A stretch of 64,000 nt of DNA from an uncultured virus (IMG/VR IMGVR_UViG_3300029305_011567) (lineage: Duplodnaviria; Heunggongvirae; Uroviricota; Caudoviricetes), in the IMG/VR virus record IMGVR_UViG_3300029305_011567; one strand, given 5' to 3'. The notes under the pieces are model-generated. The model made no database searches and had not been told where the DNA came from. It saw nothing but the letters and a program-made list of their open reading frames with translations. Positions 1 to 64,000 of the stretch are shown piece after piece. The translations under genes and the position numbers were made by a program. How positions within the stretch are numbered: the first letter of the stretch is position 1; every line of letters begins with the position of its first letter.

Positions 1-1
1 G

Positions 2-676
2 GATGAAAAAACAGAAAAGAAAGTACAGTCCTTAAATACACCCTCACAAAACGGCTTAAAACTGGCGATGATTGCTGTTCCAATCGCAATTATCGTGATT
101 ATTATTTTTATTGTTTTATTTCTGCTGGTCCGTAATGCGGGGAAGGATAAGGAAACACCAGAAGTAACGCCTGTTCCGGAGGATGTGGTATTGGTTCAGA
201 ATGATACTCCTACACCGAGCCCTACGCCAGCACCAGTAGCGACGTTGCCACCGCAGCCAATTATCAATGTTTCGATAGCGACGGCTACACCAACGCCAAC
301 AGAAGAACCTGTTATTACCGTGGCACCGGCTGTAACGGTAAAACCACAGCAAGGAACAACGACGAACGACTTAGAACAGCCGGCAACGCAGCCACCCACA
401 CCAACACCTATGCAGTATGATTTTTCCTATGTGCCGGATACGCTTGTGAGCAGTTATACGGGAGTCGCACTGACAGATGGTTCTGTTATAGATGGCATTA
501 CGGTTGTAAATTACATCAATGCCAATCCGGACAAAACCTTTTCTGTATACAACGTATACAGCAACGAGAGTATTACATATGTGAACGGCGGTGCTTCTGT
601 AGGAGACATCCCGGTGTCAGCAACGTATAAAGTAACAATTATGCAGGATTCCTATGCATTTACTCAGGTGTACTAA
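2..676 (+). CDS. Membrane-anchored Pro/Thr-rich protein (5' partial)
   Basis: Frame is open from base 2; hydrophobic TM stretch followed by PT-rich linker. Confidence 0.7.
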   Translation, partial: DEKTEKKVQSLNTPSQNGLKLAMIAVPIAIIVIIIFIVLFLLVRNAGKDKETPEVTPVPEDVVLVQNDTPTPSPTPAPVATLPPQPIINVSIATATPTPTEEPVITVAPAVTVKPQQGTTTNDLEQPATQPPTPTPMQYDFSYVPDTLVSSYTGVALTDGSVIDGITVVNYINANPDKTFSVYNVYSNESITYVNGGASVGDIPVSATYKVTIMQDSYAFTQVY

Positions 677-679
677 TTT

Positions 680-1471
680 ATGAAAAAAGTATTTTTAGGT
701 GTTTTTTTAGGATTGCTTATATCGGGTATTCTTTTTTGCGGATGCCAATTATTTGCGATATCCAAAGGCTATGAGGAAAGCCGACAAATCTATTCAAATA
801 TGAACGAACAGTATGTGGAACAGCCGCAATCACAAGGATATGCTTTTCAGATGGCAGAGCAAGAAACGCCTTCTGATAAAGAAGAAATCATGGTTCCTTT
901 TGAAGTGGATTTTGATAATCTGATGCTGGTTAACAGCGATATCATCGGTTGGATTTATATTCCGAATACCGTAGTGAATTATCCGATTGTTAAGAGTAAA
1001 GATAATGTTGACTATCTGAACCGTGCCGCAGATGGCAGTTATGCGGTTGCAGGTGCTATCTTTGTGGATTGTAATAACCAGTCCGATTTTTCAGATCAGA
1101 ATACGATTATCTATGGTCACAATATGAAAGATGGTTCGATGTTTCATTGTTTGTCTTCATATGGAAAGCAGGACTTTTACGCTGTGCATGATGAGGTTTG
1201 GATCATGGTGGACGGGTGTAGCAGGAAATACCGCATTGTAGCTGCGTACCAAACTACTTTTGATTCAAATGCTTATTTTACCAATTATCCCGGCAAGACC
1301 TTTAGTATCTATGCAGAGCAATGTATCCAACAGTCTTTAATCAGTCCGATTACACCTTTTGATGCCGGTAAACCGATTATTACGCTGTCAACCTGCATGA
1401 AACACGGAACGCCGAAACGATTTGTCGTGATTTTACAGCTTGTGGAGGAAATCTATGAAACAACTGAGTAG
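680..1471 (+). CDS. srtB: Class B sortase
   Basis: N-terminal TM, IGWIYIPNT..YP, YGHNMKDGSMF, TLSTC catalytic motif and downstream Arg. Confidence 0.9.
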   Translation: MKKVFLGVFLGLLISGILFCGCQLFAISKGYEESRQIYSNMNEQYVEQPQSQGYAFQMAEQETPSDKEEIMVPFEVDFDNLMLVNSDIIGWIYIPNTVVNYPIVKSKDNVDYLNRAADGSYAVAGAIFVDCNNQSDFSDQNTIIYGHNMKDGSMFHCLSSYGKQDFYAVHDEVWIMVDGCSRKYRIVAAYQTTFDSNAYFTNYPGKTFSIYAEQCIQQSLISPITPFDAGKPIITLSTCMKHGTPKRFVVILQLVEEIYETTE

Positions 1472-2336
1472 CAAGAAAAAACAGGAACGTTTGACTACTA
1501 TTTTGCTATGTGTTCTCGTTGTATTATTGTTTTTATGTGTGTTGACGGTGCTTTCTGATGCAAATAAGAATAATGACGATGTAGTAGCAGAAAAGCCAAA
1601 TCCCTACGCAGATCGCGTTCAAGTACGCGAACCGCTTGGAGGAGAACGAAGGTTGGATAATGGGACGGACGATTATTTGAACTCCCTTTTTTATGCGCAA
1701 ATGTATATGGGTGAAGCCTATTCGCGCGAACATTTTCCGGAAGCATTTCACGAAGGCAGCATAGAGCATGGACACTCGCATATTCCCGTAAATACAGGTA
1801 ATGCTACCATAGATACATATATGGAAGAACATCATATAGAAAAAGATACTACTTCTATTATTACATTTAATATATGTTCGACGCTGAATACCGGGCGACC
1901 GGACATATTGGTAAAACATCCATTTCTTGAAAAGAGCCAAGTTTTATACTATGCGAATTTGCAAGACCAAGAGCTTAATGAAAACTATGATATCTGGTGT
2001 ATGGATGGTTTTTCTGTGGATGAGTTTGCGCAGATGCTTTGCGAACTTGTGTCGCAAGGATATGTAAGCTATGGGTTGACTGATGATTTTTCATGTGAAT
2101 TCACATCAAAAGAAGACGTATTAAAAGTGATTGAGAGTGCAACTACTTCAACGGTTGTATTCGGATTTTATAAGGAATATGCCGACGGCGTAATGCAAAC
2201 AGCGACCATTACCTATTATAAAGACTGCATTATGTATGATTGGATAAATGACACTGTAAAAGATAAAGACCAAAGCCAGTGTTGCTATGCGGTTTCAATA
2301 ATTATGCCACTGGATTATGTTCTTGGTTATGAATAG
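1455..2336 (+). CDS. Hypothetical membrane-anchored protein
   Basis: GGAGG RBS, N-terminal TM helix, overlaps end of srtB. Confidence 0.65.
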   Translation: MKQLSSKKKQERLTTILLCVLVVLLFLCVLTVLSDANKNNDDVVAEKPNPYADRVQVREPLGGERRLDNGTDDYLNSLFYAQMYMGEAYSREHFPEAFHEGSIEHGHSHIPVNTGNATIDTYMEEHHIEKDTTSIITFNICSTLNTGRPDILVKHPFLEKSQVLYYANLQDQELNENYDIWCMDGFSVDEFAQMLCELVSQGYVSYGLTDDFSCEFTSKEDVLKVIESATTSTVVFGFYKEYADGVMQTATITYYKDCIMYDWINDTVKDKDQSQCCYAVSIIMPLDYVLGYE

Positions 2337-2351
2337 GGAGGAGGTTAGCCT

Positions 2352-4727
2352 ATGAATAAGAAAAATTTGATTTTGGCAGCTCTTATTATGTTATGTAGTT
2401 TGTTTTTACTCAATCGGACAACGATGGAAACGCAGGCTTCAAATAACTGGTATGTAGGCATGTATATGGGTGTATGTAATTTCTGTTCTACATTACAAAA
2501 TGGCGATGCTCACAATGGGTATGTAACGATTGATTCCTTAACAAAAGCAACGTGTACTTCACAAGGGTCAGTATCTATTTCATGTAAGTGTACGGGAGCT
2601 TGTCTCAAGTATAACAGTGGTGCAACTGTTTGCGGTCAACACGGCTCTACGACATTTGCTGCGTTGGGCCACTCGGCGGGCGGTTACACCGATACCAAGG
2701 ATGGTGGACATACCTCTACGAACCCTACCTGCACAAATACCGGTAGCGGATATTATATTGTAACACGTAAAACCAAGTGTTCCAGATGCTCCGTGGTTAT
2801 TTCAACATCTACTTATAACTCGAATTATAGTATACCGGCGTTAGGGCATGTGTCCCCATCGACGTATACCTATAAAACAGACGGCTATCATTATAAATAT
2901 TGTACGCGCTGTGGTGTTCAAATAGAACGGCAGCCGAATACCTATAAGGTTGCTTATTATTCGCAGGATGGTAGTACGTGTTATGGAACGTCCACACATA
3001 CTTATGATGTGGCAAAAGGATTGACTTCTGCAAGTGCTCTTAATATTCCGGGATATACCGGTCATCATGTGGTGTGGAGTACCAGTATGGGTGGAACACC
3101 TGTTTATGAGGACGGGCAGAGTGTTGTAAAGCTCACCGGAGTACAGGATGATACCATCAATCTATATATGAATTGGAAAGAAAATACATACTATGTTGAT
3201 TTTTCCGGCAATAATACAACCGTAAATATCTATGGAGATACTGTTACCACAACGTATACGGGAAATACTGCAAGAATTGAGTGTACTTATAATCATAATG
3301 TAACATTCCCTAGCTGCTCATTTAGTAAGACTGGGTATGTATTTAAAGAATGGAATACAGAATCAGATGGTACCGGACAGTCATTTGCTCCCAATACGGA
3401 GTATACGAAGCCTAATTTATGTTCCCAGCGCAAGGGTACGGCTACACTGTATGCGATTTGGGAACCAATTAAGTACGATATTGTGTTTGTAGGTAATGGT
3501 GCGTGGAATGGCGTGGAAAATTACCACCAGACCATGAGGTTTGATGAAGAAAGTGAGCTTCTCGATAACCGCTTTACACGACTTGTTACGGATGAAGGAA
3601 ATGCACTGGCACTGAAACAAGGATATGGCTTTATTGGTTGGGGAATGGCAGCAGGCGATACGCAAGTCCGTTATCAAAACAATGAACTTGTTAAAAACAT
3701 GACGCTTGATAGTGAAATCTATCTGTATGCAATCTGGAAAAAGGAAATTACGCTAACAATGGATTTGAACGGTGGTAATTATTGTAACTTTCCAACGCCC
3801 ATGACTGAAACTCATGCGTTGTATAATGATGAGCTGTATTTTGATTTTGCATTGGATAGTAGCAACATACACGCATATGCAGGGTTTAATGCAGATACCG
3901 GTATAAATGATTCATTTGCAAAACAAACGGAAACGGATGGAATCGTGGTTACTTACCGTTTTACTGGCTGGAATATGAATACGGAGGATACAGTCCCGTT
4001 TGTAAATATGTGGAGCGGAGAACTTACCAATCTTGATTGCTATAATCCTTCCCGCAGTAGTCATATCCGATTATATGATTCTTTGACCTTATATGCCGCA
4101 TGGGAACCGATTCTGAACACGCAGGTAAAGATGGGACGTACTTTAGGTGATGTGTCCCAGTCGGGTAGTGATATTACGGTTAATTATGTAAATGGTTTGC
4201 TGGGAGAGGTGGCAACAGGCGGCACATCCGTATTTAATCCTGGAGAGCAAGGATTTTATGTCATTAAGATTACTGGTGGAAATCATGCTACGATTACCGT
4301 TCAATTTGACCATGCAATGACAGATATCTATAAAGCAACGACATTTGCGGGCCAAGACGGACTAAACAATGCTTATGAGCAGACTACTGATGTTTATGTA
4401 TCCACATCCATGCTTTCTTATACAGGACTGGATAGGGAATACACGATTGTTGCGGATGATAGTATCGTGGATTTTCGGAATACGTTTTTTGTACCTTTAT
4501 ACTTAGGCACAGAAAATGATCCGAGTGGTGTGTATAATGGAACACCATATGAAATCACATATACGATTACAAATCCGAATAGTTATTTTTGCAACAATTA
4601 TAAAGGTTCACCAGAGCAGACAATAGCTGTTATCAATCTGTACTTACGGACTGGTTCTGGTGGAAACTATGATGTGAATAATACGGCGCAGGAAATTCAG
4701 GACAACCTACATCTGCGTTTACAGTGA
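2352..4727 (+). CDS. Secreted/surface protein with Cys-rich N-terminus and Listeria-Bacteroides (InlB B-repeat-like) domains
   Basis: Signal peptide; repeated GY.F..W...TLYA.W motifs; ALGH/CxxC repeats. Confidence 0.75.
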   Translation: MNKKNLILAALIMLCSLFLLNRTTMETQASNNWYVGMYMGVCNFCSTLQNGDAHNGYVTIDSLTKATCTSQGSVSISCKCTGACLKYNSGATVCGQHGSTTFAALGHSAGGYTDTKDGGHTSTNPTCTNTGSGYYIVTRKTKCSRCSVVISTSTYNSNYSIPALGHVSPSTYTYKTDGYHYKYCTRCGVQIERQPNTYKVAYYSQDGSTCYGTSTHTYDVAKGLTSASALNIPGYTGHHVVWSTSMGGTPVYEDGQSVVKLTGVQDDTINLYMNWKENTYYVDFSGNNTTVNIYGDTVTTTYTGNTARIECTYNHNVTFPSCSFSKTGYVFKEWNTESDGTGQSFAPNTEYTKPNLCSQRKGTATLYAIWEPIKYDIVFVGNGAWNGVENYHQTMRFDEESELLDNRFTRLVTDEGNALALKQGYGFIGWGMAAGDTQVRYQNNELVKNMTLDSEIYLYAIWKKEITLTMDLNGGNYCNFPTPMTETHALYNDELYFDFALDSSNIHAYAGFNADTGINDSFAKQTETDGIVVTYRFTGWNMNTEDTVPFVNMWSGELTNLDCYNPSRSSHIRLYDSLTLYAAWEPILNTQVKMGRTLGDVSQSGSDITVNYVNGLLGEVATGGTSVFNPGEQGFYVIKITGGNHATITVQFDHAMTDIYKATTFAGQDGLNNAYEQTTDVYVSTSMLSYTGLDREYTIVADDSIVDFRNTFFVPLYLGTENDPSGVYNGTPYEITYTITNPNSYFCNNYKGSPEQTIAVINLYLRTGSGGNYDVNNTAQEIQDNLHLRLQ

Positions 4728-4861
4728 CATAAAAATGCATAAAATTCATTTAAAAACAACATAAAAAGTGAATAATATACAAAATAATACAATAAAACCC
4801 TTGAAAATAGTTTAATTTAGTTGTAAATTAAACTTAACATAATTCAGGGAGATGTATTACG

Positions 4862-5284
4862 ATGTCAGAAACCACAGCTAAGCGTAAGAAAAAGCGACGT
4901 TATACTTGGGTGATAGAAAAAGAACGTCCTTCGTTAGGCGTTTTGTATGATGCTACACCTATATTAAATGCCCTGCCACCTATTGGTTCTGTGGTTATAA
5001 TATATGAGCGTTTGATTATCAATCCCTCTAACTATTGGGGGTTAGTTCATATGTCTGGAACATCTTATACGGAATATGTGTATTGCGATAATTATGTGGA
5101 TACATGGGGAAATGCGTTAGAACTTGAAGTGTTACATTATACGCATGGTATAAAAAGTCCTCTTGATGCAAAAAACTGTATGGTTTGTCGTTGTGTGAAA
5201 GACCATGCGAATGTTTTGCCTTTGCGTTATGTGCGGACCTTGCATATTGCATGTGGGTATTTAAAAGCGGAGATTGTTCGATGA
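4862..5284 (+). CDS. Hypothetical protein
   Basis: RBS GGGAG; ORF coupled to next gene. Confidence 0.55.
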   Translation: MSETTAKRKKKRRYTWVIEKERPSLGVLYDATPILNALPPIGSVVIIYERLIINPSNYWGLVHMSGTSYTEYVYCDNYVDTWGNALELEVLHYTHGIKSPLDAKNCMVCRCVKDHANVLPLRYVRTLHIACGYLKAEIVR

Positions 5285-6291
5285 AAATAAAGAAGCGTGA
5301 GTTGAAACAAATTGAAGATATTATGCAAAATCGTATCATGCAAGGTAATTATGATGTGCTACGGGAAAATTTGCATTTTCTTAGTAATCGACTTCACATA
5401 GGCAATATTACATTGTTTACCTTTGGTGCTGAACTGGTGGAATCCACCTCGGAAGATAACGTTGACATTGGTGCTGTGTCACGATTGGTATTTCAGAATG
5501 AGTTGTTATTAGAAAAGAGCGGGTACTGGCTATATAGGGACGATGGAACCTTGTCGTATGTACGTGCTTGCAAATTATCCGGATGTGTAATTGTTGTTCA
5601 TCAGGTGCAGGATAAAGAATATGTATATCATATTTTTGAAAATTCTCAGTTATTTGGTTTGCTCGATTTATCGGCGCTGATTCATTTTATTAACAACGGA
5701 GATAATTGGAAACAATTCGCGGATTATAAAAGGAACATGCGTGACCGGGAGGCGCTGATTGAGGAACTGAATGAATTGTGTTTGATGGAGCAACGTAATC
5801 GTACATTGGCACTGGTTGGCATTTACGACACAAGGGTAATCGTGAAAGAAAAGGGTAATACCTATTTTAATCGTTTAGAAGATTATCTGTTAAGTAAAGT
5901 CCAACAGGAGTTTTCGGCCACTATCTATCGTGTGGGGAAAGGACGGTTTGGTTTTTTGACGGAAAAGCCTGTATTAGCGGTGTATAATATTATGCTTGAT
6001 ATTGTAGGGGAATCGCATATCTATCCTAATCTCGGAGTTCAAAGTACGATAGCGCCGATGATGGATAGCGCGCTTCAAACTCTGTGTATATCAGAAATAC
6101 GACTAGAGCAAGCTGTAAGGGATGAAATTGTCATATTGCAGCGGACAGAACAACAATATGACAACCCGTGCGAAGAACAGTGTACGGAAATAGTAAAAGA
6201 GATTGATTTTAACCAAATGTTTCATTCTACATATGTGGAACGCGACTCTGTTCATGACTCTGCTTATCACCTTCCAATCAATCAGGTATAA
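5281..6291 (+). CDS. Hypothetical protein with degenerate GGDEF/cyclase-like C-terminal domain
   Basis: NMRDR..., G..YF, IYRVGKGRFGFL in place of YR.GGDEF. Confidence 0.45.
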   Translation: MKIKKRELKQIEDIMQNRIMQGNYDVLRENLHFLSNRLHIGNITLFTFGAELVESTSEDNVDIGAVSRLVFQNELLLEKSGYWLYRDDGTLSYVRACKLSGCVIVVHQVQDKEYVYHIFENSQLFGLLDLSALIHFINNGDNWKQFADYKRNMRDREALIEELNELCLMEQRNRTLALVGIYDTRVIVKEKGNTYFNRLEDYLLSKVQQEFSATIYRVGKGRFGFLTEKPVLAVYNIMLDIVGESHIYPNLGVQSTIAPMMDSALQTLCISEIRLEQAVRDEIVILQRTEQQYDNPCEEQCTEIVKEIDFNQMFHSTYVERDSVHDSAYHLPINQV

Positions 6292-6309
6292 AGGGAGGAA
6301 GTAGATAGA

Positions 6310-6597
6310 ATGAATCATTTATGTTGTATAACGCAGATACATATTGTTGAAGGTAGCGCGAAACAAGTACTGCTTACCAATTTGTTGCGTATAGAAAATG
6401 CTTTAAAAAGCGGTTTAATCTATGCCTTGCCAATCATGTTTCTAATTGGGCTTTTTATTCTGGCAATTGGTCATAATACCGCTAAATTAAAGAAAGTGGC
6501 GATTGTCTATTTCTTTTCACTTTTGCCACTTATATATGTAGGTGCTATTTATATTATAGCCGGCATTTACACAGCAGTATTATTTTATATGAAATAG
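6310..6597 (+). CDS. Small two-TM protein, possible conjugative pilin-like (VirB2/TrbC-like)
   Basis: 95 aa, two hydrophobic helices separated by KK; function inferred from context. Confidence 0.45.
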   Translation: MNHLCCITQIHIVEGSAKQVLLTNLLRIENALKSGLIYALPIMFLIGLFILAIGHNTAKLKKVAIVYFFSLLPLIYVGAIYIIAGIYTAVLFYMK

Positions 6598-6619
6598 TTA
6601 TAAAACGGAGGTATGAATT

Positions 6620-7522
6620 ATGGGTAAGATGCTTAGTCAATTAAACAAAAAGTTACAGACAAAAGCCGATAAGAAACTGGTGCAGCAAAAAGAAAATGTC
6701 GTGGATAAATATGAAAAATACGATACCGCGCTGAAAAACAATCAGATTTTGGAAGTGACATTCGATGTTGCTACCGAAAGTGGTGACTTGGTTTATATTG
6801 ATGAACATGGTTTGAAAGTGATTTTGTCGGAAGAAATTTTTTCCTCAACGGCAACGTACTATAAACCATCTATCCGTTCTAAGTTTATCGGTATCAAAAT
6901 GAGTATCCGAGTTAAGTCCATTGATAAAGAAAATGGTCTTATTATCGTTAAATCTGCGCGTGGTAACGCATCAACCAGCAGACAGGTTATTTCAGAGTTG
7001 CGTAATGAGCTGGCTCAGGGACAGAAGCCGACCGTGTATGGAGTTATTAACTATGTATCTGCTGACCGCGCATTTGTCAAGATTTGTGGTTTAAATGTAG
7101 ATGGAATGATTTATGTAGCAGATTGGAGTTCAGGATATACTCGTTTCTTAAATGAGCATTGTCATAAGGGCGATATTCTACCGTTTAGTGTTGTTGGAAC
7201 CATTACTCGTAGAAGCGATAGTGAAAATACAGGGGAACTTTTCCGCTTAACTCACGATGAGTTTGCGGTTGACCCTTGGGAACAGCTCGATTCACAGTTG
7301 ATTCAAGTAGGTAGCATTATATTTGTTAAGTGTGTGTCTATTCCGACCGGAAAAACTTACTGGTGGGGCTCTACTAAGGTTGCACCGGGAATTGAGCTGC
7401 TTGGTAACTTTAATAGGAATCTGAATATTGTGCCGGGTGTTATTTACAAGTGTAAGGTAAGGAAATATAAACCGGAGAGAAAGATGCTTCAAGTAACTCC
7501 GTTTGAAATTTCAGAAGAATAA
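6620..7522 (+). CDS. S1/OB-fold domain protein
   Basis: G.I..V...AFV.I.GL.V.G.I...DWS motif typical of S1 repeats. Confidence 0.65.
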   Translation: MGKMLSQLNKKLQTKADKKLVQQKENVVDKYEKYDTALKNNQILEVTFDVATESGDLVYIDEHGLKVILSEEIFSSTATYYKPSIRSKFIGIKMSIRVKSIDKENGLIIVKSARGNASTSRQVISELRNELAQGQKPTVYGVINYVSADRAFVKICGLNVDGMIYVADWSSGYTRFLNEHCHKGDILPFSVVGTITRRSDSENTGELFRLTHDEFAVDPWEQLDSQLIQVGSIIFVKCVSIPTGKTYWWGSTKVAPGIELLGNFNRNLNIVPGVIYKCKVRKYKPERKMLQVTPFEISEE

Positions 7523-7573
7523 ACATTACTGATGAAATACGGGAAAGGAGCAGGTATACGCCTGATTTGAACA

Positions 7574-8587
7574 ATGAATGAAAATTATTCAAAAGCAATG
7601 GCTATACGCCAATATATAGACGCTACAGATAAACGATACATATGGAACGACCATGTGCGAGAATCGTTTACTGTCATGTATGAGCGTATGTCAAATGAAA
7701 AGCGGTTGTTTTATTTTGCCAATGAACGATTCGGAAGTGTTTCTGATTGCTTTATTATCTATGCAATTATGATATTAGGCGTATGTGATATTTTAAGTAT
7801 TCAGAATTTCTTACATGCGCTGCACAATATGTCAACTGAACTGTCTTTGCTAGATTATGAAGATTTATCTAGTCTCAGGTCAAGAATCAAGAAACTGGTT
7901 GACGTTGGCTTTCTTGCGAAAAACGTATATCGGACAGAGGGTGTCACTGAAGACAAATCCACATCCTACATGAACTTATATTCATGCACAAGCGAGGCGG
8001 TGGAGTTTGCAACAAAAAGGTTAAGCCGGCCATACAAATTTATGAGTTGGTTACAGGCAATGCGCCCACAGGAATTGATTTCATGGGCAGCAGCGTCAAG
8101 GATCGGTACCACACTTGCTTTGTATCCAACATTTAAAGAATTTGGACTTGGTAAGGTATATAGTAATAAGAACTCATACTATTTGCCGTGTGAGTTAAAA
8201 TATCAGCTACGGGATACGGAATACAATGTGGCAGTTATGAATACCTTTTTGTATTTTGATAAGAGTGTCATGACGGAATCCGATTACAAAGACTATGTAA
8301 TTGACAAGCTCAATACTATTTTGCAGTATGTAACATACCGTTCCAAGGTATGTGAAGCGCGAGTGGTTTGTGTGGTTGAGGATAACACAAACTTAACTAC
8401 GCTTGCAAAATGGATAAAAAAAGCAGAACGTCTGAGAGACATTCTGCCCGCGTTGTATTTTACAGGGGAAGGTGTCGTGAATGAACTGAACGGAGATGTG
8501 GCAAATAGCATGGTCCAGCTGGTGCTATCAGACCGGTATGAAGCAGGATTTACATTCGTCCAGACAGTTCCGGATTTTCTTGGCTAA
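7574..8587 (+). CDS. Winged-helix protein, possibly Replic_Relax-like
   Basis: LRSRIKKLVDVGFL wHTH-like motif; architecture similar to 41768-43345. Confidence 0.4.
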   Translation: MNENYSKAMAIRQYIDATDKRYIWNDHVRESFTVMYERMSNEKRLFYFANERFGSVSDCFIIYAIMILGVCDILSIQNFLHALHNMSTELSLLDYEDLSSLRSRIKKLVDVGFLAKNVYRTEGVTEDKSTSYMNLYSCTSEAVEFATKRLSRPYKFMSWLQAMRPQELISWAAASRIGTTLALYPTFKEFGLGKVYSNKNSYYLPCELKYQLRDTEYNVAVMNTFLYFDKSVMTESDYKDYVIDKLNTILQYVTYRSKVCEARVVCVVEDNTNLTTLAKWIKKAERLRDILPALYFTGEGVVNELNGDVANSMVQLVLSDRYEAGFTFVQTVPDFLG

Positions 8588-8596
8588 TCATTTTAT

Positions 8597-9358
8597 CTAT
8601 TGATTACCATGAATGAGGTCATTGATTATTTGAAGCTCATTACTGATGGTGTAAATGCTGTTTGAAATGAGCTTTTTCGTATCATTATCAATAGACTCAT
8701 GAGTAATTACTAATGTTTGTTGAAGTGACAACAGTTTTGTAAGTGCAGAAGACATGTCCGTGGTTATCGCATCTACACTACAAGGAATGAACAGCTGACG
8801 GTGTTCTTTATACAGTTTATACGCTTTTTTTAGTAGCGAGGAATTTTGCAACCCTTGTTCGCGCAATAACAGCCGGTAGTCGCCGTTGTATTTGATAAGC
8901 ATATTATACAAGAAACTCATGCGTAGGGTTTCTGCACTGATGTCTATTGCATACATATGGTTTGCATGATATTTAAGCGCAAGGTAAAAGACGGTATGCT
9001 CGATTACTTCTTTTGTACCGTCTTCCGATATGGATGTAAATATAAAGTCCTCTGCATCCAAGTTTGCTGTCATATCATTTATCATTTTTACTGCCGCACT
9101 TGTCAACGGAATGGAAACGGCGCGCTGTGAGCGCAAGCCCTTGTAACCTTCGAGGTCAGGGAGATATACTTTTCGTTTTCCTTGAACATCTTTTACGCGA
9201 AGCAAGGATGCTTCGGTTGACAAAAAACCGCAGTATGTAAGCAATTCAAAACGCAGTGCATGATGAGGATGTGCGGAATGCAGTAACTTATCTTGTATGA
9301 CCTGTTTTTGTGAATTATTTACAATGAAATTAAATACTTCGTTTTCTAACTGACTCAT
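8597..9358 (-). CDS. Tyrosine recombinase-like protein, catalytic motifs degenerate
   Basis: LLTYCGFLSTEASLLRVKDV (box I, Arg lost); SAETLRMSF (box II, His lost). Confidence 0.65.
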   Translation of the reverse strand: MSQLENEVFNFIVNNSQKQVIQDKLLHSAHPHHALRFELLTYCGFLSTEASLLRVKDVQGKRKVYLPDLEGYKGLRSQRAVSIPLTSAAVKMINDMTANLDAEDFIFTSISEDGTKEVIEHTVFYLALKYHANHMYAIDISAETLRMSFLYNMLIKYNGDYRLLLREQGLQNSSLLKKAYKLYKEHRQLFIPCSVDAITTDMSSALTKLLSLQQTLVITHESIDNDTKKLISNSIYTISNELQIINDLIHGNQ

Positions 9359-9449
9359 ATTATTATCTCCTTTGTTTATGTTTAAATTTTAAACCATAGA
9401 GGAGAATATTTCAATCATTTTTGCGTTATCTTAACGCAGGGAGAGTGTT

Positions 9450-10484
9450 ATGAATAAAAAAACCAAAACCATTCTGATTATTTTAGTAGTATTATTTATT
9501 ATACTTGCTATTTTTGTGAAAATATTGGGGACATATGAAGAAAAGGAACCCGTACCGGTAAGTATACCGAGCGGGAATCTAAGTGATTCTTTGTTTGTCT
9601 TGCAAAATAATACATATATAGCGCAAGACAGTATGCCCACGCTGATCAGCTTTGGAAAAATACCATACAGCATTGATATGGTAAATAATAGCCATGTATC
9701 GGTTGGCAATGGTTACGTTTTTAGTTTGTCACAAGGTTATTTAACCTATGTGACATGCATACCTAAAAACGAAGTATGTGCTGTTATGTTAAAGCAGGAG
9801 TATGCAAAATCCATCTTAATAAATACGATTCCGGAAATGGCAAATTGTTCTCTTTTGCGTGAAGAAACCGGATTTTTAAATGGTTTTGAGGTAGCCTACT
9901 CGGTATATGAGTTGGGTATTACAGATAATGTATCAATAAACTATTCCTATATTGTTGGATATCGGCTTTCCGTGCCAGACTGGGACTATGACTTGTATAT
10001 GGGCGTTTCTACAATGACATATGATACAGAAACACTTCAAAACTGCAAGGAAATACTGGATATGCTTGTGTATACTGTGCGCTATAACGAAGAACGGGCT
10101 GTGGATATACGAAACAATGTAGCTCTTTCTACTACGGTTACACAAGACACGCAGCACGGAGAAGAATCAAGTGGTATAACCCCGACTCAAGCACCAACGG
10201 CATCAGAAAATGAATTGCCGGAAGGAGCAAGTACGCAGGAACATCTGGTAGTGCTGAAACAAGACTATGTGAACTTGCGTATAGAAATTGCATGGAGTAA
10301 CAGTTATTCCAACGTGGAAATGATGCTGTATGATCCGACCAAAACTTATTTTTATACGCCCGTTTCATGTGCAGATGGTAGTGCCTTATTCTATGTGGGA
10401 CAAGTTGCAGCGGGAACGTACTATCTTGAGATTACGGGTGCGGATTACGGTGAGGTTTCTATGACGTTAAAGGATGGTGAATAG
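9450..10484 (+). CDS. Membrane-anchored protein, paralog of 10487-11575
   Basis: N-terminal TM, GFLNGF motif, C-terminal beta-rich GTYYLEI domain. Confidence 0.65.
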   Translation: MNKKTKTILIILVVLFIILAIFVKILGTYEEKEPVPVSIPSGNLSDSLFVLQNNTYIAQDSMPTLISFGKIPYSIDMVNNSHVSVGNGYVFSLSQGYLTYVTCIPKNEVCAVMLKQEYAKSILINTIPEMANCSLLREETGFLNGFEVAYSVYELGITDNVSINYSYIVGYRLSVPDWDYDLYMGVSTMTYDTETLQNCKEILDMLVYTVRYNEERAVDIRNNVALSTTVTQDTQHGEESSGITPTQAPTASENELPEGASTQEHLVVLKQDYVNLRIEIAWSNSYSNVEMMLYDPTKTYFYTPVSCADGSALFYVGQVAAGTYYLEITGADYGEVSMTLKDGE

Positions 10485-10486
10485 TA

Positions 10487-11575
10487 ATGACGAAACGCGA
10501 CAAACAAAAAAACAATAAACAAATACCGATTGTACAGATTTTGCTTATCGGTGTGTTGCTTGGCTTTGCTGTTTCATGTATTGGCATGATTATTAAGTCC
10601 CTTACCCCGGAAACACCAAAACCGGATGTACGTTTGTCGGATGATCCTATTTTCATGACTTATCAGCCATCTGAGCGTCTTCCATCCACACAGATTGTCG
10701 GCAATATCGCATTTGATATGCCCGATAATACAGAGCGGTTTGAGAATTGTGCCGTATTTATGCTGGATGATATGGTGGTGACAGCGGAGCCGAGTGAGCA
10801 GGGTATGGAAGCATATTCGCATCTGTTAATGACACGCTATTTTGGTGATGTGGCATCTGATGTTCAACCATACCATTTCAAATCCGGATATTTGAATGGT
10901 TTTCGCGCAGAGTGTAGTCTTTATTCTTTTGCTTATAAAGAACATACCGTTTATACAGCCACGTATTGCTTATATACGGATGGTGAAAAGGCCGTCTATG
11001 TGAGCGTCTATGGTAAAGAGAATAACTACGACACGCTCATTGAACTGGCGTGTGAAGTAATCCATACAGCCCAAAATGCATCTGCAATAGAAGTACCGCA
11101 GGTAAGTGTTACTCCAACAGTAACACCAAGTCCTGCTCCAACTGTTGAAGAAATTCCCGAAGAAACGGAAACCGTTTTGGAGAATGAAGAAGTTGACAAT
11201 ACGCCTGTAACATATAACAGCATTGGTGAGGTTGATTTTGAAGTTATTGAAAATGCATATTACGAAACGATGCTTGTTATATTCCAGTATGAGTGTAGCA
11301 ATATTACGCCGGTGGAGTGCTATATGCAATCACCGGACAAAAAAAGGACTTATCAGCCTGTTTCCATGAATATTGGAAACAGTGGGGAAATTATCTTTGA
11401 AATACCTTACCCGGAATCCGGCATATGGCAGATTCATTACCGCACAAATTCGGAATACTTAGGCTATGTTTACGTTTACAGTTATGAAAAAGCGCAGTAT
11501 GAATACATGCAGGATGAAGACAACCAACCGGCACGCGGATATGCCGAGGATGAGTTAAATGATGGAACAGAATAA
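10487..11575 (+). CDS. Membrane-anchored protein, paralog of 9450-10484
   Basis: N-terminal TM, GYLNGF motif, PT linker, C-terminal GIWQIHY domain. Confidence 0.65.
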   Translation: MTKRDKQKNNKQIPIVQILLIGVLLGFAVSCIGMIIKSLTPETPKPDVRLSDDPIFMTYQPSERLPSTQIVGNIAFDMPDNTERFENCAVFMLDDMVVTAEPSEQGMEAYSHLLMTRYFGDVASDVQPYHFKSGYLNGFRAECSLYSFAYKEHTVYTATYCLYTDGEKAVYVSVYGKENNYDTLIELACEVIHTAQNASAIEVPQVSVTPTVTPSPAPTVEEIPEETETVLENEEVDNTPVTYNSIGEVDFEVIENAYYETMLVIFQYECSNITPVECYMQSPDKKRTYQPVSMNIGNSGEIIFEIPYPESGIWQIHYRTNSEYLGYVYVYSYEKAQYEYMQDEDNQPARGYAEDELNDGTE

Positions 11576-13673
11576 CCAAATGGAGCAGATGCTTCAAAAG
11601 GAACTGAAAAAGGCGGGAAAAAAACTTGCGAAAAAAGCCATACGGAGCGTACTTGCAGTTCTAAGTGTCCCTCTTACTATTATAGCGCTTTGTATTCTGG
11701 TTGTCGTAGTGTTAAATAATGCACCTGAATACTATGGTGATAAATGCGGAAAGTGGTTTTCAGAAACCTTTGGAACCATGGACGATAGCTCATTAGCTGA
11801 GTACGGGTTGAGCCGTGATATGATTACGGATGAGTATGTCGCATCCATGGCCTATGCAAATGATATTGACATTATGACACACCTGTTTACTTATGCGCAG
11901 GAAGATATTACATTCGGCACATGGCAGATGGATTATACTGACTTGATGCGTGTTATGGATGCTGTTCGTGAGGAAGATAATTCGCATTTGCAGGAAAGAA
12001 CTGCCCGTTACTCTTATTATGAAATCGGTCCCGAAAACGCGTTCGGTGTTCCGAGTATAACTGAGTACGAAGAAGAGATTACGTTTTCCCTCGCAGATAT
12101 TGAACTGGAGGGGGAGCAGAACGGTACATATGCTTACCAACTGCGGTGGCAGGAAGTAGCTGCCTTATGTTTAATGGCTTCAGTTCAAAATAATGATGAA
12201 TGGGGCTACAAATATGAGGAGGAGCCGAATGAAAACGGGTTCTTTTCATTCCTTGGTTCCACGCCAACAGACCGCTATTTTTTAAGCGACGATGTAATTG
12301 ATGGAATTATCAATACGGTTAACTATGACTTTTCCTATCATTACAATCCGATTAAAGATAGTGTGGAGCACTACGCATATGATGATATGGAAAAGTATGC
12401 TTATTATTTAGTAGGAGATTCTTTAGAATTTGAAAGTGAAGAGGAGTCTGGAGAAGAAGAATCAGACGATGCCGAAGCAGCCGAAGAAGAGGACACTCAT
12501 GCGGATGCTGAAACTGGTGAATCAGAGGAAGATACGCAGGAGGAACAGGATAGCTGGCTTACATCTTTGATAGGAAGAGAAGGGACTTATAAAAAAGTAC
12601 CGGCACTAGCGCCATCCTTTATCGGTAATACCTATATGACAATCACCTATCCGCTTGATAGTAATAACATGATTAACAGCCGTGTTGTCAGTTACCGGCC
12701 GCACATGTTTGTGCAGACCATATCGCAGTATATACCGGATTTTCGGTTTGACATGTATCTTGATATTCTGCGTCAGTTTCCAATGAGCGATGACCTTGTT
12801 GCGAAATACGAATTATTGTATGAACAGTATAAGACTACCAAAGACGATAGTGAGGTAGAAGCACTTTATCAGACAACCTCATATGAATTTCCAAGTAAAG
12901 GTGTTGTGATCGGTAGTGAGTGCCGTTCCCTTACCGCGGGTGACTTTGAGTATATCCAGGATGAAAATGTTTATGCAATCTGGTTTGTCGGAGTTGATGA
13001 GAGTAGCCGTTATGGAACGGATGGTAATGGTGCCTATATTTACATATCCCGTTCTGCCATGGAAGATTCGTTATTAGTGTCGGATAATCTGACCGTTGAG
13101 CAAATTCAGGTGCTTGTAGACGATATGTATGCCAATGCGCGGGCAACGAACAGTAGATTTGACTGTGCTGCATTTTTGGATACCGCAGAAGGACTTTACC
13201 GTGCGCAGGAGGAATTTGGTGTATCTGTACTTGGTATTTTGTCGATTATCAAAATCGAAGGAACGTTACATGAGTATCTAGGACAGTATGGATACAACTA
13301 CTTTAATTACGGATGTTATGAAGGCGGAGTTCCGTTTACATCGCATGGTAATAGTAATGGTAGATTTTTGGATTGTAAACAGACGTATGGGGATGATCCA
13401 TCGGAATGCATTTATCAAATTATCAAAAAGATATATAAATTTTACTTTTGCGCCGGGCAAGATACCTTCTATAAGATGTGCTTTAACAACTATGTGGAAG
13501 GAGAACTTGGAACCATTAGGCACAGCTGGTGTCCGCCGTGTAGTGGGGAAGATTTGTCCATATCCCCGCCGGGTACGCCGCCGGAGAGTTTTCGTTGCTG
13601 GTCCAATGCATGTGCATCGTATCGGTTGTCCTTTTACCGCAAATGCATCGAGTATGGGTTTTTTAGTGAATAA
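11559..13673 (+). CDS. Membrane-anchored protein with C-terminal glucosaminidase/lysozyme-like domain (putative conjugation cell-wall hydrolase)
   Basis: TM after basic N-terminus, acidic linker, AQEEFGVSVLGILSIIKIEG...YNYFNY motif. Confidence 0.55.
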   Translation: MMEQNNQMEQMLQKELKKAGKKLAKKAIRSVLAVLSVPLTIIALCILVVVVLNNAPEYYGDKCGKWFSETFGTMDDSSLAEYGLSRDMITDEYVASMAYANDIDIMTHLFTYAQEDITFGTWQMDYTDLMRVMDAVREEDNSHLQERTARYSYYEIGPENAFGVPSITEYEEEITFSLADIELEGEQNGTYAYQLRWQEVAALCLMASVQNNDEWGYKYEEEPNENGFFSFLGSTPTDRYFLSDDVIDGIINTVNYDFSYHYNPIKDSVEHYAYDDMEKYAYYLVGDSLEFESEEESGEEESDDAEAAEEEDTHADAETGESEEDTQEEQDSWLTSLIGREGTYKKVPALAPSFIGNTYMTITYPLDSNNMINSRVVSYRPHMFVQTISQYIPDFRFDMYLDILRQFPMSDDLVAKYELLYEQYKTTKDDSEVEALYQTTSYEFPSKGVVIGSECRSLTAGDFEYIQDENVYAIWFVGVDESSRYGTDGNGAYIYISRSAMEDSLLVSDNLTVEQIQVLVDDMYANARATNSRFDCAAFLDTAEGLYRAQEEFGVSVLGILSIIKIEGTLHEYLGQYGYNYFNYGCYEGGVPFTSHGNSNGRFLDCKQTYGDDPSECIYQIIKKIYKFYFCAGQDTFYKMCFNNYVEGELGTIRHSWCPPCSGEDLSISPPGTPPESFRCWSNACASYRLSFYRKCIEYGFFSE

Positions 13674-13682
13674 AGGTGAGAT

Positions 13683-13973
13683 ATGCTAAACACATTATCA
13701 AAAAAAGAAGTTATTAGGGTACTAAGTCAGGAAGAAATACAGATGCGGATCTTTTTCTGCACACCGCTTTCCCATGAAGATATTGCAGTTATTTTGCGGA
13801 TATTGAAAGGAGAGAGTGGTTTTATCGCTGACTTAAACCATATACGAAAGATTGTAGAAATCTTAGAAGATGAATCTTTACAGAACCGCTTGAGCGCACT
13901 TAGCACGTTAACAAAGAAGAATTTTATGGATATCATTTCCGACTTAATTTGCTATGTGCATGATCATTTGTAA
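13683..13973 (+). CDS. Hypothetical protein
   Basis: RBS AGGTG; followed by hairpin. Confidence 0.55.
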   Translation: MLNTLSKKEVIRVLSQEEIQMRIFFCTPLSHEDIAVILRILKGESGFIADLNHIRKIVEILEDESLQNRLSALSTLTKKNFMDIISDLICYVHDHL

Positions 13974-14279
13974 AAAGGTAAGCAAATGCTTGCTTTTAAT
14001 AGAAATTTTTTTTATATCGTGTAAAAACTTCCTCTAATTTTGGTAAGTTCACGGTTTATCCCGCCCCGTTCCACTTTTTCGGATGCCTAACGGCAGGGGC
14101 AGGGTAGCTACTCTTATTTTCTTTCTTTCCTCATTGCTTCGCAGGCGGCTCCTCTAAGGAGTCGCCGGGGGCGGCTGCGCCGTTCGTTAGAACGGTGTAT
14201 TCCACGCGAGGGGAGCAACCAGAAGCGTGAGATTACTAAAATTAGAGGTAGGTACTAACCGATAGAAAGGAGTTACCAT

Positions 14280-14588
14280 ATGAAACAGCCTTATAACCGA
14301 ACACAGGAGATTTGCAATATCCTTGACAGTCATGGTTTTTTGCATTCTTTAAAAGGATACAACCATATCCGTGATGCCATTTCCATCTTAATCGACCATG
14401 AGGAATTTACATCACTGGCACAACTTTATCGTCACATGGAGGAAAAGGGGATTGCAAAAGCAAGGGCATTATCACCCTGCATTACCTATACCATGGAGAG
14501 AAGCAACTGCACCCTTCACGCAAAAGAACTGATTTTCAGCGCCGCAAACAGGCTCCGCATTAAGGAATCTATGAACAAGGTTTGTTAA
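14280..14588 (+). CDS. Stand-alone Spo0A C-terminal DNA-binding-domain homologue
   Basis: LKGYNHIRDAI...LY...AKELIFSAANRLR resembles the Spo0A_C motifs IKGY.YLREAI and EFIA..AD.LR; no receiver domain. Confidence 0.7.
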   Translation: MKQPYNRTQEICNILDSHGFLHSLKGYNHIRDAISILIDHEEFTSLAQLYRHMEEKGIAKARALSPCITYTMERSNCTLHAKELIFSAANRLRIKESMNKVC

Positions 14589-15023
14589 CTGCACCACAGT
14601 TTTTGATATATTTTATTCTATGGAGGAAATCAAGAAATGAAGAAAACAGAACTGATTGATGCAATGGCAAAAGAGTCCGGACTGTCCAAAAAGGACACAT
14701 CCGCTGCGCTGGATGCGTTTGTAAAGGTGCATGTAGGAAAAGGGGATTGCAAAAGCAAGGGCATTATCACCCTGCATTACCAATACCATGGAGAGGAGCA
14801 ACTGCACCCTTCACGCAAAAGAACTGATTTTCAGCTTCGCACACAGGCTCCGCATTAAGGAATCTATGAACAAGGTTCATTAACTGCACCGCAGTTTTTG
14901 ATATATTTTAATCTATGGAGGAAATCAACTATGAAGAAAACAGAACTGATTGATGCAATGGCAAAAGAGTCCGGACTGTCCAAAAAGGACACATCCGCTG
15001 CACTGGATGCGTTTGTAAAGGTG
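14435..15023 (+). repeat. Tandem ~295-bp duplication (14435-14729 and 14730-15023)
   Basis: Two near-identical copies spanning the Spo0A-like 3' half and the HU 5' end. Confidence 0.9.
14637..14858 (+). pseudogene. Chimeric truncated HU (first 31 aa) fused to out-of-frame sequence
   Basis: N-terminus identical to HU at 14931, then reads into duplicated Spo0A-like DNA. Confidence 0.75.
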
Positions 15024-15206
15024 TTAAGTGAAGACTTAAAAGCCGGTAACAAAACCCTGCTTTCCGGTTTCGGAACCTTTGAAACCGCAAGAAGAGAAGC
15101 AAGAACCGGAAAAAATCCGTTAACCGGTGAAACTATTACCATTGCAGCATCCACCAATGCCAAGTTCAAGGCCGCAAAAGCCTTAAAGGAAATGCTGAAT
15201 GCATAG
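14931..15206 (+). CDS. hup: HU family DNA-binding protein
   Basis: MKKTELIDAMA...GFGTF...R.GKNP.TGE.I.I. Confidence 0.95.
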   Translation: MKKTELIDAMAKESGLSKKDTSAALDAFVKVLSEDLKAGNKTLLSGFGTFETARREARTGKNPLTGETITIAASTNAKFKAAKALKEMLNA

Positions 15207-15449
15207 TCCTTTGTAGTGGCATAGTTTGTATTTTTATTTGATATGTTATGCAGATAATACCATAAAATTGAAACTACTAATAAATCCCTACTGTGTGTGT
15301 AACACACACTTTCTCCTTTTTATCTGCATTTCATATAGTGCGAAAGCACAACCCATGTGAAAAGCGGTGCATTATAGAAAAAAACCACAAAACTTTTTTC
15401 TGTGCAACCTGAAAGTACTTGCACCGCTTTTCCCCTTTGAGGAGTTATT

Positions 15450-16082
15450 ATGAGTTCGTTTGATACTGTCTATGATGATTTTAATAACCGTATGGATGAA
15501 CAGGTTAGTAATACGCTTATCTTTGAACCGTCTTGTGAACACAAGGTTTTAAGTACGAAGCTGATCTGTAAGGAAATTTCCTATATTCTCACCTATACCA
15601 GTGCAACAGTGTATATTTTTACGGAAAAACGCAACATGGACCATTTTTACCCGGTTTGGTATGATTCCGTGCATATCCATGCGTTTGAAGAATTAAAAAT
15701 ATATATGCAGTCTTTTTTAGAACCACAGGATAAAACCGTCTGGATTTATCTGGATAAAGGATGGGAACGGTCACAAGCCTTTGATAAGGGTGATATGATA
15801 TTTCTTTTTGGAACCGCTTGTGTCAACCACGTAAAGCTGACGGCCGTTATGAATGATTTTTGTGATATGGCAAAAGAGCTTTTAAGTCTGGTACAGGCTG
15901 TTATCTTCCTTGGGGATGGTTACTTCCTTGAGGATGCACATTTCCAACAGCTAAATCAGTCCAAGCGTCCCAGTGAACTTGTGCTTGCACTGATTGAAAA
16001 ACACTTTTTAACCTACCGCGACTGGCTGAAATTAGAAAACGCGCATCCGGATTCTGTTTATGTCAAACGTATCGGCTTTTAG
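15450..16082 (+). CDS. Hypothetical protein
   Basis: GAGGAG RBS, 210 aa ORF. Confidence 0.6.
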   Translation: MSSFDTVYDDFNNRMDEQVSNTLIFEPSCEHKVLSTKLICKEISYILTYTSATVYIFTEKRNMDHFYPVWYDSVHIHAFEELKIYMQSFLEPQDKTVWIYLDKGWERSQAFDKGDMIFLFGTACVNHVKLTAVMNDFCDMAKELLSLVQAVIFLGDGYFLEDAHFQQLNQSKRPSELVLALIEKHFLTYRDWLKLENAHPDSVYVKRIGF

Positions 16083-16142
16083 CCCTTTTTTACGGAAAAA
16101 AAACGTTTTTTACTTGCTTTTTTTGCATAAATGGTTCATAAT

Positions 16143-16294
16143 ATAGTTATCTTCTATTCATGTTAAATGACTACGCCGCCCCATAAGGCGCAATTTTGCT
16201 AATTCCTACTGGTTAGGTGGTGTTGGATAATGGAGGATAGTATTTTTGTTTCACGGTTTGCATGATTGCACATACGAAAGTATGTGCTTTTTTT
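16143..16294 (+). ncRNA. Candidate structured small RNA, copy 1
   Basis: TTGCTT-17-CATAAT promoter (16114-16142), terminator 16268-16294, homologous to 30467-30614. Confidence 0.55.
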
Positions 16295-16348
16295 GTGCCC
16301 TGAAACCAGCTATAAATGATAAAAAATCTTATAAAAGGAGGTATGCGT

Positions 16349-18229
16349 ATGGAAACGCAGTTATCTTTTATGGAACTGTATGATTTGTTCGTGGCTGTGC
16401 CACCAGCAAAGCCAAAACGTAACACACGTTCCGTAAAGAAAAAACAGCCACCAAAGGCTAAAGAGCTTGTTCTTGATGAATTTACCAAAGAATGTCTGGA
16501 CAATAGTGAGGAATATCTGTTTCGCGGAAACCGGCTTATCAGTATCGCCAAAGAAGCGTATGAAAAGAAACTTCTTCATTATTCCGTTACGGACATCGAA
16601 AAGAAACTGGCTTCACTGGAACTTAATGGCGATATCGAAATGGCAGTCGATTTGATTGCAAAAAAAGTGGTTCTGCCCTTTTTAAAGGCAATCCAGACAG
16701 CGGAAGATGCAAGTAATTGTCCGCTTCTTTCCTGTTTTGACGAGTCCTTGTCCGTTAAGTTTACTTTTCCTTTAAAAGCCGGGGATGTGTTTGGTGGCGG
16801 TTGTGTCCCGGAAGGGGGCTACCGATTCTCCAAAAAAGAGCCTGCACTCATTGGTGTTACGGTTTCTGAATACGGAACAGACATTTTTCACACCATTGGT
16901 CTGAAGAATGTCCGGATGCCGAAGCGGTACCACAATGCCGTGTATACCAAAAACCCGCTTTCCCTTTGTGATATCTCAACCCTTCTTGCGTATCTGATTG
17001 TTATTTCCTATGCCCATAAGGAACTTACTTCCATGGAAGATATTTTTTCCTCGGAGTTTGCAACCTACTTAAAGGTCAAACCATTTGATGTGTTCTATCA
17101 TCCTATGGTTGGAAAATCAGACGAAGATAAGGCGTGTTTTTACACGAAAAAATGGTATCTGAACCCTTTAAATGTCGTTGAGGAGGAATACCGGTCATTT
17201 TTTGACCTGTTGCTTGAGTCCATCCGGGCGACAAGGGGTGTGGAAATCGAGGTATTAGAAAATGTGATGAAGCACAAACAAATCAATGATACTTATGCTG
17301 AAATGGCAGATGTGGAAGATCGGAGCAATGTTCCGGTCTTTTTTGATTCCTGGAACTTGAATTGTCTTGCTCCACTTCATTTTCTGGAATTTTACGATTA
17401 CGCCACTAAGAAGTTTGGAAAGCCGTATCGCGTCAGCTTCCGAAGTTTTTTAAAAACGGCAAGGGCGGGTGTTTATTACCCTATGCCTACGGAAAACTCC
17501 GCGTACAGACGGTGCCTGTTCCATATCTTTTTTTACTGGCAGGAGCGTAAAAAGGAAATGGTAAGTGCCGCACGTTATCTGGCTGAATTAAAGGGCGAGT
17601 ATACCCGTTCATATGAAACCTTGAAAACTCACTCAAAAAAGATGCTTGCAGAAATGCAGACAAGTCCTTTGAATGAGTATTTTGGTTTCGTGGAACTGGA
17701 TGAAGATGTTGACCTTGAGAAGTACAAAGAGATTATGAAACAGTTTATCGCATGGAAAAACCTTATGGTTCCGTTTGTGGATGCCAAGGACAATGCGATC
17801 CGTTTTCGTAAACTCGGCAATCACCACGCAAGCGGTCTGTATTATCCGTTTATCCGGTGTATGTGCGTTGATTATCGTACCTGTACCAGCTTTGTTCATG
17901 AATTTGGACACCTGATGGACCACATGTATGATGATTTATCGTCAAAGACTGATTTTTATGCGGTGAAAACACTTTACAAGGAACGTCTGGAAAAAGTAGC
18001 AGAAACAACGACCTTTAAAGGAAAGTACAATCTTTCCTATTATTGTATGCCTACGGAAATTTTTGCACGTAGCTTTGAGCTTTACAACGCAAAGGTTAAA
18101 GGCATTCATAATTCCCTGCTGCCAATCGAATATAGTTCGGTTTATCCGCAGGATGAGGAGTTTTTATCTGCGGTTTCTATTTATTTTGATTCGTTGTTTG
18201 AATCATTATCTAAGAAGAAGGAGGATTGA
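16349..18229 (+). CDS. LPD1-type (polyvalent-protein-associated) zincin-like protein
   Basis: HEFGH metal motif and downstream Y..PTEIFARSFE motif. Confidence 0.65.
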   Translation: METQLSFMELYDLFVAVPPAKPKRNTRSVKKKQPPKAKELVLDEFTKECLDNSEEYLFRGNRLISIAKEAYEKKLLHYSVTDIEKKLASLELNGDIEMAVDLIAKKVVLPFLKAIQTAEDASNCPLLSCFDESLSVKFTFPLKAGDVFGGGCVPEGGYRFSKKEPALIGVTVSEYGTDIFHTIGLKNVRMPKRYHNAVYTKNPLSLCDISTLLAYLIVISYAHKELTSMEDIFSSEFATYLKVKPFDVFYHPMVGKSDEDKACFYTKKWYLNPLNVVEEEYRSFFDLLLESIRATRGVEIEVLENVMKHKQINDTYAEMADVEDRSNVPVFFDSWNLNCLAPLHFLEFYDYATKKFGKPYRVSFRSFLKTARAGVYYPMPTENSAYRRCLFHIFFYWQERKKEMVSAARYLAELKGEYTRSYETLKTHSKKMLAEMQTSPLNEYFGFVELDEDVDLEKYKEIMKQFIAWKNLMVPFVDAKDNAIRFRKLGNHHASGLYYPFIRCMCVDYRTCTSFVHEFGHLMDHMYDDLSSKTDFYAVKTLYKERLEKVAETTTFKGKYNLSYYCMPTEIFARSFELYNAKVKGIHNSLLPIEYSSVYPQDEEFLSAVSIYFDSLFESLSKKKED

Positions 18230-18233
18230 GCTT

Positions 18234-19217
18234 ATGAGTAAAAAGTTCGTCAAAGACCTCGTTGTCGGTGAGTCCGTCAGCGACGTTTTTATTTTAACTG
18301 CTTTATCAGAAGATAAAAATGGGGATTACTCCATTACACTGTCTGATAGAACAGGAACCATTAACGGTTTACTTCCCAAAAACTGTTTTTCGCGGGGCAT
18401 GGAAACTTTTGTTGATGCACCGGTTATGTTTTGCGGTATTGTTACCAACATGGGTAAATCACCCTACTTAAAGTGTCGCAGCCTGGCAATCGCTACAAGC
18501 TACAAGATGTCAGAGCTGATGGGTGGTTTATCTTCCGCAAAAAAGGAAGAGTATATTGCGATTATCCGCTCTATTCAGGAGTACATTAAAAACCCGCATT
18601 ATAAATCGCTTGTCGATGCGTGTCTGACGGATGAGGTGCTTAATTCATTAGCAGCTCTGCCCGCCACACTTGCATCTTACGGTAGATATGCGGGCGGTGC
18701 GCTTGCTTCCTGTGCCATTGTCGCTGACATGGCAGTTTACGTCGGCAAAATCTACGGAAAGTTGGGAAATGGTATTTATACCAGAGATTTTCAGTGGAGT
18801 TTGCTTCTGACAGCAGCGCTGCTTCACACCTTCGGTAATATCAAATATATTGCTAACGGTGTTCCTTTTCGCAAAACAGATGTTGGTAATTCCATGGGGT
18901 TGTTGGCAATCTTACAGCATTCCTTACAGGAAATTTGTGTAAGCAAAGGTCTTGAGATTACCAACGAGGAATTTGCCGACCTTATTAACACACTTCATGC
19001 AAGTATCTATTATACGTCCAGCATTAAGGCCGTAAACAAAGAGGGTGTTATGCTTCGGCATATCATTTCCCTTTATAACGAGTGTGATGTGTTTGATTGT
19101 GAGGTGGCAAATGCCGATTTCAGCGAAAGTAAAACCGCATGGAGTGGAAAGTTACAGCGTTCAATACAGGCAGAACCTTTGTTTGAAAACACAAAGGAAA
19201 AGCAGGATGGGAGGTGA
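18234..19217 (+). CDS. YhaM/Cbf1-like OB-fold + HD-like protein, HD motif degenerate
   Basis: LSDRTGTI OB motif, PA....YAGG, LLHTFG instead of LLHDIG. Confidence 0.7.
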   Translation: MSKKFVKDLVVGESVSDVFILTALSEDKNGDYSITLSDRTGTINGLLPKNCFSRGMETFVDAPVMFCGIVTNMGKSPYLKCRSLAIATSYKMSELMGGLSSAKKEEYIAIIRSIQEYIKNPHYKSLVDACLTDEVLNSLAALPATLASYGRYAGGALASCAIVADMAVYVGKIYGKLGNGIYTRDFQWSLLLTAALLHTFGNIKYIANGVPFRKTDVGNSMGLLAILQHSLQEICVSKGLEITNEEFADLINTLHASIYYTSSIKAVNKEGVMLRHIISLYNECDVFDCEVANADFSESKTAWSGKLQRSIQAEPLFENTKEKQDGR

Positions 19218-19222
19218 GTGCC

Positions 19223-20119
19223 ATGTATGAAAATGATTTAAGGGATGTTTTGGCTCTGAATACCGGCGCACTTATCATCGGTCAGCAGGGATTACCCATG
19301 CTTGATGATGTGCTTAGTTATATTGCGGAAAAGCTGAACTTTAAAAAGGAACGGCTTTCGCAACATCCGGACTTTCTTATGGTTGGTCCGCAGGATGGTA
19401 AAAAGAGCATTGGCGTGGATATTGCGGACTTACTGGTTCGTAAATCACTTTACGCGCCTACCATTGCAGATACCATTTACCTTGTGGTGGATGGTATCGA
19501 CCTCTTTACAGAACAGGCACAGAACCGTGTCTTGAAGCTGTTTGAAGATGGTGTAAACGTCACTGTCATTGCAATTTCATACGGTGGCAGGTTATTACCT
19601 ACCATCCGTTCACGTCTGCTTACGTTTCGGTATCATAAGTTACCGTACAGTGAGTTTGAGAAGTATTGTAAAGAACATAGTGTTGAACACCCGAAGCTGT
19701 GGTATTACATTTGCGATGGCTGCCCGACACTCGTATTAGAATTACTTCCGCTTGCTGAACTGTTTTTGTCTTTGAAAGATGCAGTTGACCGTGAAGATGA
19801 AAAAGCCGTGTTTCAGGCATTGTCGCTTGTGAAAGAAAAAGACACGGCTACGGAGCGGTACTCTGGACATTACGCACAGATATTTCATCTGCTTGCTAAC
19901 CTGTATCTGGAAAAGCTCACTTTATGGCTGGCAAACGAAAAGCAGCTTGAACGTGACAAGGGACTTCTTGTTACACAAAACCATATGTCATGGGAGCATT
20001 TGCGCTACTGCGTGGAACTTTGTACGCAGAACCGGTCACGTTGTTTGATGACCTCTTATACGAAAGATAATTTCTTTCTTGCCATTTGCTCACTGTTTCA
20101 TTATAAGAAGGAGGATTAG
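19223..20119 (+). CDS. holB: DNA polymerase III delta-prime-like clamp loader subunit
   Basis: HPDF, AQNRVLKLFED, LLPTIRSR. Confidence 0.75.
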   Translation: MYENDLRDVLALNTGALIIGQQGLPMLDDVLSYIAEKLNFKKERLSQHPDFLMVGPQDGKKSIGVDIADLLVRKSLYAPTIADTIYLVVDGIDLFTEQAQNRVLKLFEDGVNVTVIAISYGGRLLPTIRSRLLTFRYHKLPYSEFEKYCKEHSVEHPKLWYYICDGCPTLVLELLPLAELFLSLKDAVDREDEKAVFQALSLVKEKDTATERYSGHYAQIFHLLANLYLEKLTLWLANEKQLERDKGLLVTQNHMSWEHLRYCVELCTQNRSRCLMTSYTKDNFFLAICSLFHYKKED

Positions 20120-20122
20120 GTT

Positions 20123-21772
20123 ATGAAACATTTGTATAACACATACAGACCGAATAATCTTGACGAAATCAAAGGTCAGGAAGAAACGGTTGCTATTATG
20201 AAAGGTATTATTGATTCCGGCAACCTCCCGCACACGCTTCTTTTTGTAGGTGTGCGTGGAACCGGCAAGACCAGTATCGGACGTATTTTTTCGCGCTATG
20301 TAAATTGCGAACATCCGACACCGAACGGGCCGTGTAATGAGTGTGCCGCATGTCGTGAGATTTTAAATGAAAGCAGTATGGATGTGCTTGAATATGACGG
20401 TGCATCGAATAACAAGGTGGAGGATATTCACAAACTGATGGAGAGTGCAAAGTATGAGCCTGTCCGTAAGAAAAAGGTATTCATTATTGATGAGTGCCAT
20501 GCACTTACGACAGCAGCTTGGCAGTCGATTCTGAAAATTTTGGAAGAACCGCCCGCAAATACCATCTTTATTTTGTGTACGACCGAAGTTCACAAGGTAC
20601 CTGCAACCATTATCTCACGTTGCCGTACATTCTATTTCAAGCAGATTTCCGTGGAAGTGGTTAAAGAGCAGTTGTCCGAGATCTGCGCAAAAGAGTCTAT
20701 CTCTTTTGATGATGAAGGACTTGCTTTAATTGCCAAGGCTGCCAAAGGCAGTATGCGTGATGCTATTTCAATTTTGGAACAGTTCACTGTTTCTGGTGCA
20801 TCATGTGAGCGTGTCAGAAGCGTTCTTGGACTGACTTCTGAGGAATGTATCTTTGGTCTGCTTGACAGCATTATTCAGGGCAGGGCAGATATGGGCTTAT
20901 CCATTCTGCGCGATACTCTGAGTGCCGGAAAGGATGCGAAGCTGCTTGTGAAAGACTTAATTACCGCCCTTACGGATGTAGCGTATTTCATCCAGTCCGG
21001 CGATTATGATGAAATTCATAATACGGACAGTTATAAGGAAGCGGTAAAGGAATTGTCCTATAAGGTTTCCATTACGTCTTGCATTGATATGATTAAATCA
21101 TTCTCTGCTATGTATGCTGTGGCATCGAAAAGTGGTGAGATGGAGTTCTTACTCCAGACGAATATGTTAGAACTGATTCTGGAACATTCCGAGCTTTCCC
21201 TGTTGAAAGAACGGGTAAATGAACTGGAAAATATGGTTCGTAACATCAGTGCCGCGCCTGTTTTGGCTACTCCCGTAGTAACCGCACCCGCGCAGGCAAA
21301 TCCCGGCATGGTTATGGATGAAGCAGTTGCGACGTCGCAACCGCAAACACCTACCAATGCTACGACACCTCTTTTTGCTGAGAATGATAGTAGTGATACT
21401 AAATCAGTATCAGATGATTTTGGCGACTTTTCACCTGCGGATGATGGTATTCCGTTTGGGGATGATATGCCGAGTGCATTGTCGCTTGGTTTATCCGGTG
21501 GCTTATTAGGAAAGGCAAAGGTTTGTGGTACGGTTGATTTATTTGGTGGCGCTGCCAACGAAGAAGCACCTACACAGCCTATGGTTACACCTGCTGCCAC
21601 ACCGCCTGTTACGAATGTACCCGCTACAAGCGCGGAAGTTCCCACGCAGAAGCCGACAGCGCCGCCCGTAGCACCCGAACCGGAACCTGAACCGGCAGTC
21701 CCTTCGGAAGAAGAAACGGACTTCTTTGGAGATACGGATGTATTCTCCCAAGGTGCCAGTTGTTTCTTTTGA
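20123..21772 (+). CDS. dnaX: DNA polymerase III gamma/tau
   Basis: YRP, Walker A GVRGTGKTS, Zn-binding cysteines, DECH, SRC. Confidence 0.95.
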   Translation: MKHLYNTYRPNNLDEIKGQEETVAIMKGIIDSGNLPHTLLFVGVRGTGKTSIGRIFSRYVNCEHPTPNGPCNECAACREILNESSMDVLEYDGASNNKVEDIHKLMESAKYEPVRKKKVFIIDECHALTTAAWQSILKILEEPPANTIFILCTTEVHKVPATIISRCRTFYFKQISVEVVKEQLSEICAKESISFDDEGLALIAKAAKGSMRDAISILEQFTVSGASCERVRSVLGLTSEECIFGLLDSIIQGRADMGLSILRDTLSAGKDAKLLVKDLITALTDVAYFIQSGDYDEIHNTDSYKEAVKELSYKVSITSCIDMIKSFSAMYAVASKSGEMEFLLQTNMLELILEHSELSLLKERVNELENMVRNISAAPVLATPVVTAPAQANPGMVMDEAVATSQPQTPTNATTPLFAENDSSDTKSVSDDFGDFSPADDGIPFGDDMPSALSLGLSGGLLGKAKVCGTVDLFGGAANEEAPTQPMVTPAATPPVTNVPATSAEVPTQKPTAPPVAPEPEPEPAVPSEEETDFFGDTDVFSQGASCFF

Positions 21773-21914
21773 AGCAGACTATAAAGAAATCCGAGATATG
21801 CTGATTGCAAAAAAGCTGGAGCATATACCAATCGTAGCAAATATGATACGGCAGATTGACGCTGCGTTGAGTCGTATCTGTAAGAAGGAGGTTGAAAGCC
21901 ATGAGGTATCATAA
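21738..21914 (+). CDS. Small hypothetical protein bridging dnaX and nrdG
   Basis: GGAG RBS before ATG; overlaps both neighbours. Confidence 0.4.
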   Translation: MYSPKVPVVSFEADYKEIRDMLIAKKLEHIPIVANMIRQIDAALSRICKKEVESHEVS

Positions 21915-22392
21915 TATTACAATGGATGATATGAAAAATGGGGACGGTCTTAGGACTGTCCTCTGGGTAAGCGGATGCTCTCATCATTGTAAGGATTGTC
22001 ATAATCCGATTACATGGAATCCTGAAATTGGACTTCCTTTTGATGAATGGGCGAAAGCTGAACTTATGATGAATCTTGCAAAGCCTTGGATTGAAGGAAT
22101 TACCTTTTCCGGCGGTGATCCTCTTTTTGAAGATAACCGTGAAACAGTAGGAAATCTGATTTCCTTTATCCGTACCAATTACCCGGATAAAAATATCTGG
22201 GTGTATACCGGTTACTGCTTTGAAGATTTGTCAGACCTTCCATTTTTAAAAGATATTGATGTCTTGGTGGATGGTCGGTATGAATGCGATAAACGGGACG
22301 TGGCATTAAAGTGGCGCGGTTCCATGAACCAGCGTGTCATTGATGTAAAAATGTCCCTTGAAACAGGCAAAGTCGTACTTCATTGCGACTAG
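21901..22392 (+). CDS. nrdG: Anaerobic ribonucleotide reductase activase
   Basis: NGDGLRTVLWVSGCSHHCKDCHN radical SAM motif; adjacent to nrdD. Confidence 0.95.
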   Translation: MRYHNITMDDMKNGDGLRTVLWVSGCSHHCKDCHNPITWNPEIGLPFDEWAKAELMMNLAKPWIEGITFSGGDPLFEDNRETVGNLISFIRTNYPDKNIWVYTGYCFEDLSDLPFLKDIDVLVDGRYECDKRDVALKWRGSMNQRVIDVKMSLETGKVVLHCD

Positions 22393-22405
22393 AAAGGAGA
22401 TTGCC

Positions 22406-24589
22406 ATGTGTAAGGTATTTGTTGTAAAAAAAGATGGTACATTACAGCCGTATTGTACTGAAAAAATCGTAAATGCCGTGACAAAATCCGCAAGCCGCGC
22501 AATGGTTACTTTTTCTGATGAAGAAATGAAAGCCATTACCGACTCTGTAATGGGCTATGTAAACGAGCATTACGGTAACGCACAGGACACCATTCATGTA
22601 CCGATAGCTTTTATGCATAACTCCGTTGAGAGTTCTTTGGAACGTATCAATCCGGCAGTTGCGAAAAGTTATCGTGATTACAGAAATTATAAGCAGGACT
22701 TTATTCATCTGATGGACGATACTTACCGCTTCGCGCAGAAAGTGATGTATGTCGGGGATAAGGAGAACAGCAATGCTGATTCTGCTATGGTTTCTACGAA
22801 ACGGAGTCTGATTTTTAACCATTTCAATAAGGAACTTTACCAGAAGTTCTTTATGACTACCGAAGAGATCCAGGCATGTCGTGACGGTTATATCTACGTG
22901 CATGATATGAGTGCCAGAAGAGATACCATGAACTGCTGTTTATTTGATATCTCCAGTGTCTTAAACGGTGGCTTTGAAATGGGTAATATCTGGTACAATG
23001 AGCCGAAAACATTGGATACTGCATTTGATGTTATCGGAGATATTGTACTGAGTGCTGCTAGTCAGCAATATGGAGGTTTTACCGTTCCAAACATTGATAG
23101 AGCACTTGCGCGTTATGCGGAAAAATCCTATCAGTTGTATTTTAAGGAAGCACTTTCACTTGGTTGTGAGGAACCTGCTGCCGAGTCTTATGCGTATACT
23201 AAAACCGCAAAAGAAATGGAACAGGGCTTTCAGGGATGGGAATACAAGTTTAACACGGTTGCATCTTCCCGCGGAGATTATCCGTTCATTACTCTTACTT
23301 TTGGTAATGGTATTGGAAAATGGGAAGTCCTTGCATCTAAGACCTGCCTGCGTGTGCGTAGGGAAGGACAGGGCAAGAAAGGCTATAAAAAGCCTGTTTT
23401 GTTTCCGAAGCTGGTATTCTTATACGACGAAGCACTTCACGGCCCCGGCGGTATTTTGGAAGAAGTTTTTGAGGAAGGTATATTAACCTCTTCAAAAACT
23501 ATGTATCCGGACTGGTTAAGTCTTACCGGCGATGGTTATGTAGCTTCTATCTACAAACAGTACGGTGTTGAAATCTCTCCGATGGGTTGCAGAGCTTTTC
23601 TTTCCCCGTGGTGGGAGAGAGGTGGTCTGTATAAAGCGGATGAGGATGATAAGCCCGTGTTTGTAGGACGCTTTAATATCGGCGTTGTTTCATTACATCT
23701 GCCGATGATCCTTGCGAAAGCAAATAAGAGCGGTAAGAGCTTTTATGAGGAACTGGATTATTACCTTGACTTAATCCGGAAACTGCATCTGCGTACCTAT
23801 GATTATCTGGGTGAAATGCGGGCAAGCTGCAATCCGCTGGCATACTGCGAAGGCGGTTTTCTTGGCGGACACTTACAGCTGACCGATAAGATTGCACCGG
23901 TTCTTGATTCTGCAACAGCATCTTTTGGAATCACGGCTTTGAACGAGCTTCAGATGCTTTATAATAAACGCTCACTTGTTGAAGAGGGACGCGCTTACTT
24001 AAAGGCTATGGAGCGTGGTGAGGAGTATTCTTACTTCGCAAAAGAAGTTATGGAATACATCAATGCAAAGATTGATGAGTTCAAGAGAGAAGATGGCAGA
24101 TTGTATGCTATCTACGGTACACCTGCGGAAAACCTTTGTGGTTTACAGGTGAAGCAGTTCCGTGCGAAATATGGTATTATTAAGGGCGTTTCTGATAAGA
24201 CTTATGTATCAAATTCGTTCCACTGCCATGTGAGTGAAGAAATCAATCCTACGGAAAAGCAGGATTTGGAATCTGTTTTCTGGAATTATTTCAACGGTGG
24301 TAAAATCCAGTATGTCAGATATCCGGTTGATTACAACATCAATGCAGTACGTTCTTTAGTCAGACGTGCAATGAAGATGGGTTATTATGAAGGTGTAAAC
24401 CTTTCCTTAGCCTACTGTGATGATTGCGGTCACAAAGAACTGGAAATGGATACGTGCCCGAAATGTGGCAGCCGTAACCTGACAAAGATTGACCGTATGA
24501 ACGGTTATCTGTCATACTCAAGAGTACATGGTGATTCAAGATTATCCGACCACAAGATGGATGAGATTGCAGACCGTGTATCTATGTAA
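22406..24589 (+). CDS. nrdD: Anaerobic ribonucleoside-triphosphate reductase
   Basis: ATP cone VVKKDG, PMGCR, TPAENLC, CxxC..CxxC, RMNGY glycyl-radical motif. Confidence 0.97.
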   Translation: MCKVFVVKKDGTLQPYCTEKIVNAVTKSASRAMVTFSDEEMKAITDSVMGYVNEHYGNAQDTIHVPIAFMHNSVESSLERINPAVAKSYRDYRNYKQDFIHLMDDTYRFAQKVMYVGDKENSNADSAMVSTKRSLIFNHFNKELYQKFFMTTEEIQACRDGYIYVHDMSARRDTMNCCLFDISSVLNGGFEMGNIWYNEPKTLDTAFDVIGDIVLSAASQQYGGFTVPNIDRALARYAEKSYQLYFKEALSLGCEEPAAESYAYTKTAKEMEQGFQGWEYKFNTVASSRGDYPFITLTFGNGIGKWEVLASKTCLRVRREGQGKKGYKKPVLFPKLVFLYDEALHGPGGILEEVFEEGILTSSKTMYPDWLSLTGDGYVASIYKQYGVEISPMGCRAFLSPWWERGGLYKADEDDKPVFVGRFNIGVVSLHLPMILAKANKSGKSFYEELDYYLDLIRKLHLRTYDYLGEMRASCNPLAYCEGGFLGGHLQLTDKIAPVLDSATASFGITALNELQMLYNKRSLVEEGRAYLKAMERGEEYSYFAKEVMEYINAKIDEFKREDGRLYAIYGTPAENLCGLQVKQFRAKYGIIKGVSDKTYVSNSFHCHVSEEINPTEKQDLESVFWNYFNGGKIQYVRYPVDYNINAVRSLVRRAMKMGYYEGVNLSLAYCDDCGHKELEMDTCPKCGSRNLTKIDRMNGYLSYSRVHGDSRLSDHKMDEIADRVSM

Positions 24590-24650
24590 CGATAAGAAGT
24601 AGAGTAAGTGTTATCTTGCTCTACTTCTTAGTTATAAGAGGAGGTCTTTT

Positions 24651-25037
24651 ATGGGTAATTATCCAAAAAAAGAAGATGTTGCTTCCAATTTACGGAGTTT
24701 CCGCGAATTGAGAAAAATGAGCCAAAAGGAACTTGCCACAAGGTTAGGCGTTTCCCCAAATTGCATCTATAATTGGGAAAACTGTGTTAGCTGCCCTTCC
24801 TTAGAAAATCAGTTTGAAATGTGTGAGATTCTTGATATTTCCATTACTGATTTATTTGGCATGGAACCTTCCGAGTCCCTAACACCTGCTGAAAGGGTAT
24901 TGATTCGCAAATACCGTATGCTGGACAAACGTGGCGTAAGCACAGTTAATACCGTGCTGGATGTGCAGTACCAGCAATCAGTAAGGCGAGAAGCACCGGA
25001 AGAACAGCTTCATGTACTGGCATCCCGTTTGGTGTAA
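24651..25037 (+). CDS. XRE-family HTH regulator
   Basis: MSQKELATRLGVS...IYNWE. Confidence 0.9.
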   Translation: MGNYPKKEDVASNLRSFRELRKMSQKELATRLGVSPNCIYNWENCVSCPSLENQFEMCEILDISITDLFGMEPSESLTPAERVLIRKYRMLDKRGVSTVNTVLDVQYQQSVRREAPEEQLHVLASRLV

Positions 25038-25119
25038 CACAACATAATTTCATATGGAACAATAAATCGTAGGAGAACAGAATTGTTTTCCTATTTTTTA
25101 TCAGAAGGAGGATTTTTAT

Positions 25120-25602
25120 ATGGTTATTTTTTTATTTGCTAATCAGACTTACAAAGCATTTGTTGATGGTGACAATGATTCGGCGCTGGCGTTTTTTCAT
25201 GGTCTTTCCGAAGACGAAAAGGAAAGCTGCCGTATTCTTGTTGCGGATTATGACAACAAATCGTTCGTGCAGCCGGAGTTATTCGACATTCCCATCGGCA
25301 CTGAGGTTTTCGATAAGGACAATCGGGTGTTTGGTACGATTACCAAACGCTATACACCGAATGATTCTGGTGTGCGTTACCAGATTACCGATAAGAGCGG
25401 TCACCATACCTACACCTATCATAATTTGATTGAATTGTTGGATATGAGTGAGCGGTATCCGGTTTCTTTGCAGAAGTGCCGGGGATGCGATATGTGTTCC
25501 AAAGTAACACATACACCTACCTACCAGCCGTTACCTTTATCAAAGCAGTATTATCAGTGTCTTGCCGGAGTGGAAGATACGTGTGGCGAACAGGAGGGCT
25601 AG
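25120..25602 (+). CDS. Hypothetical protein
   Basis: AGGAGG RBS, C-terminal cysteines. Confidence 0.6.
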   Translation: MVIFLFANQTYKAFVDGDNDSALAFFHGLSEDEKESCRILVADYDNKSFVQPELFDIPIGTEVFDKDNRVFGTITKRYTPNDSGVRYQITDKSGHHTYTYHNLIELLDMSERYPVSLQKCRGCDMCSKVTHTPTYQPLPLSKQYYQCLAGVEDTCGEQEG

Positions 25603-25605
25603 TGT

Positions 25606-25914
25606 ATGGAAGGAGATAAGATGCGTATGCTGTATCAGCATATCAAACCGCTTTACCCTACGCTTGGTTTTGACGGTCTTAATAAGCGTCTGAACGGATG
25701 TAATACAACCAAAACCAGAACGTCACGCACTTTCGATGTATATTACGAAAACGAATGGTTCTGTGTATGGGAAGATGAAGACGGCATTGCTGTTGGTGAG
25801 ATCTACCGATTGTCAATCAACATGGCAGTCCAGCACTTCTTTGCCCGGTTAAGGCTTTCGTTTAGAAAAATCGTGAGTAGCCATACAAGAGTGAACTTAA
25901 CAGGAGGAAAATAA
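25606..25914 (+). CDS. Hypothetical protein
   Basis: Operonic spacing, RBS. Confidence 0.5.
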   Translation: MEGDKMRMLYQHIKPLYPTLGFDGLNKRLNGCNTTKTRTSRTFDVYYENEWFCVWEDEDGIAVGEIYRLSINMAVQHFFARLRLSFRKIVSSHTRVNLTGGK

Positions 25915-25915
25915 T

Positions 25916-26263
25916 ATGAGGTTTTTTAGGAATAAACTTAAAGACAGACAGTATTATATTAACAAATTTGAAAACTTGTATAACAAATGTCTGGCTGAAG
26001 CCGAAATAGAGTGTGAAATCGCATACGATAAAAGACTATCTGAGGACGATACAGTGCGCCATGCAGATATATCGGCAATGGCGGATGGTTTATTTAACGA
26101 ATGCGCTACGGCAAAGCATATTGTAGGATATTATCTTTATTGGTATGGCGATTCTGCATTATCAACATGGAAAAGTAATCTTTCATATGCAAAAGCAGAA
26201 AATGATACTGATAAAGAGGTAACAAGAGTTTTAACTAAACTAACAAAATGGAGGAAGGTGTAA
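25916..26263 (+). CDS. Hypothetical protein
   Basis: GGAGG RBS. Confidence 0.6.
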   Translation: MRFFRNKLKDRQYYINKFENLYNKCLAEAEIECEIAYDKRLSEDDTVRHADISAMADGLFNECATAKHIVGYYLYWYGDSALSTWKSNLSYAKAENDTDKEVTRVLTKLTKWRKV

Positions 26264-26277
26264 GGAGGTTTTGAACG

Positions 26278-26439
26278 ATGAAAACAATAAGAGAGTTTTG
26301 GAACGATTTTGATGGAATTGTAGATTTCTTTAATAAGAATGGAGAGGAAATTGATGATATGGACTATCCATTAGAAACAGAAATCTTAGAAGAAAAAGAA
26401 ACAAGCACTGGATATTGGCAAGTAGTATTGAATGTGTAG
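26278..26439 (+). CDS. Small acidic hypothetical protein (53 aa; not in ORF track)
   Basis: AAGGAGG RBS then MKTIREFWNDFDGIVDFF... Confidence 0.55.
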   Translation: MKTIREFWNDFDGIVDFFNKNGEEIDDMDYPLETEILEEKETSTGYWQVVLNV

Positions 26440-26480
26440 TAATAAAAGAGTGATTTTAAGACAGAAATGGAGGAACGGAT

Positions 26481-26915
26481 ATGAGTACGCGAGCAATTAT
26501 AGGTATTGAAAATGCAGATGGTAGTATTAGAGGCGGTTGGCAGTGGAATGACGGCAAAGGGTTGTTGCCATTGCTACAATCGCAATTTAACACTCCGGAT
26601 AAGATACATGCCTTGATTTCAAACGGGGTTTGGAATAATATGGTATCACCATATGATACGGCCCGATTAGCGCATTTTACAGAATTTACCAAGAGAAAAG
26701 ACAGTGATTACTATATTGTGCCTGTGGGAAAATGTTATTTACTTAAAGAACGGCCCAATGATAACGCTGAGTTCTGTTTTGGCGGTGATGATGGTATTAC
26801 TGTAAATTCTGATGGTTCTATGACATTTGAAAGTTTTGTATGTGCATATGGTCAGGATATCAATTTTCTTTATTTATTTAAACCCGATACATCTACATGG
26901 CTTGTGTTTCAATAA
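26481..26915 (+). CDS. Phage/plasmid-type hypothetical protein
   Basis: MSTRAIIGI...DG N-terminus typical of mobile-element proteins; GGAGG RBS. Confidence 0.65.
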   Translation: MSTRAIIGIENADGSIRGGWQWNDGKGLLPLLQSQFNTPDKIHALISNGVWNNMVSPYDTARLAHFTEFTKRKDSDYYIVPVGKCYLLKERPNDNAEFCFGGDDGITVNSDGSMTFESFVCAYGQDINFLYLFKPDTSTWLVFQ

Positions 26916-27132
26916 CTTGCTCATTCTTAAAAAGGTAGTCTTGGAAAGTCGCTTTATCGCTTGGTAAAGTGTGCTTGAATGGTCTGGAAGTTACGCAACG
27001 TAGCTCCAGACCATTCTTTTTTTGCGTAAATATAGCGCCTGATACTGAATTTGTATCGAACTTACGTTTGCATATATGATAGTTATGTGATATAATATAT
27101 ATTGTTAAGAAAAGAATCGCGGAGGAGTTTGT

Positions 27133-27600
27133 ATGAAAAAGGGAAAATATTATTTGACTGATTTGGAACGGCTGGGAGCATCCTTTATTTATGAAAAAGT
27201 GGTTTTGAAAGATTTATCCGGAACGCATTACTCCGGTATGCTTATGATGAACGGAAAAATGTATCGTTCGTGTGTCGTGCGTAATCTGTTTGGGACAGGC
27301 TATTTGTCCGGCATTGTTGAAGATAACCCAAGCAGTCGCAGTAATCGTGATGAAATTCATAAATATATTATGGACCGTATTGCATCGGGAGAGTGCCCGG
27401 AATTTGAAAAAGCTGCTCTTAATAGAACTGTGCAAAAATTTTTATTTAAGATACTGTTTTTGATATGCCTTATTTTTTCCATTTTCTTCGGCGCACAGCT
27501 CCATAAATATCCGTGTCGCGACGCTTTTATTTCATTTATTTTACCTGTTATCTGTTGTATTGTTTCTGTACGTGCCTACATAGGAGCGTGCCGAATTTAA
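27133..27600 (+). CDS. Membrane protein, paralog of 31032-31517
   Basis: Two C-terminal TM helices; shared D.ER.G..YEK...G.L..NGK...V.R.L.G motif. Confidence 0.6.
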   Translation: MKKGKYYLTDLERLGASFIYEKVVLKDLSGTHYSGMLMMNGKMYRSCVVRNLFGTGYLSGIVEDNPSSRSNRDEIHKYIMDRIASGECPEFEKAALNRTVQKFLFKILFLICLIFSIFFGAQLHKYPCRDAFISFILPVICCIVSVRAYIGACRI

Positions 27601-27617
27601 AAAGGAGTGTGGATATT

Positions 27618-28526
27618 ATGAGAGAACCAAGTGAATATTTACAATCAGATACTCTGGATATGATTCAGACATTCTTATTGACTTGCAAACAGAGCCGAAC
27701 TAGGACTTCTTATTTTTCATGCCTTAATATTATCTGTGATTTTTGTCATAAGGATTTCTTAGAAATTGATTATGAGGATGCGCGAGCATTCTTTGATAAT
27801 ATGCAGTCCCAGTATTATAATCAAAGTATCACGCATGGTACAATATGTGTACGCCTTTCTTGCTATAATTCCTTTGCAAAGTTTGTAATGCGTAATTATC
27901 CGGAATGTGAATATAAAAACCCGTTTTTGCTGATTCCTCGTCCTGTCATTGACACGAAAATCAATCCGCGCCGCATTCCGTCGCTTACGGAACTGGATTC
28001 AGTGCTGACAACGGCAAAATCCATGTCGTCCATGTACTATGTGATTCTGATATTTGCGCTGCGCATGGGCTTATCTATTTCAAAGATTGTTAGCATAAAA
28101 AAGAGTCAGATTCTCTGTGAAGCAGCAGGCATGTTTTTATACTTACCAGCAAGTGACAGTACTAAAAATGACTTGTATGTAAAGGTTCCGGAAGATGTTC
28201 GTCAGGTTCTTGAAGATTACATTGCTAATATACCTTTTTCGGATGAAGAAGGTCACATCTTCTATAATAAATGGAATAATCCATTATCTATCAAAAATGC
28301 CGACGAATTTATCCGCGTGATTATGAGCAAGAGTGACGTTCTTGGCAAGTATACAATCAAAGATCTCCGTAGTCGTGCCATATTGGATATGGTTGAAGCT
28401 GGTGCCGATACCGAATCCATTGCAACATACACCGGATTGTCTAATATGCGTGTGCAACAGTTTTGTAATGCCAGCGGTATTGTTGGTGCTTGTCCTGCGG
28501 AACTTGTCAATTTACGTGTTGTGTGA
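27618..28526 (+). CDS. Tyrosine recombinase/integrase-like protein, catalytic residues degenerate
   Basis: SAM-like N-domain; ALRMGLSISKI, TIKDLRSR, GADTESIATYTGL...VQQF. Confidence 0.75.
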   Translation: MREPSEYLQSDTLDMIQTFLLTCKQSRTRTSYFSCLNIICDFCHKDFLEIDYEDARAFFDNMQSQYYNQSITHGTICVRLSCYNSFAKFVMRNYPECEYKNPFLLIPRPVIDTKINPRRIPSLTELDSVLTTAKSMSSMYYVILIFALRMGLSISKIVSIKKSQILCEAAGMFLYLPASDSTKNDLYVKVPEDVRQVLEDYIANIPFSDEEGHIFYNKWNNPLSIKNADEFIRVIMSKSDVLGKYTIKDLRSRAILDMVEAGADTESIATYTGLSNMRVQQFCNASGIVGACPAELVNLRVV

Positions 28527-28629
28527 TAATCTTAGATAAGACGTTTGTGCTAAACATAAATAAGGGTTTAAGGCTATTTGCCCGACTTTGTGATTCTCAA
28601 TTGTCGACATGAGTTTTTCTCTTATTTTT

Positions 28630-28730
28630 GATTTTTCAAGAATAACTAAAATATAACTAAAATATTTGAGTTATAATTTGAGTTATTCTTGAAATATCTC
28701 AAATATTTTAGTTATATTTTAGTTATTTAC
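28630..28730. repeat. Cluster of ATAACTAAAAT / ATTT(T/G)AGTTAT direct and inverted repeats
   Basis: Motif read directly about 6 times in both orientations. Confidence 0.8.
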
Positions 28731-28964
28731 TATAAAATTTTGGAATACTTTAGTACAGTAACGCGGTAGCGCATTGCTGTATCACTTCGCTAAAGCATAA
28801 TTTAACGAATAGTTAGTGCTTTTTTTTGCCGAGACAACTGAAAAATTTTTCAGCAACATTTTAGCCAAAAGTTGTCAATTGACATATTTTTGCCACATAT
28901 AATGACAACATTCCTCATAAATGACATATATATAAATTTTATAATAGATTTTTATTTAATCATA

Positions 28965-29013
28965 TTGACAACAAAACGACACATATCTGTCATATGTGTC
29001 GTTTTGTTGTCAA
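28965..29013. repeat. Perfect 22-bp inverted repeat with 5-nt loop
   Basis: TTGACAACAAAACGACACATAT ctgtc ATATGTGTCGTTTTGTTGTCAA. Confidence 0.9.
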
Positions 29014-29343
29014 ATCTTATATTTATATACGACGTTGAATGCCAAAAAACAATTTACAAAAGTGAACTTTATTTTGTGACATATGAAGAAAATCTGGTTC
29101 ATTCATTCTTATAATCTCGATATTTACTTTTTTTTCAATGAACCAAAATTACTTCATTTGACATTTTGTATCAAATATGGCTTTTAGTCCGTGTTTTGGG
29201 GATTTATACCAGTTGAAAATGAACTTTGTTTTTCTTTCTGTTTTGAGGTATAAAAGATTCTAGGTCTATATATTATTAAATGAACCAAAATTATTTCATA
29301 CGACAATATATGGACTTAGAATCTTTTATATTTTCTTATAATA

Positions 29344-30408
29344 TGTAGGTTTGTCAAACATTTGTTACACCCGATGCCAAATAATCCTGTAGCACTTGAT
29401 TGGGTGTTTTCCATCCAAGCGGTCTCATGGGGAAATGGTTGTAATCCCTGCGGTTATACACTTTCAGTTGGTGTGCGAAGTCTTTAAAAGAATAGAAAGA
29501 ATGTGTGGCATAGAAGCGTTCATTATCCTTTCTGTGGCTTCTTTCAACTTTGCCATTATGTCTTGGTGTAAAAGGACGAATTACTTTGTGCCTGATTCCA
29601 TAACGCTCCAAATGAACCTGAAACATGGTCGGTTTATCACGGTGAGTAGTAAATCGGTTCGTGAATTCCGTACCGTTATCGGTTTGGATACACGCAATAG
29701 GAAGAGGGAATGCCTTTACCAGATGATCCACGAACATGGCAGAAGAATAAGTGTTATGTTCTTCAAAAGCTTCGACAAAACGCCATCTGGAATATTCGTC
29801 AATGGCAGTATACTGAAAGAACTGCTTGCCGATCACCTTGCTGTTAACAAGGCATGCAGAAGGAACAAACTTTACATCAACCTGTATACGCTGACCGGGA
29901 TAATTCATTGTTTCATAAGGCTTGGGAATATACTTTGGGTTAGCAGGATGAACTGCCATAATACCCTGTTTACGAAGGAAACGATATAGTCCCGGAATGG
30001 AACGGGAATAACCACGCTGCATGAGTTTTACCCAAAAGACAACAAGACCGGCATCGGGGTTTCGTCTGCGCATATCCATGATGAGTTTCATTTCCTCAGG
30101 AGTATGCTGATTAGGATGGTGATGAGGTCTGCGTGATTTTTCACGCAAGGACTCTATAGAGCCATCGTAACGGCGTTTCCAACGATAAATATATTGCCTG
30201 TTGGTTTTGTACTTGATGGCAGCTTTGGTGACACCAAATTTTTCAGCGTATTTAATAAGCGATAGACGATATCTCATATCCTGTGTTATACTAGCCATGC
30301 GGGGAAGCTCCTTTATGTTTTTTGTTTTGTGGTGATTCAAATATAACACAAAGAGCGTATCCTCGCTTTTTAATTATTCAGTTGTAACACATGTATTGTA
30401 ATCCTACA
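29344..30408 (-). mobile_element. IS481-family insertion sequence
   Basis: 26-bp imperfect terminal IRs starting TGTAGG; single DDE ORF; 25-bp flanking direct repeat. Confidence 0.88.
29354..30298 (-). CDS. IS481-family DDE transposase
   Basis: N-terminal HTH; QVDVK, QTDNGTEF, NGKVERSH. Confidence 0.92.
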   Translation of the reverse strand: MASITQDMRYRLSLIKYAEKFGVTKAAIKYKTNRQYIYRWKRRYDGSIESLREKSRRPHHHPNQHTPEEMKLIMDMRRRNPDAGLVVFWVKLMQRGYSRSIPGLYRFLRKQGIMAVHPANPKYIPKPYETMNYPGQRIQVDVKFVPSACLVNSKVIGKQFFQYTAIDEYSRWRFVEAFEEHNTYSSAMFVDHLVKAFPLPIACIQTDNGTEFTNRFTTHRDKPTMFQVHLERYGIRHKVIRPFTPRHNGKVERSHRKDNERFYATHSFYSFKDFAHQLKVYNRRDYNHFPMRPLGWKTPNQVLQDYLASGVTNV

Positions 30409-30466
30409 GAATCTTTTATATTTTCTTATAATATATCTTGATTTTCTGTCCGTTTTCCTTCATAAT

Positions 30467-30614
30467 ATAATTATCTTCTTTTAATGTATCATGATTACGT
30501 TGCCACCTACGGCACAATTTTGAAAATTCCTACAAAGTTAGGTGAGTGTATATAAAAGGAGTGTTATTATATGATTTTTTAGAACCATGGCATGTTTGCT
30601 CTGGTTCTTTTTTT
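30467..30614 (+). ncRNA. Candidate structured small RNA, copy 2
   Basis: TTGATT-17-CATAAT promoter (30438-30466), terminator 30581-30614, homologous to 16143-16294. Confidence 0.55.
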
Positions 30615-30691
30615 GTCTCATCGACAAAAAACAACTATTCATGCTACGTATAGTAGCCGTGACCGCGTATAGCGGAGAAAAGGAGGACTCT

Positions 30692-30994
30692 ATGTTTAGA
30701 GTATTTGATGAATTATTACCCATTATTGACAAGATTACTGGTACGCAGGATGCATTAGAACAACTGTTCATTTTACCTATGATTCTTATCGTATTCTGTG
30801 CAATCGTATTTTGCGTTATACCAGTTGCTTTTTGCTATGTGGTTCTTTTCTGGAGAGCGCATCGTCCATTTTTATTACGGTGTGTAAAAGCTGTACTTAT
30901 TCCATGTGTCGTGGCTTTTGCATTACCTATTGGAGCAGCGATAGGTATTTGCACAACAGTCAAAAAGTGGGTAAAAGCATTCTGGCGCTGTTAG
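30692..30994 (+). CDS. Small membrane protein
   Basis: AGGAGG RBS, two hydrophobic helices. Confidence 0.6.
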   Translation: MFRVFDELLPIIDKITGTQDALEQLFILPMILIVFCAIVFCVIPVAFCYVVLFWRAHRPFLLRCVKAVLIPCVVAFALPIGAAIGICTTVKKWVKAFWRC

Positions 30995-31001
30995 TGCCAA
31001 A

Positions 31002-31032
31002 AATAAAGCGCACCGCATAGGTGCGCTTTATT
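31002..31032. terminator. Bidirectional terminator between convergent genes
   Basis: AAAGCGCACC gcata GGTGCGCTTT. Confidence 0.75.
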
Positions 31033-31517
31033 TAGTATACTTTGTTGATTTGATGAAAATACATTCTCGCCACTTCGATAACGTATACTAAGAACAGAAG
31101 CAGGTAACTGATAATAATAGCATTGAAATCATGTTTCCCGTGCCAATCTTTTACAAAAAGGACGACAACGCTAATGAGTAATACAACCTGTAAAATCTTA
31201 CTCCAAAAGAGCGCGGATGCGCGGCGTATAAGTGGTGAGCGCATAGACAGAGCGTGTATCTCGTTATCAATTTGTTTGCCGATATGTTCTTCTATAATAT
31301 TATGCTCGTCTTTTGATGCCGGTTCAGGTTCCAGTGCGTATATATCCATGACTTCTCTTCCACCATGTAAATGCCGGGATACCTTAACACCGCATTTCTT
31401 ACCATTGTAGTGTAAAATCCCTTTTTCCATAATTTTAGTCTTTTTAATCTTAGTTGTTTCTATTTTTTCATATCCAATCCCATACCGTTCAAAATCTTCT
31501 ATATACCACAGGAGCAT
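31032..31517 (-). CDS. Membrane protein, paralog of 27133-27600
   Basis: Shared N-terminal motif and two TM helices. Confidence 0.6.
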   Translation of the reverse strand: MLLWYIEDFERYGIGYEKIETTKIKKTKIMEKGILHYNGKKCGVKVSRHLHGGREVMDIYALEPEPASKDEHNIIEEHIGKQIDNEIHALSMRSPLIRRASALFWSKILQVVLLISVVVLFVKDWHGKHDFNAIIISYLLLFLVYVIEVARMYFHQINKVY

Positions 31518-31521
31518 GTCC

Positions 31522-32082
31522 TTATTCCCCTTCCTTTTCATCAAATAACATTTGCAACTCATTATAGAGCATATTGTCTGTGTTATGCTCTTTCATATAT
31601 TCTATGATAGCAAAAAACCGATTCTCAAGATGTTCCAACTCGTCTGCAGTGCAGGCTATTTTTTTACTTTTGTTTATTACACCTTTGTACTGCTGTCCTT
31701 TTTGCGATTCATATGCATATAAATACTGAGACAGACTCTCCAGTAAAAACAATCCTGAGTGTGTGCATAACATGTCATTAAGCATTTGATATATCATTTT
31801 ATCGTATGGATCTTCCGATAAGGACAGCTTATAGAATACATGGTCTGACTTTAAATGACTCTCTTCTACTTCTTCTCTCCATGTGTCCGTTTCTCCAAGT
31901 AAATATTCAAAACTCACATGAAAATAATCATGGTAGGCTTTCAGGTCTTTTAATGTAGGCTGTCTTTTTCCGCTTTCCAGTTCGCATATGTGCGGGTTAT
32001 AAAATCCTTCTCCGAACCGGCGGCATAATTCTCTTTGCCCGATGCCTTCTGTAAGCCGTAGTTTTAAAAACCGATTCTCCAT
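31522..32082 (-). CDS. XRE-family HTH protein
   Basis: IGQRELC...ELESGKRQPT...FHVSFEYLLGETD. Confidence 0.8.
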   Translation of the reverse strand: MENRFLKLRLTEGIGQRELCRRFGEGFYNPHICELESGKRQPTLKDLKAYHDYFHVSFEYLLGETDTWREEVEESHLKSDHVFYKLSLSEDPYDKMIYQMLNDMLCTHSGLFLLESLSQYLYAYESQKGQQYKGVINKSKKIACTADELEHLENRFFAIIEYMKEHNTDNMLYNELQMLFDEKEGE

Positions 32083-32087
32083 GAGCC

Positions 32088-33338
32088 TCACCCCCGTATC
32101 TTAATTAACAATTCTTCAATTTCTGATTCATCCCGGAGAATGAAACACTCGTATTCATCGTTATTCTCAGCGAATACCGCTTTTTTATTGTATTCTCTTG
32201 TGGATAGTGCCGTATCAATGAGAATACTCTTTCCCTTGAACCTCTCGATAATAAAAGCTGGCACCAGATTTCCATATGCTTCTATCGGCATATAGGGCTT
32301 TAGAAAGATTACTCTTTCTTCGCACAATCTGTCTGCTACTGCTTTCTCAAGCTCATTGCTTACATATAGCCCATGCGAAGTTGTGTAACAAATATTGCCT
32401 TTTAGCATGGTGATCCAGTCCGATATGCTACCACCGTTTTTATTCTGGTAACGGCTTCTATGTATATATCCCGCCAAAACACGTCGCATACCTTCTTTTT
32501 CCGGCGCTTCCTCTACCATTTCCTTAAAATCTTCCGTCAAAATACGCACTGTGGCTTTGTATTTGCTCTTATCGGATGGCATTTTGACTGTAATGTACTG
32601 ATACTTCCTATCTTCTTTAAAAGCTGCTATACGGTCAATTTCCGCGTACATAAAGTATCGGATTCGGTAATCATCATTTGCATAGAACGTATCTTTGTGA
32701 TAACAGATTGCCCTTAGTGGAACGACCTGACCTTCTACTTGTATTGTGATATCATTTGAAACACCGAAAATCAGACGGATGAATTCTTCATATGTTTTAT
32801 ACTGCCAGTTTGGTATTTCGCCCTTCTTTCGGGCTTCTTTAATTTCCTTTTTCTTACTATACGTCTGCTTTTCCCAAGCAATGCTTGTTAGTGCACGAAT
32901 CATTTCTGTCAGACTGGTGCGCTTGTAGGTGACTTCTTTTTTACTGGTTTCCTCGCCAGAGCTGTTAGATTCCCTTTTTTCATAGGTGCGCTTAATCACG
33001 GCCGGCATTGCGATATTGAATATGATCTGGCTATCTTCATTACCGTAAATCCCATTTCCGTGTTCTACAACCCATCTTGTGTATACTGTGGACTTTGGAC
33101 AAGACTCTTTGTGCCGGTCCTGCTGGTGGTTGGTTTTTACACGGATTACGCCTGTTGTTGTGATAGATAGTTCCAGTTCATTACACTCATTGCAAGCGCA
33201 AAAAAGCTGCAGGCTACCATCCTGTGTCATGCGACGCATCTGTGCTACGGATTCCGGTTCATATGACTGGAACTCTTTATATGAGATATAATTCTCTCCA
33301 TATTCAGTTAGGGTACGAAAATAGCCTGTCTTTACCAT
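32088..33338 (-). CDS. DUF1173-like protein (Zn-binding N-terminus, degenerate PD-(D/E)xK-like C-terminus)
   Basis: LFCACN...H..SC; FLKPY...VPAFII...ILID...Y.KK. Confidence 0.45.
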   Translation of the reverse strand: MVKTGYFRTLTEYGENYISYKEFQSYEPESVAQMRRMTQDGSLQLFCACNECNELELSITTTGVIRVKTNHQQDRHKESCPKSTVYTRWVVEHGNGIYGNEDSQIIFNIAMPAVIKRTYEKRESNSSGEETSKKEVTYKRTSLTEMIRALTSIAWEKQTYSKKKEIKEARKKGEIPNWQYKTYEEFIRLIFGVSNDITIQVEGQVVPLRAICYHKDTFYANDDYRIRYFMYAEIDRIAAFKEDRKYQYITVKMPSDKSKYKATVRILTEDFKEMVEEAPEKEGMRRVLAGYIHRSRYQNKNGGSISDWITMLKGNICYTTSHGLYVSNELEKAVADRLCEERVIFLKPYMPIEAYGNLVPAFIIERFKGKSILIDTALSTREYNKKAVFAENNDEYECFILRDESEIEELLIKIRG

Positions 33339-33516
33339 ATCTTATCTCTCTTGTTCTTGCGACGTCGCAATATTTTTTCACATTTGTATATAATAATATT
33401 CTTGTTGCCTTGCGATAACTCAAAATATTTTAGTTGGATATGAACCTATAAATTCCGTTCAGTAGCCTTGTTGTTTGGCAATATTCCAAAACCAATGCTG
33501 CGTTTACGTTGATACC

Positions 33517-33620
33517 GTTCAGTAGCTTTGTTGTTTGGTAATATTCCAAAACATCAAATAGCCTTTGCTGAGTGGAAATAGTTTCCCTCAGCCTTCGGCA
33601 GCTGAATCTGCCGGGTATAT
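33517..33620 (-). ncRNA. Cas12f guide-RNA scaffold + repeat, unit D
   Basis: Conserved scaffold CCCGGCAGATTCAGCTGCCGAAGGCTGAG...CTCAGCAAAGG fused to repeat. Confidence 0.75.
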
Positions 33621-33740
33621 ATTATGTTATTTTAGCTCGTTATAGATGCTCTGTCTGCATTGCAAGTGCATTGTTTTAATTGCCATGAAACATTTTGCAA
33701 TTTCCAAAACCCAATGCTGCGTTTACATTGCAACCTATCG

Positions 33741-33844
33741 GTTCAGTAGCTTTGTTGTTTGGTAATATTCCAAAACATCAAATGACCTTTGCTGAGTGGA
33801 AATAGCTTCCCTCAGCCTTCGGTAGCCGAATCTACCGGGTATAT
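33741..33844 (-). ncRNA. Cas12f guide-RNA scaffold + repeat, unit C
   Basis: Same scaffold with compensatory stem CGGTAG/CTACCG. Confidence 0.75.
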
Positions 33845-33957
33845 ATTATGTTATTTTAGCTTGTTAAAATTGATTCTGCTTACATTGCAAGCACATTATT
33901 TAAATTGCCGTGTAGTATTTTGTAATACTCCAAAACTGAACAACTATTTTAGATGCA

Positions 33958-34060
33958 GTTCAGTAGCCTTGGTATTCTGCAATACTCAAAACATCAAAAG
34001 ACCTTTGCTGAGTGGAAATAACTTCCCTCAGCCTTCGGCAGCTGAATCTACCGGGTATAT
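33958..34060 (-). ncRNA. Cas12f guide-RNA scaffold + repeat, unit B
   Basis: Same scaffold, more diverged repeat. Confidence 0.7.
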
Positions 34061-34156
34061 ATTATGTTATTTCAACTCGTTTAATGTACTTCTGTCTGTT
34101 TTGGAATATTACACGATGCTTTAAAATATAGACATCTGTTCAAAATTGCATTTTAT

Positions 34157-34260
34157 ATTCAGTGGCTTTTTTTGTTTGGCAATATTCCAAAACATCAAAT
34201 AGCCTTTGCTGAGTGGAAATAGTTTCCCTCAGCCTTCGGCAGCTGAATCTACCGAGTATA
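34157..34260 (-). ncRNA. Cas12f guide-RNA scaffold + repeat, unit A
   Basis: Same scaffold, beginning about 9 nt after the cas12f stop codon. Confidence 0.75.
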
Positions 34261-34268
34261 TATTTATC

Positions 34269-35447
34269 TTATACAAAGTCCTTTGACAATGCAACCTGTT
34301 TACCTAAATCGCGTTCTGTCTTTATAGATATGGTTTCATTTTCCGTTGGAACATCAAGTGCTTTTACTTTCTGCACGATTATACCATGCAACGACGCTTT
34401 GTACTCCAAAAACTGTTGAATCATATAAAAGGAACCTTGTAACAAAACATTCTCTTTTTCGTCCATATCTTCCACATGAATATATTTTGCTTCATTTTGA
34501 AGCGCAAAGTCTATGATGCGTTTGGTTATCATATGATTATAAGTCCGCGCAAAGTGGGCTTCATGCCGACCTACCCTGTCAAGTGCACGCAATTTTTCCT
34601 TACGTCCATGCCCGCCTTTTGCATCACGCAGCGCTCTTTGTAACCGGCTACGCTGTGCTTTGATTTTTGTGCGCATACGGCGGAGTTCATCACTACTTCC
34701 TATTAATTCGGTGGCATATTGATTATTATTTACTCCGCATACAGCCGGTATTGTTTCACCAAAATACACACCTACAACAGTATCTTCTTTTAGGGCATGT
34801 TCTTTTACGGGAATTGACAGGCAAAGATTTATCATTATCTTTTTACCGGTTTTGTCAAATTGAATGCCGCTTTGCTGAACCAGATAGTTTTCTTCAAATA
34901 TGTTTTTCAGTACACTCCTTAATTCCGCGGATCGGTGCGGGTTTCCAAGAACTACTCGGAATTGAATTTTATTAACCCAGTGAAGATATATTTCCAAATC
35001 CTGCTTGTAAAGATGTTCTAAAAACTCTGTATGGCTACTATACGGGTGCTTAAACTTGAGTGCTGTTTTTGCTGTCATAACGGGCATATCTCTTTTGTAG
35101 TTTCTAATAGCCCGCTCACCTTTGGCAAGTCCATTTTTAACATCATTCATAAAATCAGACTGTATACGGTGGGTGAGTAATGCTTTTGTTCCCAACCCAG
35201 TTTGATACTCGATGTCGTCTAACAGCGGATTGTGGTAATTATTCCTCAGACGGTCTTTAAATTCCTCATTTTTGATATCCCTTCCGCACTCATAATATTT
35301 ACTGGCAATCTGCCCCATTAACGTATTCATGGTGATATACTGGGAATACTGCGCATCACGGATAAATTTGTATACTCTTTGCACTTCTTCCTTGTCACCA
35401 ATCGGATAAAGCTGTATTTTTCTTGTGATAGTCTGTCTGTCTTTCAT
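34269..35447 (-). CDS. cas12f: Cas12f/TnpB-family RNA-guided protein, predicted nuclease-dead
   Basis: ITRKIQLYP N-terminus, G.R.IRNYK, GGHGRKEKL, YNH.ITKRIIDFA, IHVED, LEYKA..HGI.V; RuvC-I reads VGVYFG; no Zn-ribbon cysteines. Confidence 0.85.
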   Translation of the reverse strand: MKDRQTITRKIQLYPIGDKEEVQRVYKFIRDAQYSQYITMNTLMGQIASKYYECGRDIKNEEFKDRLRNNYHNPLLDDIEYQTGLGTKALLTHRIQSDFMNDVKNGLAKGERAIRNYKRDMPVMTAKTALKFKHPYSSHTEFLEHLYKQDLEIYLHWVNKIQFRVVLGNPHRSAELRSVLKNIFEENYLVQQSGIQFDKTGKKIMINLCLSIPVKEHALKEDTVVGVYFGETIPAVCGVNNNQYATELIGSSDELRRMRTKIKAQRSRLQRALRDAKGGHGRKEKLRALDRVGRHEAHFARTYNHMITKRIIDFALQNEAKYIHVEDMDEKENVLLQGSFYMIQQFLEYKASLHGIIVQKVKALDVPTENETISIKTERDLGKQVALSKDFV

Positions 35448-35471
35448 TTAATAACCACACTCCTTTTTACT

Positions 35472-36533
35472 TTAAATAGCCGTATTCTCATTTGCTCTGT
35501 ATCTTCCCAAATGTTGCCGATCCCAGCTGTAATGGCTGATATACCACAGGATATCTTTCATTGTCATATTACTTCTTTGCAAATGTCTGCCCATTGTGAT
35601 ATAGCGTTCATTGTCATTCACCATAACGTAGTTGTTATGATAAAGGTTGTATTCTCCGTCATTTTTGCTTTCTTTAATTAGCCATGATTCCTCTTTTACA
35701 AATACAATCATTTCTTCCGGCGTATTCATATGAAGTTGAAAGCCTTGCTGATATAAACATACTTCCAACTGCTGATTGCTTACATTGCCTTTATTAAAAA
35801 ACCGCAGATACCGCTCAAAATGTTTGGAACTGCTTTTGATAGCGTTACGGATATAGATTTTTCTTCTGCAATGCGTACATAAGTGTCTACCTTCTAAGAC
35901 GGTACTTGCCGCGCCAAAATCTTCATTCCGTATATGCTTTACCAGTTCGCATGACTTGTCATGGATATACTGGTTTTTCTTAGAATATACAAACCGTACC
36001 TTGTGGTCTGCCATTGCTTCCACCCGCTTGCTTAACAGATATTCTGTACTTGCATCGGTGCTGATATCGGAATATTCAATCGTATCGTTCTTTCCTATTA
36101 CCGCTTTCCTTTGTGGTTTTTCCACTAAGGATAAATCTACCGGGACAAAACTGTTATTCTGCCTTATGTTACTGTTAAGTGTATTTGTATACACCCTGCT
36201 TTTTATGTACTTCCAGTTCTTATTAAAATCCTGCTTATAGACATATACGTTCTTCTGCCTTTTATCAATCATGCATGGAACTTTTGTCGGTTTGGGCGGA
36301 TTTTTACTACTTGCCACCATATGTAGAATATAAATACAGCTTTGTTCTATTTCTGATAACGCTTCCACCTTGTCTGTCACTTCCCGTTCATTTTCATACG
36401 GGCAGAACGTATATCCCTTTAGCTCGTCACAAAATACGGCTTTTCTATCATCGGTATGAACAGGTAATTTCCAGTTGAGCATGTAGTGAAAGCGTTCACT
36501 GTTTGTATCAATCATTTCACCATCCACTTGCAT
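35472..36533 (-). CDS. Hypothetical protein with H..SC...CxxC metal-binding motif
   Basis: IHDKSC...LCTHC; 24 bp upstream of cas12f on the same strand. Confidence 0.65.
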   Translation of the reverse strand: MQVDGEMIDTNSERFHYMLNWKLPVHTDDRKAVFCDELKGYTFCPYENEREVTDKVEALSEIEQSCIYILHMVASSKNPPKPTKVPCMIDKRQKNVYVYKQDFNKNWKYIKSRVYTNTLNSNIRQNNSFVPVDLSLVEKPQRKAVIGKNDTIEYSDISTDASTEYLLSKRVEAMADHKVRFVYSKKNQYIHDKSCELVKHIRNEDFGAASTVLEGRHLCTHCRRKIYIRNAIKSSSKHFERYLRFFNKGNVSNQQLEVCLYQQGFQLHMNTPEEMIVFVKEESWLIKESKNDGEYNLYHNNYVMVNDNERYITMGRHLQRSNMTMKDILWYISHYSWDRQHLGRYRANENTAI

Positions 36534-36761
36534 CCGCCTCCTTCCTTATTTTTAAGATTACGAATTTTCCATAAACCAGTCATTTTCATCGCAGCACTCG
36601 ATGATCCGCTCTATCAGATTTTGAAAGTCCTGAACTTCTCCACATTCCACATCAAATGCCATTTATCATGTTATGTGCTCCATCGGCACATATTTTAGCA
36701 AATCTTGTTAATTCCGATTTTCTGTATTCCATATAAATTCCTCCTTACGAAGCATAAGTGT

Positions 36762-37232
36762 TTATCGTAAAATTGGGGCAAGCTCTGTGTATCTTTTTAG
36801 TAACTGATAAATCGTTCCATCCTTGATGTTATTGTCAATCATCCCTTTCTCGTACTTTTCGATTTCAAATATATATGTAAGCCGTGAATAAATTTCAAAG
36901 CACGACAGTTCTTGAAATTCTTTATCCTTTGCACTGAAATAATTTATTATATAATTATCATCATAACAGAGTGTTTCTTTTAACTTTACTTGTAACTCCC
37001 ACAATATTTCCCTGCGCTCTTTCTTATCTGCTTGTAAATAATCTTTAGCGAGTAAATGTATCGAATGTATCCATAGCGGATCTATTATTTTTTTAATGTG
37101 AATTACCTTTTCGTGTGGCTCTGGTCTATATTTTGTAATCATTGTGCCTATAATTGCAATCAAAACTACAAGCGCATTGACTATTCCTGCTATATATATT
37201 ACTTCCGATAGATCAATTATTGGGTCCAACAT
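36762..37232 (-). CDS. Membrane-anchored hypothetical protein
   Basis: AAGGAGG RBS, N-terminal TM. Confidence 0.6.
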   Translation of the reverse strand: MLDPIIDLSEVIYIAGIVNALVVLIAIIGTMITKYRPEPHEKVIHIKKIIDPLWIHSIHLLAKDYLQADKKERREILWELQVKLKETLCYDDNYIINYFSAKDKEFQELSCFEIYSRLTYIFEIEKYEKGMIDNNIKDGTIYQLLKRYTELAPILR

Positions 37233-37688
37233 CCTACTACCTCCTTAGCTCTCGAATAGAAAACCTCTATTCGGTTTCTTCATATAATAAGGGCTTTCCG
37301 TCTGCATCTACCATTACGGTATAAGTGGCTCTACTGCCCGAACCGCTTACGATATACATTACCTTAGTCTCTATATTGTATATGATATCGTAGTTTTGCA
37401 TGATCTTCAGCTGTTATAAATGTAGAATTTTTGAACTCCATTTTTGATAGTCTATTACGCAATAAAATGCTTAGAACTAACTCGATAACTGCCATTATTA
37501 CCCAGCCTTTATATCCTTTCATAATCACTATTCCTCTCTTTCAATCGTTGTGGTTTTAGTATGCTTTAATTATCCGAGAATTTCACTACACTGTCAACTT
37601 GATATTGAATGGTTTTATCAAGGTTTGTGTTGCGTGTTTGCCGATAAACAAAGCGGGTATTATTACCCGCTTTGTTGTGCTGTTGGTT

Positions 37689-38627
37689 TTACCAGATTTT
37701 ATCAGAAATTGTTACTTTCCTGTTATTAACAGTACGTACTGTTCCGATTCCGCTGGATAAATTCATAATATATTTTTCATCGTAATTCATACTGCTATGC
37801 CATGTAATATCTGTGTAATAGTATGTACCGTTAATAATTACGAGGTTCCATGCATGTGCACAGGTTGTTCCATCATCCTTCTGTGCGGTTCCAGCTTCAA
37901 CGTAACTTTCAATACCTAACATTCTGAGTAGTTGTGAATAAGTGTTTGCGTATCCCTGACAAATAGCTCTATTGTTGTGCAGAGTAAAATATGTCGTATA
38001 CGGTAACTGCTTAGGCTCAAGTATTGAGTAATCGTAGGTATTGTAATCATAACTTACTCTTCTCGCCAAATATCTTGCCAGTGTCGCTGCCTTGTCATAA
38101 TCGCTCATTTCCGGTGTTACGCCACTGTCGCTTAACGCATCAATCATGTACTGTGGATAGCCGGGATTTGTTGCACCTACTACATCGTAAATCGGTGTGC
38201 CGTTTGCTGTATAACTCCATATGAACATTTCATAACTGCCTACCCACTTTGTTACCACCGCAGGAACAGGTGTCGGTTCCGGTGTAGGTGTTGCTGTGGG
38301 AACCGGTGTTTCCACAATCACGACTTCCGTTGGAACTGCTTCTACTGCCGCTTCGGTAGGTACTGCCGTAGGTGCTACGGTTGGTGTCGGCTCTACTGTC
38401 GGTTCCGGTGTAGGCGTTGCTGTCGGAGCAGGTGTTTCGGTTGGTGTAGGTGTCGGTTCCGGTGTCACGGTCGGCTCTGCGCTCGGTGTTACCTCTTCCA
38501 CTTCCGCATCTTCTACGGTTTCCACGCTCTCTGTTACTTCGGTTTCCTTATCCTTGTTACCGCAGCCCATTGCCAGTGCTGTTACAAGGGTGATACTTAA
38601 TAATAATGCAATCAGTCTCTTTTTCAT
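37689..38627 (-). CDS. Transglutaminase-like domain lipoprotein with PT-rich linker
   Basis: Lipobox AMGC; AICQGYA, HAWN, YTDITW catalytic triad. Confidence 0.85.
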   Translation of the reverse strand: MKKRLIALLLSITLVTALAMGCGNKDKETEVTESVETVEDAEVEEVTPSAEPTVTPEPTPTPTETPAPTATPTPEPTVEPTPTVAPTAVPTEAAVEAVPTEVVIVETPVPTATPTPEPTPVPAVVTKWVGSYEMFIWSYTANGTPIYDVVGATNPGYPQYMIDALSDSGVTPEMSDYDKAATLARYLARRVSYDYNTYDYSILEPKQLPYTTYFTLHNNRAICQGYANTYSQLLRMLGIESYVEAGTAQKDDGTTCAHAWNLVIINGTYYYTDITWHSSMNYDEKYIMNLSSGIGTVRTVNNRKVTISDKIW

Positions 38628-38866
38628 AATCATTACCTCCTTTACTGATAAGCCTTCTCTTCCTGATTTTATTATATTATAAATGTAGTATAGAGTCAAT
38701 ACATTTTTGAATATTTTTCTTATTTTTTATGTTTTTTATCTGCCTTTTATGTCCGTTGATATTGCATGTCAAACTGGATTTATCTTATAATGATATATAA
38801 GGTTCTTTATTACTATATCGAAAAACCGTAACGGTTACAATCATTTTGGGAAAGAAAAGGCGGACT

Positions 38867-41116
38867 ATGGAAAAACCTACCAAGCGACCGATCTGCGCAC
38901 CGTGTCACAAATATATCCTTCAAAACCTAAAAACACATACCGACGTAGCAGAGTTTGAAAAATCCTTTTTAACCGAATCGGTAAAGGACGGGCTTTCCAA
39001 AGAAGAAGCCTACGCCTTTTTGGAAGCTACCTTAATGTATCTGCCAGCTGATGCACCGGTTACGCGCAAGGACTTTCTGCTGACGGAGTATGCAGACTAT
39101 GACAGTCTGCTTTCGTCCTTAAATAACAATTCCTGCTTAAAGCAGTATGCTACCTGCCGTTCCTTTTACCGGCGGTTTGATAGTACAACCGCCATGTGTG
39201 CGTTCTGCCATAAGTATGACAAATACCAGAATCTTTATAAAGAAAAGGAAGCGTGTCTGCTTCACTATCTGCTTTCGGATATCTCGCACTATGACAGACT
39301 AAGTGAGAAATTAACCCCGTCTGTCTTTCGCAGCGTCTTTGATCTTGCGGAAGGTATGAAGCTGGCAAAACCCGTAGTGGTTACTGCTTATGCCTTTGTC
39401 TATGAAGCATTCTGTACCAACATATATGAATACTTTAACTATAACATGGGCGACCACCCTTCCGCTGCGCTCTTAAACCACTTTGTTTTACTGGTTACAA
39501 AAGGAAAGCGGATACCCACCGTTATTACATCAAAAAAGAACTGGACGATTGTTCTTTTTCAGATTGTCATGGATACCATTTTGTCTGCACCGGAAATTAC
39601 CGATGCAGAAGCAGAAAGCATTGTGGAACTGCTAAAGAGTGTGCGTCCGTCCAAAACCAAAAGTAATACACGTACCAAAAGCAGTACGGGTACGCGCTCC
39701 AGAAAAGCTGACGTACCATCGCCCGAACCGGTGGAGATTTTTGACGTACATGATGTGGAATCCGTTTCTGATAATACGGTTTCCGCTACTGAATCAGACA
39801 CACAGAAAACAGACGGAAGCAAAGACAGCGTATCTGGTAATCATGCAGACGCAGACAGTTTATCGCATAACCATCAATCTGCTGTATATTTGCCAGCCGT
39901 GGTTCAGCTTTCCACACAGCCGTTTGTTGTCCTTCCGGGTGATCCGTACAGCCGTTATCATGCAAAGGATAATGTAGCACAAGCGGAATCTGAACCACAA
40001 ACCGAAACGCTGTCTGATAATGTTTGTGACAGTACAAATACAGAACCGGACACATCGCAGACACGATACCGCGTGATAGAAGATAAGCGTAAAGATATAG
40101 AAAAAGAGGATATCTACCCGGACGATTTAGCACCGTTTGTAGTAGTAACACGCGCGGATTTAAAAAATGCAAAGGAGCTAACTACGGACACGCTCTCACA
40201 CTTTGAAACGGGTATGGAAAAAGATACCTACGTCTTTGTGGAAGTAATTGCCCTAAGTGATGAAGCTATTGATACAGACAGTGCATATACCTATCTGTTC
40301 CTATTTTATTTAAGACACAATAACTGCTTTTACTTTGTGTCACCGGAAGATACCAACGTATTTAAGTTCTGTAAACCGTATCTGGAACATAATTCCTACA
40401 AGAAGGTGTGTTTTGCCCCGTACCTCTTGTATGGTGTGGGAATGTTATACTCCGTTGCCATTAAAAACGTACACAGCCTTATGACAACACACTACCTTTT
40501 GGAAAAGAGTTCCCATAACCATCTGTACGGAAATATCTTAAAGCTCTATGAGCCGAATCTCCATACCCTTCCGTCCAGTGATGAAGATGCGGAATCTGAC
40601 TGTCCGTATCTGTACGGTATGCCGATGTATATGGGTGCACGTCACAACCAGATACGTCTGCTAAAACAGAAAAACCAACTGGAACAATACGACGACCAGC
40701 AGAGTTTTGACGAACTGCTTGGACGTTCTTATTTAAAGGAGCGGTTCTTTGAAAGCAGTGAACGGTTGTTTGATTTGAAACGACCGGGAGGATATCAGTT
40801 CCGTGACTATACCAACCTGTTACCTCTCAGTGCGGGAACGGTGATAACGTATACGATTGCGAACGCAAAGGGAACGGGACTGATTAAAAATATCTTGCTA
40901 TCCCTTGCCAAAAAGGGACGGTTCCGTACCGTGCCAATCTGCCTGCTTGGAATGACCGCTACTTCCTTTAGTCTGTTTTTGTCAAAAGACGTAACCGACT
41001 ACATGAATATGCAGATACATATAACTGCGGTGGAGCAGTTAAAACAGTATCAGAAAACCCGAAAGAAACAGACGGAGCTGGTGATCCGCCACAGTCAGAA
41101 AACCTATACCGTATAA
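38867..41116 (+). CDS. Large putative replication-associated protein (Cys-cluster N-terminus, PolA 3'-5' exonuclease-like segment)
   Basis: CAPC, TC..F...CAFC; KPYLEHNSYKKVCF...SLMTTHYLLE resembles the PolA exo domain. Confidence 0.45.
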   Translation: MEKPTKRPICAPCHKYILQNLKTHTDVAEFEKSFLTESVKDGLSKEEAYAFLEATLMYLPADAPVTRKDFLLTEYADYDSLLSSLNNNSCLKQYATCRSFYRRFDSTTAMCAFCHKYDKYQNLYKEKEACLLHYLLSDISHYDRLSEKLTPSVFRSVFDLAEGMKLAKPVVVTAYAFVYEAFCTNIYEYFNYNMGDHPSAALLNHFVLLVTKGKRIPTVITSKKNWTIVLFQIVMDTILSAPEITDAEAESIVELLKSVRPSKTKSNTRTKSSTGTRSRKADVPSPEPVEIFDVHDVESVSDNTVSATESDTQKTDGSKDSVSGNHADADSLSHNHQSAVYLPAVVQLSTQPFVVLPGDPYSRYHAKDNVAQAESEPQTETLSDNVCDSTNTEPDTSQTRYRVIEDKRKDIEKEDIYPDDLAPFVVVTRADLKNAKELTTDTLSHFETGMEKDTYVFVEVIALSDEAIDTDSAYTYLFLFYLRHNNCFYFVSPEDTNVFKFCKPYLEHNSYKKVCFAPYLLYGVGMLYSVAIKNVHSLMTTHYLLEKSSHNHLYGNILKLYEPNLHTLPSSDEDAESDCPYLYGMPMYMGARHNQIRLLKQKNQLEQYDDQQSFDELLGRSYLKERFFESSERLFDLKRPGGYQFRDYTNLLPLSAGTVITYTIANAKGTGLIKNILLSLAKKGRFRTVPICLLGMTATSFSLFLSKDVTDYMNMQIHITAVEQLKQYQKTRKKQTELVIRHSQKTYTV

Positions 41117-41159
41117 AAAGCGTGTGGATTTTACCTGCGCTTTTTATATGACGCAAAGG

Positions 41160-41308
41160 TGTACGCCATCTGTACGCGAGCTATACGCCAGTGGTATGTT
41201 TTGGGTGTACGCCAGTAACCTAAAACGAATGTAAATTGCCCATATTTTTGGGTGTACGCCACTATGTACGCCACCATGTACGCGAACTTTTTATAAAAAT
41301 ATACGCAA
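41160..41308 (+). repeat. Iteron-like T(G/A)TACGC(C/G/A)A direct repeats
   Basis: Copies at 41160, 41171, 41182, 41206, 41253, 41265, 41277, 41300. Confidence 0.8.
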
Positions 41309-41767
41309 AGCCAGTATTTAAGCCAGTTTCCAAAAGTGCGAAAGAGCCGACTAATACCCTATTAAAGCCTTGTGATTTTCCCGTTGAAAAGCCATGCCCT
41401 AACCAATGATTTTTAATGAACGCATTTTCCTTTTCTTTTTCTGAAATCTCACTCTGCTTTTTTCGTTCTCTTTTCTGATATTTTTCTGCTACTGTACTTT
41501 GCCATATTTCATCTTTGCCCTATTGTAATGCGTAATGCTATTTTACTGCCTTTGGCTTTTTTCTTTTTTTGCCTTATTCTTTTAAGCCATACGCCTAATG
41601 GCGTATGAAAGCCACGGCACTGTATTGCGCCTTACGCTGCCATTCCGATAATCATGGCAGCAGGCGCTTGCCACTTATATACCATTCATGGACGGGGCGG
41701 TCTTGCTGCCCTTTACTAATGTTCTATCTTTAACTACTTATTACTACCCATTAAGGAGGCTGCTCTT

Positions 41768-43345
41768 ATGTATCTTGAAAACCATTACTTATTACCACAA
41801 AGCCGTTATACATCCTTATCCCCGGAAGAGTATTATAAGCGTATGTCAGAGGACTTCCAATTTATCGCAGACACATCCAGTATCCGTCATGCGATTTTAT
41901 CCTTTGGCTACTTTTGTAAATACTTCTCCGCAGAGGAACTGTTGCAGTACCTTGGCTTTCCGAACCATAACGCCAATGTACTCCGTCCCCGTCTGAATGA
42001 CTATGTAACAGACGGTTATCTTCGTAGTGCCAAACTAACTAGTAAGGACAGCAACACTTCTACGGTCTATTACTTAACCGAAAAAGGCCATTCTTTTATT
42101 ATACCACTACATCTTGCCGAATTTAAGAATCCGTTTAAGCGCAAGGGTAAGGCGATTGAGATTATGCACAGTTACAGTATCGGACAAAACTTCTTTGGTC
42201 TACTTTCCTCTCCGTATATTACCTTGCCTTTTACGTGGCGCACGGAAGTCATGCTTTCCGGTGTCACTAAAGGCAGTTCCAACGCCTTATGTGCCGATGC
42301 ATATGTGCGCTGCGGACATTACAATATCTTTATCGAGGAAGACCTGCTTAATGAATCCAATGGTATCTTAATGCATAAGTTTGAAAACTATGTCCGTCAT
42401 GGTCTGATGGAACGCGATACGGATATGATTATTCTGTCCTGCAAACAGCCGTATGTTTATACTGCTTCACCGGCATACAGTAAACGTGCGCTGAAAGTCA
42501 TTGCAAAACTGTTTCAGGAATATCCGCAACGGGGGCTTTTTCAGCTCCCCACACAACAGCTTGGTACTAACGATAAAAAGGCATATGACGCGCTGTGTGC
42601 CGTTTTAAGGGCGTTTCATTATAATAAGGCAAGCCAGTTTACCATAGAGGACTTAGAACGCTATATAACGGAATTAGACGGCAAGAGAAACCCTTACCGC
42701 ATTGCCACTTATAATAAGGACCAGATGCGGATTACTTCACAGAAGCGGTATTCTTTGTTTGGCACGTACCGCGCCCTGCATAAAACACCGGAGCGTGACA
42801 CTGCTGCCTACTTAAAATTTCTGTTTGGTTTTCCTTTATATATCCTTCCTACCACGCTGATTGGAAACCACATGTACCTGATGTATAAGGAATCCGGCAT
42901 GGAGAATCTGGCATACCAGTCCTTGTGCCATTATTTTCCCGGCATGGCAGCAGGCTCTACACCCGTCAGCGGTGCCGTACCAGTGAAACAAGGGAAAACG
43001 GGTATGCGTCTGCGCAACTGCTATGACTGTGGCAGTAACGGCTATGTCTGTGTCGAGTTTTTATCCGTTGACCTTGGAGCCATGATCCGCGCATACCATT
43101 TCTTTGAATCTGCCGATGTAACCAGACACGATATGCCGTTTCACTTGGTACTGGTTGTGGAAAGTGCGTATGATGCCGAGCGCTTTTGTCAGGACACGGG
43201 ATACCGCCAGGCATTTGCTAAAATGAATCTGCGCAACATGAATATCTCCTTTATCCTGCGCCGTGACCTTGGACAGCGTGAAAAGCTCTTTATGCTTCCT
43301 ACGGGAAAGAATGACTATCCCGCATATTATGACGAGAATATCTGA
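41768..43345 (+). CDS. Replication-relaxation (Replic_Relax)-like protein
   Basis: wHTH with YYLTEKG, H motif, WRTE, CADA...IFIEEDL.NE....L..KF..Y. Confidence 0.65.
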   Translation: MYLENHYLLPQSRYTSLSPEEYYKRMSEDFQFIADTSSIRHAILSFGYFCKYFSAEELLQYLGFPNHNANVLRPRLNDYVTDGYLRSAKLTSKDSNTSTVYYLTEKGHSFIIPLHLAEFKNPFKRKGKAIEIMHSYSIGQNFFGLLSSPYITLPFTWRTEVMLSGVTKGSSNALCADAYVRCGHYNIFIEEDLLNESNGILMHKFENYVRHGLMERDTDMIILSCKQPYVYTASPAYSKRALKVIAKLFQEYPQRGLFQLPTQQLGTNDKKAYDALCAVLRAFHYNKASQFTIEDLERYITELDGKRNPYRIATYNKDQMRITSQKRYSLFGTYRALHKTPERDTAAYLKFLFGFPLYILPTTLIGNHMYLMYKESGMENLAYQSLCHYFPGMAAGSTPVSGAVPVKQGKTGMRLRNCYDCGSNGYVCVEFLSVDLGAMIRAYHFFESADVTRHDMPFHLVLVVESAYDAERFCQDTGYRQAFAKMNLRNMNISFILRRDLGQREKLFMLPTGKNDYPAYYDENI

Positions 43346-43964
43346 TGCTCGCCGGCATTTTGAAACTTGTATATCCTACTTCATTAAAAAAGACTATGCT
43401 TTGTCGGCGTAGTCTTTTTTAGGGTTATTATTTGTTTTATTTTCAATTCCCTTTACGGTTTTGTGGATATTATCCTATCTATCTTCATTACACCTGCTGC
43501 CGTCTGATTGCCTATCTTAATAAACCGGTTTTCGTCATTTTCGCAGTTGTTTGTTTCCTCTGTTCTTATCTGATTGCACAAAACGCTCTGCCTTGCCATC
43601 CGGTAATGACAGCCTGATATCCGATCCGGCAGCAGTATCGGCCATCTTGGAAAGGGGGCGCAATTTGCCGTTTTTTAACCGTTTCATTTCATGCGCGGGC
43701 GGGGGGCAACACAGCCAAACATACATTCGTATTTTACTTGCCATTACTGTCATATTGTGCTATACTAATTATGGGTGCTACCAAAACGGTGGCGGTTCAC
43801 CTTTCGCCAGACAAAGTACGTCTGAGAGCTTCCGGTATCTTTGGAAGTGGTACGATGGAAAATAAAGTGGAATGTAAGAAATGCGGTGTTGGGAACAATC
43901 GTGGGAATTGTTGGTATTGTAGTGACGGTTATCAGTATCCATCATTCCCGCAGGAATACATAGA

Positions 43965-44012
43965 CATCAAAAAAGCAACCTTTCAAATTTGAAGGGTTGC
44001 TTTTTTGATGTG
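43965..44012. terminator. Bidirectional terminator
   Basis: CATCAAAAAAGCAACCTTTCA...TGAAGGGTTGCTTTTTTTGATG. Confidence 0.8.
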
Positions 44013-44155
44013 TAACTGTTAACCAAGGTGGACCGTTGCTGTACGGTGCACCTTTCTGTTTTTATTGTAATTCACGGTTTGTGTTTTGTCAACTGCCAAG
44101 TGGTATATGATGACCTTTAAAACACTGCATATTATATAATCAATACTGCGTAATA

Positions 44156-44509
44156 TCAACGATCCGACAATTTTTGAACTACATACTGGTTAAGACTTAT
44201 ATTTTCACTCTTAGCTTCCGTTGCCAGCTTTTTATGCAGGCTCTTGGGAATTCGTATAACAAATTTCCCACTATAATCACTCTCTTCCGCTTGATACGGT
44301 ACTGGCACCTCCTTTTTCATATCTAACAATGCTTTAATGTATAGTTCCATTGCTTCATCAAGATTGCTGTATACTTCTTGAATGGTATTTCCGGTGCTCT
44401 GGCATCCTTCTAGTTCTAATACTTTCCCATAGAAATAATGTTCATTTTTTTCATGTATTTCTCTAATAAATTTAGTATAAGGAAGTTTTAAATAATCATT
44501 TATTTCCAT
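44156..44509 (-). CDS. hicB: HicB-family antitoxin
   Basis: LEGCQSTG.T..E...NL.EA; YSGKFVIRIPKSLH..L..EA..ENISLNQY. Confidence 0.88.
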   Translation of the reverse strand: MEINDYLKLPYTKFIREIHEKNEHYFYGKVLELEGCQSTGNTIQEVYSNLDEAMELYIKALLDMKKEVPVPYQAEESDYSGKFVIRIPKSLHKKLATEAKSENISLNQYVVQKLSDR

Positions 44510-44587
44510 AACCAACACTCCTATTTTCACCTTTCTGTTTTGAACACTCTTTTCATATTTTAAGCGACTTAATACTTGCGGTCTCAC

Positions 44588-44917
44588 TTACTGAAAAATC
44601 TGCTTTACTTTCTGCATCAGCTCGTCCATATTGCCGCTTTCATGCGAACACACCAAACGGTACAGCTGGTCGTAGGTGTCCCATGAATCCTGCGGTATGT
44701 GACAAGTATCCTGTGCCAGTATGTATAATTCCTCCAGTGCCAGACTGATCGCGGACAAAATACTTTCGCGGAACTGTATGGCATGATGAAATGCTGCTTC
44801 TTTTTCTTCCTGTGTTTCGGTTTCCGTTACCTTATCCTGTATCACATCTACCAGCTTATCTGCGGTCTGTAAAAATGCCACTATGGATAATGCGTATTCC
44901 TTTTCTGACTGTGCCAT
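44588..44917 (-). CDS. Hypothetical protein
   Basis: AAGGAG RBS, helical 109 aa. Confidence 0.6.
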   Translation of the reverse strand: MAQSEKEYALSIVAFLQTADKLVDVIQDKVTETETQEEKEAAFHHAIQFRESILSAISLALEELYILAQDTCHIPQDSWDTYDQLYRLVCSHESGNMDELMQKVKQIFQ

Positions 44918-44934
44918 TCGGTTCTCCTTATTGT

Positions 44935-45285
44935 CTATGATTCTGTTTTTATATTGCGGATGGTTTCAATCAACTTATCCTTATCTCCGTTGTACCAATC
45001 CGTCAGGATGCTCTTGAGATTACCTTCGACATACTCACTGCTTTTTTTAAGCGGGCTGTAATAAAAGGTTCTGCTTGAACGCACTCTCATGATATACCCT
45101 TTTTTATAGAGCCTTGCTAAAAAGGTGGAAACAGTCTGCGGTTTCCAGTTATACCCGTACCGTTTATTTGCCCTTTCCGTGATCTCCAGCATAATCAGCT
45201 CCGTGCCGGAATCCCATAATACTTTCATTACCTGTGCTTCGCACATAGAAAGTTCTTGTTTCTTATACGCCCTTTCCTGTTTCAT
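44935..45285 (-). CDS. BlaI/MecI/CopY-family repressor
   Basis: LS..E.QVM.VLW, WKPQTVSTFLARLYKKGY. Confidence 0.9.
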   Translation of the reverse strand: MKQERAYKKQELSMCEAQVMKVLWDSGTELIMLEITERANKRYGYNWKPQTVSTFLARLYKKGYIMRVRSSRTFYYSPLKKSSEYVEGNLKSILTDWYNGDKDKLIETIRNIKTES

Positions 45286-45476
45286 TTGTACCTCCCGTAA
45301 TTACAAGTTTTTCCTGTTTTCTGCCAAAATAAGCTGACAGCCGCACTAATAGGCTGTCTGATACGCTTTTTGCCATAAACGGCTGTAACACAAACAGCGG
45401 TTTGGGTCTGCCGTTTACTTTACCTATACCGGCATAGTAAAGCAATGTGCCGTCGTCGTCTTTCTTTCTGATGATG

Positions 45477-45884
45477 TTACCCATGTTCATTCCCTCCCGT
45501 TTTAAAATGTGCAATCCATAATTTTTCTATCCGGTATTTTTGCATAAATTCCTGTATAGTCTGTTCAGGTTCATACATAGTGTCCATGTACTCCCGTAAA
45601 GTGAAGTAATCGGTTCGGCTTTTTAGCTTACAGCCAACCCGGTCAGCATAGGTAAAAAGCTGTGTCACCGGTATGGTTATGTCCAGCTGTCCGTTTGGAT
45701 ATATCCTTACCGCTCCTGCTGCCAAAAGCGACTGCATCTGGTCGATAATCATATAGAGAATATCCCCGGACGGTGCGGACTGTTCCATTTCCCACTTTAC
45801 ATAGGTGCTTTTGGGTACGCCAAGGTAATGTGCCGCATCTGCCTGTGTGAACCCTAACTGTTCCCGGCATTTTTTCAGATTCAT
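45477..45884 (-). CDS. XRE-family HTH protein
   Basis: FTQADAAHYLGVPKSTYVKWE. Confidence 0.8.
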   Translation of the reverse strand: MNLKKCREQLGFTQADAAHYLGVPKSTYVKWEMEQSAPSGDILYMIIDQMQSLLAAGAVRIYPNGQLDITIPVTQLFTYADRVGCKLKSRTDYFTLREYMDTMYEPEQTIQEFMQKYRIEKLWIAHFKTGGNEHG

Positions 45885-46171
45885 TTTGCCCCTTTCTTTT
45901 AATTTTTGTGGAAAGTTTTTTTTCACAAAAATTAAATTGAATCCCACCCTCTATATCTGCATAATAATAACTATCAGTTATCTTGAAAGGATGATTTTTA
46001 TGTCAGTTTCGTGTGATATTACAAATAATCAGGTCCGGCTTGCTTCTTTTGGCATGGTTTTACAGGTACTTGATTCGGTGAAAGATTCTTATGCCAATTC
46101 CTTTGTGATCCTGCCGGACGGTTCCCGCCTTGATTATGCTATGGCGGTGTCCCTTGTAGAAGACAGTGTTT

Positions 46172-46540
46172 CTAAACTGTTTTCCAATGGATAATGCTTT
46201 GTTCCGGCACATGCACGGAGCAGATACGTATGTTTTCCTTCGTTCTTGCACCGATATCCTTTTCCTTATCCGCATACCCACACACCGGGCTTCCTGTAGC
46301 TTTTTTGACGCGGTATGCGCAGTAACTACACAACACATTTCCTACCGGGTATAACCCATCCGGATGTTCTTCTATGATTTTGTCATAGTTTAATTCATTT
46401 TTTGCCGTCTGCGCGGCCTTCCGGTTTGCGTAACCGAGTGCTCTTGTCGCTTCGGTTACGGTGTATCCCTGCTTTATCAAATCTTTCGCAGCTTCTATCT
46501 CTTCCCTACGCTTTTTTGACTGTTGTCTTGTATAATTCAT
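46172..46540 (-). CDS. HTH + Cys-rich hypothetical protein
   Basis: GYTVTEATRALGY, CSYC; GGAGG RBS. Confidence 0.6.
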   Translation of the reverse strand: MNYTRQQSKKRREEIEAAKDLIKQGYTVTEATRALGYANRKAAQTAKNELNYDKIIEEHPDGLYPVGNVLCSYCAYRVKKATGSPVCGYADKEKDIGARTKENIRICSVHVPEQSIIHWKTV

Positions 46541-46940
46541 GGTAGCCTCCTTCTATTTTTATATAATTTTAATCAAATTTCGTACATAATTCAATACAAA
46601 TTTGCATTATATTATATGCTTTTTATGTTTTTTACATGCTTTTCGTGTTTATTTGAGTGTTTCTGTGCCGATACCGGCAGAAAGAGGTCTGATTTGAATA
46701 TATCGCAGTTGTCAAAACTATCCACTGGTAATATATTCCTTTTCATAGTATGAAACTATGGCAGCAGGTACTTAACCTTTCTATTCCACATATTATGCTG
46801 TTATTGCTGCAATGCCCGCGATTTAGTGTGAGTCTATACCATTCATATAATAGTTCCGTTTGGTCTTGTTGTCAACTTTCTAATTGCCATATTGGCAATT
46901 GTATTGATATGAAAATGAGCTAATATAAAGTTAGCTGGAG

Positions 46941-47279
46941 GTGGAGGATATGTTTACAGAAATTAAGAATATGAGAAAAAAGAAGGGTCTGACACAACTG
47001 GAAGTTGCGAAGGCACTGCACTGTGATGTGACTGTGTATAGCAGATATGAACGTGGAGACAGGGAACCGTCTATTGATATTCTCATGCGCCTGTCTAAAT
47101 TTTACAGTGTCAGTATTGACTTTATTGTTGGGAATACAAACTGTGGCATGTTGTCTCTTACCAAATACGAAACAGACCTGATTATAGCATCCAGAGAAGC
47201 CGATGAGCGTGCCAGAGAAGATGCACTTGATATGCTTATCAGACACAGGATCACAAGGAAAAAAATGCAACGTGCGTAG
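46941..47279 (+). CDS. XRE-family HTH regulator
   Basis: LTQLEVAKAL...YSRYERGDREP...VSIDFIVG. Confidence 0.9.
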   Translation: MEDMFTEIKNMRKKKGLTQLEVAKALHCDVTVYSRYERGDREPSIDILMRLSKFYSVSIDFIVGNTNCGMLSLTKYETDLIIASREADERAREDALDMLIRHRITRKKMQRA

Positions 47280-47538
47280 TCAGGAAAAGGAATATTTACT
47301 ATCTTTCTTAATAATTCTTCTTAGATAGTATCTGCCAATATGTTCGGCCATACCACTATAATTCACTCATTATAGATGCTTTCCGTGTGTTACGCCGCCT
47401 TTATCTGAAAAAAAATAAGCGACCATTCTCAAATTAATGAAAGTCGCTTATTTTATCTATTTATTTTCTATTCGATTTGTAACGTTTCCGTACTACGGTG
47501 TTGCGTTTTTGATCATTATCCTATCTATCCCATAGTTT

Positions 47539-48567
47539 TTATAATAAATACGTATTTTCTGCATCAATCATGTCGTTCACAAACTGATCGACTGTCTGTG
47601 GTATTTTATTATAGTTTACGGCAGATGCTTTTGTCCGGATATACGTAATATACTCCAAACGTTCATATTCTGACAACCGCTCATCTACAATACTGCTTTC
47701 AGGAATTTCATGCACTATAAATTGCGAAGAATCATTTATCTGCTGCAGCTTCTCACGTACTTCATGCGGGAGCGACTCGTCATCCATCAGTTCTCTTAAC
47801 TTTTGGCGGCTGAGTATAATTGTGTTATCATTCTGCTTCAGATGTACTTCAAGGTACTTTTTTTCCTGATCTGTCAAATTCGGTTTTCTTGAAATGCAGA
47901 TGCGCATTGCTGTAGGTCTTTTATTATTCCTTGATGATACTGTAACCACACTGGCCATCCATGCATTCAGTCTTTCGTATGATAAAGAAAAGATCATGAA
48001 ACTAATATCACCTTCGTTGTTACAAAGATAGCAATATGCACTCCGTGCGATACGTGAAAAAAACAGTATTCCGGTGTATGTCTGCCCTGTTTCCAAGGAC
48101 ATGGATGCTTTGCATCTGCCACCATCTCCTCTTTCAAAAGTCAGCGTACCTTTTACCAGCCTATTTCCTCTTGGATCATTGGACTGATAAAAATACGTAT
48201 GGAATGTGTCAATATATTGGGTAAATTCCGGCTCTTTCGGACTGGTAATAAATCTTGTTTTTGATTCCCTTGTCCCCCTTATCATAGCATTTTCTACATT
48301 CATCGCTGGAGGAGATATAAGTTGTGTAATACTTACCTTAAAAACTTTGCTCAACGCATATAAATGCAGCAGATCCATGGTTTTACCAAGTTCCATATTA
48401 GAGATCATTGTCTGCGATAAAGGTACATTATTAACAATACATGCCTGACTTAAATCCTTCTGTGCCCAGCGCCGATTTTTTCTTAATCGGCGTATGTTAT
48501 TTCCAATAATCTGTCGAAAATCTTCTGGCGTCTGTTCTATACGCACTATATCCTCTGGTCGTATCAT
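47539..48567 (-). CDS. XRE HTH protein with large unknown C-terminal domain
   Basis: IGNNIRRLRK...SQTMISNMELG. Confidence 0.75.
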   Translation of the reverse strand: MIRPEDIVRIEQTPEDFRQIIGNNIRRLRKNRRWAQKDLSQACIVNNVPLSQTMISNMELGKTMDLLHLYALSKVFKVSITQLISPPAMNVENAMIRGTRESKTRFITSPKEPEFTQYIDTFHTYFYQSNDPRGNRLVKGTLTFERGDGGRCKASMSLETGQTYTGILFFSRIARSAYCYLCNNEGDISFMIFSLSYERLNAWMASVVTVSSRNNKRPTAMRICISRKPNLTDQEKKYLEVHLKQNDNTIILSRQKLRELMDDESLPHEVREKLQQINDSSQFIVHEIPESSIVDERLSEYERLEYITYIRTKASAVNYNKIPQTVDQFVNDMIDAENTYLL

Positions 48568-49071
48568 AATTAAATACCTCTTTCGTAATTACTGTATATA
48601 CTTAATCATAGTTGTTGGAATTTGTCAATTTTTGTAGTTTAATTATGCAAAATTTGCATAAAAGACAACGATTATTCGGATTTTGAATAGAAAGAACTAA
48701 ATATGCATAAATATAGTGGAAAATTTGCAAAATTTAACAAGATATGCAATAATAACGGTGAAATTCGTCGAATTGAACAGGCAGGAAAAAGAAGCACCGC
48801 CGGCAAGCATACGCTTCTTTTCCTGAACCCCCTTTGCTACTCCCAAAATTACATTTGTTTCGTAGCTGTGGATGATTAATCAAAAAGCCGCTCGATGAGC
48901 AGTTTCCTTGAACCTCTCCACGTCTGTGTATAGTACCAAACGAGTCGTCCTCGGACAATCGTTTTTGTAATACGCACAGATTGATAATAGCATATAATTT
49001 TGCGGTTTTCAACAACTTTTTTGAATTTTTTTAAACTTTTTTATTTTATACAAGACAAGGAGGAATTGGTA

Positions 49072-49767
49072 ATGATTAACCCATTAAAACTTTTTGAAAA
49101 TTTTGGTAAAGTAATTTCCTTGTTCAAAGGACTTGTTTCATTTTTAGCAAATCACAAAAAATGGCTAAAGCTCACCACTATTGTGTTGCTATCCGATGCG
49201 ATTGTGGCTATAACCACCTCTTATCTGCTATTTAATTATGTTTTAAATGAAACGTCCCAGCAGGAAACTGTAAGTGTTCCCGTTTTTTATAGTGCTCGAA
49301 ACAATAACCTAGACACAGATTGGGAATATTGTTATACCCTCAGACTAAACGGGATAGCGGAGCCTTTCACCGTCTGCCCTTACCCTTACCTCAGAGTAGA
49401 AAACAGGCTAACCCAAGACGTTGTAATCATAAACCTCAACAATGTTTTTACCAAAGATCTCTATACCTCAGAATACAACGAGTGCCAGCTTTATTCTACC
49501 GTGGAACTGGATCATTTGGAACAACTGGTGGCAGACCAGCTTGACGCTTCCCTATACGATGTACAGGCGGATATTCTCTACCAAGTCTCCGTCTCCATTG
49601 AAAACATTCCACACGATGAGTATGTCCTGCACAACAATGGGCAAGCAATCTACTACGATGGCAGCTGGTATAATGAAAATATTGTTATCGAAAGCATTGA
49701 TGCCGCTTTGTTTGCTGAACGCCAGAAATACGTTTTAGCTGAAATCACTAATTATTTTATCGAATAG
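49072..49767 (+). CDS. Membrane-anchored hypothetical protein
   Basis: AGGAGG RBS, TM helix. Confidence 0.6.
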   Translation: MINPLKLFENFGKVISLFKGLVSFLANHKKWLKLTTIVLLSDAIVAITTSYLLFNYVLNETSQQETVSVPVFYSARNNNLDTDWEYCYTLRLNGIAEPFTVCPYPYLRVENRLTQDVVIINLNNVFTKDLYTSEYNECQLYSTVELDHLEQLVADQLDASLYDVQADILYQVSVSIENIPHDEYVLHNNGQAIYYDGSWYNENIVIESIDAALFAERQKYVLAEITNYFIE

Positions 49768-49779
49768 GAGGAAATTATC

Positions 49780-51024
49780 ATGAGTTACCAAAAGATTGCC
49801 TTTATGCTTTGCATTGCCAGTATCATTACGCTGATTTTAATGGTCATCGCTTTAATTTTATGGCTTGTTCGCAAACATCGTGACTATTATTACTATAAAG
49901 ATATCGGTGCAAGTACGGGCGCGCATTGCATGGAAAACTGCGATAAAATTTGCAGAAGCATTGTTATCAGAAGTATCGTTGCAATAGTCATTACGGTAAC
50001 ACTATGTGTTTTACTGATCGTGTTTTACCTGTATTTTTACAGTTTTTGTTTTTCCTCCAACCAAAATCAAGAGGAGACTCGTACCGGGTACCATGAGCTG
50101 GAAGAGATTTTTACTGCAATAGAAACCACCAATCAGCTGATGCAAAATAGTGGCAATAGCTGGACTGTCATCCTGACTACTCAGTTGGGTATTGACGAAG
50201 CTTTCGTTTTAACTACAGAAACAGATTTTACCACTCTTCGACATGAATTTTATGCTGACGCATGGGATTTAATCACAGAACAACCTTCTGCTTCATCCGA
50301 CATCCTTGATTTTGCATATACCTATGGCATCTACTATGGCATCAAGGAAGTGGACTGTGACTCTTTCGCAGAACTGGAAAAGCAGCGGCTTTCCGTTGAA
50401 TCGCAGCTTAAACTGTCAGATCGTCTATCCCCTGCAAATACCTCTTTATATAAGCAGGAAATCTCTATCCGTCTGCGCGGTATGGTAATTAACGGATACG
50501 ATGCAGAAGAGGTTTATTACGCTGCGTGTGCGGCTCACAACGTGTACTTATCTGGACGCGCTGAAATGTCCTTTGCCGAAGCATCCTTGTATTTAACTCT
50601 GGCATATCGGCTCTACTTATTAAGTCTTCAGATGAGTGACGAAAAAGACAGTGTCATCCTATATGCCGCCGAGGAAGTATTATATACCATCACACGGCTC
50701 GACGAGGAACTACGTTATGATACTGAACTGGCAAGTACATTCCTTGATGATTACGAGCTACCATTACTGCTCTATGCAGAAGCTTATGGCCAGCTGTCGG
50801 TAGACCCGTTTTATACGACCTCACTAACAAGAACCAAGTCGTATCTGCTTCGATATGGAGGCGAGATTTGTTATATCTTAGGTGTTCACTATGGAATGAC
50901 CGATGCACTGGACGTCTGTATCTCCTATTATGAACAATATCTGAGTACACTCGCTGTTGATTCTGCTGAGTATAACCAGATCTATGCTGAGATTCTGAAA
51001 GCTTTAAACCGAAAGGAACAATAA
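49780..51024 (+). CDS. Two-TM hypothetical protein with helical domain
   Basis: AGGAGG RBS, two TM helices. Confidence 0.65.
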   Translation: MSYQKIAFMLCIASIITLILMVIALILWLVRKHRDYYYYKDIGASTGAHCMENCDKICRSIVIRSIVAIVITVTLCVLLIVFYLYFYSFCFSSNQNQEETRTGYHELEEIFTAIETTNQLMQNSGNSWTVILTTQLGIDEAFVLTTETDFTTLRHEFYADAWDLITEQPSASSDILDFAYTYGIYYGIKEVDCDSFAELEKQRLSVESQLKLSDRLSPANTSLYKQEISIRLRGMVINGYDAEEVYYAACAAHNVYLSGRAEMSFAEASLYLTLAYRLYLLSLQMSDEKDSVILYAAEEVLYTITRLDEELRYDTELASTFLDDYELPLLLYAEAYGQLSVDPFYTTSLTRTKSYLLRYGGEICYILGVHYGMTDALDVCISYYEQYLSTLAVDSAEYNQIYAEILKALNRKEQ

Positions 51025-51230
51025 ATAATGACTAAAATCTAGTAAAAGCAGTTGTTCGGTGTGCAACTGCTTATTTTTTGTTTTCTGTTCTTTCAGGCAG
51101 TTGCCCATGATACACAAAAAAGCGGCAACGTAATTTTGGGGGATTACGAGCCACTTTTTGTTAAACGTAAAGCCGAGAACCATAATGGTTAACCTTACCT
51201 TTGTATTATATCACTGAACCTTCTATAATG

Positions 51231-52055
51231 TCAATTGAACGTGTACGTACCTGTGTCCGCCTCCAATTCAATTAAAACAGCATTATGATCTGAAAGGTTT
51301 GCATCACAACAATTCACAATCTGCATTCCCTTTATGCAGGAATATGCTCTATCAGTAGCCAGTGCATAGTCTATTCTGGTAAAATAAAGGTATGTATATG
51401 CCTTTTCAGAGCCACCTCTTGCAATCCACACATCTTTCATACCTGCTGCCAGTAGCTTATTACGGCTATTCAGCATTTCTTCCCCAAGTACTGTGGTTGG
51501 ATTATCTGCGGCATTCAGGTCCCCTATGATAATCAGTTCCTTGCCTGCATATGCCTTGCTCTTTTGGCGTAATGCATCCCAATATATCTTACTGTTTTTA
51601 TAAGGTATGTGAATTCCGATAATTACAATGTTTCTGTACTGGATCTCACACCAACGATAAAAACCGCCTATTTCAGATGGTGTCGCCACACTGATACATG
51701 TGTGCGTTTTCTTTATAAACATGACCGTTATACTATATCTACCGGATTCGATTGTATCCCTTGCATCCGGCAACACTTCCCGGTACCCGGCATGTGCCAT
51801 GCTCATACGAAACTCTACTCCAGCCGGCGCATGATAATCAAATTCCTGCAATACCATCATATCCGGTGATATGGAGCGCAACTTCTCGGACAGCTTGAGT
51901 GCTGTATGGATTCTGTTCGGATGATTCTGATATCTTTCTACTTCGTAATGATAGAATGGCCAATCAACTTCCCCTTGAACCTTGTAATCATCAATGATAG
52001 GTTTTTTGGCGTTTGAACCACCAAAATTATTCACGTTTAAACTGATAATCTTCAA
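51231..52055 (-). CDS. Endonuclease/exonuclease/phosphatase (EEP) family protein
   Basis: SLNVN, LQE, GDLN, RIDY, SDH motifs. Confidence 0.9.
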   Translation of the reverse strand: MKIISLNVNNFGGSNAKKPIIDDYKVQGEVDWPFYHYEVERYQNHPNRIHTALKLSEKLRSISPDMMVLQEFDYHAPAGVEFRMSMAHAGYREVLPDARDTIESGRYSITVMFIKKTHTCISVATPSEIGGFYRWCEIQYRNIVIIGIHIPYKNSKIYWDALRQKSKAYAGKELIIIGDLNAADNPTTVLGEEMLNSRNKLLAAGMKDVWIARGGSEKAYTYLYFTRIDYALATDRAYSCIKGMQIVNCCDANLSDHNAVLIELEADTGTYTFN

Positions 52056-52073
52056 TACATTACCCTCCTTTTC

Positions 52074-52445
52074 TTAACTGTGGAAACCCATTTTCGTGCC
52101 AAATGCTTCATGAGCGCAGTTATGAAATTCGACTACATTTTCACCCGTTTCATTTTTTACCGCAACTTCAATGTGAATTACGGCTTTGCTGTCCATAAAC
52201 TCATGCTCCACATAGCAAGCCTTGATTTCTGCACAATCCGGGATGTTGTCGATGGCTTCACACACCATGGTTTTTACGGTTATTTTATCAAATACGTTTC
52301 CCTTTGTATATAATCTCTTATATTCTTCCTCATCCTTAAAATCCGGAGACGAATACTTACTCTGTTGATTTTTCTTTGCAAGCACATCAAACCTAATCAG
52401 TGAACGTGGTGTAGTATCTACTCCCGGTATCTCATTTTTCTTCAT
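52074..52445 (-). CDS. Hypothetical protein
   Basis: Operonic, RBS. Confidence 0.55.
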   Translation of the reverse strand: MKKNEIPGVDTTPRSLIRFDVLAKKNQQSKYSSPDFKDEEEYKRLYTKGNVFDKITVKTMVCEAIDNIPDCAEIKACYVEHEFMDSKAVIHIEVAVKNETGENVVEFHNCAHEAFGTKMGFHS

Positions 52446-52866
52446 GCTGATGCTCCTTTACATATAGCTGATAAACCTTGTCCTGCTTTAGAATGTCCTT
52501 TACCCGGTTTACAAACGCTTCTTCATCCTCATAGTTTTCGCAAACGTCCCTTGTGTCCATTCCTGCATTTTCTAACGACTTTTTTATCACTGCTGCCATA
52601 AACTGATTGTATATGGGAAAACGGACACTGATCGGCGGTACTTTATATCCTATCTGTATATCCTTAATACTCATTCTGTGAAATAACAGCGGATGTGGTG
52701 CATGAATCACTTCCTTACACGCTTCGCACTGATAATCAAAAATGGATTTGTCCATGATTTTAGAAAACAGCTCCATATGATAATCGTTAATACTGTCATA
52801 ACGCTCTACCATCTGTTCTCTGCCACATTTCGGGCATACTTCTTTATGTAATGATGCACTTGACAT
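52432..52866 (-). CDS. CpXC-domain protein
   Basis: CPKCG...SIN...F.YQCEAC...PLLFH. Confidence 0.75.
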   Translation of the reverse strand: MSSASLHKEVCPKCGREQMVERYDSINDYHMELFSKIMDKSIFDYQCEACKEVIHAPHPLLFHRMSIKDIQIGYKVPPISVRFPIYNQFMAAVIKKSLENAGMDTRDVCENYEDEEAFVNRVKDILKQDKVYQLYVKEHQHEEK

Positions 52867-52915
52867 GGTATTCCTCCTCTAAAATATTGTTTTTTCAAAG
52901 ATGTTTCTTGAACGG

Positions 52916-53332
52916 TTATGTCCACTGATAGGTGCCGTCCAATAACTGCGGGTGGTCATATTTATTTCCAATCACTGCTATTTCATCCGGACGAAACTCG
53001 GATAATCTGGTGGAATAGTCCGGCTCAAACAGTTCCGCTGCATACCAGCACAACTCGTCATTATCCCATTCAATACAGTAGCGGTGATCCGCACACTCAA
53101 ATATATCCCCTTCCCACTTTTTGTCATGTGCGCTGTCCGTAATACCCGTAAAGCGCCGAAGGGTGCTTTCTTCAATCCTGTGGAGCCGTGGGTGCTTTGC
53201 CCTGGTATCATGCAACAGATACTCCGCGGTATCATTCTTTGCATAGCCGTTTGGATAATAAACGGCATATCCTTCTACCCATTGCTTACCATACTTCTTT
53301 TTTGCACTGCATAATAATCCATTTACTTCCAT
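52916..53332 (-). CDS. YopX-family phage protein
   Basis: WVEG, FTGITD...WEGDI, VIGNKYDHPQLL. Confidence 0.85.
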   Translation of the reverse strand: MEVNGLLCSAKKKYGKQWVEGYAVYYPNGYAKNDTAEYLLHDTRAKHPRLHRIEESTLRRFTGITDSAHDKKWEGDIFECADHRYCIEWDNDELCWYAAELFEPDYSTRLSEFRPDEIAVIGNKYDHPQLLDGTYQWT

Positions 53333-53366
53333 ACGCTTCTCCTTTCGCCTGCTGCCAGCCTTTATC

Positions 53367-54080
53367 TTATTCATTATCCTGTTTCTTGTTGGTTATGATA
53401 TGTTTATCCTCTGCATGGTTAGGAATAAAAACGCCCTCCGAAAACTCCCCAAAACCATCCACGGTAAGTTCATTACGGATTGCATGGTCCAGCCATGTAA
53501 AATCAAGGACATCTTCCTTGATAATATCTGCCTTGTGTCCCCTGATGTTAAATTTGTCTGTACCGGAAATCCCGTTTTTATTCCGATATGTTACCACAAG
53601 GTACGGGTATTCATCGGTGATTTCATACACCTCTGAATTTCTCAATCTTTCTTGAAACTGAAAGATCGTATGATATCTTTCCTGTATTTCCCTGCGCTTT
53701 TTGATTTGTTTTTTCTGCAAATGATATAAGGAAAATAGCCTCTCAGATACTTTTGCAGACACCAGTTTCAACAGTTCATAAAACGTACATACTAAAATAT
53801 ATATGATAAATATTCCAATCAAAGTTTGGGGTATACTTGCAAGTCCACGATTACGCCACGCCGGTTGCAGGTGTTTGCACCATGCCTTAATGCATATAAG
53901 TGTAATTACGAATATCAGAACAGCATTGCATATTTGGGTGATCAGTTGAAAAATAGATGCACACAGTTTCTGACATTTTAACTGATTTTCATGAAACCGC
54001 GTTTTCTTATCATACATATCAAAGTATTCTTCGAGGATATCCTCGGTCATGTCGGAATATTTTACATTAAATTTTTCCAT
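53367..54080 (-). CDS. Two-TM protein, paralog of 54115-54771
   Basis: Shared NV.YS, QE.L...VYEI, LVV.Y...NG, LDFTW.D.AI. Confidence 0.7.
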   Translation of the reverse strand: MEKFNVKYSDMTEDILEEYFDMYDKKTRFHENQLKCQKLCASIFQLITQICNAVLIFVITLICIKAWCKHLQPAWRNRGLASIPQTLIGIFIIYILVCTFYELLKLVSAKVSERLFSLYHLQKKQIKKRREIQERYHTIFQFQERLRNSEVYEITDEYPYLVVTYRNKNGISGTDKFNIRGHKADIIKEDVLDFTWLDHAIRNELTVDGFGEFSEGVFIPNHAEDKHIITNKKQDNE

Positions 54081-54114
54081 ATCTAAGTTCTCCTTCTCGT
54101 TATAGAATCGTTTT

Positions 54115-54771
54115 TTATTTTATATCCCTTGGTATTAGCCTACTGCCATCCAGCGTGCGGAATCCTGCGTCTGCTAAATCCTCGTCGATGGCTCTGTCCA
54201 TCCAAGTAAAGTCAAGAGCATCCTTTTGAATAATTTGGTTTTTATATTCCCCTATGGGAAAATACTCTTTTTCAATCAGCCCGTTTCTGGATACATACTT
54301 CACAACCAGTGTGTTGATGTCGTTTTCGATTTCGTATACATCTTCCCCTTTGAGCACTTCCTGAAGCTTAAAGTATACTTTATACTTATGTTCCAGCTGA
54401 TACCGCATCCGGTTTTCACTCAAATTAAGGGCATACAAGGGATAATTTTGTTTTGCAACTTGTCTAAAACAGTACCCACTTATCATCAACCATTCCATAA
54501 TAATCAGCACCTCGATACAAAAGGCTGCCGCAGCGTTCTGAGGCCAATTTAGCCCCTTTATATGTACTACCCGTAAAAGATGCTGTTGTAATGCATTATG
54601 GCAGAATAAAATGACCAGAAGGCGTACAATCCATACCAGAAAGTTCATAATGCTGTAATTTCTTTTTTCTTTTTTCATTTTATAAGCGTCATACTGATAG
54701 AAATGTCTGGCATAATACATGTCTAACTTATCAGGCGTAACCTCTGAATATCTTACATTGATTTTTCCCAT
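54115..54771 (-). CDS. Two-TM protein, paralog of 53367-54080
   Basis: Same shared motifs as its paralog. Confidence 0.7.
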   Translation of the reverse strand: MGKINVRYSEVTPDKLDMYYARHFYQYDAYKMKKEKRNYSIMNFLVWIVRLLVILFCHNALQQHLLRVVHIKGLNWPQNAAAAFCIEVLIIMEWLMISGYCFRQVAKQNYPLYALNLSENRMRYQLEHKYKVYFKLQEVLKGEDVYEIENDINTLVVKYVSRNGLIEKEYFPIGEYKNQIIQKDALDFTWMDRAIDEDLADAGFRTLDGSRLIPRDIK

Positions 54772-54833
54772 TATAGTAACCTTCTTTCCTGTTTATGTTA
54801 GTGCTACCCCCGCATGATATACTGGGTTTACTC

Positions 54834-55151
54834 TTATAGGTGCCTGTCTATTTCGTAAAAGATAAATGCCATATAAAAGAAGATAGCGCATCCTAATGTT
54901 AGTATTAGTCCTATATCTGCCAGGTCAACACCATATGCTTTGTTCTTCATAAAAAACCCCGGAAAACGAAGAGGTGTGTATACACTTTGCGCTCCATGTT
55001 TTGCTATAAAATGCTTTTTGTGGTGTTTTGTGATGACAAGCAGGATGATACCGATTACAAATCCGATAAGCAATAGCAACGGCCAGTTCAGTGATGCTAA
55101 ATACTTACATGATGTTACAATTATGTTATGCAGTGTATTAAAAATATCCAT
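54834..55151 (-). CDS. Two-TM protein, paralog of the N-terminus of 55562-56155
   Basis: L.W..LL..GF..GI, FPG.F.KNK, DIG..LT..CAI. Confidence 0.65.
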   Translation of the reverse strand: MDIFNTLHNIIVTSCKYLASLNWPLLLLIGFVIGIILLVITKHHKKHFIAKHGAQSVYTPLRFPGFFMKNKAYGVDLADIGLILTLGCAIFFYMAFIFYEIDRHL

Positions 55152-55165
55152 GTTGCCTTCTCCTT

Positions 55166-55519
55166 TTATTTATCCTCAATTGTCCATACCCGGCTGTCAC
55201 TGGAAATAACATCATAATTATCATAAATATAGTCAAGAGCTGTTTCTTCCGTAATTTCAACTTTATACGTATATCTGCCAGTTGGAATTTTTGATTGTGT
55301 ATAAAAACCTATTAAATAAACACTTGCTGTTAACATACATCCAATCGCGCATACAAGGGTTCCGATAGCAATTCTTTCATCTCTTCTGCAAAAAGATATT
55401 ATATAGAAAACCACTGCTATAATAAGAAATATGGCTCCAACCTGTAAAAGATTGTCCCACCATACCGGAAGACTTGATACCATAATTTCTGTTTGCTCTA
55501 ATACATTTAAACTTTCCAT
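55166..55519 (-). CDS. Phage-type membrane protein
   Basis: Two TM helices; PTGRY.YKV C-terminus. Confidence 0.6.
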   Translation of the reverse strand: MESLNVLEQTEIMVSSLPVWWDNLLQVGAIFLIIAVVFYIISFCRRDERIAIGTLVCAIGCMLTASVYLIGFYTQSKIPTGRYTYKVEITEETALDYIYDNYDVISSDSRVWTIEDK

Positions 55520-55561
55520 AGATTCTCTTCTCCTGTTAAGCCTATTTTGTTATTATTGTCT

Positions 55562-56155
55562 TTATTCTAGATTGATATAATACAAAATCATTTCGTTTTT
55601 CCACTCTTCATAGGCTTCTGTATTATCAAATATTTCCAAACCATTACTAATACAATAATCGACGCTTCTGTTATGACTGGCGATATCACTGATAGTTTCA
55701 TCTGATAAATAACCGTCCCTATTGAGTTCTATTTCCATTTGCTCCATAATGCTTGCCTGTGATGCTTCAGACATAGTTTCATAACGTTCTTTTCGTTGCG
55801 AATCTGCGCTACTGTCTGCCCGCAGAGGTAATACATAACAATATACATACCCCAAAACGAATATAATTGCGCACGAGATAGTGAGGAATTTCCCAATATC
55901 TATGAAAAAAGGTCCGCGATACTTATTTTTTAAGAAAATTCCCGGAAAACAAAGAAATTCATGCTCTTTTTCCGCTTTTCCCTTGCCGACTTCATATCTA
56001 TGTTCGTACACTTTATCAATTACAATAAAGACAATACCAACACAAAATCCGACAAACAGTATTATCGACCAGTCTAACGCGCTCAAAAAACCAATTACCC
56101 GTGCAAGCGCAACGGAACTCCATTCATATAACCATTCATAAATTTTCATAATCAT
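55562..56155 (-). CDS. Two-TM protein
   Basis: Paralog of 54834-55151. Confidence 0.65.
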   Translation of the reverse strand: MIMKIYEWLYEWSSVALARVIGFLSALDWSIILFVGFCVGIVFIVIDKVYEHRYEVGKGKAEKEHEFLCFPGIFLKNKYRGPFFIDIGKFLTISCAIIFVLGYVYCYVLPLRADSSADSQRKERYETMSEASQASIMEQMEIELNRDGYLSDETISDIASHNRSVDYCISNGLEIFDNTEAYEEWKNEMILYYINLE

Positions 56156-56208
56156 TTCTCCTTATTTGTTTTTGCTTCTTGATTCTATTGTTATGCGTCT
56201 ACCGAATA

Positions 56209-56910
56209 TTACGGCAATGATAATAAATAGGCCTGCCTGTTCTGTTCCGGCGTTATTCTCTCAAATTCTATAACCCATACATAAGGGTTAGCGTACCAGC
56301 CATATTTATTAAGCTGCTCTTTTTCAATAGTGCTATTCCACAACTGCTTAAAATCATCTATCAATACTTGATAATTTTCCATTACGGCTTGTAACTGTAA
56401 GCCCTCTCTTGCTATATTTGTAACATGGTCTTGTAATGAGCCACTGTTGCAAATATCCTGTAACCGCTCCACTCTTACACCGGTAACTTTCAAAAAGATT
56501 CTAGCCGCCTCTTTGGGCATATGTATTGAAGGTTTCCAATTAAAACAATCTTTACCACAATTATGTATATCTGCCTTAAATGCATAACAGCCTGTATTAC
56601 CATATGTATGATTAAATTTTCCCTCTTTACAAGGTACTGCCCGTAAATCTCTACCACACTCGAAACAAGGTAGCCAGCGCCATGTTTCTCTCACATACAG
56701 CACGTCACCAGCCTTATAAGGTCGTCTTAAATACTGTTCTAGTTCTTTTATGTGCTGATTTTCGTAACAAGTACCATCTGCATATAATGTATAAAGTCCA
56801 TTATCCTGTGGATAGATATTGGTGGGGAGTTTTACCACTCTCCTAGTAACCGTCTTTCTACCCTCTAATATTGCTCTTACGTTTTCGGTATTAAATAGTA
56901 TGGATTTCAT
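56209..56910 (-). CDS. ASCH-like phage protein
   Basis: ILFNTENVRAILEGRKTVTRR, LYVRETW, WKPSIHMPKEAAR, NPYVWVIEF. Confidence 0.8.
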   Translation of the reverse strand: MKSILFNTENVRAILEGRKTVTRRVVKLPTNIYPQDNGLYTLYADGTCYENQHIKELEQYLRRPYKAGDVLYVRETWRWLPCFECGRDLRAVPCKEGKFNHTYGNTGCYAFKADIHNCGKDCFNWKPSIHMPKEAARIFLKVTGVRVERLQDICNSGSLQDHVTNIAREGLQLQAVMENYQVLIDDFKQLWNSTIEKEQLNKYGWYANPYVWVIEFERITPEQNRQAYLLSLP

Positions 56911-56942
56911 TTTTTAGCCCCCCTATCTTGCATGATTCTGTA

Positions 56943-57536
56943 TTAAAATACTTTTTTGCCAATAAAAGTTGCAACAATATCTCTGATATTTTTTTCTGCC
57001 ACTAATTTATCTGCTTCCAGGCTACCAATAACATCAGCATATGCTTGGTTTTGTTTTTCAAGGCAATTGATTATTGACCTCAACTCGTTAATCTGTGCTG
57101 TATTGTCCTTAATAATTTCAGTATACGTTTCTTTTTGTGCATTGATATTATCATTTATACTATCGAACTCGGCTCTTGCATCATGCAATTTGTGCATGAG
57201 TTTATTTATGTACTCTTGGTTAAATTCGTTCCCAAGGCCAAGATCAATGCTGTATAAAGTAATAACCTTGCACTTTAAAATATCAATAATGATTACCCAC
57301 GAACCGTTTAAAAAAATGTCTACCGCTTGCTTGTTGTATTCGTAATTTGGTTTGCCGGAAAAAATAAGAGTGCCATATTGAATCATTTTGTAAATATCTT
57401 CTTTGATTTTCTGTTCATGTTCTATTATAAATACGGTGATATCTAATTTAGACTCCTTATTCATGATTCGCTCTGCATACCGCTCTTTGCTATGTTGCGA
57501 AAAACTTAAATTATCCAGTGTGTACTTTGTATCCAT
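56943..57536 (-). CDS. Phage-type hypothetical protein with coiled coil
   Basis: SQHSKERYAERI N-terminal domain, coiled-coil C-terminus. Confidence 0.65.
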   Translation of the reverse strand: MDTKYTLDNLSFSQHSKERYAERIMNKESKLDITVFIIEHEQKIKEDIYKMIQYGTLIFSGKPNYEYNKQAVDIFLNGSWVIIIDILKCKVITLYSIDLGLGNEFNQEYINKLMHKLHDARAEFDSINDNINAQKETYTEIIKDNTAQINELRSIINCLEKQNQAYADVIGSLEADKLVAEKNIRDIVATFIGKKVF

Positions 57537-57587
57537 CGGTAAAATCCTCCTTTATACAGGTGCTATCCATACATAATTTTCTTTCTT

Positions 57588-57785
57588 TTACTCTATCTCC
57601 AACTTATCTAAAGCAAACTGTAAGGTATTCGCTACACTATAACAAAAATCTGCATATGATTCCGGAATTTCTTTCTCCTTCAAAATTTTCTCCGCCATCA
57701 GTTCCAAGTCTCTTTTGGCAGTTCTCACATCTCCTACGCAGTGTGCCTGTTCTTCCGTCAAAATGTATCTCACTTCTTTTCGCAT
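57588..57785 (-). CDS. Small hypothetical protein
   Basis: AGGAGG RBS. Confidence 0.5.
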   Translation of the reverse strand: MRKEVRYILTEEQAHCVGDVRTAKRDLELMAEKILKEKEIPESYADFCYSVANTLQFALDKLEIE

Positions 57786-59818
57786 ATGTTTTTTCCCTCC
57801 TTTTTCTTATATGCCACTAATTTCGTGTCGCTGTAACTACTGTATGACAAATTCACGGTGTATCCTTTTTCTTTCAATTTTTCCTTGAATAAATCTCTGG
57901 ATTCGTTTTGATCTTTATCAAACTCCACTTCGTACCTGTCTTTTTTGTTGAAATACGGTTCCAAATGCTCTTTGTAATACCGTTTACCGATACAGACATT
58001 ACATCCGCTCATCTGGCGCAGCGCTGGGCGTTCTCTGTATTCGCGCTTATTTGCATCCGTGCCATAATACGCTACAATCTCATCCCGGTACCGGATTAAG
58101 AACGGAAGCTCTCTGTCGTCTTCCCATCCGTAAAACAAAAGGATTTCCGCTTTTGTAAATGGACGAACCCTAATGCATACAGCCGGGCGTTTTTCCGGTG
58201 CCCCGTACTCGTCTGGGAACAATACAAATTGATTCTTGCGGAACTTATACCATTCCTTTTCGCTGGGCTGGCCACGATAAACAGAATTGTGTTTTGTAGT
58301 TGTTCCATACTTCTTATCCACGATATCCATGGAACAGTTAATGAATTTGCCTTCTTCCAGTAATCGTGTAATTTCTTCTTTTCGTTCCGTAAAGGACCGG
58401 TACTCTTTTGTATAAATCTCATTTGTTTCCGCTTCGGTATCTGCGTAACCTTTCAATTTCCGGTCGATTACGGTGCGGTAGGCTTCTTCTACATGCTTTC
58501 GTAATTCACTCTCGTAATCAACCAAAAGTGCTTCCTTTGTCGGCAAAATCGGCGCAGATGCGATATCATCCTGCTTGATTCCAAGAATGTGAATCATGTC
58601 TAATACTTCCGGCTTATCTGCAAATAATGACTCTACGCTGTAATCCTGCAAATAGTACGTCTGCGTTGCACTGCTTCCGATAGCGGCAAGCTCGTTTTTA
58701 ACTTCCCGGCCGTCCGTTAACAGCAAGGTTGTCTCCTGCGGAATTACAATCGTGTCAAGCATCGGCGGTTCTTCATCAAAAAACAGGCGCTTTGCTTCAT
58801 AAAACAGTATCGGAATAAAAAGCTTCTGCTCTTCGTCTACCAGTTTTCCCAGTTTATAAGACTGATTGATGGTTGTAAGCTGCGTGGTCCCTTCAGGCTG
58901 ACCGGCAAAGTCCTTAAACAATACCTGATACGGGAAATAGGTCTTTCGGCGACCATATTCGTAAAAATTGTCGCTTGGTGTACCGTAGGAATTGGTGTTA
59001 TTACTTGGAATCAGCCAAATATTATCCCCGTTCTTAATTACAAGATAAATGGTTCGTCCGTATGTATCCTCAGCTTCAAAATACTCTTCCTCGGTCATAT
59101 GCTCATTACACATGGTGTTGTGCTTACGCTCGTTATCATATCCACACTTCCAGTCATCGAAGTAATTATTGGTGTCGCGGTACGTTTTTCGGATTGCTGC
59201 AAACATGATAAGGCTTTCTAGCCCTGAGCCTTCCACGGCCTGAACGATGTCGTGGATGTTACGGAATACGGTAATAGTGTTGATGAATACGGGGGCGACT
59301 TCTGAAAATTTGCCTTTTCTTGCCTGTGTAATACGGCGGTATTTATCCTCTCCTGTGAAATCAAACTTCTCCAGATAGGAAAACGCACTGATTAACACAT
59401 GCACGTTTGCCGTAATATCCGCATATAAGTCGGATTCCGCCTTAAAATCAAGTGATTCCATGATTTCACGGAATTTTCCGGATAACCTCTGCCATACTTC
59501 TTTTGTATTATCTTCTTTTAAGGCACTGTCAAGCTGTCTGATTGCGTCCATGCGCCGGGTATTACCTTCCAGTATTTCCCACGCCGGTATAGCAATAAGT
59601 GGCAGGGATTTTCTAAAAAATGCATCCGTCAGCGCCGGAATAAGCATCGTTAACCGTTCGCATTTTTCAATCTGCTTGATGTATTCGTGAAAATCACTCC
59701 AGATATCTTTGATTCCCTTGCTCTGATTATTTTCGCTGATTCTCTCTTTCGCTTCCGCGAACTGGTAAGAGTCATTGATGATATTGTGATACAAATCTAC
59801 AAGCTGATTATTCTCCAT
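57770..59818 (-). CDS. Large hypothetical protein
   Basis: 682 aa ORF. Confidence 0.7.
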   Translation of the reverse strand: MENNQLVDLYHNIINDSYQFAEAKERISENNQSKGIKDIWSDFHEYIKQIEKCERLTMLIPALTDAFFRKSLPLIAIPAWEILEGNTRRMDAIRQLDSALKEDNTKEVWQRLSGKFREIMESLDFKAESDLYADITANVHVLISAFSYLEKFDFTGEDKYRRITQARKGKFSEVAPVFINTITVFRNIHDIVQAVEGSGLESLIMFAAIRKTYRDTNNYFDDWKCGYDNERKHNTMCNEHMTEEEYFEAEDTYGRTIYLVIKNGDNIWLIPSNNTNSYGTPSDNFYEYGRRKTYFPYQVLFKDFAGQPEGTTQLTTINQSYKLGKLVDEEQKLFIPILFYEAKRLFFDEEPPMLDTIVIPQETTLLLTDGREVKNELAAIGSSATQTYYLQDYSVESLFADKPEVLDMIHILGIKQDDIASAPILPTKEALLVDYESELRKHVEEAYRTVIDRKLKGYADTEAETNEIYTKEYRSFTERKEEITRLLEEGKFINCSMDIVDKKYGTTTKHNSVYRGQPSEKEWYKFRKNQFVLFPDEYGAPEKRPAVCIRVRPFTKAEILLFYGWEDDRELPFLIRYRDEIVAYYGTDANKREYRERPALRQMSGCNVCIGKRYYKEHLEPYFNKKDRYEVEFDKDQNESRDLFKEKLKEKGYTVNLSYSSYSDTKLVAYKKKEGKNICEKK

Positions 59819-59886
59819 TTAATAGTCCCCCTGTAAAATAACGATTGCCGAAAACTGTTTGGTAAGTAACTTAGCGCTACATCATA

Positions 59887-60990
59887 CTAGCTCTTTTTAT
59901 TCTTAAAATATCTACATATGTATGTGCGCATACTCTCATAACTAACGTGGTATATTTCTGCTATTTCTTTTACGGATTTTCCTTGATTGTAGTATAGGTC
60001 TTTAATTTCTTCTTGCTTTTTTGATAATAATCTAAATGTCCTTTTGGATGGAATGTGCACTTTTCTCATGTATGCGTGTATAGTCGATGCGTGAACATGG
60101 TATATTTCTGCTATTTCAATTGCACTTTTTCCTTGATTGTAGTATAGATCATATATGTTCTCCCTTTCGGCTTCACTTATCATAGAATCTTTCGTGGAAT
60201 TTCCTGTGTCTATACCCATTTTAGCCATATAATCTAATAAAGTACTACGTTGTACCTGATATAATTTAGCTATTTCAGTTATACTTTTCCCTTGCTCCCA
60301 GTATAAATTCGATACCATATCTTTATACTCTGGAAATAATTTTTGAGGTTTTTTACCACCTTTATTTCTTAACGGTATCTCGTGTTTTTTCATATAGTTT
60401 GACATGGCATGTTTTTCAACTTTATATATGGCCGCAATTTCTCTTATGGATTTTCCACTTTGATATAAAGCACGGATAACATCCTTTTCGCTCTCACTAA
60501 TGGAACTTCTTTCTTTATTGCGTACAATATGGTGCTTTTTGATATAATAGAGGATAGTGGTTTCATGCACATGGAAATAATCTGCTATCTCTGATATTGT
60601 CATCTTTTTTATACAGTACAAGTCGATAAAGTCTGTCTCGTTAATTATGATTTCGCGAGGCCCGCTAATTGGTGCCTTATCTCTTTTTATCCAATTACAG
60701 ATTGTCTGATAACTCACACCAAAGTATGTCGCCAGTTCTTGATACGACCATTTTTCCACAGAATGCAAATAAATTAAATTTTCTTTTGTTGCGCTATCCG
60801 GGCGTTTTGTTGCTACGTATTGATAATGGCGGTTGCGGCTACACTTGATACCAGCTTTTTTCAACCATTTGTATATCGAATTTTGTGATATCCCCCACTG
60901 ATCTGCCAGTTGTTTTACAGTCATGTGTTGTTTCTGGTACTCCTCGCATATTTCTTTCTTTATTTTGTCAGTGATTTTTTTGTATTTCAT
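59887..60990 (-). CDS. Tandem multi-HTH protein
   Basis: About 7 repeats of LY...GKS..EIA..Y.V...T. Confidence 0.75.
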   Translation of the reverse strand: MKYKKITDKIKKEICEEYQKQHMTVKQLADQWGISQNSIYKWLKKAGIKCSRNRHYQYVATKRPDSATKENLIYLHSVEKWSYQELATYFGVSYQTICNWIKRDKAPISGPREIIINETDFIDLYCIKKMTISEIADYFHVHETTILYYIKKHHIVRNKERSSISESEKDVIRALYQSGKSIREIAAIYKVEKHAMSNYMKKHEIPLRNKGGKKPQKLFPEYKDMVSNLYWEQGKSITEIAKLYQVQRSTLLDYMAKMGIDTGNSTKDSMISEAERENIYDLYYNQGKSAIEIAEIYHVHASTIHAYMRKVHIPSKRTFRLLSKKQEEIKDLYYNQGKSVKEIAEIYHVSYESMRTYICRYFKNKKS

Positions 60991-63008
60991 AGCATTTCTC
61001 CGTTATTTGTTCCAGTCAGCTTTTTTAAATATTCTATTATTTCCCGTTCAGAAGATGTGCGCTCCTGATACTGGTAATTACGTCCCGTATCTGCTGGTTG
61101 TAAAAGCCTGTAAAACGCTTCCGTCTGTTCGGATGAGAGGTACTTGTTGTACGGATGATTCTTGCGGTTAGGGTACTCCGTTACGATAAGCCTGCTGCCA
61201 TCTGCAAAATCAAACTTATAGTAATTCACTTCAATGTGCTCGTCCCGATACCACATACCCCATTCCTGATATTCTGACAACCACTTTTTGATATGTTCTT
61301 CACTTGTAAATTCCGGAAGGACCGGCTGTGACACAGGAACCAGCTCACTCGCCATCATGCTCTGCAATGCCTGAACAATGATTCTTTGCTTTTTTGCAAA
61401 GGCGGTGTCCGCCCTATTTGCTTGTGCCTGTATCAGCTTTTTCTGTTCCTCCAGATATACCGAATACGGTGTAATGTCCTGCTTCGTTGTTTCATTTAAC
61501 GTAAAACGCACATCATCTGACTTGGCGATGCTCTTTTCTTCCCGCTGTGATACATATTTTGAAACCTGAATACAAAACTGGCTCATACTCCATGTGTATA
61601 GGGTATGTTCACTCAGTAACGGGCCTTTTTCGGTGCCCCTGTTTTCATATACCAGCAACGTGTCCAGCTGATCCATTACGTCGATGTAATATTTGTTATC
61701 CCCTACACATACATGAATATAGCTGTCCTTGTAATCATGCAGAAAGCATTGTTTTGTTTGCGTGTAATCTGACGTATAGTGATTCTGCGTGTCACCGTTC
61801 AATACCTCACGGATGGCAGCAGTCCTTATACTTTCTTCTTCATCATGGAAGATTGCTCTTTCACAGCGGTAACTGCATTCTGCATGGTTACAGTTCTTAC
61901 AACATGGGGCCGGTTCCCCATCCCCTGCGCGGTGCATAGCCAACTTATGATTGACAAACTGGCACATGTTTCCAACATTCAATCCCAGTTCTATCATGCT
62001 TGTATTCATAACCGTACAGGGAAAGGGATTTCCCATGGGCGCTTCTACACAATAGCGTTCCTTTTTCCGTATTCCACACTCCATCGAACAACTGTAACAG
62101 TTATATTTATGCCTGCATCCTTCGGTTGCGATTAAAGAATCCGGCGGATAGATACTCTTTGGTAATCCATGTGCGGATAAGGGACCTTGTTCTGCTTCTT
62201 CCGGTGGCGCAGGTTCTTTTGGCCTATCCTCAGTATCTTCTTCGTTGGCAGCAGGCGTATTATCAATTTCGCGGTATTCCCCCTCTGCTACTACCTTTGC
62301 GCGTTTACCGGTGCGTTCCAGATATGCCACCAGTTCAGCGGCAAAGAGGGTATAACTCATGTGGGTGCTGTCTTTGCTTACCTTAATGTCGATCCCTTTT
62401 TGAAATCCGTAAAAGGTCACGCTAATCTGCGGAAGAACGGATCCACTGTAACCGTATGGTGCTTCACTTACTTGAATCAATTTACCAAAATCGCTATTCA
62501 GTCCTTCTTTTTCCCCTATGATTTTCATAAAGGTTTCTGCTTTATCCGGACAAAATTCGATAAATTTTTCCACAAACCACGATGCGGAATGTTGCGCTGT
62601 CGCAACATTCTGTTCTTTCTTTTTTATCTGCCGAATTTCCTTTACGGTCATATCCGGTGTTACCGCTACCCGCTGTTCTTCGGTCATACTAAGCATTTCA
62701 ATCAGTGCACCTTGCGAATATTCTCCATACTGTTCTTTAATGGAAATACTTTTTTCTGATTCCGCATATGTGGCATGAATTTTTATAAAGCGCGTTGCGA
62801 GTGTATAATCAATGTGTAATTCCTGTGACAAGTATTCATCCAAAGTGTCATAATGCTGCTCCCACAGCTTCTCCATCGTCATGCGTTTTAGCATATATCC
62901 TAATTTTACGGCATCCTGCGCTGTTCTTCGCATGGTAGCCCTTATTTCCCTTGTCAGACCGTCATACCCAAGCTCATCAATATTTCCTGTTGCCAATTCC
63001 TTTTCCAT
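60987..63008 (-). CDS. Phage-type multidomain protein (DUF3102-like N-terminus, Cys-rich middle)
   Basis: LGY.LK...Y.T.DEY...ATRFI; LIEMLSM...PDMTVKEIRQ; multiple Cys. Confidence 0.6.
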   Translation of the reverse strand: MEKELATGNIDELGYDGLTREIRATMRRTAQDAVKLGYMLKRMTMEKLWEQHYDTLDEYLSQELHIDYTLATRFIKIHATYAESEKSISIKEQYGEYSQGALIEMLSMTEEQRVAVTPDMTVKEIRQIKKKEQNVATAQHSASWFVEKFIEFCPDKAETFMKIIGEKEGLNSDFGKLIQVSEAPYGYSGSVLPQISVTFYGFQKGIDIKVSKDSTHMSYTLFAAELVAYLERTGKRAKVVAEGEYREIDNTPAANEEDTEDRPKEPAPPEEAEQGPLSAHGLPKSIYPPDSLIATEGCRHKYNCYSCSMECGIRKKERYCVEAPMGNPFPCTVMNTSMIELGLNVGNMCQFVNHKLAMHRAGDGEPAPCCKNCNHAECSYRCERAIFHDEEESIRTAAIREVLNGDTQNHYTSDYTQTKQCFLHDYKDSYIHVCVGDNKYYIDVMDQLDTLLVYENRGTEKGPLLSEHTLYTWSMSQFCIQVSKYVSQREEKSIAKSDDVRFTLNETTKQDITPYSVYLEEQKKLIQAQANRADTAFAKKQRIIVQALQSMMASELVPVSQPVLPEFTSEEHIKKWLSEYQEWGMWYRDEHIEVNYYKFDFADGSRLIVTEYPNRKNHPYNKYLSSEQTEAFYRLLQPADTGRNYQYQERTSSEREIIEYLKKLTGTNNGEML

Positions 63009-63247
63009 AACTGCCCTCCCTTATAAATATCCCGATACATTTCATAATCTTTCAGGTGTCTGCTGCCATCCGCCAGACTTTCTAAGGCACGTAACGCGCG
63101 GGTGTGTGTTTCAAACTGGTAATATTCCGGCATCTTGCCATAGCGGTATACCACAAGTTCACTGCCATAGCCATGAAACGGATATGCGCTGTGGTCTTCC
63201 ACGCAAATAGATAGGTTGTCTATTTCTGCTTCCATTAACCGTTGCAT
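62954..63247 (-). CDS. Hypothetical protein
   Basis: AAGGTG RBS; first gene of leftward operon. Confidence 0.5.
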   Translation of the reverse strand: MQRLMEAEIDNLSICVEDHSAYPFHGYGSELVVYRYGKMPEYYQFETHTRALRALESLADGSRHLKDYEMYRDIYKGGQLWKRNWQQEILMSLGMTV

Positions 63248-63493
63248 TTCATCACCTTCTCACCCTAAAAAGTAAACCGCGGCTTAAATAATTAAACTCC
63301 TGTTTACTTTTATTTTATCATGGTTTTTGTCTATTGCAACATATTTCTTGATAAAACGCTTGATATTTTCCATTTTCGGCATAACGCACAGTTTAAATAA
63401 TTAAACCCTACGTTATTTTTGTATAACTCTGCGTTAATTATCTAATTGACATATTCATGGATTTCAGATAATCTAAAATTGGAGGTGTGAATT

Positions 63494-63736
63494 ATGGGAA
63501 TGAAATATTATAAGCTGTTTGATATGATGCGTCGAAAGAATATCGCAAGAAAAGATTTGCTTACCGTTATCACTGCGCCCACTTACCTGCGCTTAAAAAA
63601 TAACAAAGACGTAACCATGAGTGTGATTGGCCGGCTTTGCGACTATTTGAAGTGTCAGCCGGGGGACATTATGGAATATGTGGCGGAAGGTTCTGTGTCC
63701 GGTAATGGAAACGAATTTGGAAATAAGGAGATGTAG
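63494..63736 (+). CDS. Cro/C1-type HTH (HTH_26-like) regulator
   Basis: YYKLF...LCDYLKCQPGDIMEY. Confidence 0.85.
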   Translation: MGMKYYKLFDMMRRKNIARKDLLTVITAPTYLRLKNNKDVTMSVIGRLCDYLKCQPGDIMEYVAEGSVSGNGNEFGNKEM

Positions 63737-63737
63737 T

Positions 63738-64000
63738 ATGGCAGAATCATTATTTTTTGCTGAACGCATAAAAGAACTTCGCCAAAATTTGAATCTATCT
63801 CAACGTGATTTTGCTGAATCAATTGGCGTATCTGCAATGTCTATTTCAACATATGAATCAAATGCAAAATCTCCTTCTATTGAGACTGTTATTAAAATAG
63901 CTAATAGACATAATGTTTCTATAGATTGGTTATGCGGTTTGAGTGATAAAAAGGCCTTTCTCAACAAGATTGAAACTTATTCTGACTTAATACGGATTAT
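63738..64000 (+). CDS. XRE-family HTH regulator (3' partial; not in ORF track)
   Basis: MAESLFFAERIKELRQNLNLSQRDFAESIGVSAMSISTYE...VSIDWLCG. Confidence 0.85.
   Translation, partial: MAESLFFAERIKELRQNLNLSQRDFAESIGVSAMSISTYESNAKSPSIETVIKIANRHNVSIDWLCGLSDKKAFLNKIETYSDLIRI

What the first reader, a model, noticed from the sequence alone, without database searches (positions are those of the whole stretch)
33457..35447. Nuclease-dead Cas12f with a tandem battery of four natural single-guide RNA cassettes
Seen: a 392-aa Cas12f-like protein whose RuvC-I Asp is Tyr (VGVYFG, Y228). RuvC-II E326 is kept, the Zn ribbon is absent and the RuvC-III segment is degenerate. Directly downstream on the same strand are four units (periods 199, 217, 224 bp) of scaffold + 36-nt repeat + a different guide. 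No cas1/cas2, tnpA or sigma factor is nearby. Known: dead TnpB (TldR) and dead Cas12f have been exapted as RNA-guided transcription regulators. Inference: a multiplexed RNA-guided DNA-binding system on a Firmicutes mobile element, with an architecture I do not recognise as described. It may repress host, competitor or own-element genes.
Basis: partly seen in the sequence, partly recalled or inferred. Interest (0 to 1): 0.95.

Follow-up and report, generated by a model that had tools for sequence, protein, structure and literature searches.

The report
Dead Cas12f with four guide-RNA cassettes
A gut-bacterial mobile element carries a miniature CRISPR protein (Cas12f) that has lost its DNA-cutting site but is still kept by selection, followed by four copies of a folded guide-RNA gene, so it most likely binds DNA rather than cuts it, a kind of system described recently in other bacteria.

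Summary
Window 34269-35447 (-) encodes a 392-aa Cas12f1-clade protein. The closest solved relatives are CnCas12f1 (E 1.3e-60) and RhCas12f (E 6e-58). RuvC-I Asp is Tyr, the Zn ribbon is deleted in frame, and RuvC-III Asp is Glu.

Four modules follow on the same strand. Each is a 68-nt scaffold running straight into a CRISPR repeat and a spacer, and three have a second repeat, so they are mini-arrays. The scaffold is a real tracrRNA-type RNA: two hairpins plus a pseudoknot to the repeat's 3' end, all covarying across about 100 related modules.

The gene is not decaying. Against a second strain with the same dead features, dN/dS is 0.13.

The architecture is not unique. 187 of 202 family members are intact nucleases, mostly in large gut phages. 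They carry the same scaffold-plus-array module, and 44 of 60 sources have two or more.

Dead forms arose several separate times. One dead relative has spacers that match a promoter and a gene in its own genome perfectly.

No target was found for the window's guides.

Most likely this is an RNA-guided DNA binder or repressor. It is an independent, sigma-factor-free parallel to the published dCas12f systems: a new variant of a known kind.

The parts
34269..35447 (-). Nuclease-dead Cas12f (392 aa): Y228 at RuvC-I, E326 kept, Zn ribbon deleted in frame, Glu at the RuvC-III column
   Evidence: ORF. Alignment to 20 relatives; catalytic columns. PDB sequence search: 8hr5 E 1.3e-60, 9nzp 6e-58, 9n9c 2.2e-14. 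PADLOC Cas12u3 2.1e-69, covering profile 3-342 of 398. AlphaFold2 model pLDDT 84.8; Foldseek top hit 8hr5, TM 0.75. dN/dS 0.13 against the strain in run X8.
34194..34264 (-). Cassette 1 scaffold (tracrRNA-like; two hairpins plus linker). It starts at the stop codon of the gene.
   Evidence: Covariance-model hit 34157-34264, 93.4 bits. Fold; covariation.
34157..34193 (-). Cassette 1 repeat (37 nt; 3' end CUGAAU pairs with the hairpin-1 loop)
34113..34156 (-). Cassette 1 guide region (the true 3' end is unknown)
   Evidence: Read. No match in the window. A 22-nt match to secY of some Lachnospiraceae is judged chance.
34097..34112 (-). Inverted fragment of the repeat's 5' half
   Evidence: Inverted repeats I1-I3.
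33993..34063 (-). Cassette 2 scaffold
   Evidence: Covariance-model hit 33958-34063, 91.6 bits.
33958..33992 (-). Cassette 2 repeat (35 nt, the most diverged; its inner hairpin is rebuilt with other letters)
33937..33957 (-). Cassette 2 guide (21 nt)
33901..33936 (-). Cassette 2 second, degenerate repeat (the 3' handle is lost)
33868..33900 (-). Spacer-like segment after the degenerate repeat. It has a TTGCAA-plus-17-nt layout and is related to the guide of cassette 3.
   Evidence: (D3).
33777..33847 (-). Cassette 3 scaffold
   Evidence: Covariance-model hit 33741-33847, 103 bits.
33741..33776 (-). Cassette 3 repeat (36 nt, identical to that of cassette 4)
33711..33740 (-). Cassette 3 guide (30 nt; 7 nt + TTGCAA + 17 nt)
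   Evidence: Its first 20 nt have no match in viral contigs.
33675..33710 (-). Cassette 3 second, degenerate repeat
33643..33674 (-). Spacer-like segment after the degenerate repeat
   Evidence: (D3).
33553..33623 (-). Cassette 4 scaffold
   Evidence: Covariance-model hit 33517-33623, 103.8 bits.
33517..33552 (-). Cassette 4 repeat (36 nt)
33493..33516 (-). Cassette 4 guide (24 nt; 70% like the guide of cassette 3)
   Evidence: (D4).
33457..33492 (-). Terminal repeat (2 mismatches to the repeat of cassette 4)

Best explanation
This is a naturally nuclease-dead Cas12f of the CnCas12f1/RhCas12f subclade. It sits on a phage- or plasmid-like element of gut Firmicutes and is kept as an RNA-guided DNA-binding protein.

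Each of the four downstream cassettes would give an RNA of about 125-135 nt with these parts:
- hairpin 1, whose loop forms a pseudoknot with the last bases of the repeat;
- hairpin 2;
- a long imperfect hairpin made by the linker and the repeat, the equivalent of the tracrRNA:repeat duplex, here joined in one strand;
- a 3' guide of 20-30 nt.

The loaded protein, probably a dimer as in Cas12f, would open DNA matching the guide and stay there. That would block a promoter, a transcribing polymerase or a replication function of the host or of a rival element.

Shown here: family membership and fold, loss of catalytic parts, a conserved RNA structure, the strand, purifying selection on the dead gene, and strain-to-strain change of spacers.

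Inferred, not shown: transcription and processing of the cassettes, RNA loading, DNA binding, lack of cleavage, the PAM, the targets and the biological effect.
For: Family and fold
- PDB sequence hits: 8hr5 (CnCas12f1) 1.3e-60 and 9nzp (RhCas12f) 6e-58.
- PADLOC Cas12u3/Cas12f at 1e-68 to 1e-69.
- AlphaFold2 model pLDDT 84.8. Foldseek top hits are all Cas12f, including the solved dCas12f 9n9c (TM 0.69 by query length, 0.77 by target length).

Loss of nuclease parts
- Tyr at RuvC-I, no Zn ribbon, and the family's LRNWS motif changed.

Guide RNA
- All 185 covariance-model hits lie on the protein's strand.
- On 103 distinct rows, 94.4% of cells pair, against 78.3% in shuffles (0 of 500 reach it) and 23-49% when the partners are slid.
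- The pseudoknot was not in the model, yet pairs in 85.3% of cells, with compensatory changes in 3 of 5 pairs.
- Loop:repeat-end combinations among 133 full rows: UUUUG:CAAAA 51, UUUUA:UAAAA 23, UUCAG:CUGAA 4, UUUGA:UCAAA 4, UUUGG:CCAAA 4.
- G-U pairs occur on this strand only.

Selection
- Run X8 holds a strain whose gene differs at 63 of 1244 laid bases but at only 16 of 392 residues, and keeps Tyr and the deletion.
- Over aa 248-392, dN is 0.027, dS 0.199 and omega 0.13.
- Scaffolds are 91-97% alike, while guides are 42-70% alike.
- X8 has other spacers behind the same repeats.

Analogy
- An independent dead relative, L087 (also Asp to Tyr), has a 29-nt spacer matching 29 of 29 a promoter in its own MAG. 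The match runs from -35 TTGCAA to just before TATAAT.
- It also has a 31 of 31 match inside an AAA_5-domain gene.
- Two nuclease-active relatives searched the same way gave only chance-level hits.

Published precedent
- dCas12f binds DNA through single guide RNAs (PMC13472631, sections 5-6).
- Cas12m blocks transcription on plasmids (PMC11656645, passages).
Against: - No target was found for any window guide: not in the 64-kb window, not in 401 Lachnospiraceae genomes (only chance-level hits), not in the phage records, and not for the first 20 nt of guide 3 in viral contigs.
- The two arginines that read the PAM in RhCas12f (R117, R119; PMC13186708 passages) are Ala and Thr here (alignment). 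DNA recognition may be altered or weakened.
- The lineage sits on a long branch: 1.05 substitutions per site to the nearest active relative, and root-to-tip 1.61 against a median of 1.11.
- Guides 3 and 4 and the two spacer-like segments are related to one another. This fits unit duplication and drift as well as retargeting.
- Promoter and terminator scans of the cassette region are at chance level: 9 found against 8.4 expected.
- The selection estimate rests on one strain pair and 25 listed differences.
- The second dead relative with a genome (L088) showed no self-match above chance.
Confidence: 0.6

Rival explanations
1. Relic: the nuclease died and the locus is on its way out. The cassettes are leftovers of duplicated mini-arrays with no present function.
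For: - Long branch.
- PAM-reading arginines lost.
- Degenerate second repeats and an inverted repeat fragment.
- Related spacers in units 3 and 4.
- No targets found.
- Promoter signals at chance level.
Against: - dN/dS is 0.13 between two strains that both carry the dead state, with the reading frame intact in both.
- The Zn ribbon was removed by a clean in-frame deletion that keeps the conserved C-terminal tail.
- The four scaffolds are kept at 91-97% identity with all three helices intact.
- Dead forms recur and persist in the family; for example, the cluster of P0038 has 75 member sequences.
Confidence: 0.1
2. Recruiter: the dead Cas12f is a targeting module that brings another activity to the guided site, as dCas12f brings sigma-E or Cas12k brings a transposase. 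Candidates here would be the co-oriented 353-aa protein 24 nt upstream or the 416-aa protein downstream.
For: - The 353-aa ORF ends 24 nt before the dCas12f start, on the same strand.
- The pair is also together on the 4160-nt contig of the second strain (P0121 92% and P0001 96% identical).
- Published dead Cas12-type proteins often work as recruiters (PMC13472631; PMC10691335).
Against: - None of the related loci, dead or active, encodes a homologue of any window neighbour.
- The 353-aa family has only 7 members, none annotated, two of them fused to a PemK toxin domain.
- No sigma factor, transposase partner or relaxase is adjacent.
- Binding was not tested.
Confidence: 0.12
3. Decoy: the element uses a dead Cas12f and look-alike guide RNAs to poison the active Cas12f systems of rival phages. 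It would do so by soaking up their RNAs or by forming dead mixed dimers.
For: - The active relatives are phage-borne and carry spacer arrays.
- Cas12f works as a dimer on one RNA (PMC12255294 abstract, seen in the search listing; PMC13186708 passages).
- RNA and protein decoys against CRISPR are known in phages (PMC11656645, passages).
Against: - The window's repeat and linker have diverged from those of every relative found. Only L064 gave a blastn match, to the scaffold.
- The protein is only about 50% identical to the nearest active form.
- Distinct spacers that change between strains are not needed for a decoy.
Confidence: 0.07
4. Still a nuclease: activity is kept through E326, the Glu at the RuvC-III column and some substitute for the first Asp.
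For: - Two of the three acidic positions are still acidic.
- Rearranged catalytic sites that may stay active are discussed for TnpB (PMC10691335, passages).
Against: - The RuvC-I Asp is replaced by Tyr, and the whole Zn-ribbon/target-loading segment is deleted.
- The same kind of C-terminal loss marks the solved, non-cutting dCas12f (PMC13472631, section 5).
- A relative with the same Tyr carries perfect self-matching spacers, which a nuclease would not tolerate.
Confidence: 0.03

Closest known systems
CnCas12f1 (PDB 8HR5) and RhCas12f (PDB 9NZP), type V-F1 (former V-U3) nucleases
   Same: These are the closest solved relatives by sequence (E 1.3e-60 and 6e-58) and by fold. They share the small size, a CRISPR repeat with the guide at the 3' end, and a tracrRNA-type scaffold with stems and a pseudoknot to the repeat end.
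   Different: They cut DNA. The window protein lacks the RuvC-I Asp and the Zn ribbon, and has Ala/Thr where RhCas12f has its PAM-reading R117/R119. Their guide RNAs were engineered by joining tracrRNA and crRNA. Here the two are contiguous in the DNA.
dCas12f of Bacteroidota (PDB 9N9C; PMC13472631), with sigma-E, and the same paper's sigma-free dCas12f cluster next to CRISPR arrays
   Same: - A dead Cas12f with a C-terminal truncation that removes part of RuvC.
- Guide RNAs that combine scaffold and guide, encoded just downstream of the gene.
- Some loci have several tandem guide genes.
- The sigma-free cluster has putative guide scaffolds upstream of arrays and a promoter target.
   Different: - The origin is independent: E 2.2e-14 to 9n9c, against 1e-60 to active CnCas12f1, and the nearest tree neighbours are active nucleases.
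- There is no rpoE or hth partner.
- It sits on a Firmicutes mobile element.
- Full-length repeats and second repeats are still present.
- I could not see that paper's figures or supplementary tables, so I cannot exclude that its sigma-free cluster includes this lineage.
The evolutionary scenario of Altae-Tran et al. 2023 (PMC10691335): Cas12f loses activity, the tracrRNA fuses to a half repeat, and the unit duplicates into omega-RNA arrays
   Same: Dead Cas12f followed by tandem duplicated scaffold + repeat + guide units (passages).
   Different: That scenario was drawn for the RpoE-linked clade. Here the scaffold already abuts the first repeat in the nuclease-active relatives. The fusion therefore precedes inactivation, and the repeat is still whole.
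TldR (TnpB-like nuclease-dead repressors)
   Same: Small dead RuvC proteins with a guide RNA gene downstream, acting as RNA-guided repressors. Only the search listing and the start of the abstract were seen.
   Different: TldRs descend from transposon TnpB. This protein's relatives are CRISPR-associated Cas12f with repeat-spacer arrays.
Cas12m (type V-M) of plasmids
   Same: A miniature type V effector on mobile elements that binds DNA and blocks transcription without cutting, used in competition between elements (PMC11656645, passages).
   Different: It is a different Cas12 lineage. Only the family profile touches a Cas12m chain, at E 0.009.

Membership tests
Cas12f (type V-F1 / V-U3) effector | Sequence and profile similarity over WED-REC-RuvC | tested here: met
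   PADLOC Cas12u3 2.1e-69 and Cas12f 2e-68, aa 7-363. PDB 8hr5 1.3e-60. Pfam alone is below its cut-offs.
Cas12f (type V-F1 / V-U3) effector | Cas12f fold | tested here: met
   AlphaFold2 pLDDT 84.8. The Foldseek top 20 are Cas12f chains; 8hr5 has TM 0.75.
Cas12f (type V-F1 / V-U3) effector | RuvC Asp-Glu-Asp triad | tested here: not met
   Tyr-Glu-Glu at the three columns; 187 of 202 family members have Asp-Glu-Asp.
Cas12f (type V-F1 / V-U3) effector | Zn ribbon (CxxC...CxxC) in the target-nucleic-acid-binding domain | tested here: not met
   No CxxC; in-frame deletion of the segment. The PADLOC profile is matched only to position 342 of 398.
Cas12f (type V-F1 / V-U3) effector | Neighbouring CRISPR repeats and a tracrRNA that pairs with the repeat | tested here: met
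   Five repeats and four scaffolds; the pseudoknot and the linker-repeat helix are predicted, and the pseudoknot covaries.
Cas12f (type V-F1 / V-U3) effector | Homodimer on one guide RNA; PAM-dependent dsDNA cleavage | not testable with these tools
   No complex job was sent. This needs biochemistry.
dCas12f-sigma-E system (PMC13472631) | rpoE (sigma-E with a C-terminal extension) and hth next to dcas12f | tested here: not met
   Pfam scans of the neighbours found no sigma-E. An HTH protein lies 2.2 kb downstream (31522-32091). A multi-HTH/sigma-70-region-4-like protein lies 25 kb away.
dCas12f-sigma-E system (PMC13472631) | Membership of that dCas12f clade | tested here: not met
   E 2.2e-14 to 9n9c, against 1.3e-60 to the active 8hr5. 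Nearest tree neighbours are active nucleases.
dCas12f-sigma-E system (PMC13472631) | Single guide RNA (scaffold + guide, 85-105 nt) encoded downstream, sometimes in tandem | tested here: inconclusive
   The DNA layout fits: scaffold + repeat of about 104 nt plus a guide, four times. No RNA data: no RNA run was listed.
TldR (dead TnpB repressors) | Descent from transposon TnpB, with an omega-RNA overlapping the gene's 3' end | tested here: not met
   Relatives carry repeat-spacer arrays. TnpB chains appear only with the family profile, at E 1e-6 to 1e-12.
Canonical CRISPR array | Regularly spaced identical repeats with unrelated spacers | tested here: inconclusive
   Only cassette 4 has repeat-spacer-repeat at period 60. 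Other second repeats are degenerate, and some spacers are related. The strain in X8 has a repeat + 29-nt + repeat unit with another spacer.

The most novel reading that the evidence does not exclude
Mobile elements of gut Firmicutes have repeatedly converted a phage-type Cas12f nuclease into a 'promoter jammer'. In this reading, a dead Cas12f is loaded from self-contained tracr-repeat-guide cassettes whose guides are copies of promoter cores (from upstream of -35 to just before -10) of host or rival-element genes. The cassettes multiply and retarget by whole-unit duplication and exchange, without Cas1-Cas2. The window would be the most expanded case, with four cassettes, and the Asp-to-Tyr change a convergent route (window lineage and L087).
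Probability: 0.3. Interest if true: 0.6.

Novelty: new variant of a known kind. Interest (0 to 1): 0.45.

Why it matters
If the binding function is confirmed, this would be an independent, sigma-factor-free origin of a dead Cas12f regulator in Firmicutes mobile elements. It would sit right next to its still-active phage relatives in the family tree. That pairing gives a natural before-and-after comparison for how a CRISPR nuclease becomes a gene regulator.

The compact natural single guide (about 104 nt of scaffold plus repeat, with a covariation-backed pseudoknot) and a 392-aa binder are also of practical interest for small CRISPRi tools.

The family-level result is useful for annotation: Cas12f1 loci of gut phages carry their tracrRNA fused to each of several mini-arrays.

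It does not open a new category. The concept, the tandem guide genes and the evolutionary route are already published.

Tried and rejected
- Rfam: nothing relevant in 30-39 kb.
- Whole-genome look-ups: no genome is held for this window.
- Close relatives in metagenome contigs: only about 50% identical proteins.
- Megablast of 22 kb around the locus against phages and plasmids: no match.
- Earlier notes of this scan by place and by sequence: nothing.
- Guide targets in the window: 20-mers with up to 4 mismatches and 12-16-nt seeds were at or below chance.
- Guide targets in 401 Lachnospiraceae genomes: 72 genomes had hits at E <= 0.05, all short.
  - A 22-nt exact match of guide 1 to secY does not start at the repeat-guide junction. 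I estimate about 0.5 such matches by chance for this AT-rich query, so I rejected it as a target.
  - An 82% match of guide 3 in an AraC-type gene was likewise judged chance.
- Phage records, blastn at E <= 5: only marine cyanophage noise.
- First 20 nt of guide 3 in viral contigs: no match.
- RNA evidence: no RNA holder was listed among the 16 runs. This says nothing either way.
- Conserved partner genes: no window neighbour has a homologue in any related locus.
- PADLOC and NCBIfam on the neighbours: nothing. The 416-aa downstream protein has 54 unnamed relatives.
- Promoter and terminator scan: at chance level. The + strand 'terminators' it lists are hairpin 1 read backwards.
- TTGCAA enrichment in guides: 3 of the 7 window spacer segments, against 1 of 71 spacers of active relatives. 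The three are copies of one another, so I count this only as a lead.
- No complex prediction was sent, because the report claims no protein-protein contact.
Full report
**What is there**

The ORF at 34269-35447 on the minus strand encodes 392 aa. Pfam sees it only weakly: Cas12f1-like_TNB at E 0.0034 and OrfB_IS605 at E 0.031, both below cut-off. Other libraries place it firmly in Cas12f:
- PADLOC Cas12u3 at 2.1e-69 and Cas12f at 2e-68, over aa 7-363, matching profile positions 3-342 of 398.
- Solved structures by sequence: 8hr5 at 1.3e-60, 9nzp at 6e-58, AsCas12f entries near 1e-14, and 9n9c ('nuclease-deactivated Cas12f') at 2.2e-14.
- 8hr5 is CnCas12f1 (title). 9NZP is RhCas12f (PMC13186708, passages).
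- An AlphaFold2 model built on 21 sequences has mean pLDDT 84.8. Its best Foldseek matches are all Cas12f chains: 8hr5 with TM 0.75, and the solved dCas12f 9n9c with TM 0.77 by target length.

**The nuclease is gone**

In an alignment with 20 relatives, and in a 202-sequence family alignment:
- The RuvC-I Asp column holds Tyr (VGVYFG, Y228).
- E326 is kept.
- The RuvC-III Asp column holds Glu.
- No CxxC pair remains.
- The family's LRNWS motif reads LLQGSF.

The Zn-ribbon segment is missing as an in-frame internal deletion. The C-terminal tail still aligns with the family consensus, and the first guide scaffold starts at the stop codon, as in the active relatives. No lost coding sequence is therefore hiding downstream.

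The two arginines that read the PAM in RhCas12f also bind a PAM-like stem of its guide RNA. These are R117 and R119 (PMC13186708, passages). Here they are Ala and Thr (alignment).

**The cassettes**

The repeat finder gives four copies of a 126-nt unit. The spacings are 201, 216 and 224 nt counted from the gene. It also gives five copies of a 36-41-nt repeat. Tandem Repeats Finder scores the array 733.

Read on the protein's strand, each unit is made of:
- an AT-rich lead;
- a 68-nt scaffold;
- a 35-37-nt repeat beginning GTTTTGG and ending CTGAAC (CTGAAT in unit 1);
- a spacer.

Units 2 and 3 then have a second, degenerate repeat and a further spacer-like segment. Unit 1 has an inverted fragment of the repeat. 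Unit 4 ends with repeat + 24-nt spacer + repeat. The units are thus scaffold-plus-mini-array modules.

Scaffolds are 91-97% alike, repeats 70-100% and guides 42-50%, except for units 3 and 4 at 70%. No other copy of the repeat lies in the window.

**The scaffold is a conserved structured RNA on the protein's strand**

Relatives show the same element directly in front of the first repeat of real CRISPR arrays, which have 36-nt repeats, about 30-nt spacers and a period of 66. Ten modules aligned give two hairpins, with compensatory changes in 6 of 12 pairs.

A covariance model built from them found 185 matches in the window and 97 loci. Every one is on the protein's strand, and four are in the window at 91.6-103.8 bits.

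I then noticed that the loop of hairpin 1 is complementary to the last bases of the adjoining repeat, and that the two change together. Among 133 full-length rows the combinations are:

| Loop : repeat end | Rows |
|---|---|
| UUUUG:CAAAA | 51 |
| UUUUA:UAAAA | 23 |
| UUCAG:CUGAA | 4 |
| UUUGA:UCAAA | 4 |
| UUUGG:CCAAA | 4 |
| UUCGG:CUGAA | 1 |
| UUUCG:CGAAA | 1 |

The remaining rows are misaligned or unpaired.

Counted formally on 103 distinct rows:
- 94.4% of cells pair, against 78.3% in shuffles (0 of 500 reach it) and 23-49% with slid partners.
- The pseudoknot helix was not part of the model that made the alignment. It pairs in 85.3% of cells and has compensatory changes in 3 of 5 pairs.
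- Helices 1 and 3 were fitted by the model, so their figures lean towards it.

G-U pairs in hairpin 1 exist only on this strand.

Single-sequence folds of the four window units add a third, long imperfect hairpin between the linker and the 3' half of the repeat. Their z-scores are -2.6 to -4.0. In L064 the corresponding linker is a 12-nt perfect anti-repeat.

A pseudoknot between the tracrRNA and the 3' end of the repeat is described as a general trait of Cas12 guide RNAs (bioRxiv 10.1101/2025.01.20.633832, passages). Each cassette is thus a tracrRNA and a crRNA joined in one piece of DNA.

**The family**

The search for homologous proteins returned 315 proteins.
- One, P0001, is 96% identical. 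It is also 392 aa, with the same Tyr and the same deletion.
- The next are 50-56% identical, 412-462 aa, and complete nucleases.

I pooled 202 distinct sequences: the window's protein, those of the listed top 120 that are at least 300 aa, and the locus ORFs of at least 380 aa. Of these, 187 have Asp-Glu-Asp. Of the other 15, three are cut or broken, and 12 carry replacements:
- window and P0001: Tyr;
- P0003 and P0004: Ala;
- P0027 and P0037: Asn;
- P0038: RuvC-III and Zn ribbon lost;
- P0053: Lys/Met;
- P0063: Cys/Asn;
- P0068: Lys/Glu;
- L087: Tyr;
- L088: Phe.

In a FastTree tree these lie apart, each next to active forms. The window pair sits on a long branch: 1.05 substitutions per site to the nearest active relative, and root-to-tip 1.61 against a median of 1.11. 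Support around it is low, at 0.32-0.35.

The relatives come mostly from viral contigs of 50-186 kb and from Lachnospiraceae, Clostridia and other Firmicutes genomes.

In the alignment of the best 150 model matches, 60 sources have at least one full module: 15 have one, 18 two, 26 three, and the window four. Many of the three-module loci are close relatives of one another, so these are not 26 independent cases. In those loci the modules flank the gene and can have different repeats.

So the multi-module layout is a family trait of the active nucleases. The window differs in having all modules downstream, in tandem, with one or two spacers each.

**Is the gene decaying?**

Sixteen DNA runs from animal faeces or gut hold the stretch, seven of them with 45-91% of its words. 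None is on record as RNA.

Contigs of X1, X6 and X7 are identical to the window where they cover it. X8 holds a second strain. Its 4160-nt contig differs at 63 of the 1244 bases laid. That is the same length as the longest contig given for P0001.

The 25 differences listed for codons 248-392 reproduce exactly the nine residue differences between the window protein and P0001 in that stretch. They give dN 0.027, dS 0.199 and omega 0.13 by the Nei-Gojobori method. Over the whole gene there are 16 residue differences.

This is one strain pair, but it shows purifying selection acting after the loss of the nuclease, including on the remnant of the RuvC domain.

In X8 the same repeats are followed by other spacers. 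One is a loose end right after the repeat of cassette 4. Another is a repeat + 29-nt + repeat unit. Guide content therefore changes between strains.

**What do such dead forms do?**

The window's host genome is not held, and I found no target for its guides.

Whole genomes are held for two dead relatives and several active ones.

L087 is 427 aa, has Asp to Tyr, has three modules, and comes from a Lachnospiraceae MAG. Two of its spacers match its own MAG perfectly:
- One is 29 of 29 on another contig. The match covers a promoter from 6 nt upstream of a TTGCAA -35 box to the base before a TATAAT -10 box, in front of a small ORF with a signal peptide.
- The other is 31 of 31, antisense, inside a 656-aa ORF with an AAA_5 domain, 65 kb away on the same contig.

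The first 20 bases of the promoter target recur at two promoters in the genome of L088.

Searched the same way:
- the dead L088 gave nothing above chance;
- the active L068 and L070 gave nothing above chance.

A nuclease could not carry perfect self-matches. A binder can. This is the best available hint at function, but it comes from a separate dead lineage.

Guide 3 and the two spacer-like segments of the window have the same layout (6-9 nt, TTGCAA, 17 nt). Only 1 of 71 spacers from active relatives contains TTGCAA. The three window segments are copies of each other, so I treat this as a lead only.

**Context**

The window is mostly genes without known families. Those with a family include:
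- a tyrosine integrase;
- an IS with an rve transposase;
- a Replic_Relax protein;
- HicB and YopX;
- clamp-loader subunits;
- an anaerobic ribonucleotide reductase;
- a sortase.

It has no tRNA and no megablast match to known phages or plasmids. It is a phage- or plasmid-like element, and I could not decide which.

The co-oriented 353-aa ORF 24 nt upstream stays with the gene in the second strain, but it has only seven relatives. No window neighbour recurs near any relative.

**Comparison with what is known**

Hoffmann and colleagues (PMC13472631; I read sections 5 and 6 and passages) describe:
- dead Cas12f proteins with C-terminal truncations;
- single guide RNAs of 85-105 nt encoded just downstream, in some species as several tandem genes;
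- a separate sigma-free cluster next to CRISPR arrays, with putative guide scaffolds upstream of the arrays and a promoter target.

Altae-Tran and colleagues (PMC10691335, passages) proposed the route: Cas12f inactivated, tracrRNA fused to the repeat, unit duplicated into arrays.

The window is a parallel, independent case in another Cas12f subclade, on a Firmicutes element and without a sigma factor. It has one twist: in this subclade the scaffold already abuts the first repeat in the active nucleases.

My literature searches did not turn up a description of this lineage or of its multi-module layout. I could not see the figures or supplementary tables of these papers.

Earlier notes of this scan report similar tracrRNA-plus-mini-array modules and dead Cas12f genes in other genomes. 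I used them only as leads.

**Verdict**

The reading as a dead Cas12f with several natural guide cassettes is right. The claim of an undescribed architecture is not.

The most likely function is RNA-guided DNA binding that blocks promoters or genes of the host or of rival elements (confidence 0.6). The rest is spread over a recruiter role, a relic, a decoy and residual nuclease activity.

Noticed in passing
L087 (5423-5451 and 3035-3065); targets G003:C43:955-987 and G003:C5:8469-8499: An independent dead Cas12f (Asp to Tyr) in a Lachnospiraceae MAG has two spacers with perfect matches in its own MAG. One covers a promoter core (-35 TTGCAA up to the -10 box). The other lies inside an AAA_5-domain gene.
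   Followed up: partly
L139 (G004:C125:5243-5262), L140 (G004:C1:53168-53187), L135 (G003:C43): A 20-nt promoter element (A-tract, GTGC, TTGCAA, ATGAT) recurs in front of different genes in two related MAGs. It is the sequence that the L087 guide matches.
   Followed up: partly
L009, L016, L033 and about 20 similar viral loci: Nuclease-active Cas12f genes of 130-186-kb gut phages are flanked by three scaffold-plus-array modules, two upstream and one downstream. The modules have different repeat sequences. Some arrays repeat the same spacer, as at L033 3715-3810.
   Followed up: partly
window 34124-34145: 22 bases of the first cassette's spacer region are identical to a conserved stretch of secY (..GGSFEQMSIFAL..) in at least two Lachnospiraceae genomes. 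The match does not start at the repeat-guide junction and is within chance expectation.
   Followed up: yes
window 35472-36533 (-): A 353-aa ORF of unknown family lies 24 nt upstream of the dead Cas12f gene. It has only seven relatives in 5.8 billion clusters, and two of them carry a PemK/MazF toxin domain.
   Followed up: partly
window 32088-33338 (-) and 31522-32091 (-): Downstream of the cassettes lie a 416-aa protein of an unnamed family (54 representatives) and an overlapping Xre/RstR-like HTH repressor. They may form their own small operon.
   Followed up: partly
window 29354-30349 (-): An IS-type transposase (HTH + rve integrase core) lies 3 kb beyond the cassettes, next to a tyrosine integrase at 27513-28526.
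   Followed up: no
window 59887-60990 (-): A 367-aa protein made of many helix-turn-helix units, matching dozens of HTH and sigma-70 region-4 models. It may be a multi-HTH regulator.
   Followed up: no
window 44156-44587 (-): A HicB-type antitoxin. No HicA partner was looked for.
   Followed up: no
window 19214-24589 (+): Two clamp-loader (DNA polymerase III delta'/gamma-tau-like) genes and an NrdD anaerobic ribonucleotide reductase. This gene set is typical of large phages or phage-plasmids.
   Followed up: no

Follow-up and report, generated by a model that had tools for sequence, protein, structure and literature searches.

A 36-nt repeat beside a predicted nuclease-dead Cas12f belongs to a phage Cas12f repeat family with type II-A traits

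Results

A Cas12f homologue with a degenerate catalytic site

The window, by which we mean the whole stretch of 64,000 nucleotides analysed here, derives from an uncultured virus and contains a locus carried by a Gram-positive gut mobile element. The locus encodes P0001 (34269..35447, minus strand), a 392-aa Cas12f homologue that matches the PADLOC families Cas12u3 (E 2e-69) and Cas12f (E 2e-68), with a match confined to positions 3-342 of the 398 in the profile. A profile built from alignment A1, in turn, matches both CnCas12f1 (8hr5, E 7e-117) and a 'nuclease-deactivated Cas12f' (9n9c, E 4.5e-32). Aligned with 11 homologues, P0001 carries Tyr in place of the RuvC-I Asp (VGVYFG) and Glu in place of the RuvC-III Asp, and its zinc finger has lost around 30 residues. 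Its triad reads Tyr-Glu-Glu, so that an intact Asp-Glu-Asp triad with a zinc finger is not what this protein has, and Pfam recognizes only the first 23 of 60 TNB-domain positions, the C-terminal profile positions being unmatched. With two of three catalytic residues and the zinc finger lost, P0001 is predicted from its sequence to be nuclease-dead. The dead-site changes are common to P0001 and the 96%-identical P0004, whose frame has the same length, and the same clade holds further, independent inactivations in P0006 and P0007 (Asp to Ala). P0001 shares 50-56% identity with active relatives but only about 26% with Sphingobacterium loci, in line with a separate inactivation in its Clostridia-phage clade.

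The neighbouring gene encodes P0002 (32088..33338, minus strand), a 416-aa protein without a Pfam, PHROG or PADLOC family. An atlas feature score of 0.94 and a TM of 0.60, both to DUF1173 clusters, hint, as a lead only, at a resemblance to DUF1173 / Endonuc-like_C proteins, and P0002 may or may not be part of the Cas12f module. A protein with a weak HTH_3 match is encoded at 31522-32091, two genes downstream of the Cas12f gene, and no sigma factor (rpoE) lies beside the latter. Among the 62 window ORFs scanned, there were no members of the cas1, cas2, cas9 or csn2 families.

The repeat is part of four tandem units

The initial annotation had pointed out a 36-nt repeat on the + strand, and it is indeed there, as exact copies at 33517-33552 and 33741-33776; a third copy at 33457-33492 has 2 mismatches to this 36-mer, and matches occurred in 0/100 shuffled sequences. 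Beyond the annotated range lie two degenerate copies, at ~33958-33992 (35 nt) and 34157-34193 (37 nt). On the minus strand, the locus divides into four ~220-nt units (33457-34283) of scaffold, repeat and guide, with the repeat in their 3' part, and all four scaffold-repeat segments enter alignment A2 and direct-repeat family D1.

Unit 4 (34157..34283, minus strand) comprises stem 1, stem 2 and the degenerate 37-nt repeat, is 78% identical to unit 1 and is recovered as a minus-strand nhmmer match; it overlaps the final 15 nt of the Cas12f gene and is followed by an irregular stretch of ~41-43 nt reaching to ~34116. Unit 3 (33958..34082, minus strand), with a scaffold and the 35-nt repeat, is 73% identical, and its stem 1 contains one U-G pair that is permitted on the minus strand only. 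The sequence that follows provides a 21-nt guide (33937..33957, minus strand), after which comes a degenerate terminal repeat (~33898-33936). Unit 2 (33741..33866, minus strand) couples its scaffold to one of the exact 36-nt repeats and is 94% identical to unit 1, from which its stem 1 differs by a compensatory change (GGCAG/CTGCC to GGTAG/CTACC). Its 30-nt guide (33711..33740, minus strand) duplicates that of unit 1 in diverged form, with 3 mismatches in 20 nt, and is again followed by a degenerate terminal repeat (~33673-33710). Unit 1 (33517..33642, minus strand), the reference copy of D1, carries the other exact repeat, is supported by the structure counts given below, and is followed in the sequence by a 24-nt guide (33493..33516, minus strand). 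The last copy of the repeat (33457..33492, minus strand; the one with 2 mismatches) has no scaffold of its own and borders the promoter region of the next gene; the 7 nt that precede it on the gene strand are spacer and contain no leader motif. The DNA between the units has been duplicated as well (direct-repeat families D4 and D5).

The spacer at 33711-33740 thus has the 30-nt length ascribed to it, but the supposed repeat flanking it at 33693-33710 is a mere degenerate fragment, and the remaining spacers measure 24 nt (33493-33516), 21 nt (33937-33957) and ~41-43 nt. Rather than a regular CRISPR array of unique spacers, the locus presents four units that are each fused to a scaffold; their spacers are 24, 30, 21 and ~41 nt long, and two of these are duplicates.

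Database searches with the repeat and its scaffold returned little. No Rfam family reached its gathering score in the window. A degenerate pattern of the repeat core gave 13 single matches in IMG/VR, none of them in an array, while a repeat-core search of 401 genomes (the phylum of G406) gave 10 single matches, no more than expected by chance given the 13 of the reversed control. Neither the exact 3' half of the repeat nor the stem-2 pattern had a match in JGI metagenomes (0 in both cases). The guides had no target in the 64-kb window at <=4 mismatches in 20 nt, and hence no promoter match there; in IMG/VR, there were 0 exact matches to the unit 3 guide and 0 matches to a degenerate pattern over both duplicate guides, and no target was found among INPHARED phages. 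At the DNA level, INPHARED contained no match to 24 kb of the window or to the cassette of a relative.

Covariation supports a Cas12f-type scaffold on the gene strand

Each unit would be ordered as stem 1, stem 2, a short anti-repeat, ATTTGAT, the 36-nt repeat and the guide, with the last five repeat bases, CTGAA, pairing with the stem 1 loop in a pseudoknot and the anti-repeat strand pairing with the 3' half of the repeat. In 28 aligned scaffold-repeat units, stem 1, the pseudoknot with the CTGAA end, stem 2 and the anti-repeat:repeat helix are all supported on the gene strand: 95.6% of cells are paired, and 20/28 pairs have changed on both sides. None of 500 shuffles reached any of five measures, and slid controls pair at 33-48%. 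For the pseudoknot helix, 97% of cells are paired and 4/5 pairs are compensatory; for the anti-repeat helix, the corresponding values are 94% and 6/8. The stem-1 loop co-varies with the 3' end of the repeat, whereas the linker motif does not. A tracrRNA-type scaffold of the type V-F kind, with stem 1, pseudoknot, stem 2 and anti-repeat:repeat pairing, is therefore present.

The G-U pairs are compatible with the gene strand only, and in the loci of the relatives all 251 scaffold-repeat matches lie on the gene strand, 136 of them upstream and 115 downstream of the gene. Folding of one unit did not tell the strands apart (z -2.7 versus -1.8), and a promoter scan of the window locus gave nothing above chance. 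Candidate terminators on the + strand were rejected, being stem 1 itself. None of the sequencing runs listed as containing the stretch was an RNA run, and for this locus we infer the minus-strand RNA and its ends from the sequence. Because the anti-repeat strand continues directly into the 5' half of the repeat itself, each unit may represent a natural single guide RNA.

But could the locus simply be what is left of a phage CRISPR-Cas12f cassette in decay, no longer with a function? The dead catalytic site and deleted zinc finger would fit such decay, and so would the degenerate terminal repeats, irregular spacers and mutated junction, as well as the absence of targets in the window, IMG/VR and INPHARED. 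Yet the 392-codon frame is open and of equal length in the 96%-identical relative, compensatory and wobble changes among the duplicated units preserve stem 1 and the pseudoknot, and the independent Asp to Ala inactivations of P0006 and P0007 suggest recurrent exaptation. A working dCas12f is moreover on record (PMC13472631, in the part of that paper available). We consider a functionless remnant unlikely.

The repeat belongs to the family of a phage Cas12f clade

Where does the repeat come from? Among 38 unique repeats of relatives, the best match to the window repeat is 28/36 and is colinear with the relatives' first repeats, and the interior positions are identical at 12.6/23 against a null of 7.2 (p<0.0005). 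By sequence, the window repeat belongs, as a diverged copy, to the family of repeats found in this phage Cas12f clade. The relatives have regular mini-arrays of 36-nt repeats, with spacers of 29-31 nt in 83 of 86 unique cases. Their repeats agree with 26 Lachnospiraceae II-A repeats at a mean of ~20/36 and at best ~24/36, compared with means of 7-16/36 for five unrelated repeat families.

The 7 nt before the first repeat of the relatives correspond to ATTTGAG, the leader end of II-A group 1, which gives ATTTGAG|GTTT on the gene strand. The motif is exact in 56/139 distinct units and has <=1 mismatch in 93/139, over a background of 1.5e-4 per position; it also occurs in 20/28 II-A loci, and in 0/7 distant Cas12f relatives with other repeat families. 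It is kept across scaffolds with only 53% identity per column. The relationship to type II-A that the initial annotation had perceived is thus real, but it is a property of the whole phage Cas12f clade, visible in the 36/30 geometry, in ATTTGAG and in polar spacer gain, and is not special to the window repeat.

On a separate point, conservation of ATTTGAG could reflect contact with RNA or protein instead of integration.

An antisense match to a streptococcal II-A repeat

The II-A repeat with which the window repeat had been compared is a real one: the sequence occurs in 8 papers, is printed for the type II-A array of Streptococcus mutans P42S (PMC7316486) and, as far as the available portions of the two papers go, reported for streptococcal II-A loci in PMC4466440 and PMC7316486. 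Counted by hand, the + strand of the window repeat agrees with the printed S. mutans repeat at 26/36 positions, exactly as annotated, while the gene (minus) strand agrees at 15/36; the clustering of differences at the CTGAAC end is also genuine, with 4/10 mismatches falling on positions 4-7, the complement of CTGAAC. With a per-position match chance of 0.285, derived by hand from base counts, a binomial estimate that uses these hand counts, not shuffles, yields P = 7e-8 for at least 26/36 between the + strand and the streptococcal repeat, and P = 1.1e-4 for at least 18/28 given the shared GTT and AAAAC ends. Near-palindromic ends, a feature of II-A-like repeats, explain part of the 26/36 antisense match, but palindromy does not account for the central block, in which 12/13 positions agree. 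By hand count against the S. mutans repeat, the match falls in blocks of 4, 8 and 9, and the clade repeats resemble II-A repeats in both directions. Compared with the 26 Lachnospiraceae II-A repeats, the window repeat scores at best 20/36 forward and 21/36 in reverse, a weak signal (p ~0.06), and it is nearer its V-F relatives (28/36) than this II-A sample (20-21/36).

The initial annotation had explained the match by a streptococcal-type II-A repeat that was captured and reversed, perhaps with host Cas1-Cas2-Csn2 adding guides here. The 26/36 antisense identity, the binomial value of 1.1e-4 with ends fixed and the single 30-nt spacer favour capture, and the nearest solved relative, CnCas12f1, is cited with a C-rich PAM specificity in a source available in part; since 5' CCN mirrors 3' NGG, a reverse reading would, as we reason, keep the PAM beside the guide. 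The colinear 28/36 match to the first repeats of the clade and the covariation of the 3' half and CTGAA with the scaffold of the locus itself nevertheless speak against a captured repeat. A reversed reading finds no support either: the II-A-type junction and the Cas12f RNA share one direction, that of the gene strand, and the + strand has neither an ATTTGAG nor a CTRCGAG leader motif. The streptococcal repeat in question we take to be the CRISPR3 repeat. The CRISPR3 locus of S. thermophilus belongs to leader group 2 (CTRCGAG; PMC5382924), and no CTRCGAG stands beside the + strand repeats. The spacers of 24, 30, 21 and ~41 nt, with their two duplicates, and the arrays that are identical in 4 runs also speak against this explanation, and we regard a captured and reversed repeat as very improbable.

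The same complementarity raises the question of whether the repeat RNAs act on host Cas9 as tracrRNA/crRNA mimics, an RNA anti-CRISPR, instead of or besides guiding a dead Cas12f. Phages are known to block CRISPR with RNAs that mimic its repeats, an RNA from the minus strand could pair with a streptococcal-type II-A repeat at 26/36 positions in blocks of 4, 8 and 9, and the two-way resemblance of the clade repeats fits as well. However, all units retain the complete Cas12f scaffold, with compensatory changes, beside an intact Cas12f-like frame; a decoy would need neither, and the agreement with the 26 Lachnospiraceae II-A repeats is only 20-21/36. We judge Cas9 mimicry to be highly unlikely.

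Spacer gain in the relatives and apparently fixed guides in the window

The spacers of the relatives turn over at the ATTTGAG end, a polar gain that would proceed despite the lack of cas1 in the phages searched (0/5 phage records). This leader end is reported to be required for II-A adaptation (PMC5382924). The same paper, in the part available and citing Wei 2015, reports that 10 nt of leader end together with one repeat are sufficient. Genomes carrying relatives had Csn2 (PF09711) in 0/9 cases, the base rate in the sampled family being 44/401, and Cas9 in 3/9; a type II array was within reach in a single carrier genome, and its repeat is unlike the Cas12f repeats there. A protospacer search with 86 unique spacers of the relatives covered 0.96 Mb of loci together with two complete phage genomes; apart from one 23-nt near-self match, it turned up only spacers shared between arrays and noise of 15-17 nt, and three IMG/VR scans returned only a near-self allele or the arrays themselves. 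In the opposite direction, 341 II-A spacers produced one 23/24-nt match in the loci of the relatives, to L055 and L056, and none in the two complete phage genomes.

That II-A adaptation is borrowed seems plausible in the relatives and unlikely at the window locus, and the II-A likeness of the relatives probably reflects a host II-A adaptation machine used in trans. The competing account, that the 36/30 geometry and ATTTGAG|GTTT stem from common descent or convergence and that spacers enter through another integrase or recombination, is possible but doubtful in our view. Consistent with it are the 0/9 carrier genomes with Csn2 and the searches of the relatives' spacers, which gave no protospacer or PAM evidence, and ATTTGAG may have an RNA role because it sits inside the transcribed scaffold. 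It is harder to reconcile with a motif that is kept across 53%-identity scaffolds and absent from 7 relatives with other repeats, with polar spacer gain at the junction and spacers held tightly at 30 +/- 1 nt, or with the reported sufficiency of 10 nt of leader end and one repeat (PMC5382924, available in part and citing Wei 2015).

In the window, the gene-strand junction of units 1, 2 and 4 is ATTTGAT|GTTTT, which retains 6/7 of ATTTGAG. The arrays have 0 differences in contigs of four DNA metagenome runs, which cover them piecewise and may stem from a single campaign or be the source of the window itself. With the mutated junction, the irregular spacers, the ~220-nt unit duplication and the identical arrays, the guides at this locus look fixed. 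These features, including the two diverged duplicates among spacers of 24, 30, 21 and ~41 nt, speak against the proposed acquisition of guides into the window mini-arrays. The units would have multiplied by ~220-nt duplication.

Discussion

We consider it probable that the window repeat is the handle of four guide-RNA genes serving a non-cutting Cas12f, and that its II-A likeness is a family-level trait, read forwards. The repeat would form the crRNA-handle part of four tandem, self-contained minus-strand guide-RNA genes, which would serve the adjoining 392-aa Cas12f of the V-F1/U3 lineage. Most likely, these RNAs would guide P0001 to DNA that it binds but does not cut, so that it would work as a repressor or recruiter in the manner of dCas12f and TldR. 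In nuclease-intact relatives, the same scaffold precedes short 36/30 arrays and ends in ATTTGAG just before GTTT, and since the window repeat drifted from a clade family with ATTTGAG|GTTT, its II-A likeness would have been inherited family-wide in the forward direction.

How does this locus relate to known systems? Type V-F1 (V-U3) Cas12f1 proteins such as Clostridium novyi CnCas12f1 (PDB 8hr5) resemble it in effector homology and 36-nt repeats. According to the available part of PMC12255294, Cas12f1 sgRNAs share the core of stem 1, pseudoknot and stem 2, and in guide RNAs of the CnCas12f1 type this core likewise precedes a guide at the 3' end, as in the window units. Unlike CnCas12f1, P0001 has its catalytic Asp residues changed to Tyr and Glu and its zinc finger deleted, and its locus has tracr and crRNA fused in four tandem single-guide genes without a regular array. 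The dCas12f-sigmaE systems and the array-associated dCas12f cluster, as far as the available text of PMC13472631 describes them, share with the window RuvC inactivation, C-terminal loss, several guide genes per locus and chimeric single guide RNAs that seemingly derive from repeat-spacer units. In contrast to these systems, the window lies on a Gram-positive mobile element, was inactivated independently in a Clostridia-phage clade, has a tracr-type scaffold and lacks a nearby rpoE, its HTH gene being two genes away.

TldR proteins target fliC and oppF, whereas no target was found for the window guides in the window, IMG/VR or INPHARED. Like the window protein, TldR is a mobile-element-borne, nuclease-dead TnpB/Cas12 relative whose own gene has that of a fixed guide RNA downstream of it, but it is of TnpB and not Cas12f lineage and has a single guide (10.1101/2023.11.30.569447, available in part). 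The 'Cas12 hacker' preprint was rejected as a parallel; its available portion concerns an E. coli phage system. With II-A leader group 1 (ATTTGAG/GTTT; PMC5382924), the relatives have in common 36-nt repeats, 30-nt spacers, an identical junction and polar gain. In the window, the gene strand reads ATTTGAT|GTTTT at the corresponding place. The window differs from II-A arrays by the absence of cas9, cas1, cas2 and csn2 among the ORFs scanned; its RNA would use the upstream repeat and the spacer, which is type V polarity, and its 'leader' would be Cas12f scaffold RNA, unlike that of II-A.

What would this mean for the clade as a whole? The 3' end of the tracr-type scaffold might double as a II-A leader end (ATTTGAG|GTTT), in which case host Cas1-Cas2-Csn2 would load 30-nt spacers into the phage arrays. 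We put forward only tentatively the broader idea that the gut-phage Cas12f clade lives off host II-A adaptation, with a type V effector reading the spacers from the other side, and that the window is its nuclease-dead, fixed-guide end state. Our literature search retrieved no paper combining 'ATTTGAG' with 'Cas12', and for Cas12f, Csn2, repeat and phage together only reviews and one discovery paper, as judged from the parts available.

A further consideration concerns the PAM: one chosen by Cas9 on the 3' side, read forwards, would not suit a Cas12f that needs a 5' PAM.

The window locus would represent a further, independent instance in which a miniature Cas12f became a predicted non-cutting RNA-guided DNA binder, with four natural single-guide genes in tandem; it would add to the dCas12f and TldR cases and offer compact natural sgRNA designs. 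The wider point is the sharing of adaptation across CRISPR types, as phage V-F arrays without cas1 bear an exact II-A leader-repeat junction. If host II-A machinery does fill these arrays, this would explain how V-F1 systems without adaptation genes stay current, the phage would be exploiting host immunity against rival phages, and the conflict of PAM orientation between Cas9-chosen spacers and a 5'-PAM effector would become directly testable. Should host tracrRNA pair with the clade repeats, host Cas9 might draw guides from these arrays too.

Results

The initial annotation had placed a 36-nt repeat on the + strand, and all three copies were recovered, exact at 33517-33552 and 33741-33776 and with 2 mismatches at 33457-33492, while no shuffled window sequence contained a match to it. 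With two more degenerate copies at ~33958 and ~34157, and a unit of ~220 nt that Tandem Repeats Finder and a repeat finder place in 4 copies across 33457-34283 (126-nt core, 73-94% identity among copies), the window repeats are not a simple array. Behind unit 4, the + strand at 34098-34112 repeats the first 15 nt of the repeat's gene-strand form, a partial inverted copy, probably what is left of a terminal repeat's near-palindromic 5' hairpin.

When the four units were used to seed an iterated nhmmer search, they were recovered on the minus strand, and relatives contributed 251 scaffold-plus-repeat matches, every one on the gene strand (136 lie upstream of the gene, 115 downstream). In an alignment of the 4 window units with 24 relatives' units (n=28), RNAalifold identified two hairpins, 10/15 of whose pairs carry compensatory changes, and two helices were added by eye: a pseudoknot of the hairpin 1 loop with the repeat's last five bases, and an anti-repeat helix of a short scaffold segment with the 3' half of the repeat. 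Across the 28 pairs taken together, pairing holds in 95.6% of cells and both sides have changed at 20 pairs; none of 500 shuffles reaches any of five measures, pairing in slid controls is 33-48%, and the G-U pairs are compatible with the gene strand only. The stem-1 loop complements the repeat end across CAAAAC, CCAAAC, TCGAAC and CTGAAC variants, so that this pseudoknot accounts for the 'Cas12f-type CTGAAC' end of the repeat. The structural core matches the one described for Cas12f1 sgRNAs in PMC12255294. In the window units, the separate anti-repeat and linker are mostly deleted and the anti-repeat strand continues into the repeat's own 5' half; with this fusion, each unit is predicted to be a natural single guide RNA.

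The 392-codon frame of P0001 (34269-35447, minus), the window's Cas12f homologue, is located immediately upstream of the units. Pfam matches just positions 1-23 of the Cas12f TNB domain, PADLOC reports Cas12u3 (E 2e-69) and Cas12f (E 2e-68; profile positions 3-342 of 398), and a profile of P0001 with 11 homologues finds CnCas12f1 (8hr5, E 7e-117), further Cas12f structures and a 'nuclease-deactivated Cas12f' (9n9c, E 4.5e-32). In the protein alignment, relatives of ~417 aa have VGVDLG, the Glu, two CxxC pairs and NADFNA all in place; in P0001 and the 96% identical P0004, the first Asp is Tyr, the last Asp is Glu and ~30 zinc-finger residues are absent. From established knowledge of TnpB and Cas12f, we take the aligned motifs to be the RuvC I, II and III residues. 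The profile matches and altered motif residues therefore identify P0001 as a Cas12f of the V-F1/U3 lineage, predicted to be non-cutting, which should be unable to cut DNA. In two homologues of 51-52% identity, P0006 and P0007, the first Asp (RuvC-I) is Ala and half of the zinc finger is gone, while RuvC-III is kept, which looks like a second, independent inactivation within the same clade.

The window locus itself has the leader junction ATTTGAT in units 1, 2 and 4, spacers of 24, 30, 21 and ~41 nt, guides in units 1 and 2 that differ at 3/20 positions, and duplicated DNA between units. Contigs of four animal-faeces metagenome runs, perhaps not independent, cover the arrays with 0 differences. 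No guide target was found in the 64-kb window, IMG/VR or INPHARED phages, and the 62 window ORFs scanned include no cas adaptation gene. Directly downstream of the units, a 416-aa protein (32088-33338, minus) that falls in no Pfam, PHROG or PADLOC family and lies near DUF1173 / Endonuc-like_C clusters in Atlas (feature score 0.94, TM 0.60) is a possible partner for the dead Cas12f; a weak HTH gene (31522-32091) overlaps it, followed by a small membrane protein. Sortase, NrdD/NrdG, clamp-loader, integrase, transposase and relaxase-like genes make up further window content. Three short 11-12-nt tandem repeats at 28642-28726, flanked by the integrase (27513-28526) and the rve transposase (29354-30349), are a possible attachment or binding site, and a 367-aa protein of many helix-turn-helix repeats (59887-60990, minus) gives dozens of overlapping HTH family matches.

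Discussion

Was the repeat captured from a type II-A system and used backwards, as initially proposed? The II-A repeat cited there is real, being the printed repeat of the Streptococcus mutans P42S type II-A array in PMC7316486, and a hand count confirmed its 26/36 match to the + strand (minus strand, 15/36); a binomial estimate puts the chance of such a match at 7e-8, or 1.1e-4 with the shared ends taken as given. Capture does not hold up, however: on the gene strand the window repeat agrees at 28/36 with its best match among 38 unique repeats of the relatives and is colinear with them behind a homologous scaffold, whereas against 26 unique Lachnospiraceae II-A repeats adjoining csn2 (Csn2 is present in 44/401 genomes surveyed) it reaches just 20/36 forward and 21/36 reverse (p ~0.06, interior shuffles). 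For its interior 23 nt, the score within its own family is 12.6 (p<0.0005), compared with 8.3 forward (p 0.027) and 10.5 reverse (p 0.0055) against II-A. Backwards use is likewise not supported: the II-A leader-repeat junction ATTTGAG/GTTT of the relatives sits on the gene strand, and the likeness therefore runs forwards. The TTCCAAAAC block of the antisense match follows from the near-palindromic ends of II-A-like repeats; the central 12-of-13 block we regard as a coincidence that we cannot fully explain.

The sequence comparisons instead place a II-A link at the level of the gut-phage Cas12f clade. Many homologues share 40-56% identity with P0001 (315 at E<=0.001; 803 in a representative library); they come from viral contigs, the longest ~216 kb (80 loci kept), and from MAGs assigned to Lachnospiraceae and to further, mainly clostridial taxa. 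On both sides the gene is flanked by short gene-strand arrays, whose 36-nt repeats have a period of 65-67; spacers are 30 nt in 61/86 unique cases and 29-31 nt in 83/86, and in II-A arrays the period is 66. The relatives' repeats match II-A repeats at a mean of ~20/36 (mean best 23.6 forward, 24.4 reverse; interior 10.0 and 11.5, null 6.5 +/- 0.2), which is closer than their match to five unrelated repeat families (means 7-16/36). ATTTGAG/GTTT is the group-1 II-A leader-repeat junction according to PMC5382924. ATTTGAG occupies the last 7 nt ahead of the first repeat in 20/28 II-A loci; in Cas12f relatives it is exact there in 56/139 distinct units and within one mismatch in 93/139 (background, 1.5e-4 per position), likely an undercount given the fixed offset used; by eye, 13/24 aligned relatives are exact and 19/24 within one mismatch, and it occurs in 0/7 distant Cas12f relatives with other repeat families. 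No paper containing both ATTTGAG and Cas12 was found. In the II-A loci (L107-L136), many Lachnospiraceae leaders have CTCGGTGAGAA 10-25 nt before the first repeat, just upstream of ATTTGAG, which may be a tracrRNA end or a terminator hairpin right before the array.

It is plausible that host II-A adaptation proteins fill the relatives' arrays in trans: PMC5382924, citing Wei 2015, reports 10 nt of leader end and the first repeat to be necessary and sufficient for II-A adaptation. Closely related phages have distal spacers in common and different scaffold-proximal ones, and 5 phage records, of which three are 97-100% complete, yielded no cas1. Against this, of nine genomes carrying relatives, none has Csn2 and just three have Cas9; the sole genome with an array in reach has a type II repeat unlike its own Cas12f repeats; and, in the forward direction, a 3' PAM chosen by Cas9 would not help a 5'-PAM effector. 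Protospacers that could settle the matter were not found for the relatives' 86 unique spacers in 0.96 Mb of loci and two whole phage genomes, nor in three scans of IMG/VR. Spacer 4 of a Lachnospiraceae II-A locus (L117) matches 23/24 nt in two phage contigs with Cas12f relatives (L055 7179-7202, L056 7143-7166), a weak hint that Cas12f-bearing phages encounter II-A-bearing hosts. One spacer of a nuclease-intact relative matches its own phage genome over 23 nt (L050 5504-5533, G812:C1:37880-37902), differing in the 5' part; another phage contig, L184, carries an identical allele. The spacer may target a rival's allele of the matched gene.

Finally, the window locus is best described as a V-F1 Cas12f that is predicted to have turned nuclease-dead, with fixed chimeric guides. 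It has the nuclease-dead effector and chimeric guides in common with dCas12f, as presented in PMC13472631, and the nuclease-dead effector and fixed guide in common with TldR. The window system arose independently in a gut-phage clade.

Follow-up and report, generated by a model that had tools for sequence, protein, structure and literature searches.

Which effector is served by the repeated RNA units behind a small open reading frame of this viral DNA, and how far have their tracrRNA and crRNA become one molecule? The window, meaning the whole 64,000-nucleotide stretch analyzed here, carries on its minus strand a tandem series of four guide units (A to D), the first of which begins 15 nt beyond the stop of the open reading frame at 34269-35447. 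The units are spaced 201-224 nt apart. In each, a 6-bp stem 1 closes a loop of 6 nt and is joined by the linker AAG to stem 2, from which a tail of 14 nt leads into a repeat of 35-37 nt. From stem 1 to the repeat end the handle measured 96-98 nt, shorter than the ~105 nt of the original prediction. The interval given there, 33553..34260, covers the series in part: both the repeat of unit D (33552-33517) and a further repeat, E (33492-33457), lie outside it. The features are as follows.

34269-35447, minus strand: Cas12f of 392 amino acids, nuclease-dead, with lesions in RuvC and zinc finger.
34157-34254, minus strand: unit A, tracrRNA core (34254-34194) and a degenerate 37-nt repeat (34193-34157), without a second repeat after it.
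[quoted passage not shown]
33958-34053, minus strand: unit B, tracrRNA core and a variant 35-nt repeat (33992-33958).
33899-33957, minus strand: spacer B (21 nt, 33957-33937) and a worn trailer repeat (about 33936-33899).
33741-33837, minus strand: unit C, tracrRNA core and a 36-nt repeat (33776-33741).
33673-33740, minus strand: spacer C (30 nt, 33740-33711) and a worn trailer repeat (about 33710-33673).
33517-33613, minus strand: unit D, tracrRNA core and a 36-nt repeat (33552-33517); the loop at 33607-33602 pairs with repeat bases 31-35.
33493-33516, minus strand: spacer D (24 nt), a diverged duplicate in which 21 of 24 bases equal the 3' part of spacer C.
33457-33492, minus strand: repeat E, a lone, full 36-nt repeat, the fifth of the series.

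The inverted repeat copy is a trace of inversion or rearrangement. The linkers before units C and D (33874-33895 and 33650-33670) hold TTGCAATG...GCAG, like the core of spacers C and D; this likeness could be due to a shared origin by duplication or to a self-regulatory site. A promoter scan stayed at chance level (9 sites against 8.4 expected, none standing out), no Rfam family was matched in the window, and IMG/VR scans with the window scaffold and the window repeat gave 0 matches each.

The structural elements named in the original prediction are all present in the sequence. Stem 1 is CGGCAG/CTGCCG in unit D (33613-33596), CGGTAG/CTACCG in unit C (33837-33820), and CGGTAG/CTGCCG in units A (34254-34237) and B (34053-34036). 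Its loop reads ATTCAG in units A, B, and D and ATTCGG in unit C, stem 2 is GCTGAG-GGAA...TTCC-A-CTCAGC in all four units, and the repeat ends in CTGAAC in units B, C, and D and in CTGAAT in unit A. A third helix that had also been proposed, TTTGATGTTTTGG with CCAAACAACAAAG, exists literally in units C and D but not in the other two: its site is a run of A in unit A, and the unit B repeat differs and folds on itself. Compared with 200 shuffles per unit, the folding z scores were -6.1 (D), -3.9 (C), -2.7 (B), and -5.1 (A). The opposite strand of unit D also scored -3.8, so folding energy alone does not give the strand. The compensatory changes claimed at the outset amount to a single two-sided change among the four window copies, which supports the fold weakly; the real support comes from homologues.

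An alignment query yielded 194 loci, the closest of which lie in Clostridia genomes and on contigs of gut phages, many of these contigs 80-190 kb long. A motif script was applied to the 172 loci, the window among them, with an identity of 32% or more; in 112 it located scaffolds on the downstream side of the gene, 139 in all, and 83 of them had an array. Covariation was assessed in 30 aligned cassettes, four from the window and 26 picked for compact length. Pairing was present in 94.9% of 805 cells, and 19 of 28 pairs had two-sided changes; none of 500 shuffles scored as high, and slid partners were paired at 35-47%. Stems 1 and 2 were selection criteria of the script. Free of that bias are the counts for the pseudoknot, where pairing reaches 97.9% and compensatory changes occur in 4 of 5 pairs, and for the anti-repeat helix, where these values are 87.7% and 6 of 9. 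The proposed pairing of the loop with the repeat end was borne out: the loop pairs with repeat bases 31-35, with full complementarity in 15 of 17 distinct sequence types, compared with 12 in the best of 20,000 permutations, and both misses are misregistered repeats. Covarying variants include ATTTTG/CAAAA, ATTTCG/CGAAA, ACTTTG/CAAAG, ATTTGG/CCAAA, and ATTCAG/CTGAA.

A covariance model from homologous loci, the check suggested with the prediction, was trained on 34 non-window sequences. It found exactly units A to D in the window (E 1e-11 to 1.3e-10), the next window match having an E value of only 0.65, and it also matched the tracrRNA of a Cn-like Cas12f on a Clostridium sporogenes plasmid. 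In 97 related loci all 169 matches lay on the gene strand (the 34 training sequences match by construction), often flanking the gene on both sides and with up to several per locus. Handles of 100 nt or less occurred in 7 of 34 distinct cassettes (median 114.5 nt), several of which adjoin intact nucleases. Given these matches and cassette lengths across related loci, tandem cassettes and short handles are features of the clade and not special to the window. In each cassette the first repeat is likely to be fused in cis, as originally predicted, because only 14 nt separate stem 2 from the repeat; the fold is documented by covariation, and a continuous guide transcript would follow from this geometry.

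Side observations on cassette architecture were made in related loci. Several intact relatives have runs of two to four consecutive tracr-array cassettes, in which every cassette has a repeat of its own and a loop to match (L086:7221-8300, L087, L156, L166, and L110), and many loci have further cassettes upstream of the gene. In L058:5690-5838, L059, L061, L063, L066, L067, and L180 the upstream cassettes contain an insertion of ~40 nt inside stem 1 and keep the ATTCAG loop and CTGAAC repeat end of the window.

The protein encoded next to unit A was compared with known structures. In phmmer searches its best matches were CnCas12f1 (8HR5, E 1.3e-60) and RhCas12f (9NZP, E 6e-58), with AsCas12f1 entries at E ~3e-14. 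The predicted fold (pLDDT 84) matched 8HR5 in Foldseek with E 5e-28 and a TM score of 0.73. The protein has the Cas12f fold and, through C-terminal loss, is slightly shorter than the 400-700 amino acids expected of the family. Two of the three catalytic residues are missing: the RuvC-I Asp is replaced by Tyr (Y228) and the RuvC-III Asp is lost, while the RuvC-II Glu (E326) is kept. The zinc finger is lost as well, with no CxxC motif left, so that the protein lacks the intact RuvC D-E-D triad and zinc finger of a type V-F nuclease. Among the matches listed, 112 of 120 relatives keep the RuvC-I Asp. The PAM of RhCas12f is read by D77, R117, and R119, according to the accessible text of PMC13186708. 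These C-rich-PAM readers are kept in 86, 83, and 90 of 111 relatives, respectively, and align to G86, A126, and T128 of the window protein in the phmmer alignment; because all three are missing, DNA binding may be altered or lost.

Conservation in 90% or more of 109 intact relatives marks 105 positions; the window protein retains 69 of them, and the residues that it lacks are concentrated around the catalytic site and zinc finger. P0001, the protein of a sister strain, is full length, has 96% identity, and shares the lesions; its 16 changes are mostly conservative. The contig of sequencing run X8 differs from the window at 72 positions over 34235-35600; among the in-gene changes listed, 6 of 9 are silent and 3 match P0001. 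The intact frame and the mostly silent changes suggest that the dead Cas12f is maintained between strains. In a FastTree phylogeny of 40 proteins the window pair sits on a long branch (0.63) inside the active Clostridial clade, and other dead proteins occupy several separate branches; many inner supports are low. A script flagged 15 related loci as dead; four of these, L008, L030, L130, and L146, look like frameshift or script artefacts and were left aside. A reading of the units as IS200/IS605 omega-RNA was rejected: true arrays occur in relatives, and the locus has no transposase gene at its flanks.

In sequence and fold, then, the closest known systems are the type V-F enzymes CnCas12f1 (Clostridium novyi) and RhCas12f1 (Ruminiclostridium herbifermentans), and the window units are of their tracrRNA core kind, nearer to them than to AsCas12f1. 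As far as their published descriptions are accessible, the Cn and Rh tracrRNAs share with the window a 6-bp stem 1, a 6-nt loop that pairs with the repeat end, a 5-nt linker, and a TGAG...CTC stem 2; CnCas12f1 further shares the AAGGC-TGAG linker and the bulged stem 2. Common to all is the order gene-tracr-array without cas1 or cas2. In the window, too, a tracrRNA with stem 1, pseudoknot, stem 2, and anti-repeat lies between gene and array, and the arrays, of one or two repeats, have variable spacers, with others in runs X8 and X10. The window differs from these systems in its dead protein without zinc finger and PAM readers, in its four cassettes, and in the lack of an extra stem between stem 2 and the anti-repeat, the tracrRNA abutting the array. 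Its repeats are 36 nt long with 30-nt spacers, compared with Cn/Rh repeats of 29-30 nt ending in ATGTAAAT, as far as available text gives them; a Cn-like plasmid locus has 30-nt repeats, 35-37-nt spacers, and a tracrRNA ~200 nt from the array. Such Cn-like Cas12f proteins, annotated only as TnpB and with the same tracrRNA core, were seen at NZ_CP013241.1 232,900 (L203) and on five related Clostridium plasmids, all of them large C. sporogenes and C. botulinum plasmids.

The likeness to AsCas12f1 on which the original prediction relied is real in the 5' stem-loop, the loop GTTCAG, and the repeat end GTGAAC (accessible part of the PMC10090079 supplement), but AsCas12f1 differs in a far more distant protein, five stems, a longer RNA, and a T-rich PAM. 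The shared TGAAC end is one of many covarying variants in the clade. According to the same supplement, the 5' core is common to CnCas12f1, RhCas12f1, and AsCas12f1, and the CnCas12f1 sgRNA scaffold is 111 nt long; its accessible rows contain neither GATTTTG nor ACAAAAC, the commonest loop and repeat end of our clade. Stem 1, pseudoknot, and stem 2 are described as the conserved core of Cas12f1 guides (PMC12255294). The structure itself is of a known kind, because core, fusion, and tandem guides are described in the available portions of PMC10090079, PMC12255294, PMC10691335, and PMC13472631.

Unlike those of Cn and Rh, the arrays are type II-A-like. Neither this nor the dead nuclease had been mentioned in the original prediction. 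Across the clade, arrays begin 14-50 nt after stem 2, repeats are of a 36-nt GTTT...AAC type, and 73 of 88 spacers are 30 nt long; window spacers measure 21, 30, and 24 nt (B, C, and D) and sister-strain inserts 28-31 nt. Among 49 cassettes with the first repeat defined without any leader condition, TTGAG directly precedes that repeat in 16 and T(T/C)G(A/G)N does so in 27; neither precedes the second repeat in any of them. The junction ATTTGAG/GTTT is that of group 1 II-A leaders and is required for adaptation in Streptococcus thermophilus, as stated in the accessible text of PMC5382924. The leader end in window units A, C, and D is ATTTGAT/GTTT, differing from the ATTTGAG/GTTT of the clade. 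The leader-repeat-spacer pattern was found in 17 of 301 genomes of the Lachnospiraceae, the family of the Roseburia genome, and in none with the reversed control; csn2 lies directly upstream of it in all 17. Clade repeats agree with host II-A repeats at 15.1 of 28 inner positions, compared with 10.7 for shuffled repeats (maximum 11.7). The window repeat agrees at only 12 of 28, near the shuffle maximum, and its 5' half beyond GTTT is unlike host II-A repeats. Searches by tblastn with one host's Csn2, Cas2, and partial Cas1 revealed no cas1, cas2, or csn2 in the window, in the 194 loci, or in 1.57 Mb of 12 phage records, and the cas9 with cas1/cas2/csn2 that a type II-A locus would have was not found in the window locus.

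At the clade level, then, the tracrRNA appears to double as the array leader, ending in the II-A motif TTGAG|GTTT, and the window arrays look built to borrow the spacer-capture machinery of a host. Borrowing of this sort has precedents: plasmid type IV-A uses host I-E adaptation (PMC11656645), and a type VI-B array with a type II-like leader and repeat uses II-C Cas1 in trans (Hoikkala et al., PMC8092290), to judge from the accessible text of both. Here the putative borrower is a V-F system on phages and plasmids, the donor II-A, and the leader the tracrRNA. II-A-type arrays with Cas12f were not found in the literature searched, most subscription papers lying outside that search; the CnCas12f1 structure paper (Su et al.) or the 2022 viral CRISPR survey (Al-Shayeb et al.) may already describe the clade. 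In distant relatives from Bacteroides and Phocaeicola (L011 and L013-L016) the repeats are of a 36-nt GTTG...CAAC type with ~30-nt spacers. The Cn and Rh enzymes have 30-nt repeats of an I-B-like kind. Because repeat types differ among the Bacteroides/Phocaeicola, Cn/Rh, and II-A-like branches, the sequences suggest that Cas12f branches switch adaptation donors.

Spacer turnover and targets were then considered. Word shares were small in runs X8 to X14, of which X8 and X10, from two other studies, were compared with the window. In these two, copies of the window repeat enclose four different inserts of 28-31 nt; the array therefore differs between strains, of which at least X8 shares the dead protein. 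For active relatives, a 5'-CCN PAM is a lead with n = 2. The overlap of two spacers gives the flank AACCA; this 19-nt overlap matches two array copies and seven stretches with non-matching flanks. An L058 spacer nearly matches two phage sites (3 and 5 mismatches) with flanks AACC and CACC; the reversed spacer as control gave 3 matches at up to 6 mismatches, one of them with 2, and the pseudoknot register of this cassette type is shifted by one base. Window guides matched inside the window at shuffle level only, with or without a CCN PAM, and gave chance matches only, scaffold apart, in blastn searches of INPHARED phages and PLSDB plasmids. Exact IMG/VR scans with guide C/D, two sister-strain spacers, and one relative's spacer returned 0 each, as did guide C in 401 genomes with 2 mismatches allowed; the five genomes behind related loci gave chance matches only. 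The L086 array stretch matched mostly homologous cassettes in 48 virus records. The sequence that follows repeat E has a 10-nt seed match at 36741, which was discounted as due to chance.

Window genes include a sortase, DnaX, NrdD/G, LPD1, a tyrosine recombinase, and a replication-relaxation gene whose only plasmid match is a 144-kb Butyrivibrio plasmid (26%). The Cas12f protein was found on contigs of up to 154,925 nt, and window DNA occurs in animal faecal runs, with no RNA run among the 14 listed; a Lachnospiraceae-type megaplasmid is the likely home of the locus. An open reading frame of 353 amino acids (35472-36533, minus strand) lies 25 nt upstream of the dead cas12f and is probably cotranscribed with it. 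It matched no family and has no match in the 194 loci; an atlas search returned unnamed clusters and weak Ada zinc-binding leads only. An IS481-like integrase-core transposase (29354-30349, minus strand) and the tyrosine recombinase (27513-28526, plus strand) lie 3-6 kb downstream of the cassettes.

Taken together, we consider it somewhat more probable than its contrary that the locus is a binding-only RNA-guided effector of a mobile element of gut Clostridia, with arrays that borrow host II-A adaptation and that are part-way to fused single guides. Each unit would be a compact tracrRNA that also acts as the leader of its own CRISPR mini-array, and read-through into the first repeat would yield a natural single guide of stem 1, pseudoknot, stem 2, anti-repeat/repeat helix, and spacer. 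The adjacent Cas12f, two of its three catalytic residues lost, would bind this guide and act through DNA binding only, presumably blocking transcription or replication of competing plasmids or phages as Cas12m and type IV do. New spacers would most likely be inserted by host II-A Cas1-Cas2-Csn2, drawn by the II-A-like leader end and repeat. This strain would show fourfold duplication of the cassette and arrays worn down to a single spacer apiece. Such a path would be a Clostridial parallel to the sigma-linked dCas12f route from a Cas12f array to fused guide arrays. Against this reading stand the failure to find targets, the lost PAM readers, the leader end TTTGAT, the repeat agreement of 12/28, the lack of a promoter that stands out, and signs that look like wear: the short spacers B and D (21 and 24 nt), the duplication of C in D, and a unit A devoid of any real spacer.

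Cas12m (V-M) and plasmid type IV-A resemble it as mobile-element CRISPR systems without cleavage, with other protein families. To our knowledge, neither needs a tracrRNA of this kind.

Unlikely, in our estimate, is that the RNAs serve an intact nuclease in trans (a Cas12f encoded by another part of the element or by a phage in the same cell, or else host Cas9, for which the II-A-like repeats would be mini-arrays), with the dead protein a bystander, chaperone, or guide-sequestering decoy. The ATTCAG loop and CTGAAC repeat end do occur beside intact nucleases as well (L058, L106, and others), the window is only part of an element found on far longer contigs, the protein has kept residues on the RNA side but not its PAM readers, and viral mini-arrays using host effectors are known (accessible text of PMC11656645). 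Yet a Pfam scan of the 59 open reading frames of the window showed no second cas12f-type gene, unit A begins directly behind the stop of the dead gene, and the tracrRNA of host Cas9 would pair poorly with the window repeat because its 5' half beyond GTTT differs from II-A repeats.

The chances are slimmer still for a domesticated, fixed-guide transcription regulator of the TldR or dCas12f-sigma kind, directed at set host or element genes and no longer adaptive. TldR proteins are TnpB-derived, use omega-RNA, and have fliC, csrA, or oppF neighbors; the window Cas12f nests among CRISPR-linked Cas12f and matches them neither in family nor in neighborhood. Catalysis loss, array shrinkage, tracr-repeat fusion, and duplication are described for the sigma-linked clade (Altae-Tran et al., PMC10691335), as are 85-105-nt tandem guides of dCas12f, with mention of array-linked dCas12f (Hoffmann et al., PMC13472631), each in the text accessible; tandem fused guides behind a dead Cas12f are thus a described end state. 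The window shares with dCas12f-sigmaE and the array-linked dCas12f of Bacteroidetes a dead, C-terminally truncated RuvC and guide units directly behind the gene; for those systems, the same partial texts have single guides of 85-105 nt that are sometimes tandem and a proposed origin by tracrRNA-repeat fusion. Guides C and D, moreover, are near-duplicates, and a separate dead branch (L009) has a sigma-70-like gene right behind its array. The dCas12f-sigmaE protein is distant, though (9N9C, E 2e-14), the window protein being nested among active Clostridial enzymes, and despite the fusion geometry of its units the window keeps full 36-nt repeats and arrays with variable spacers. Spacers vary between strains instead of staying conserved, and PAM-flanked seed matches in the window did not exceed shuffles. 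Adjoining cas12f there was no sign of a sigma, csrA, fliC, or oppF partner, nor of a partner operon with rpoE or HTH, and the flanking 353- and 416-amino-acid open reading frames had no sigma match in Pfam or NCBIfam.

The L009-type branch (L009:5587-8011, also L160, L161, L162, and L179) has the RuvC-I Asp changed to Asn and the third Asp to Glu; in L009 and L162, which were read, a scaffold and worn array are followed by a 173-amino-acid sigma-70-like gene (weak Sigma70_r4_2, E 6e-4). It is a possible Clostridial parallel to dCas12f-sigmaE. Another derivative, without zinc finger and third Asp (L129:7563-8100 and L127:3040-3370), belongs to the P0038 cluster of 75 members; upstream of a topoisomerase-like gene it has tracr-repeat units, two or three in tandem, that end in TTGAT|GTTTT, as in the window. 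These units are interleaved with what we take, by their motif, to be IS200/IS605 right-end remnants.

Least probable of all is a decaying relic with nothing functional left, for although short and duplicated spacers, degenerate repeats in units A and B, the inverted repeat fragment, the branch length of 0.63, lost PAM residues, and the lack of targets would fit it, the frame is intact in strains ~5% apart with mostly silent changes, stems and pseudoknot are kept in all four copies while spacers and linkers diverge, and sister strains hold distinct full-length spacers.

Beyond the binding-only effector that we favor, a wider account can be offered tentatively, as a rather doubtful whole. On gut phages and megaplasmids the tracrRNA would be a II-A leader mimic, a 60-nt RNA gene that both scaffolds the nuclease and lures host Cas1-Cas2-Csn2. 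Cassettes would be duplicated as modules, and the nuclease would have died several times independently. A CCN PAM would suit Cas9-selected prespacers inserted backwards, because 5'-CCN is the reverse complement of the Cas9 NGG PAM. The window would then be a dead, still-adaptive, binding-only system with a changed PAM, nearing fused single-guide arrays.

For tool builders, named as a possible audience for the compact handle, the intact relatives of 407-470 amino acids, with natural handles of 94-104 nt and interchangeable loop/repeat pairs, offer more than this dead protein. For the biology of the family, two open questions become testable. One is how a Cas12f without cas1 gains spacers, where the sequence points to host II-A with the tracrRNA as leader. 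The other is how CRISPR nucleases turn into RNA-guided regulators, for which dead and active relatives, and arrays and fused guides, occur within one shallow clade.
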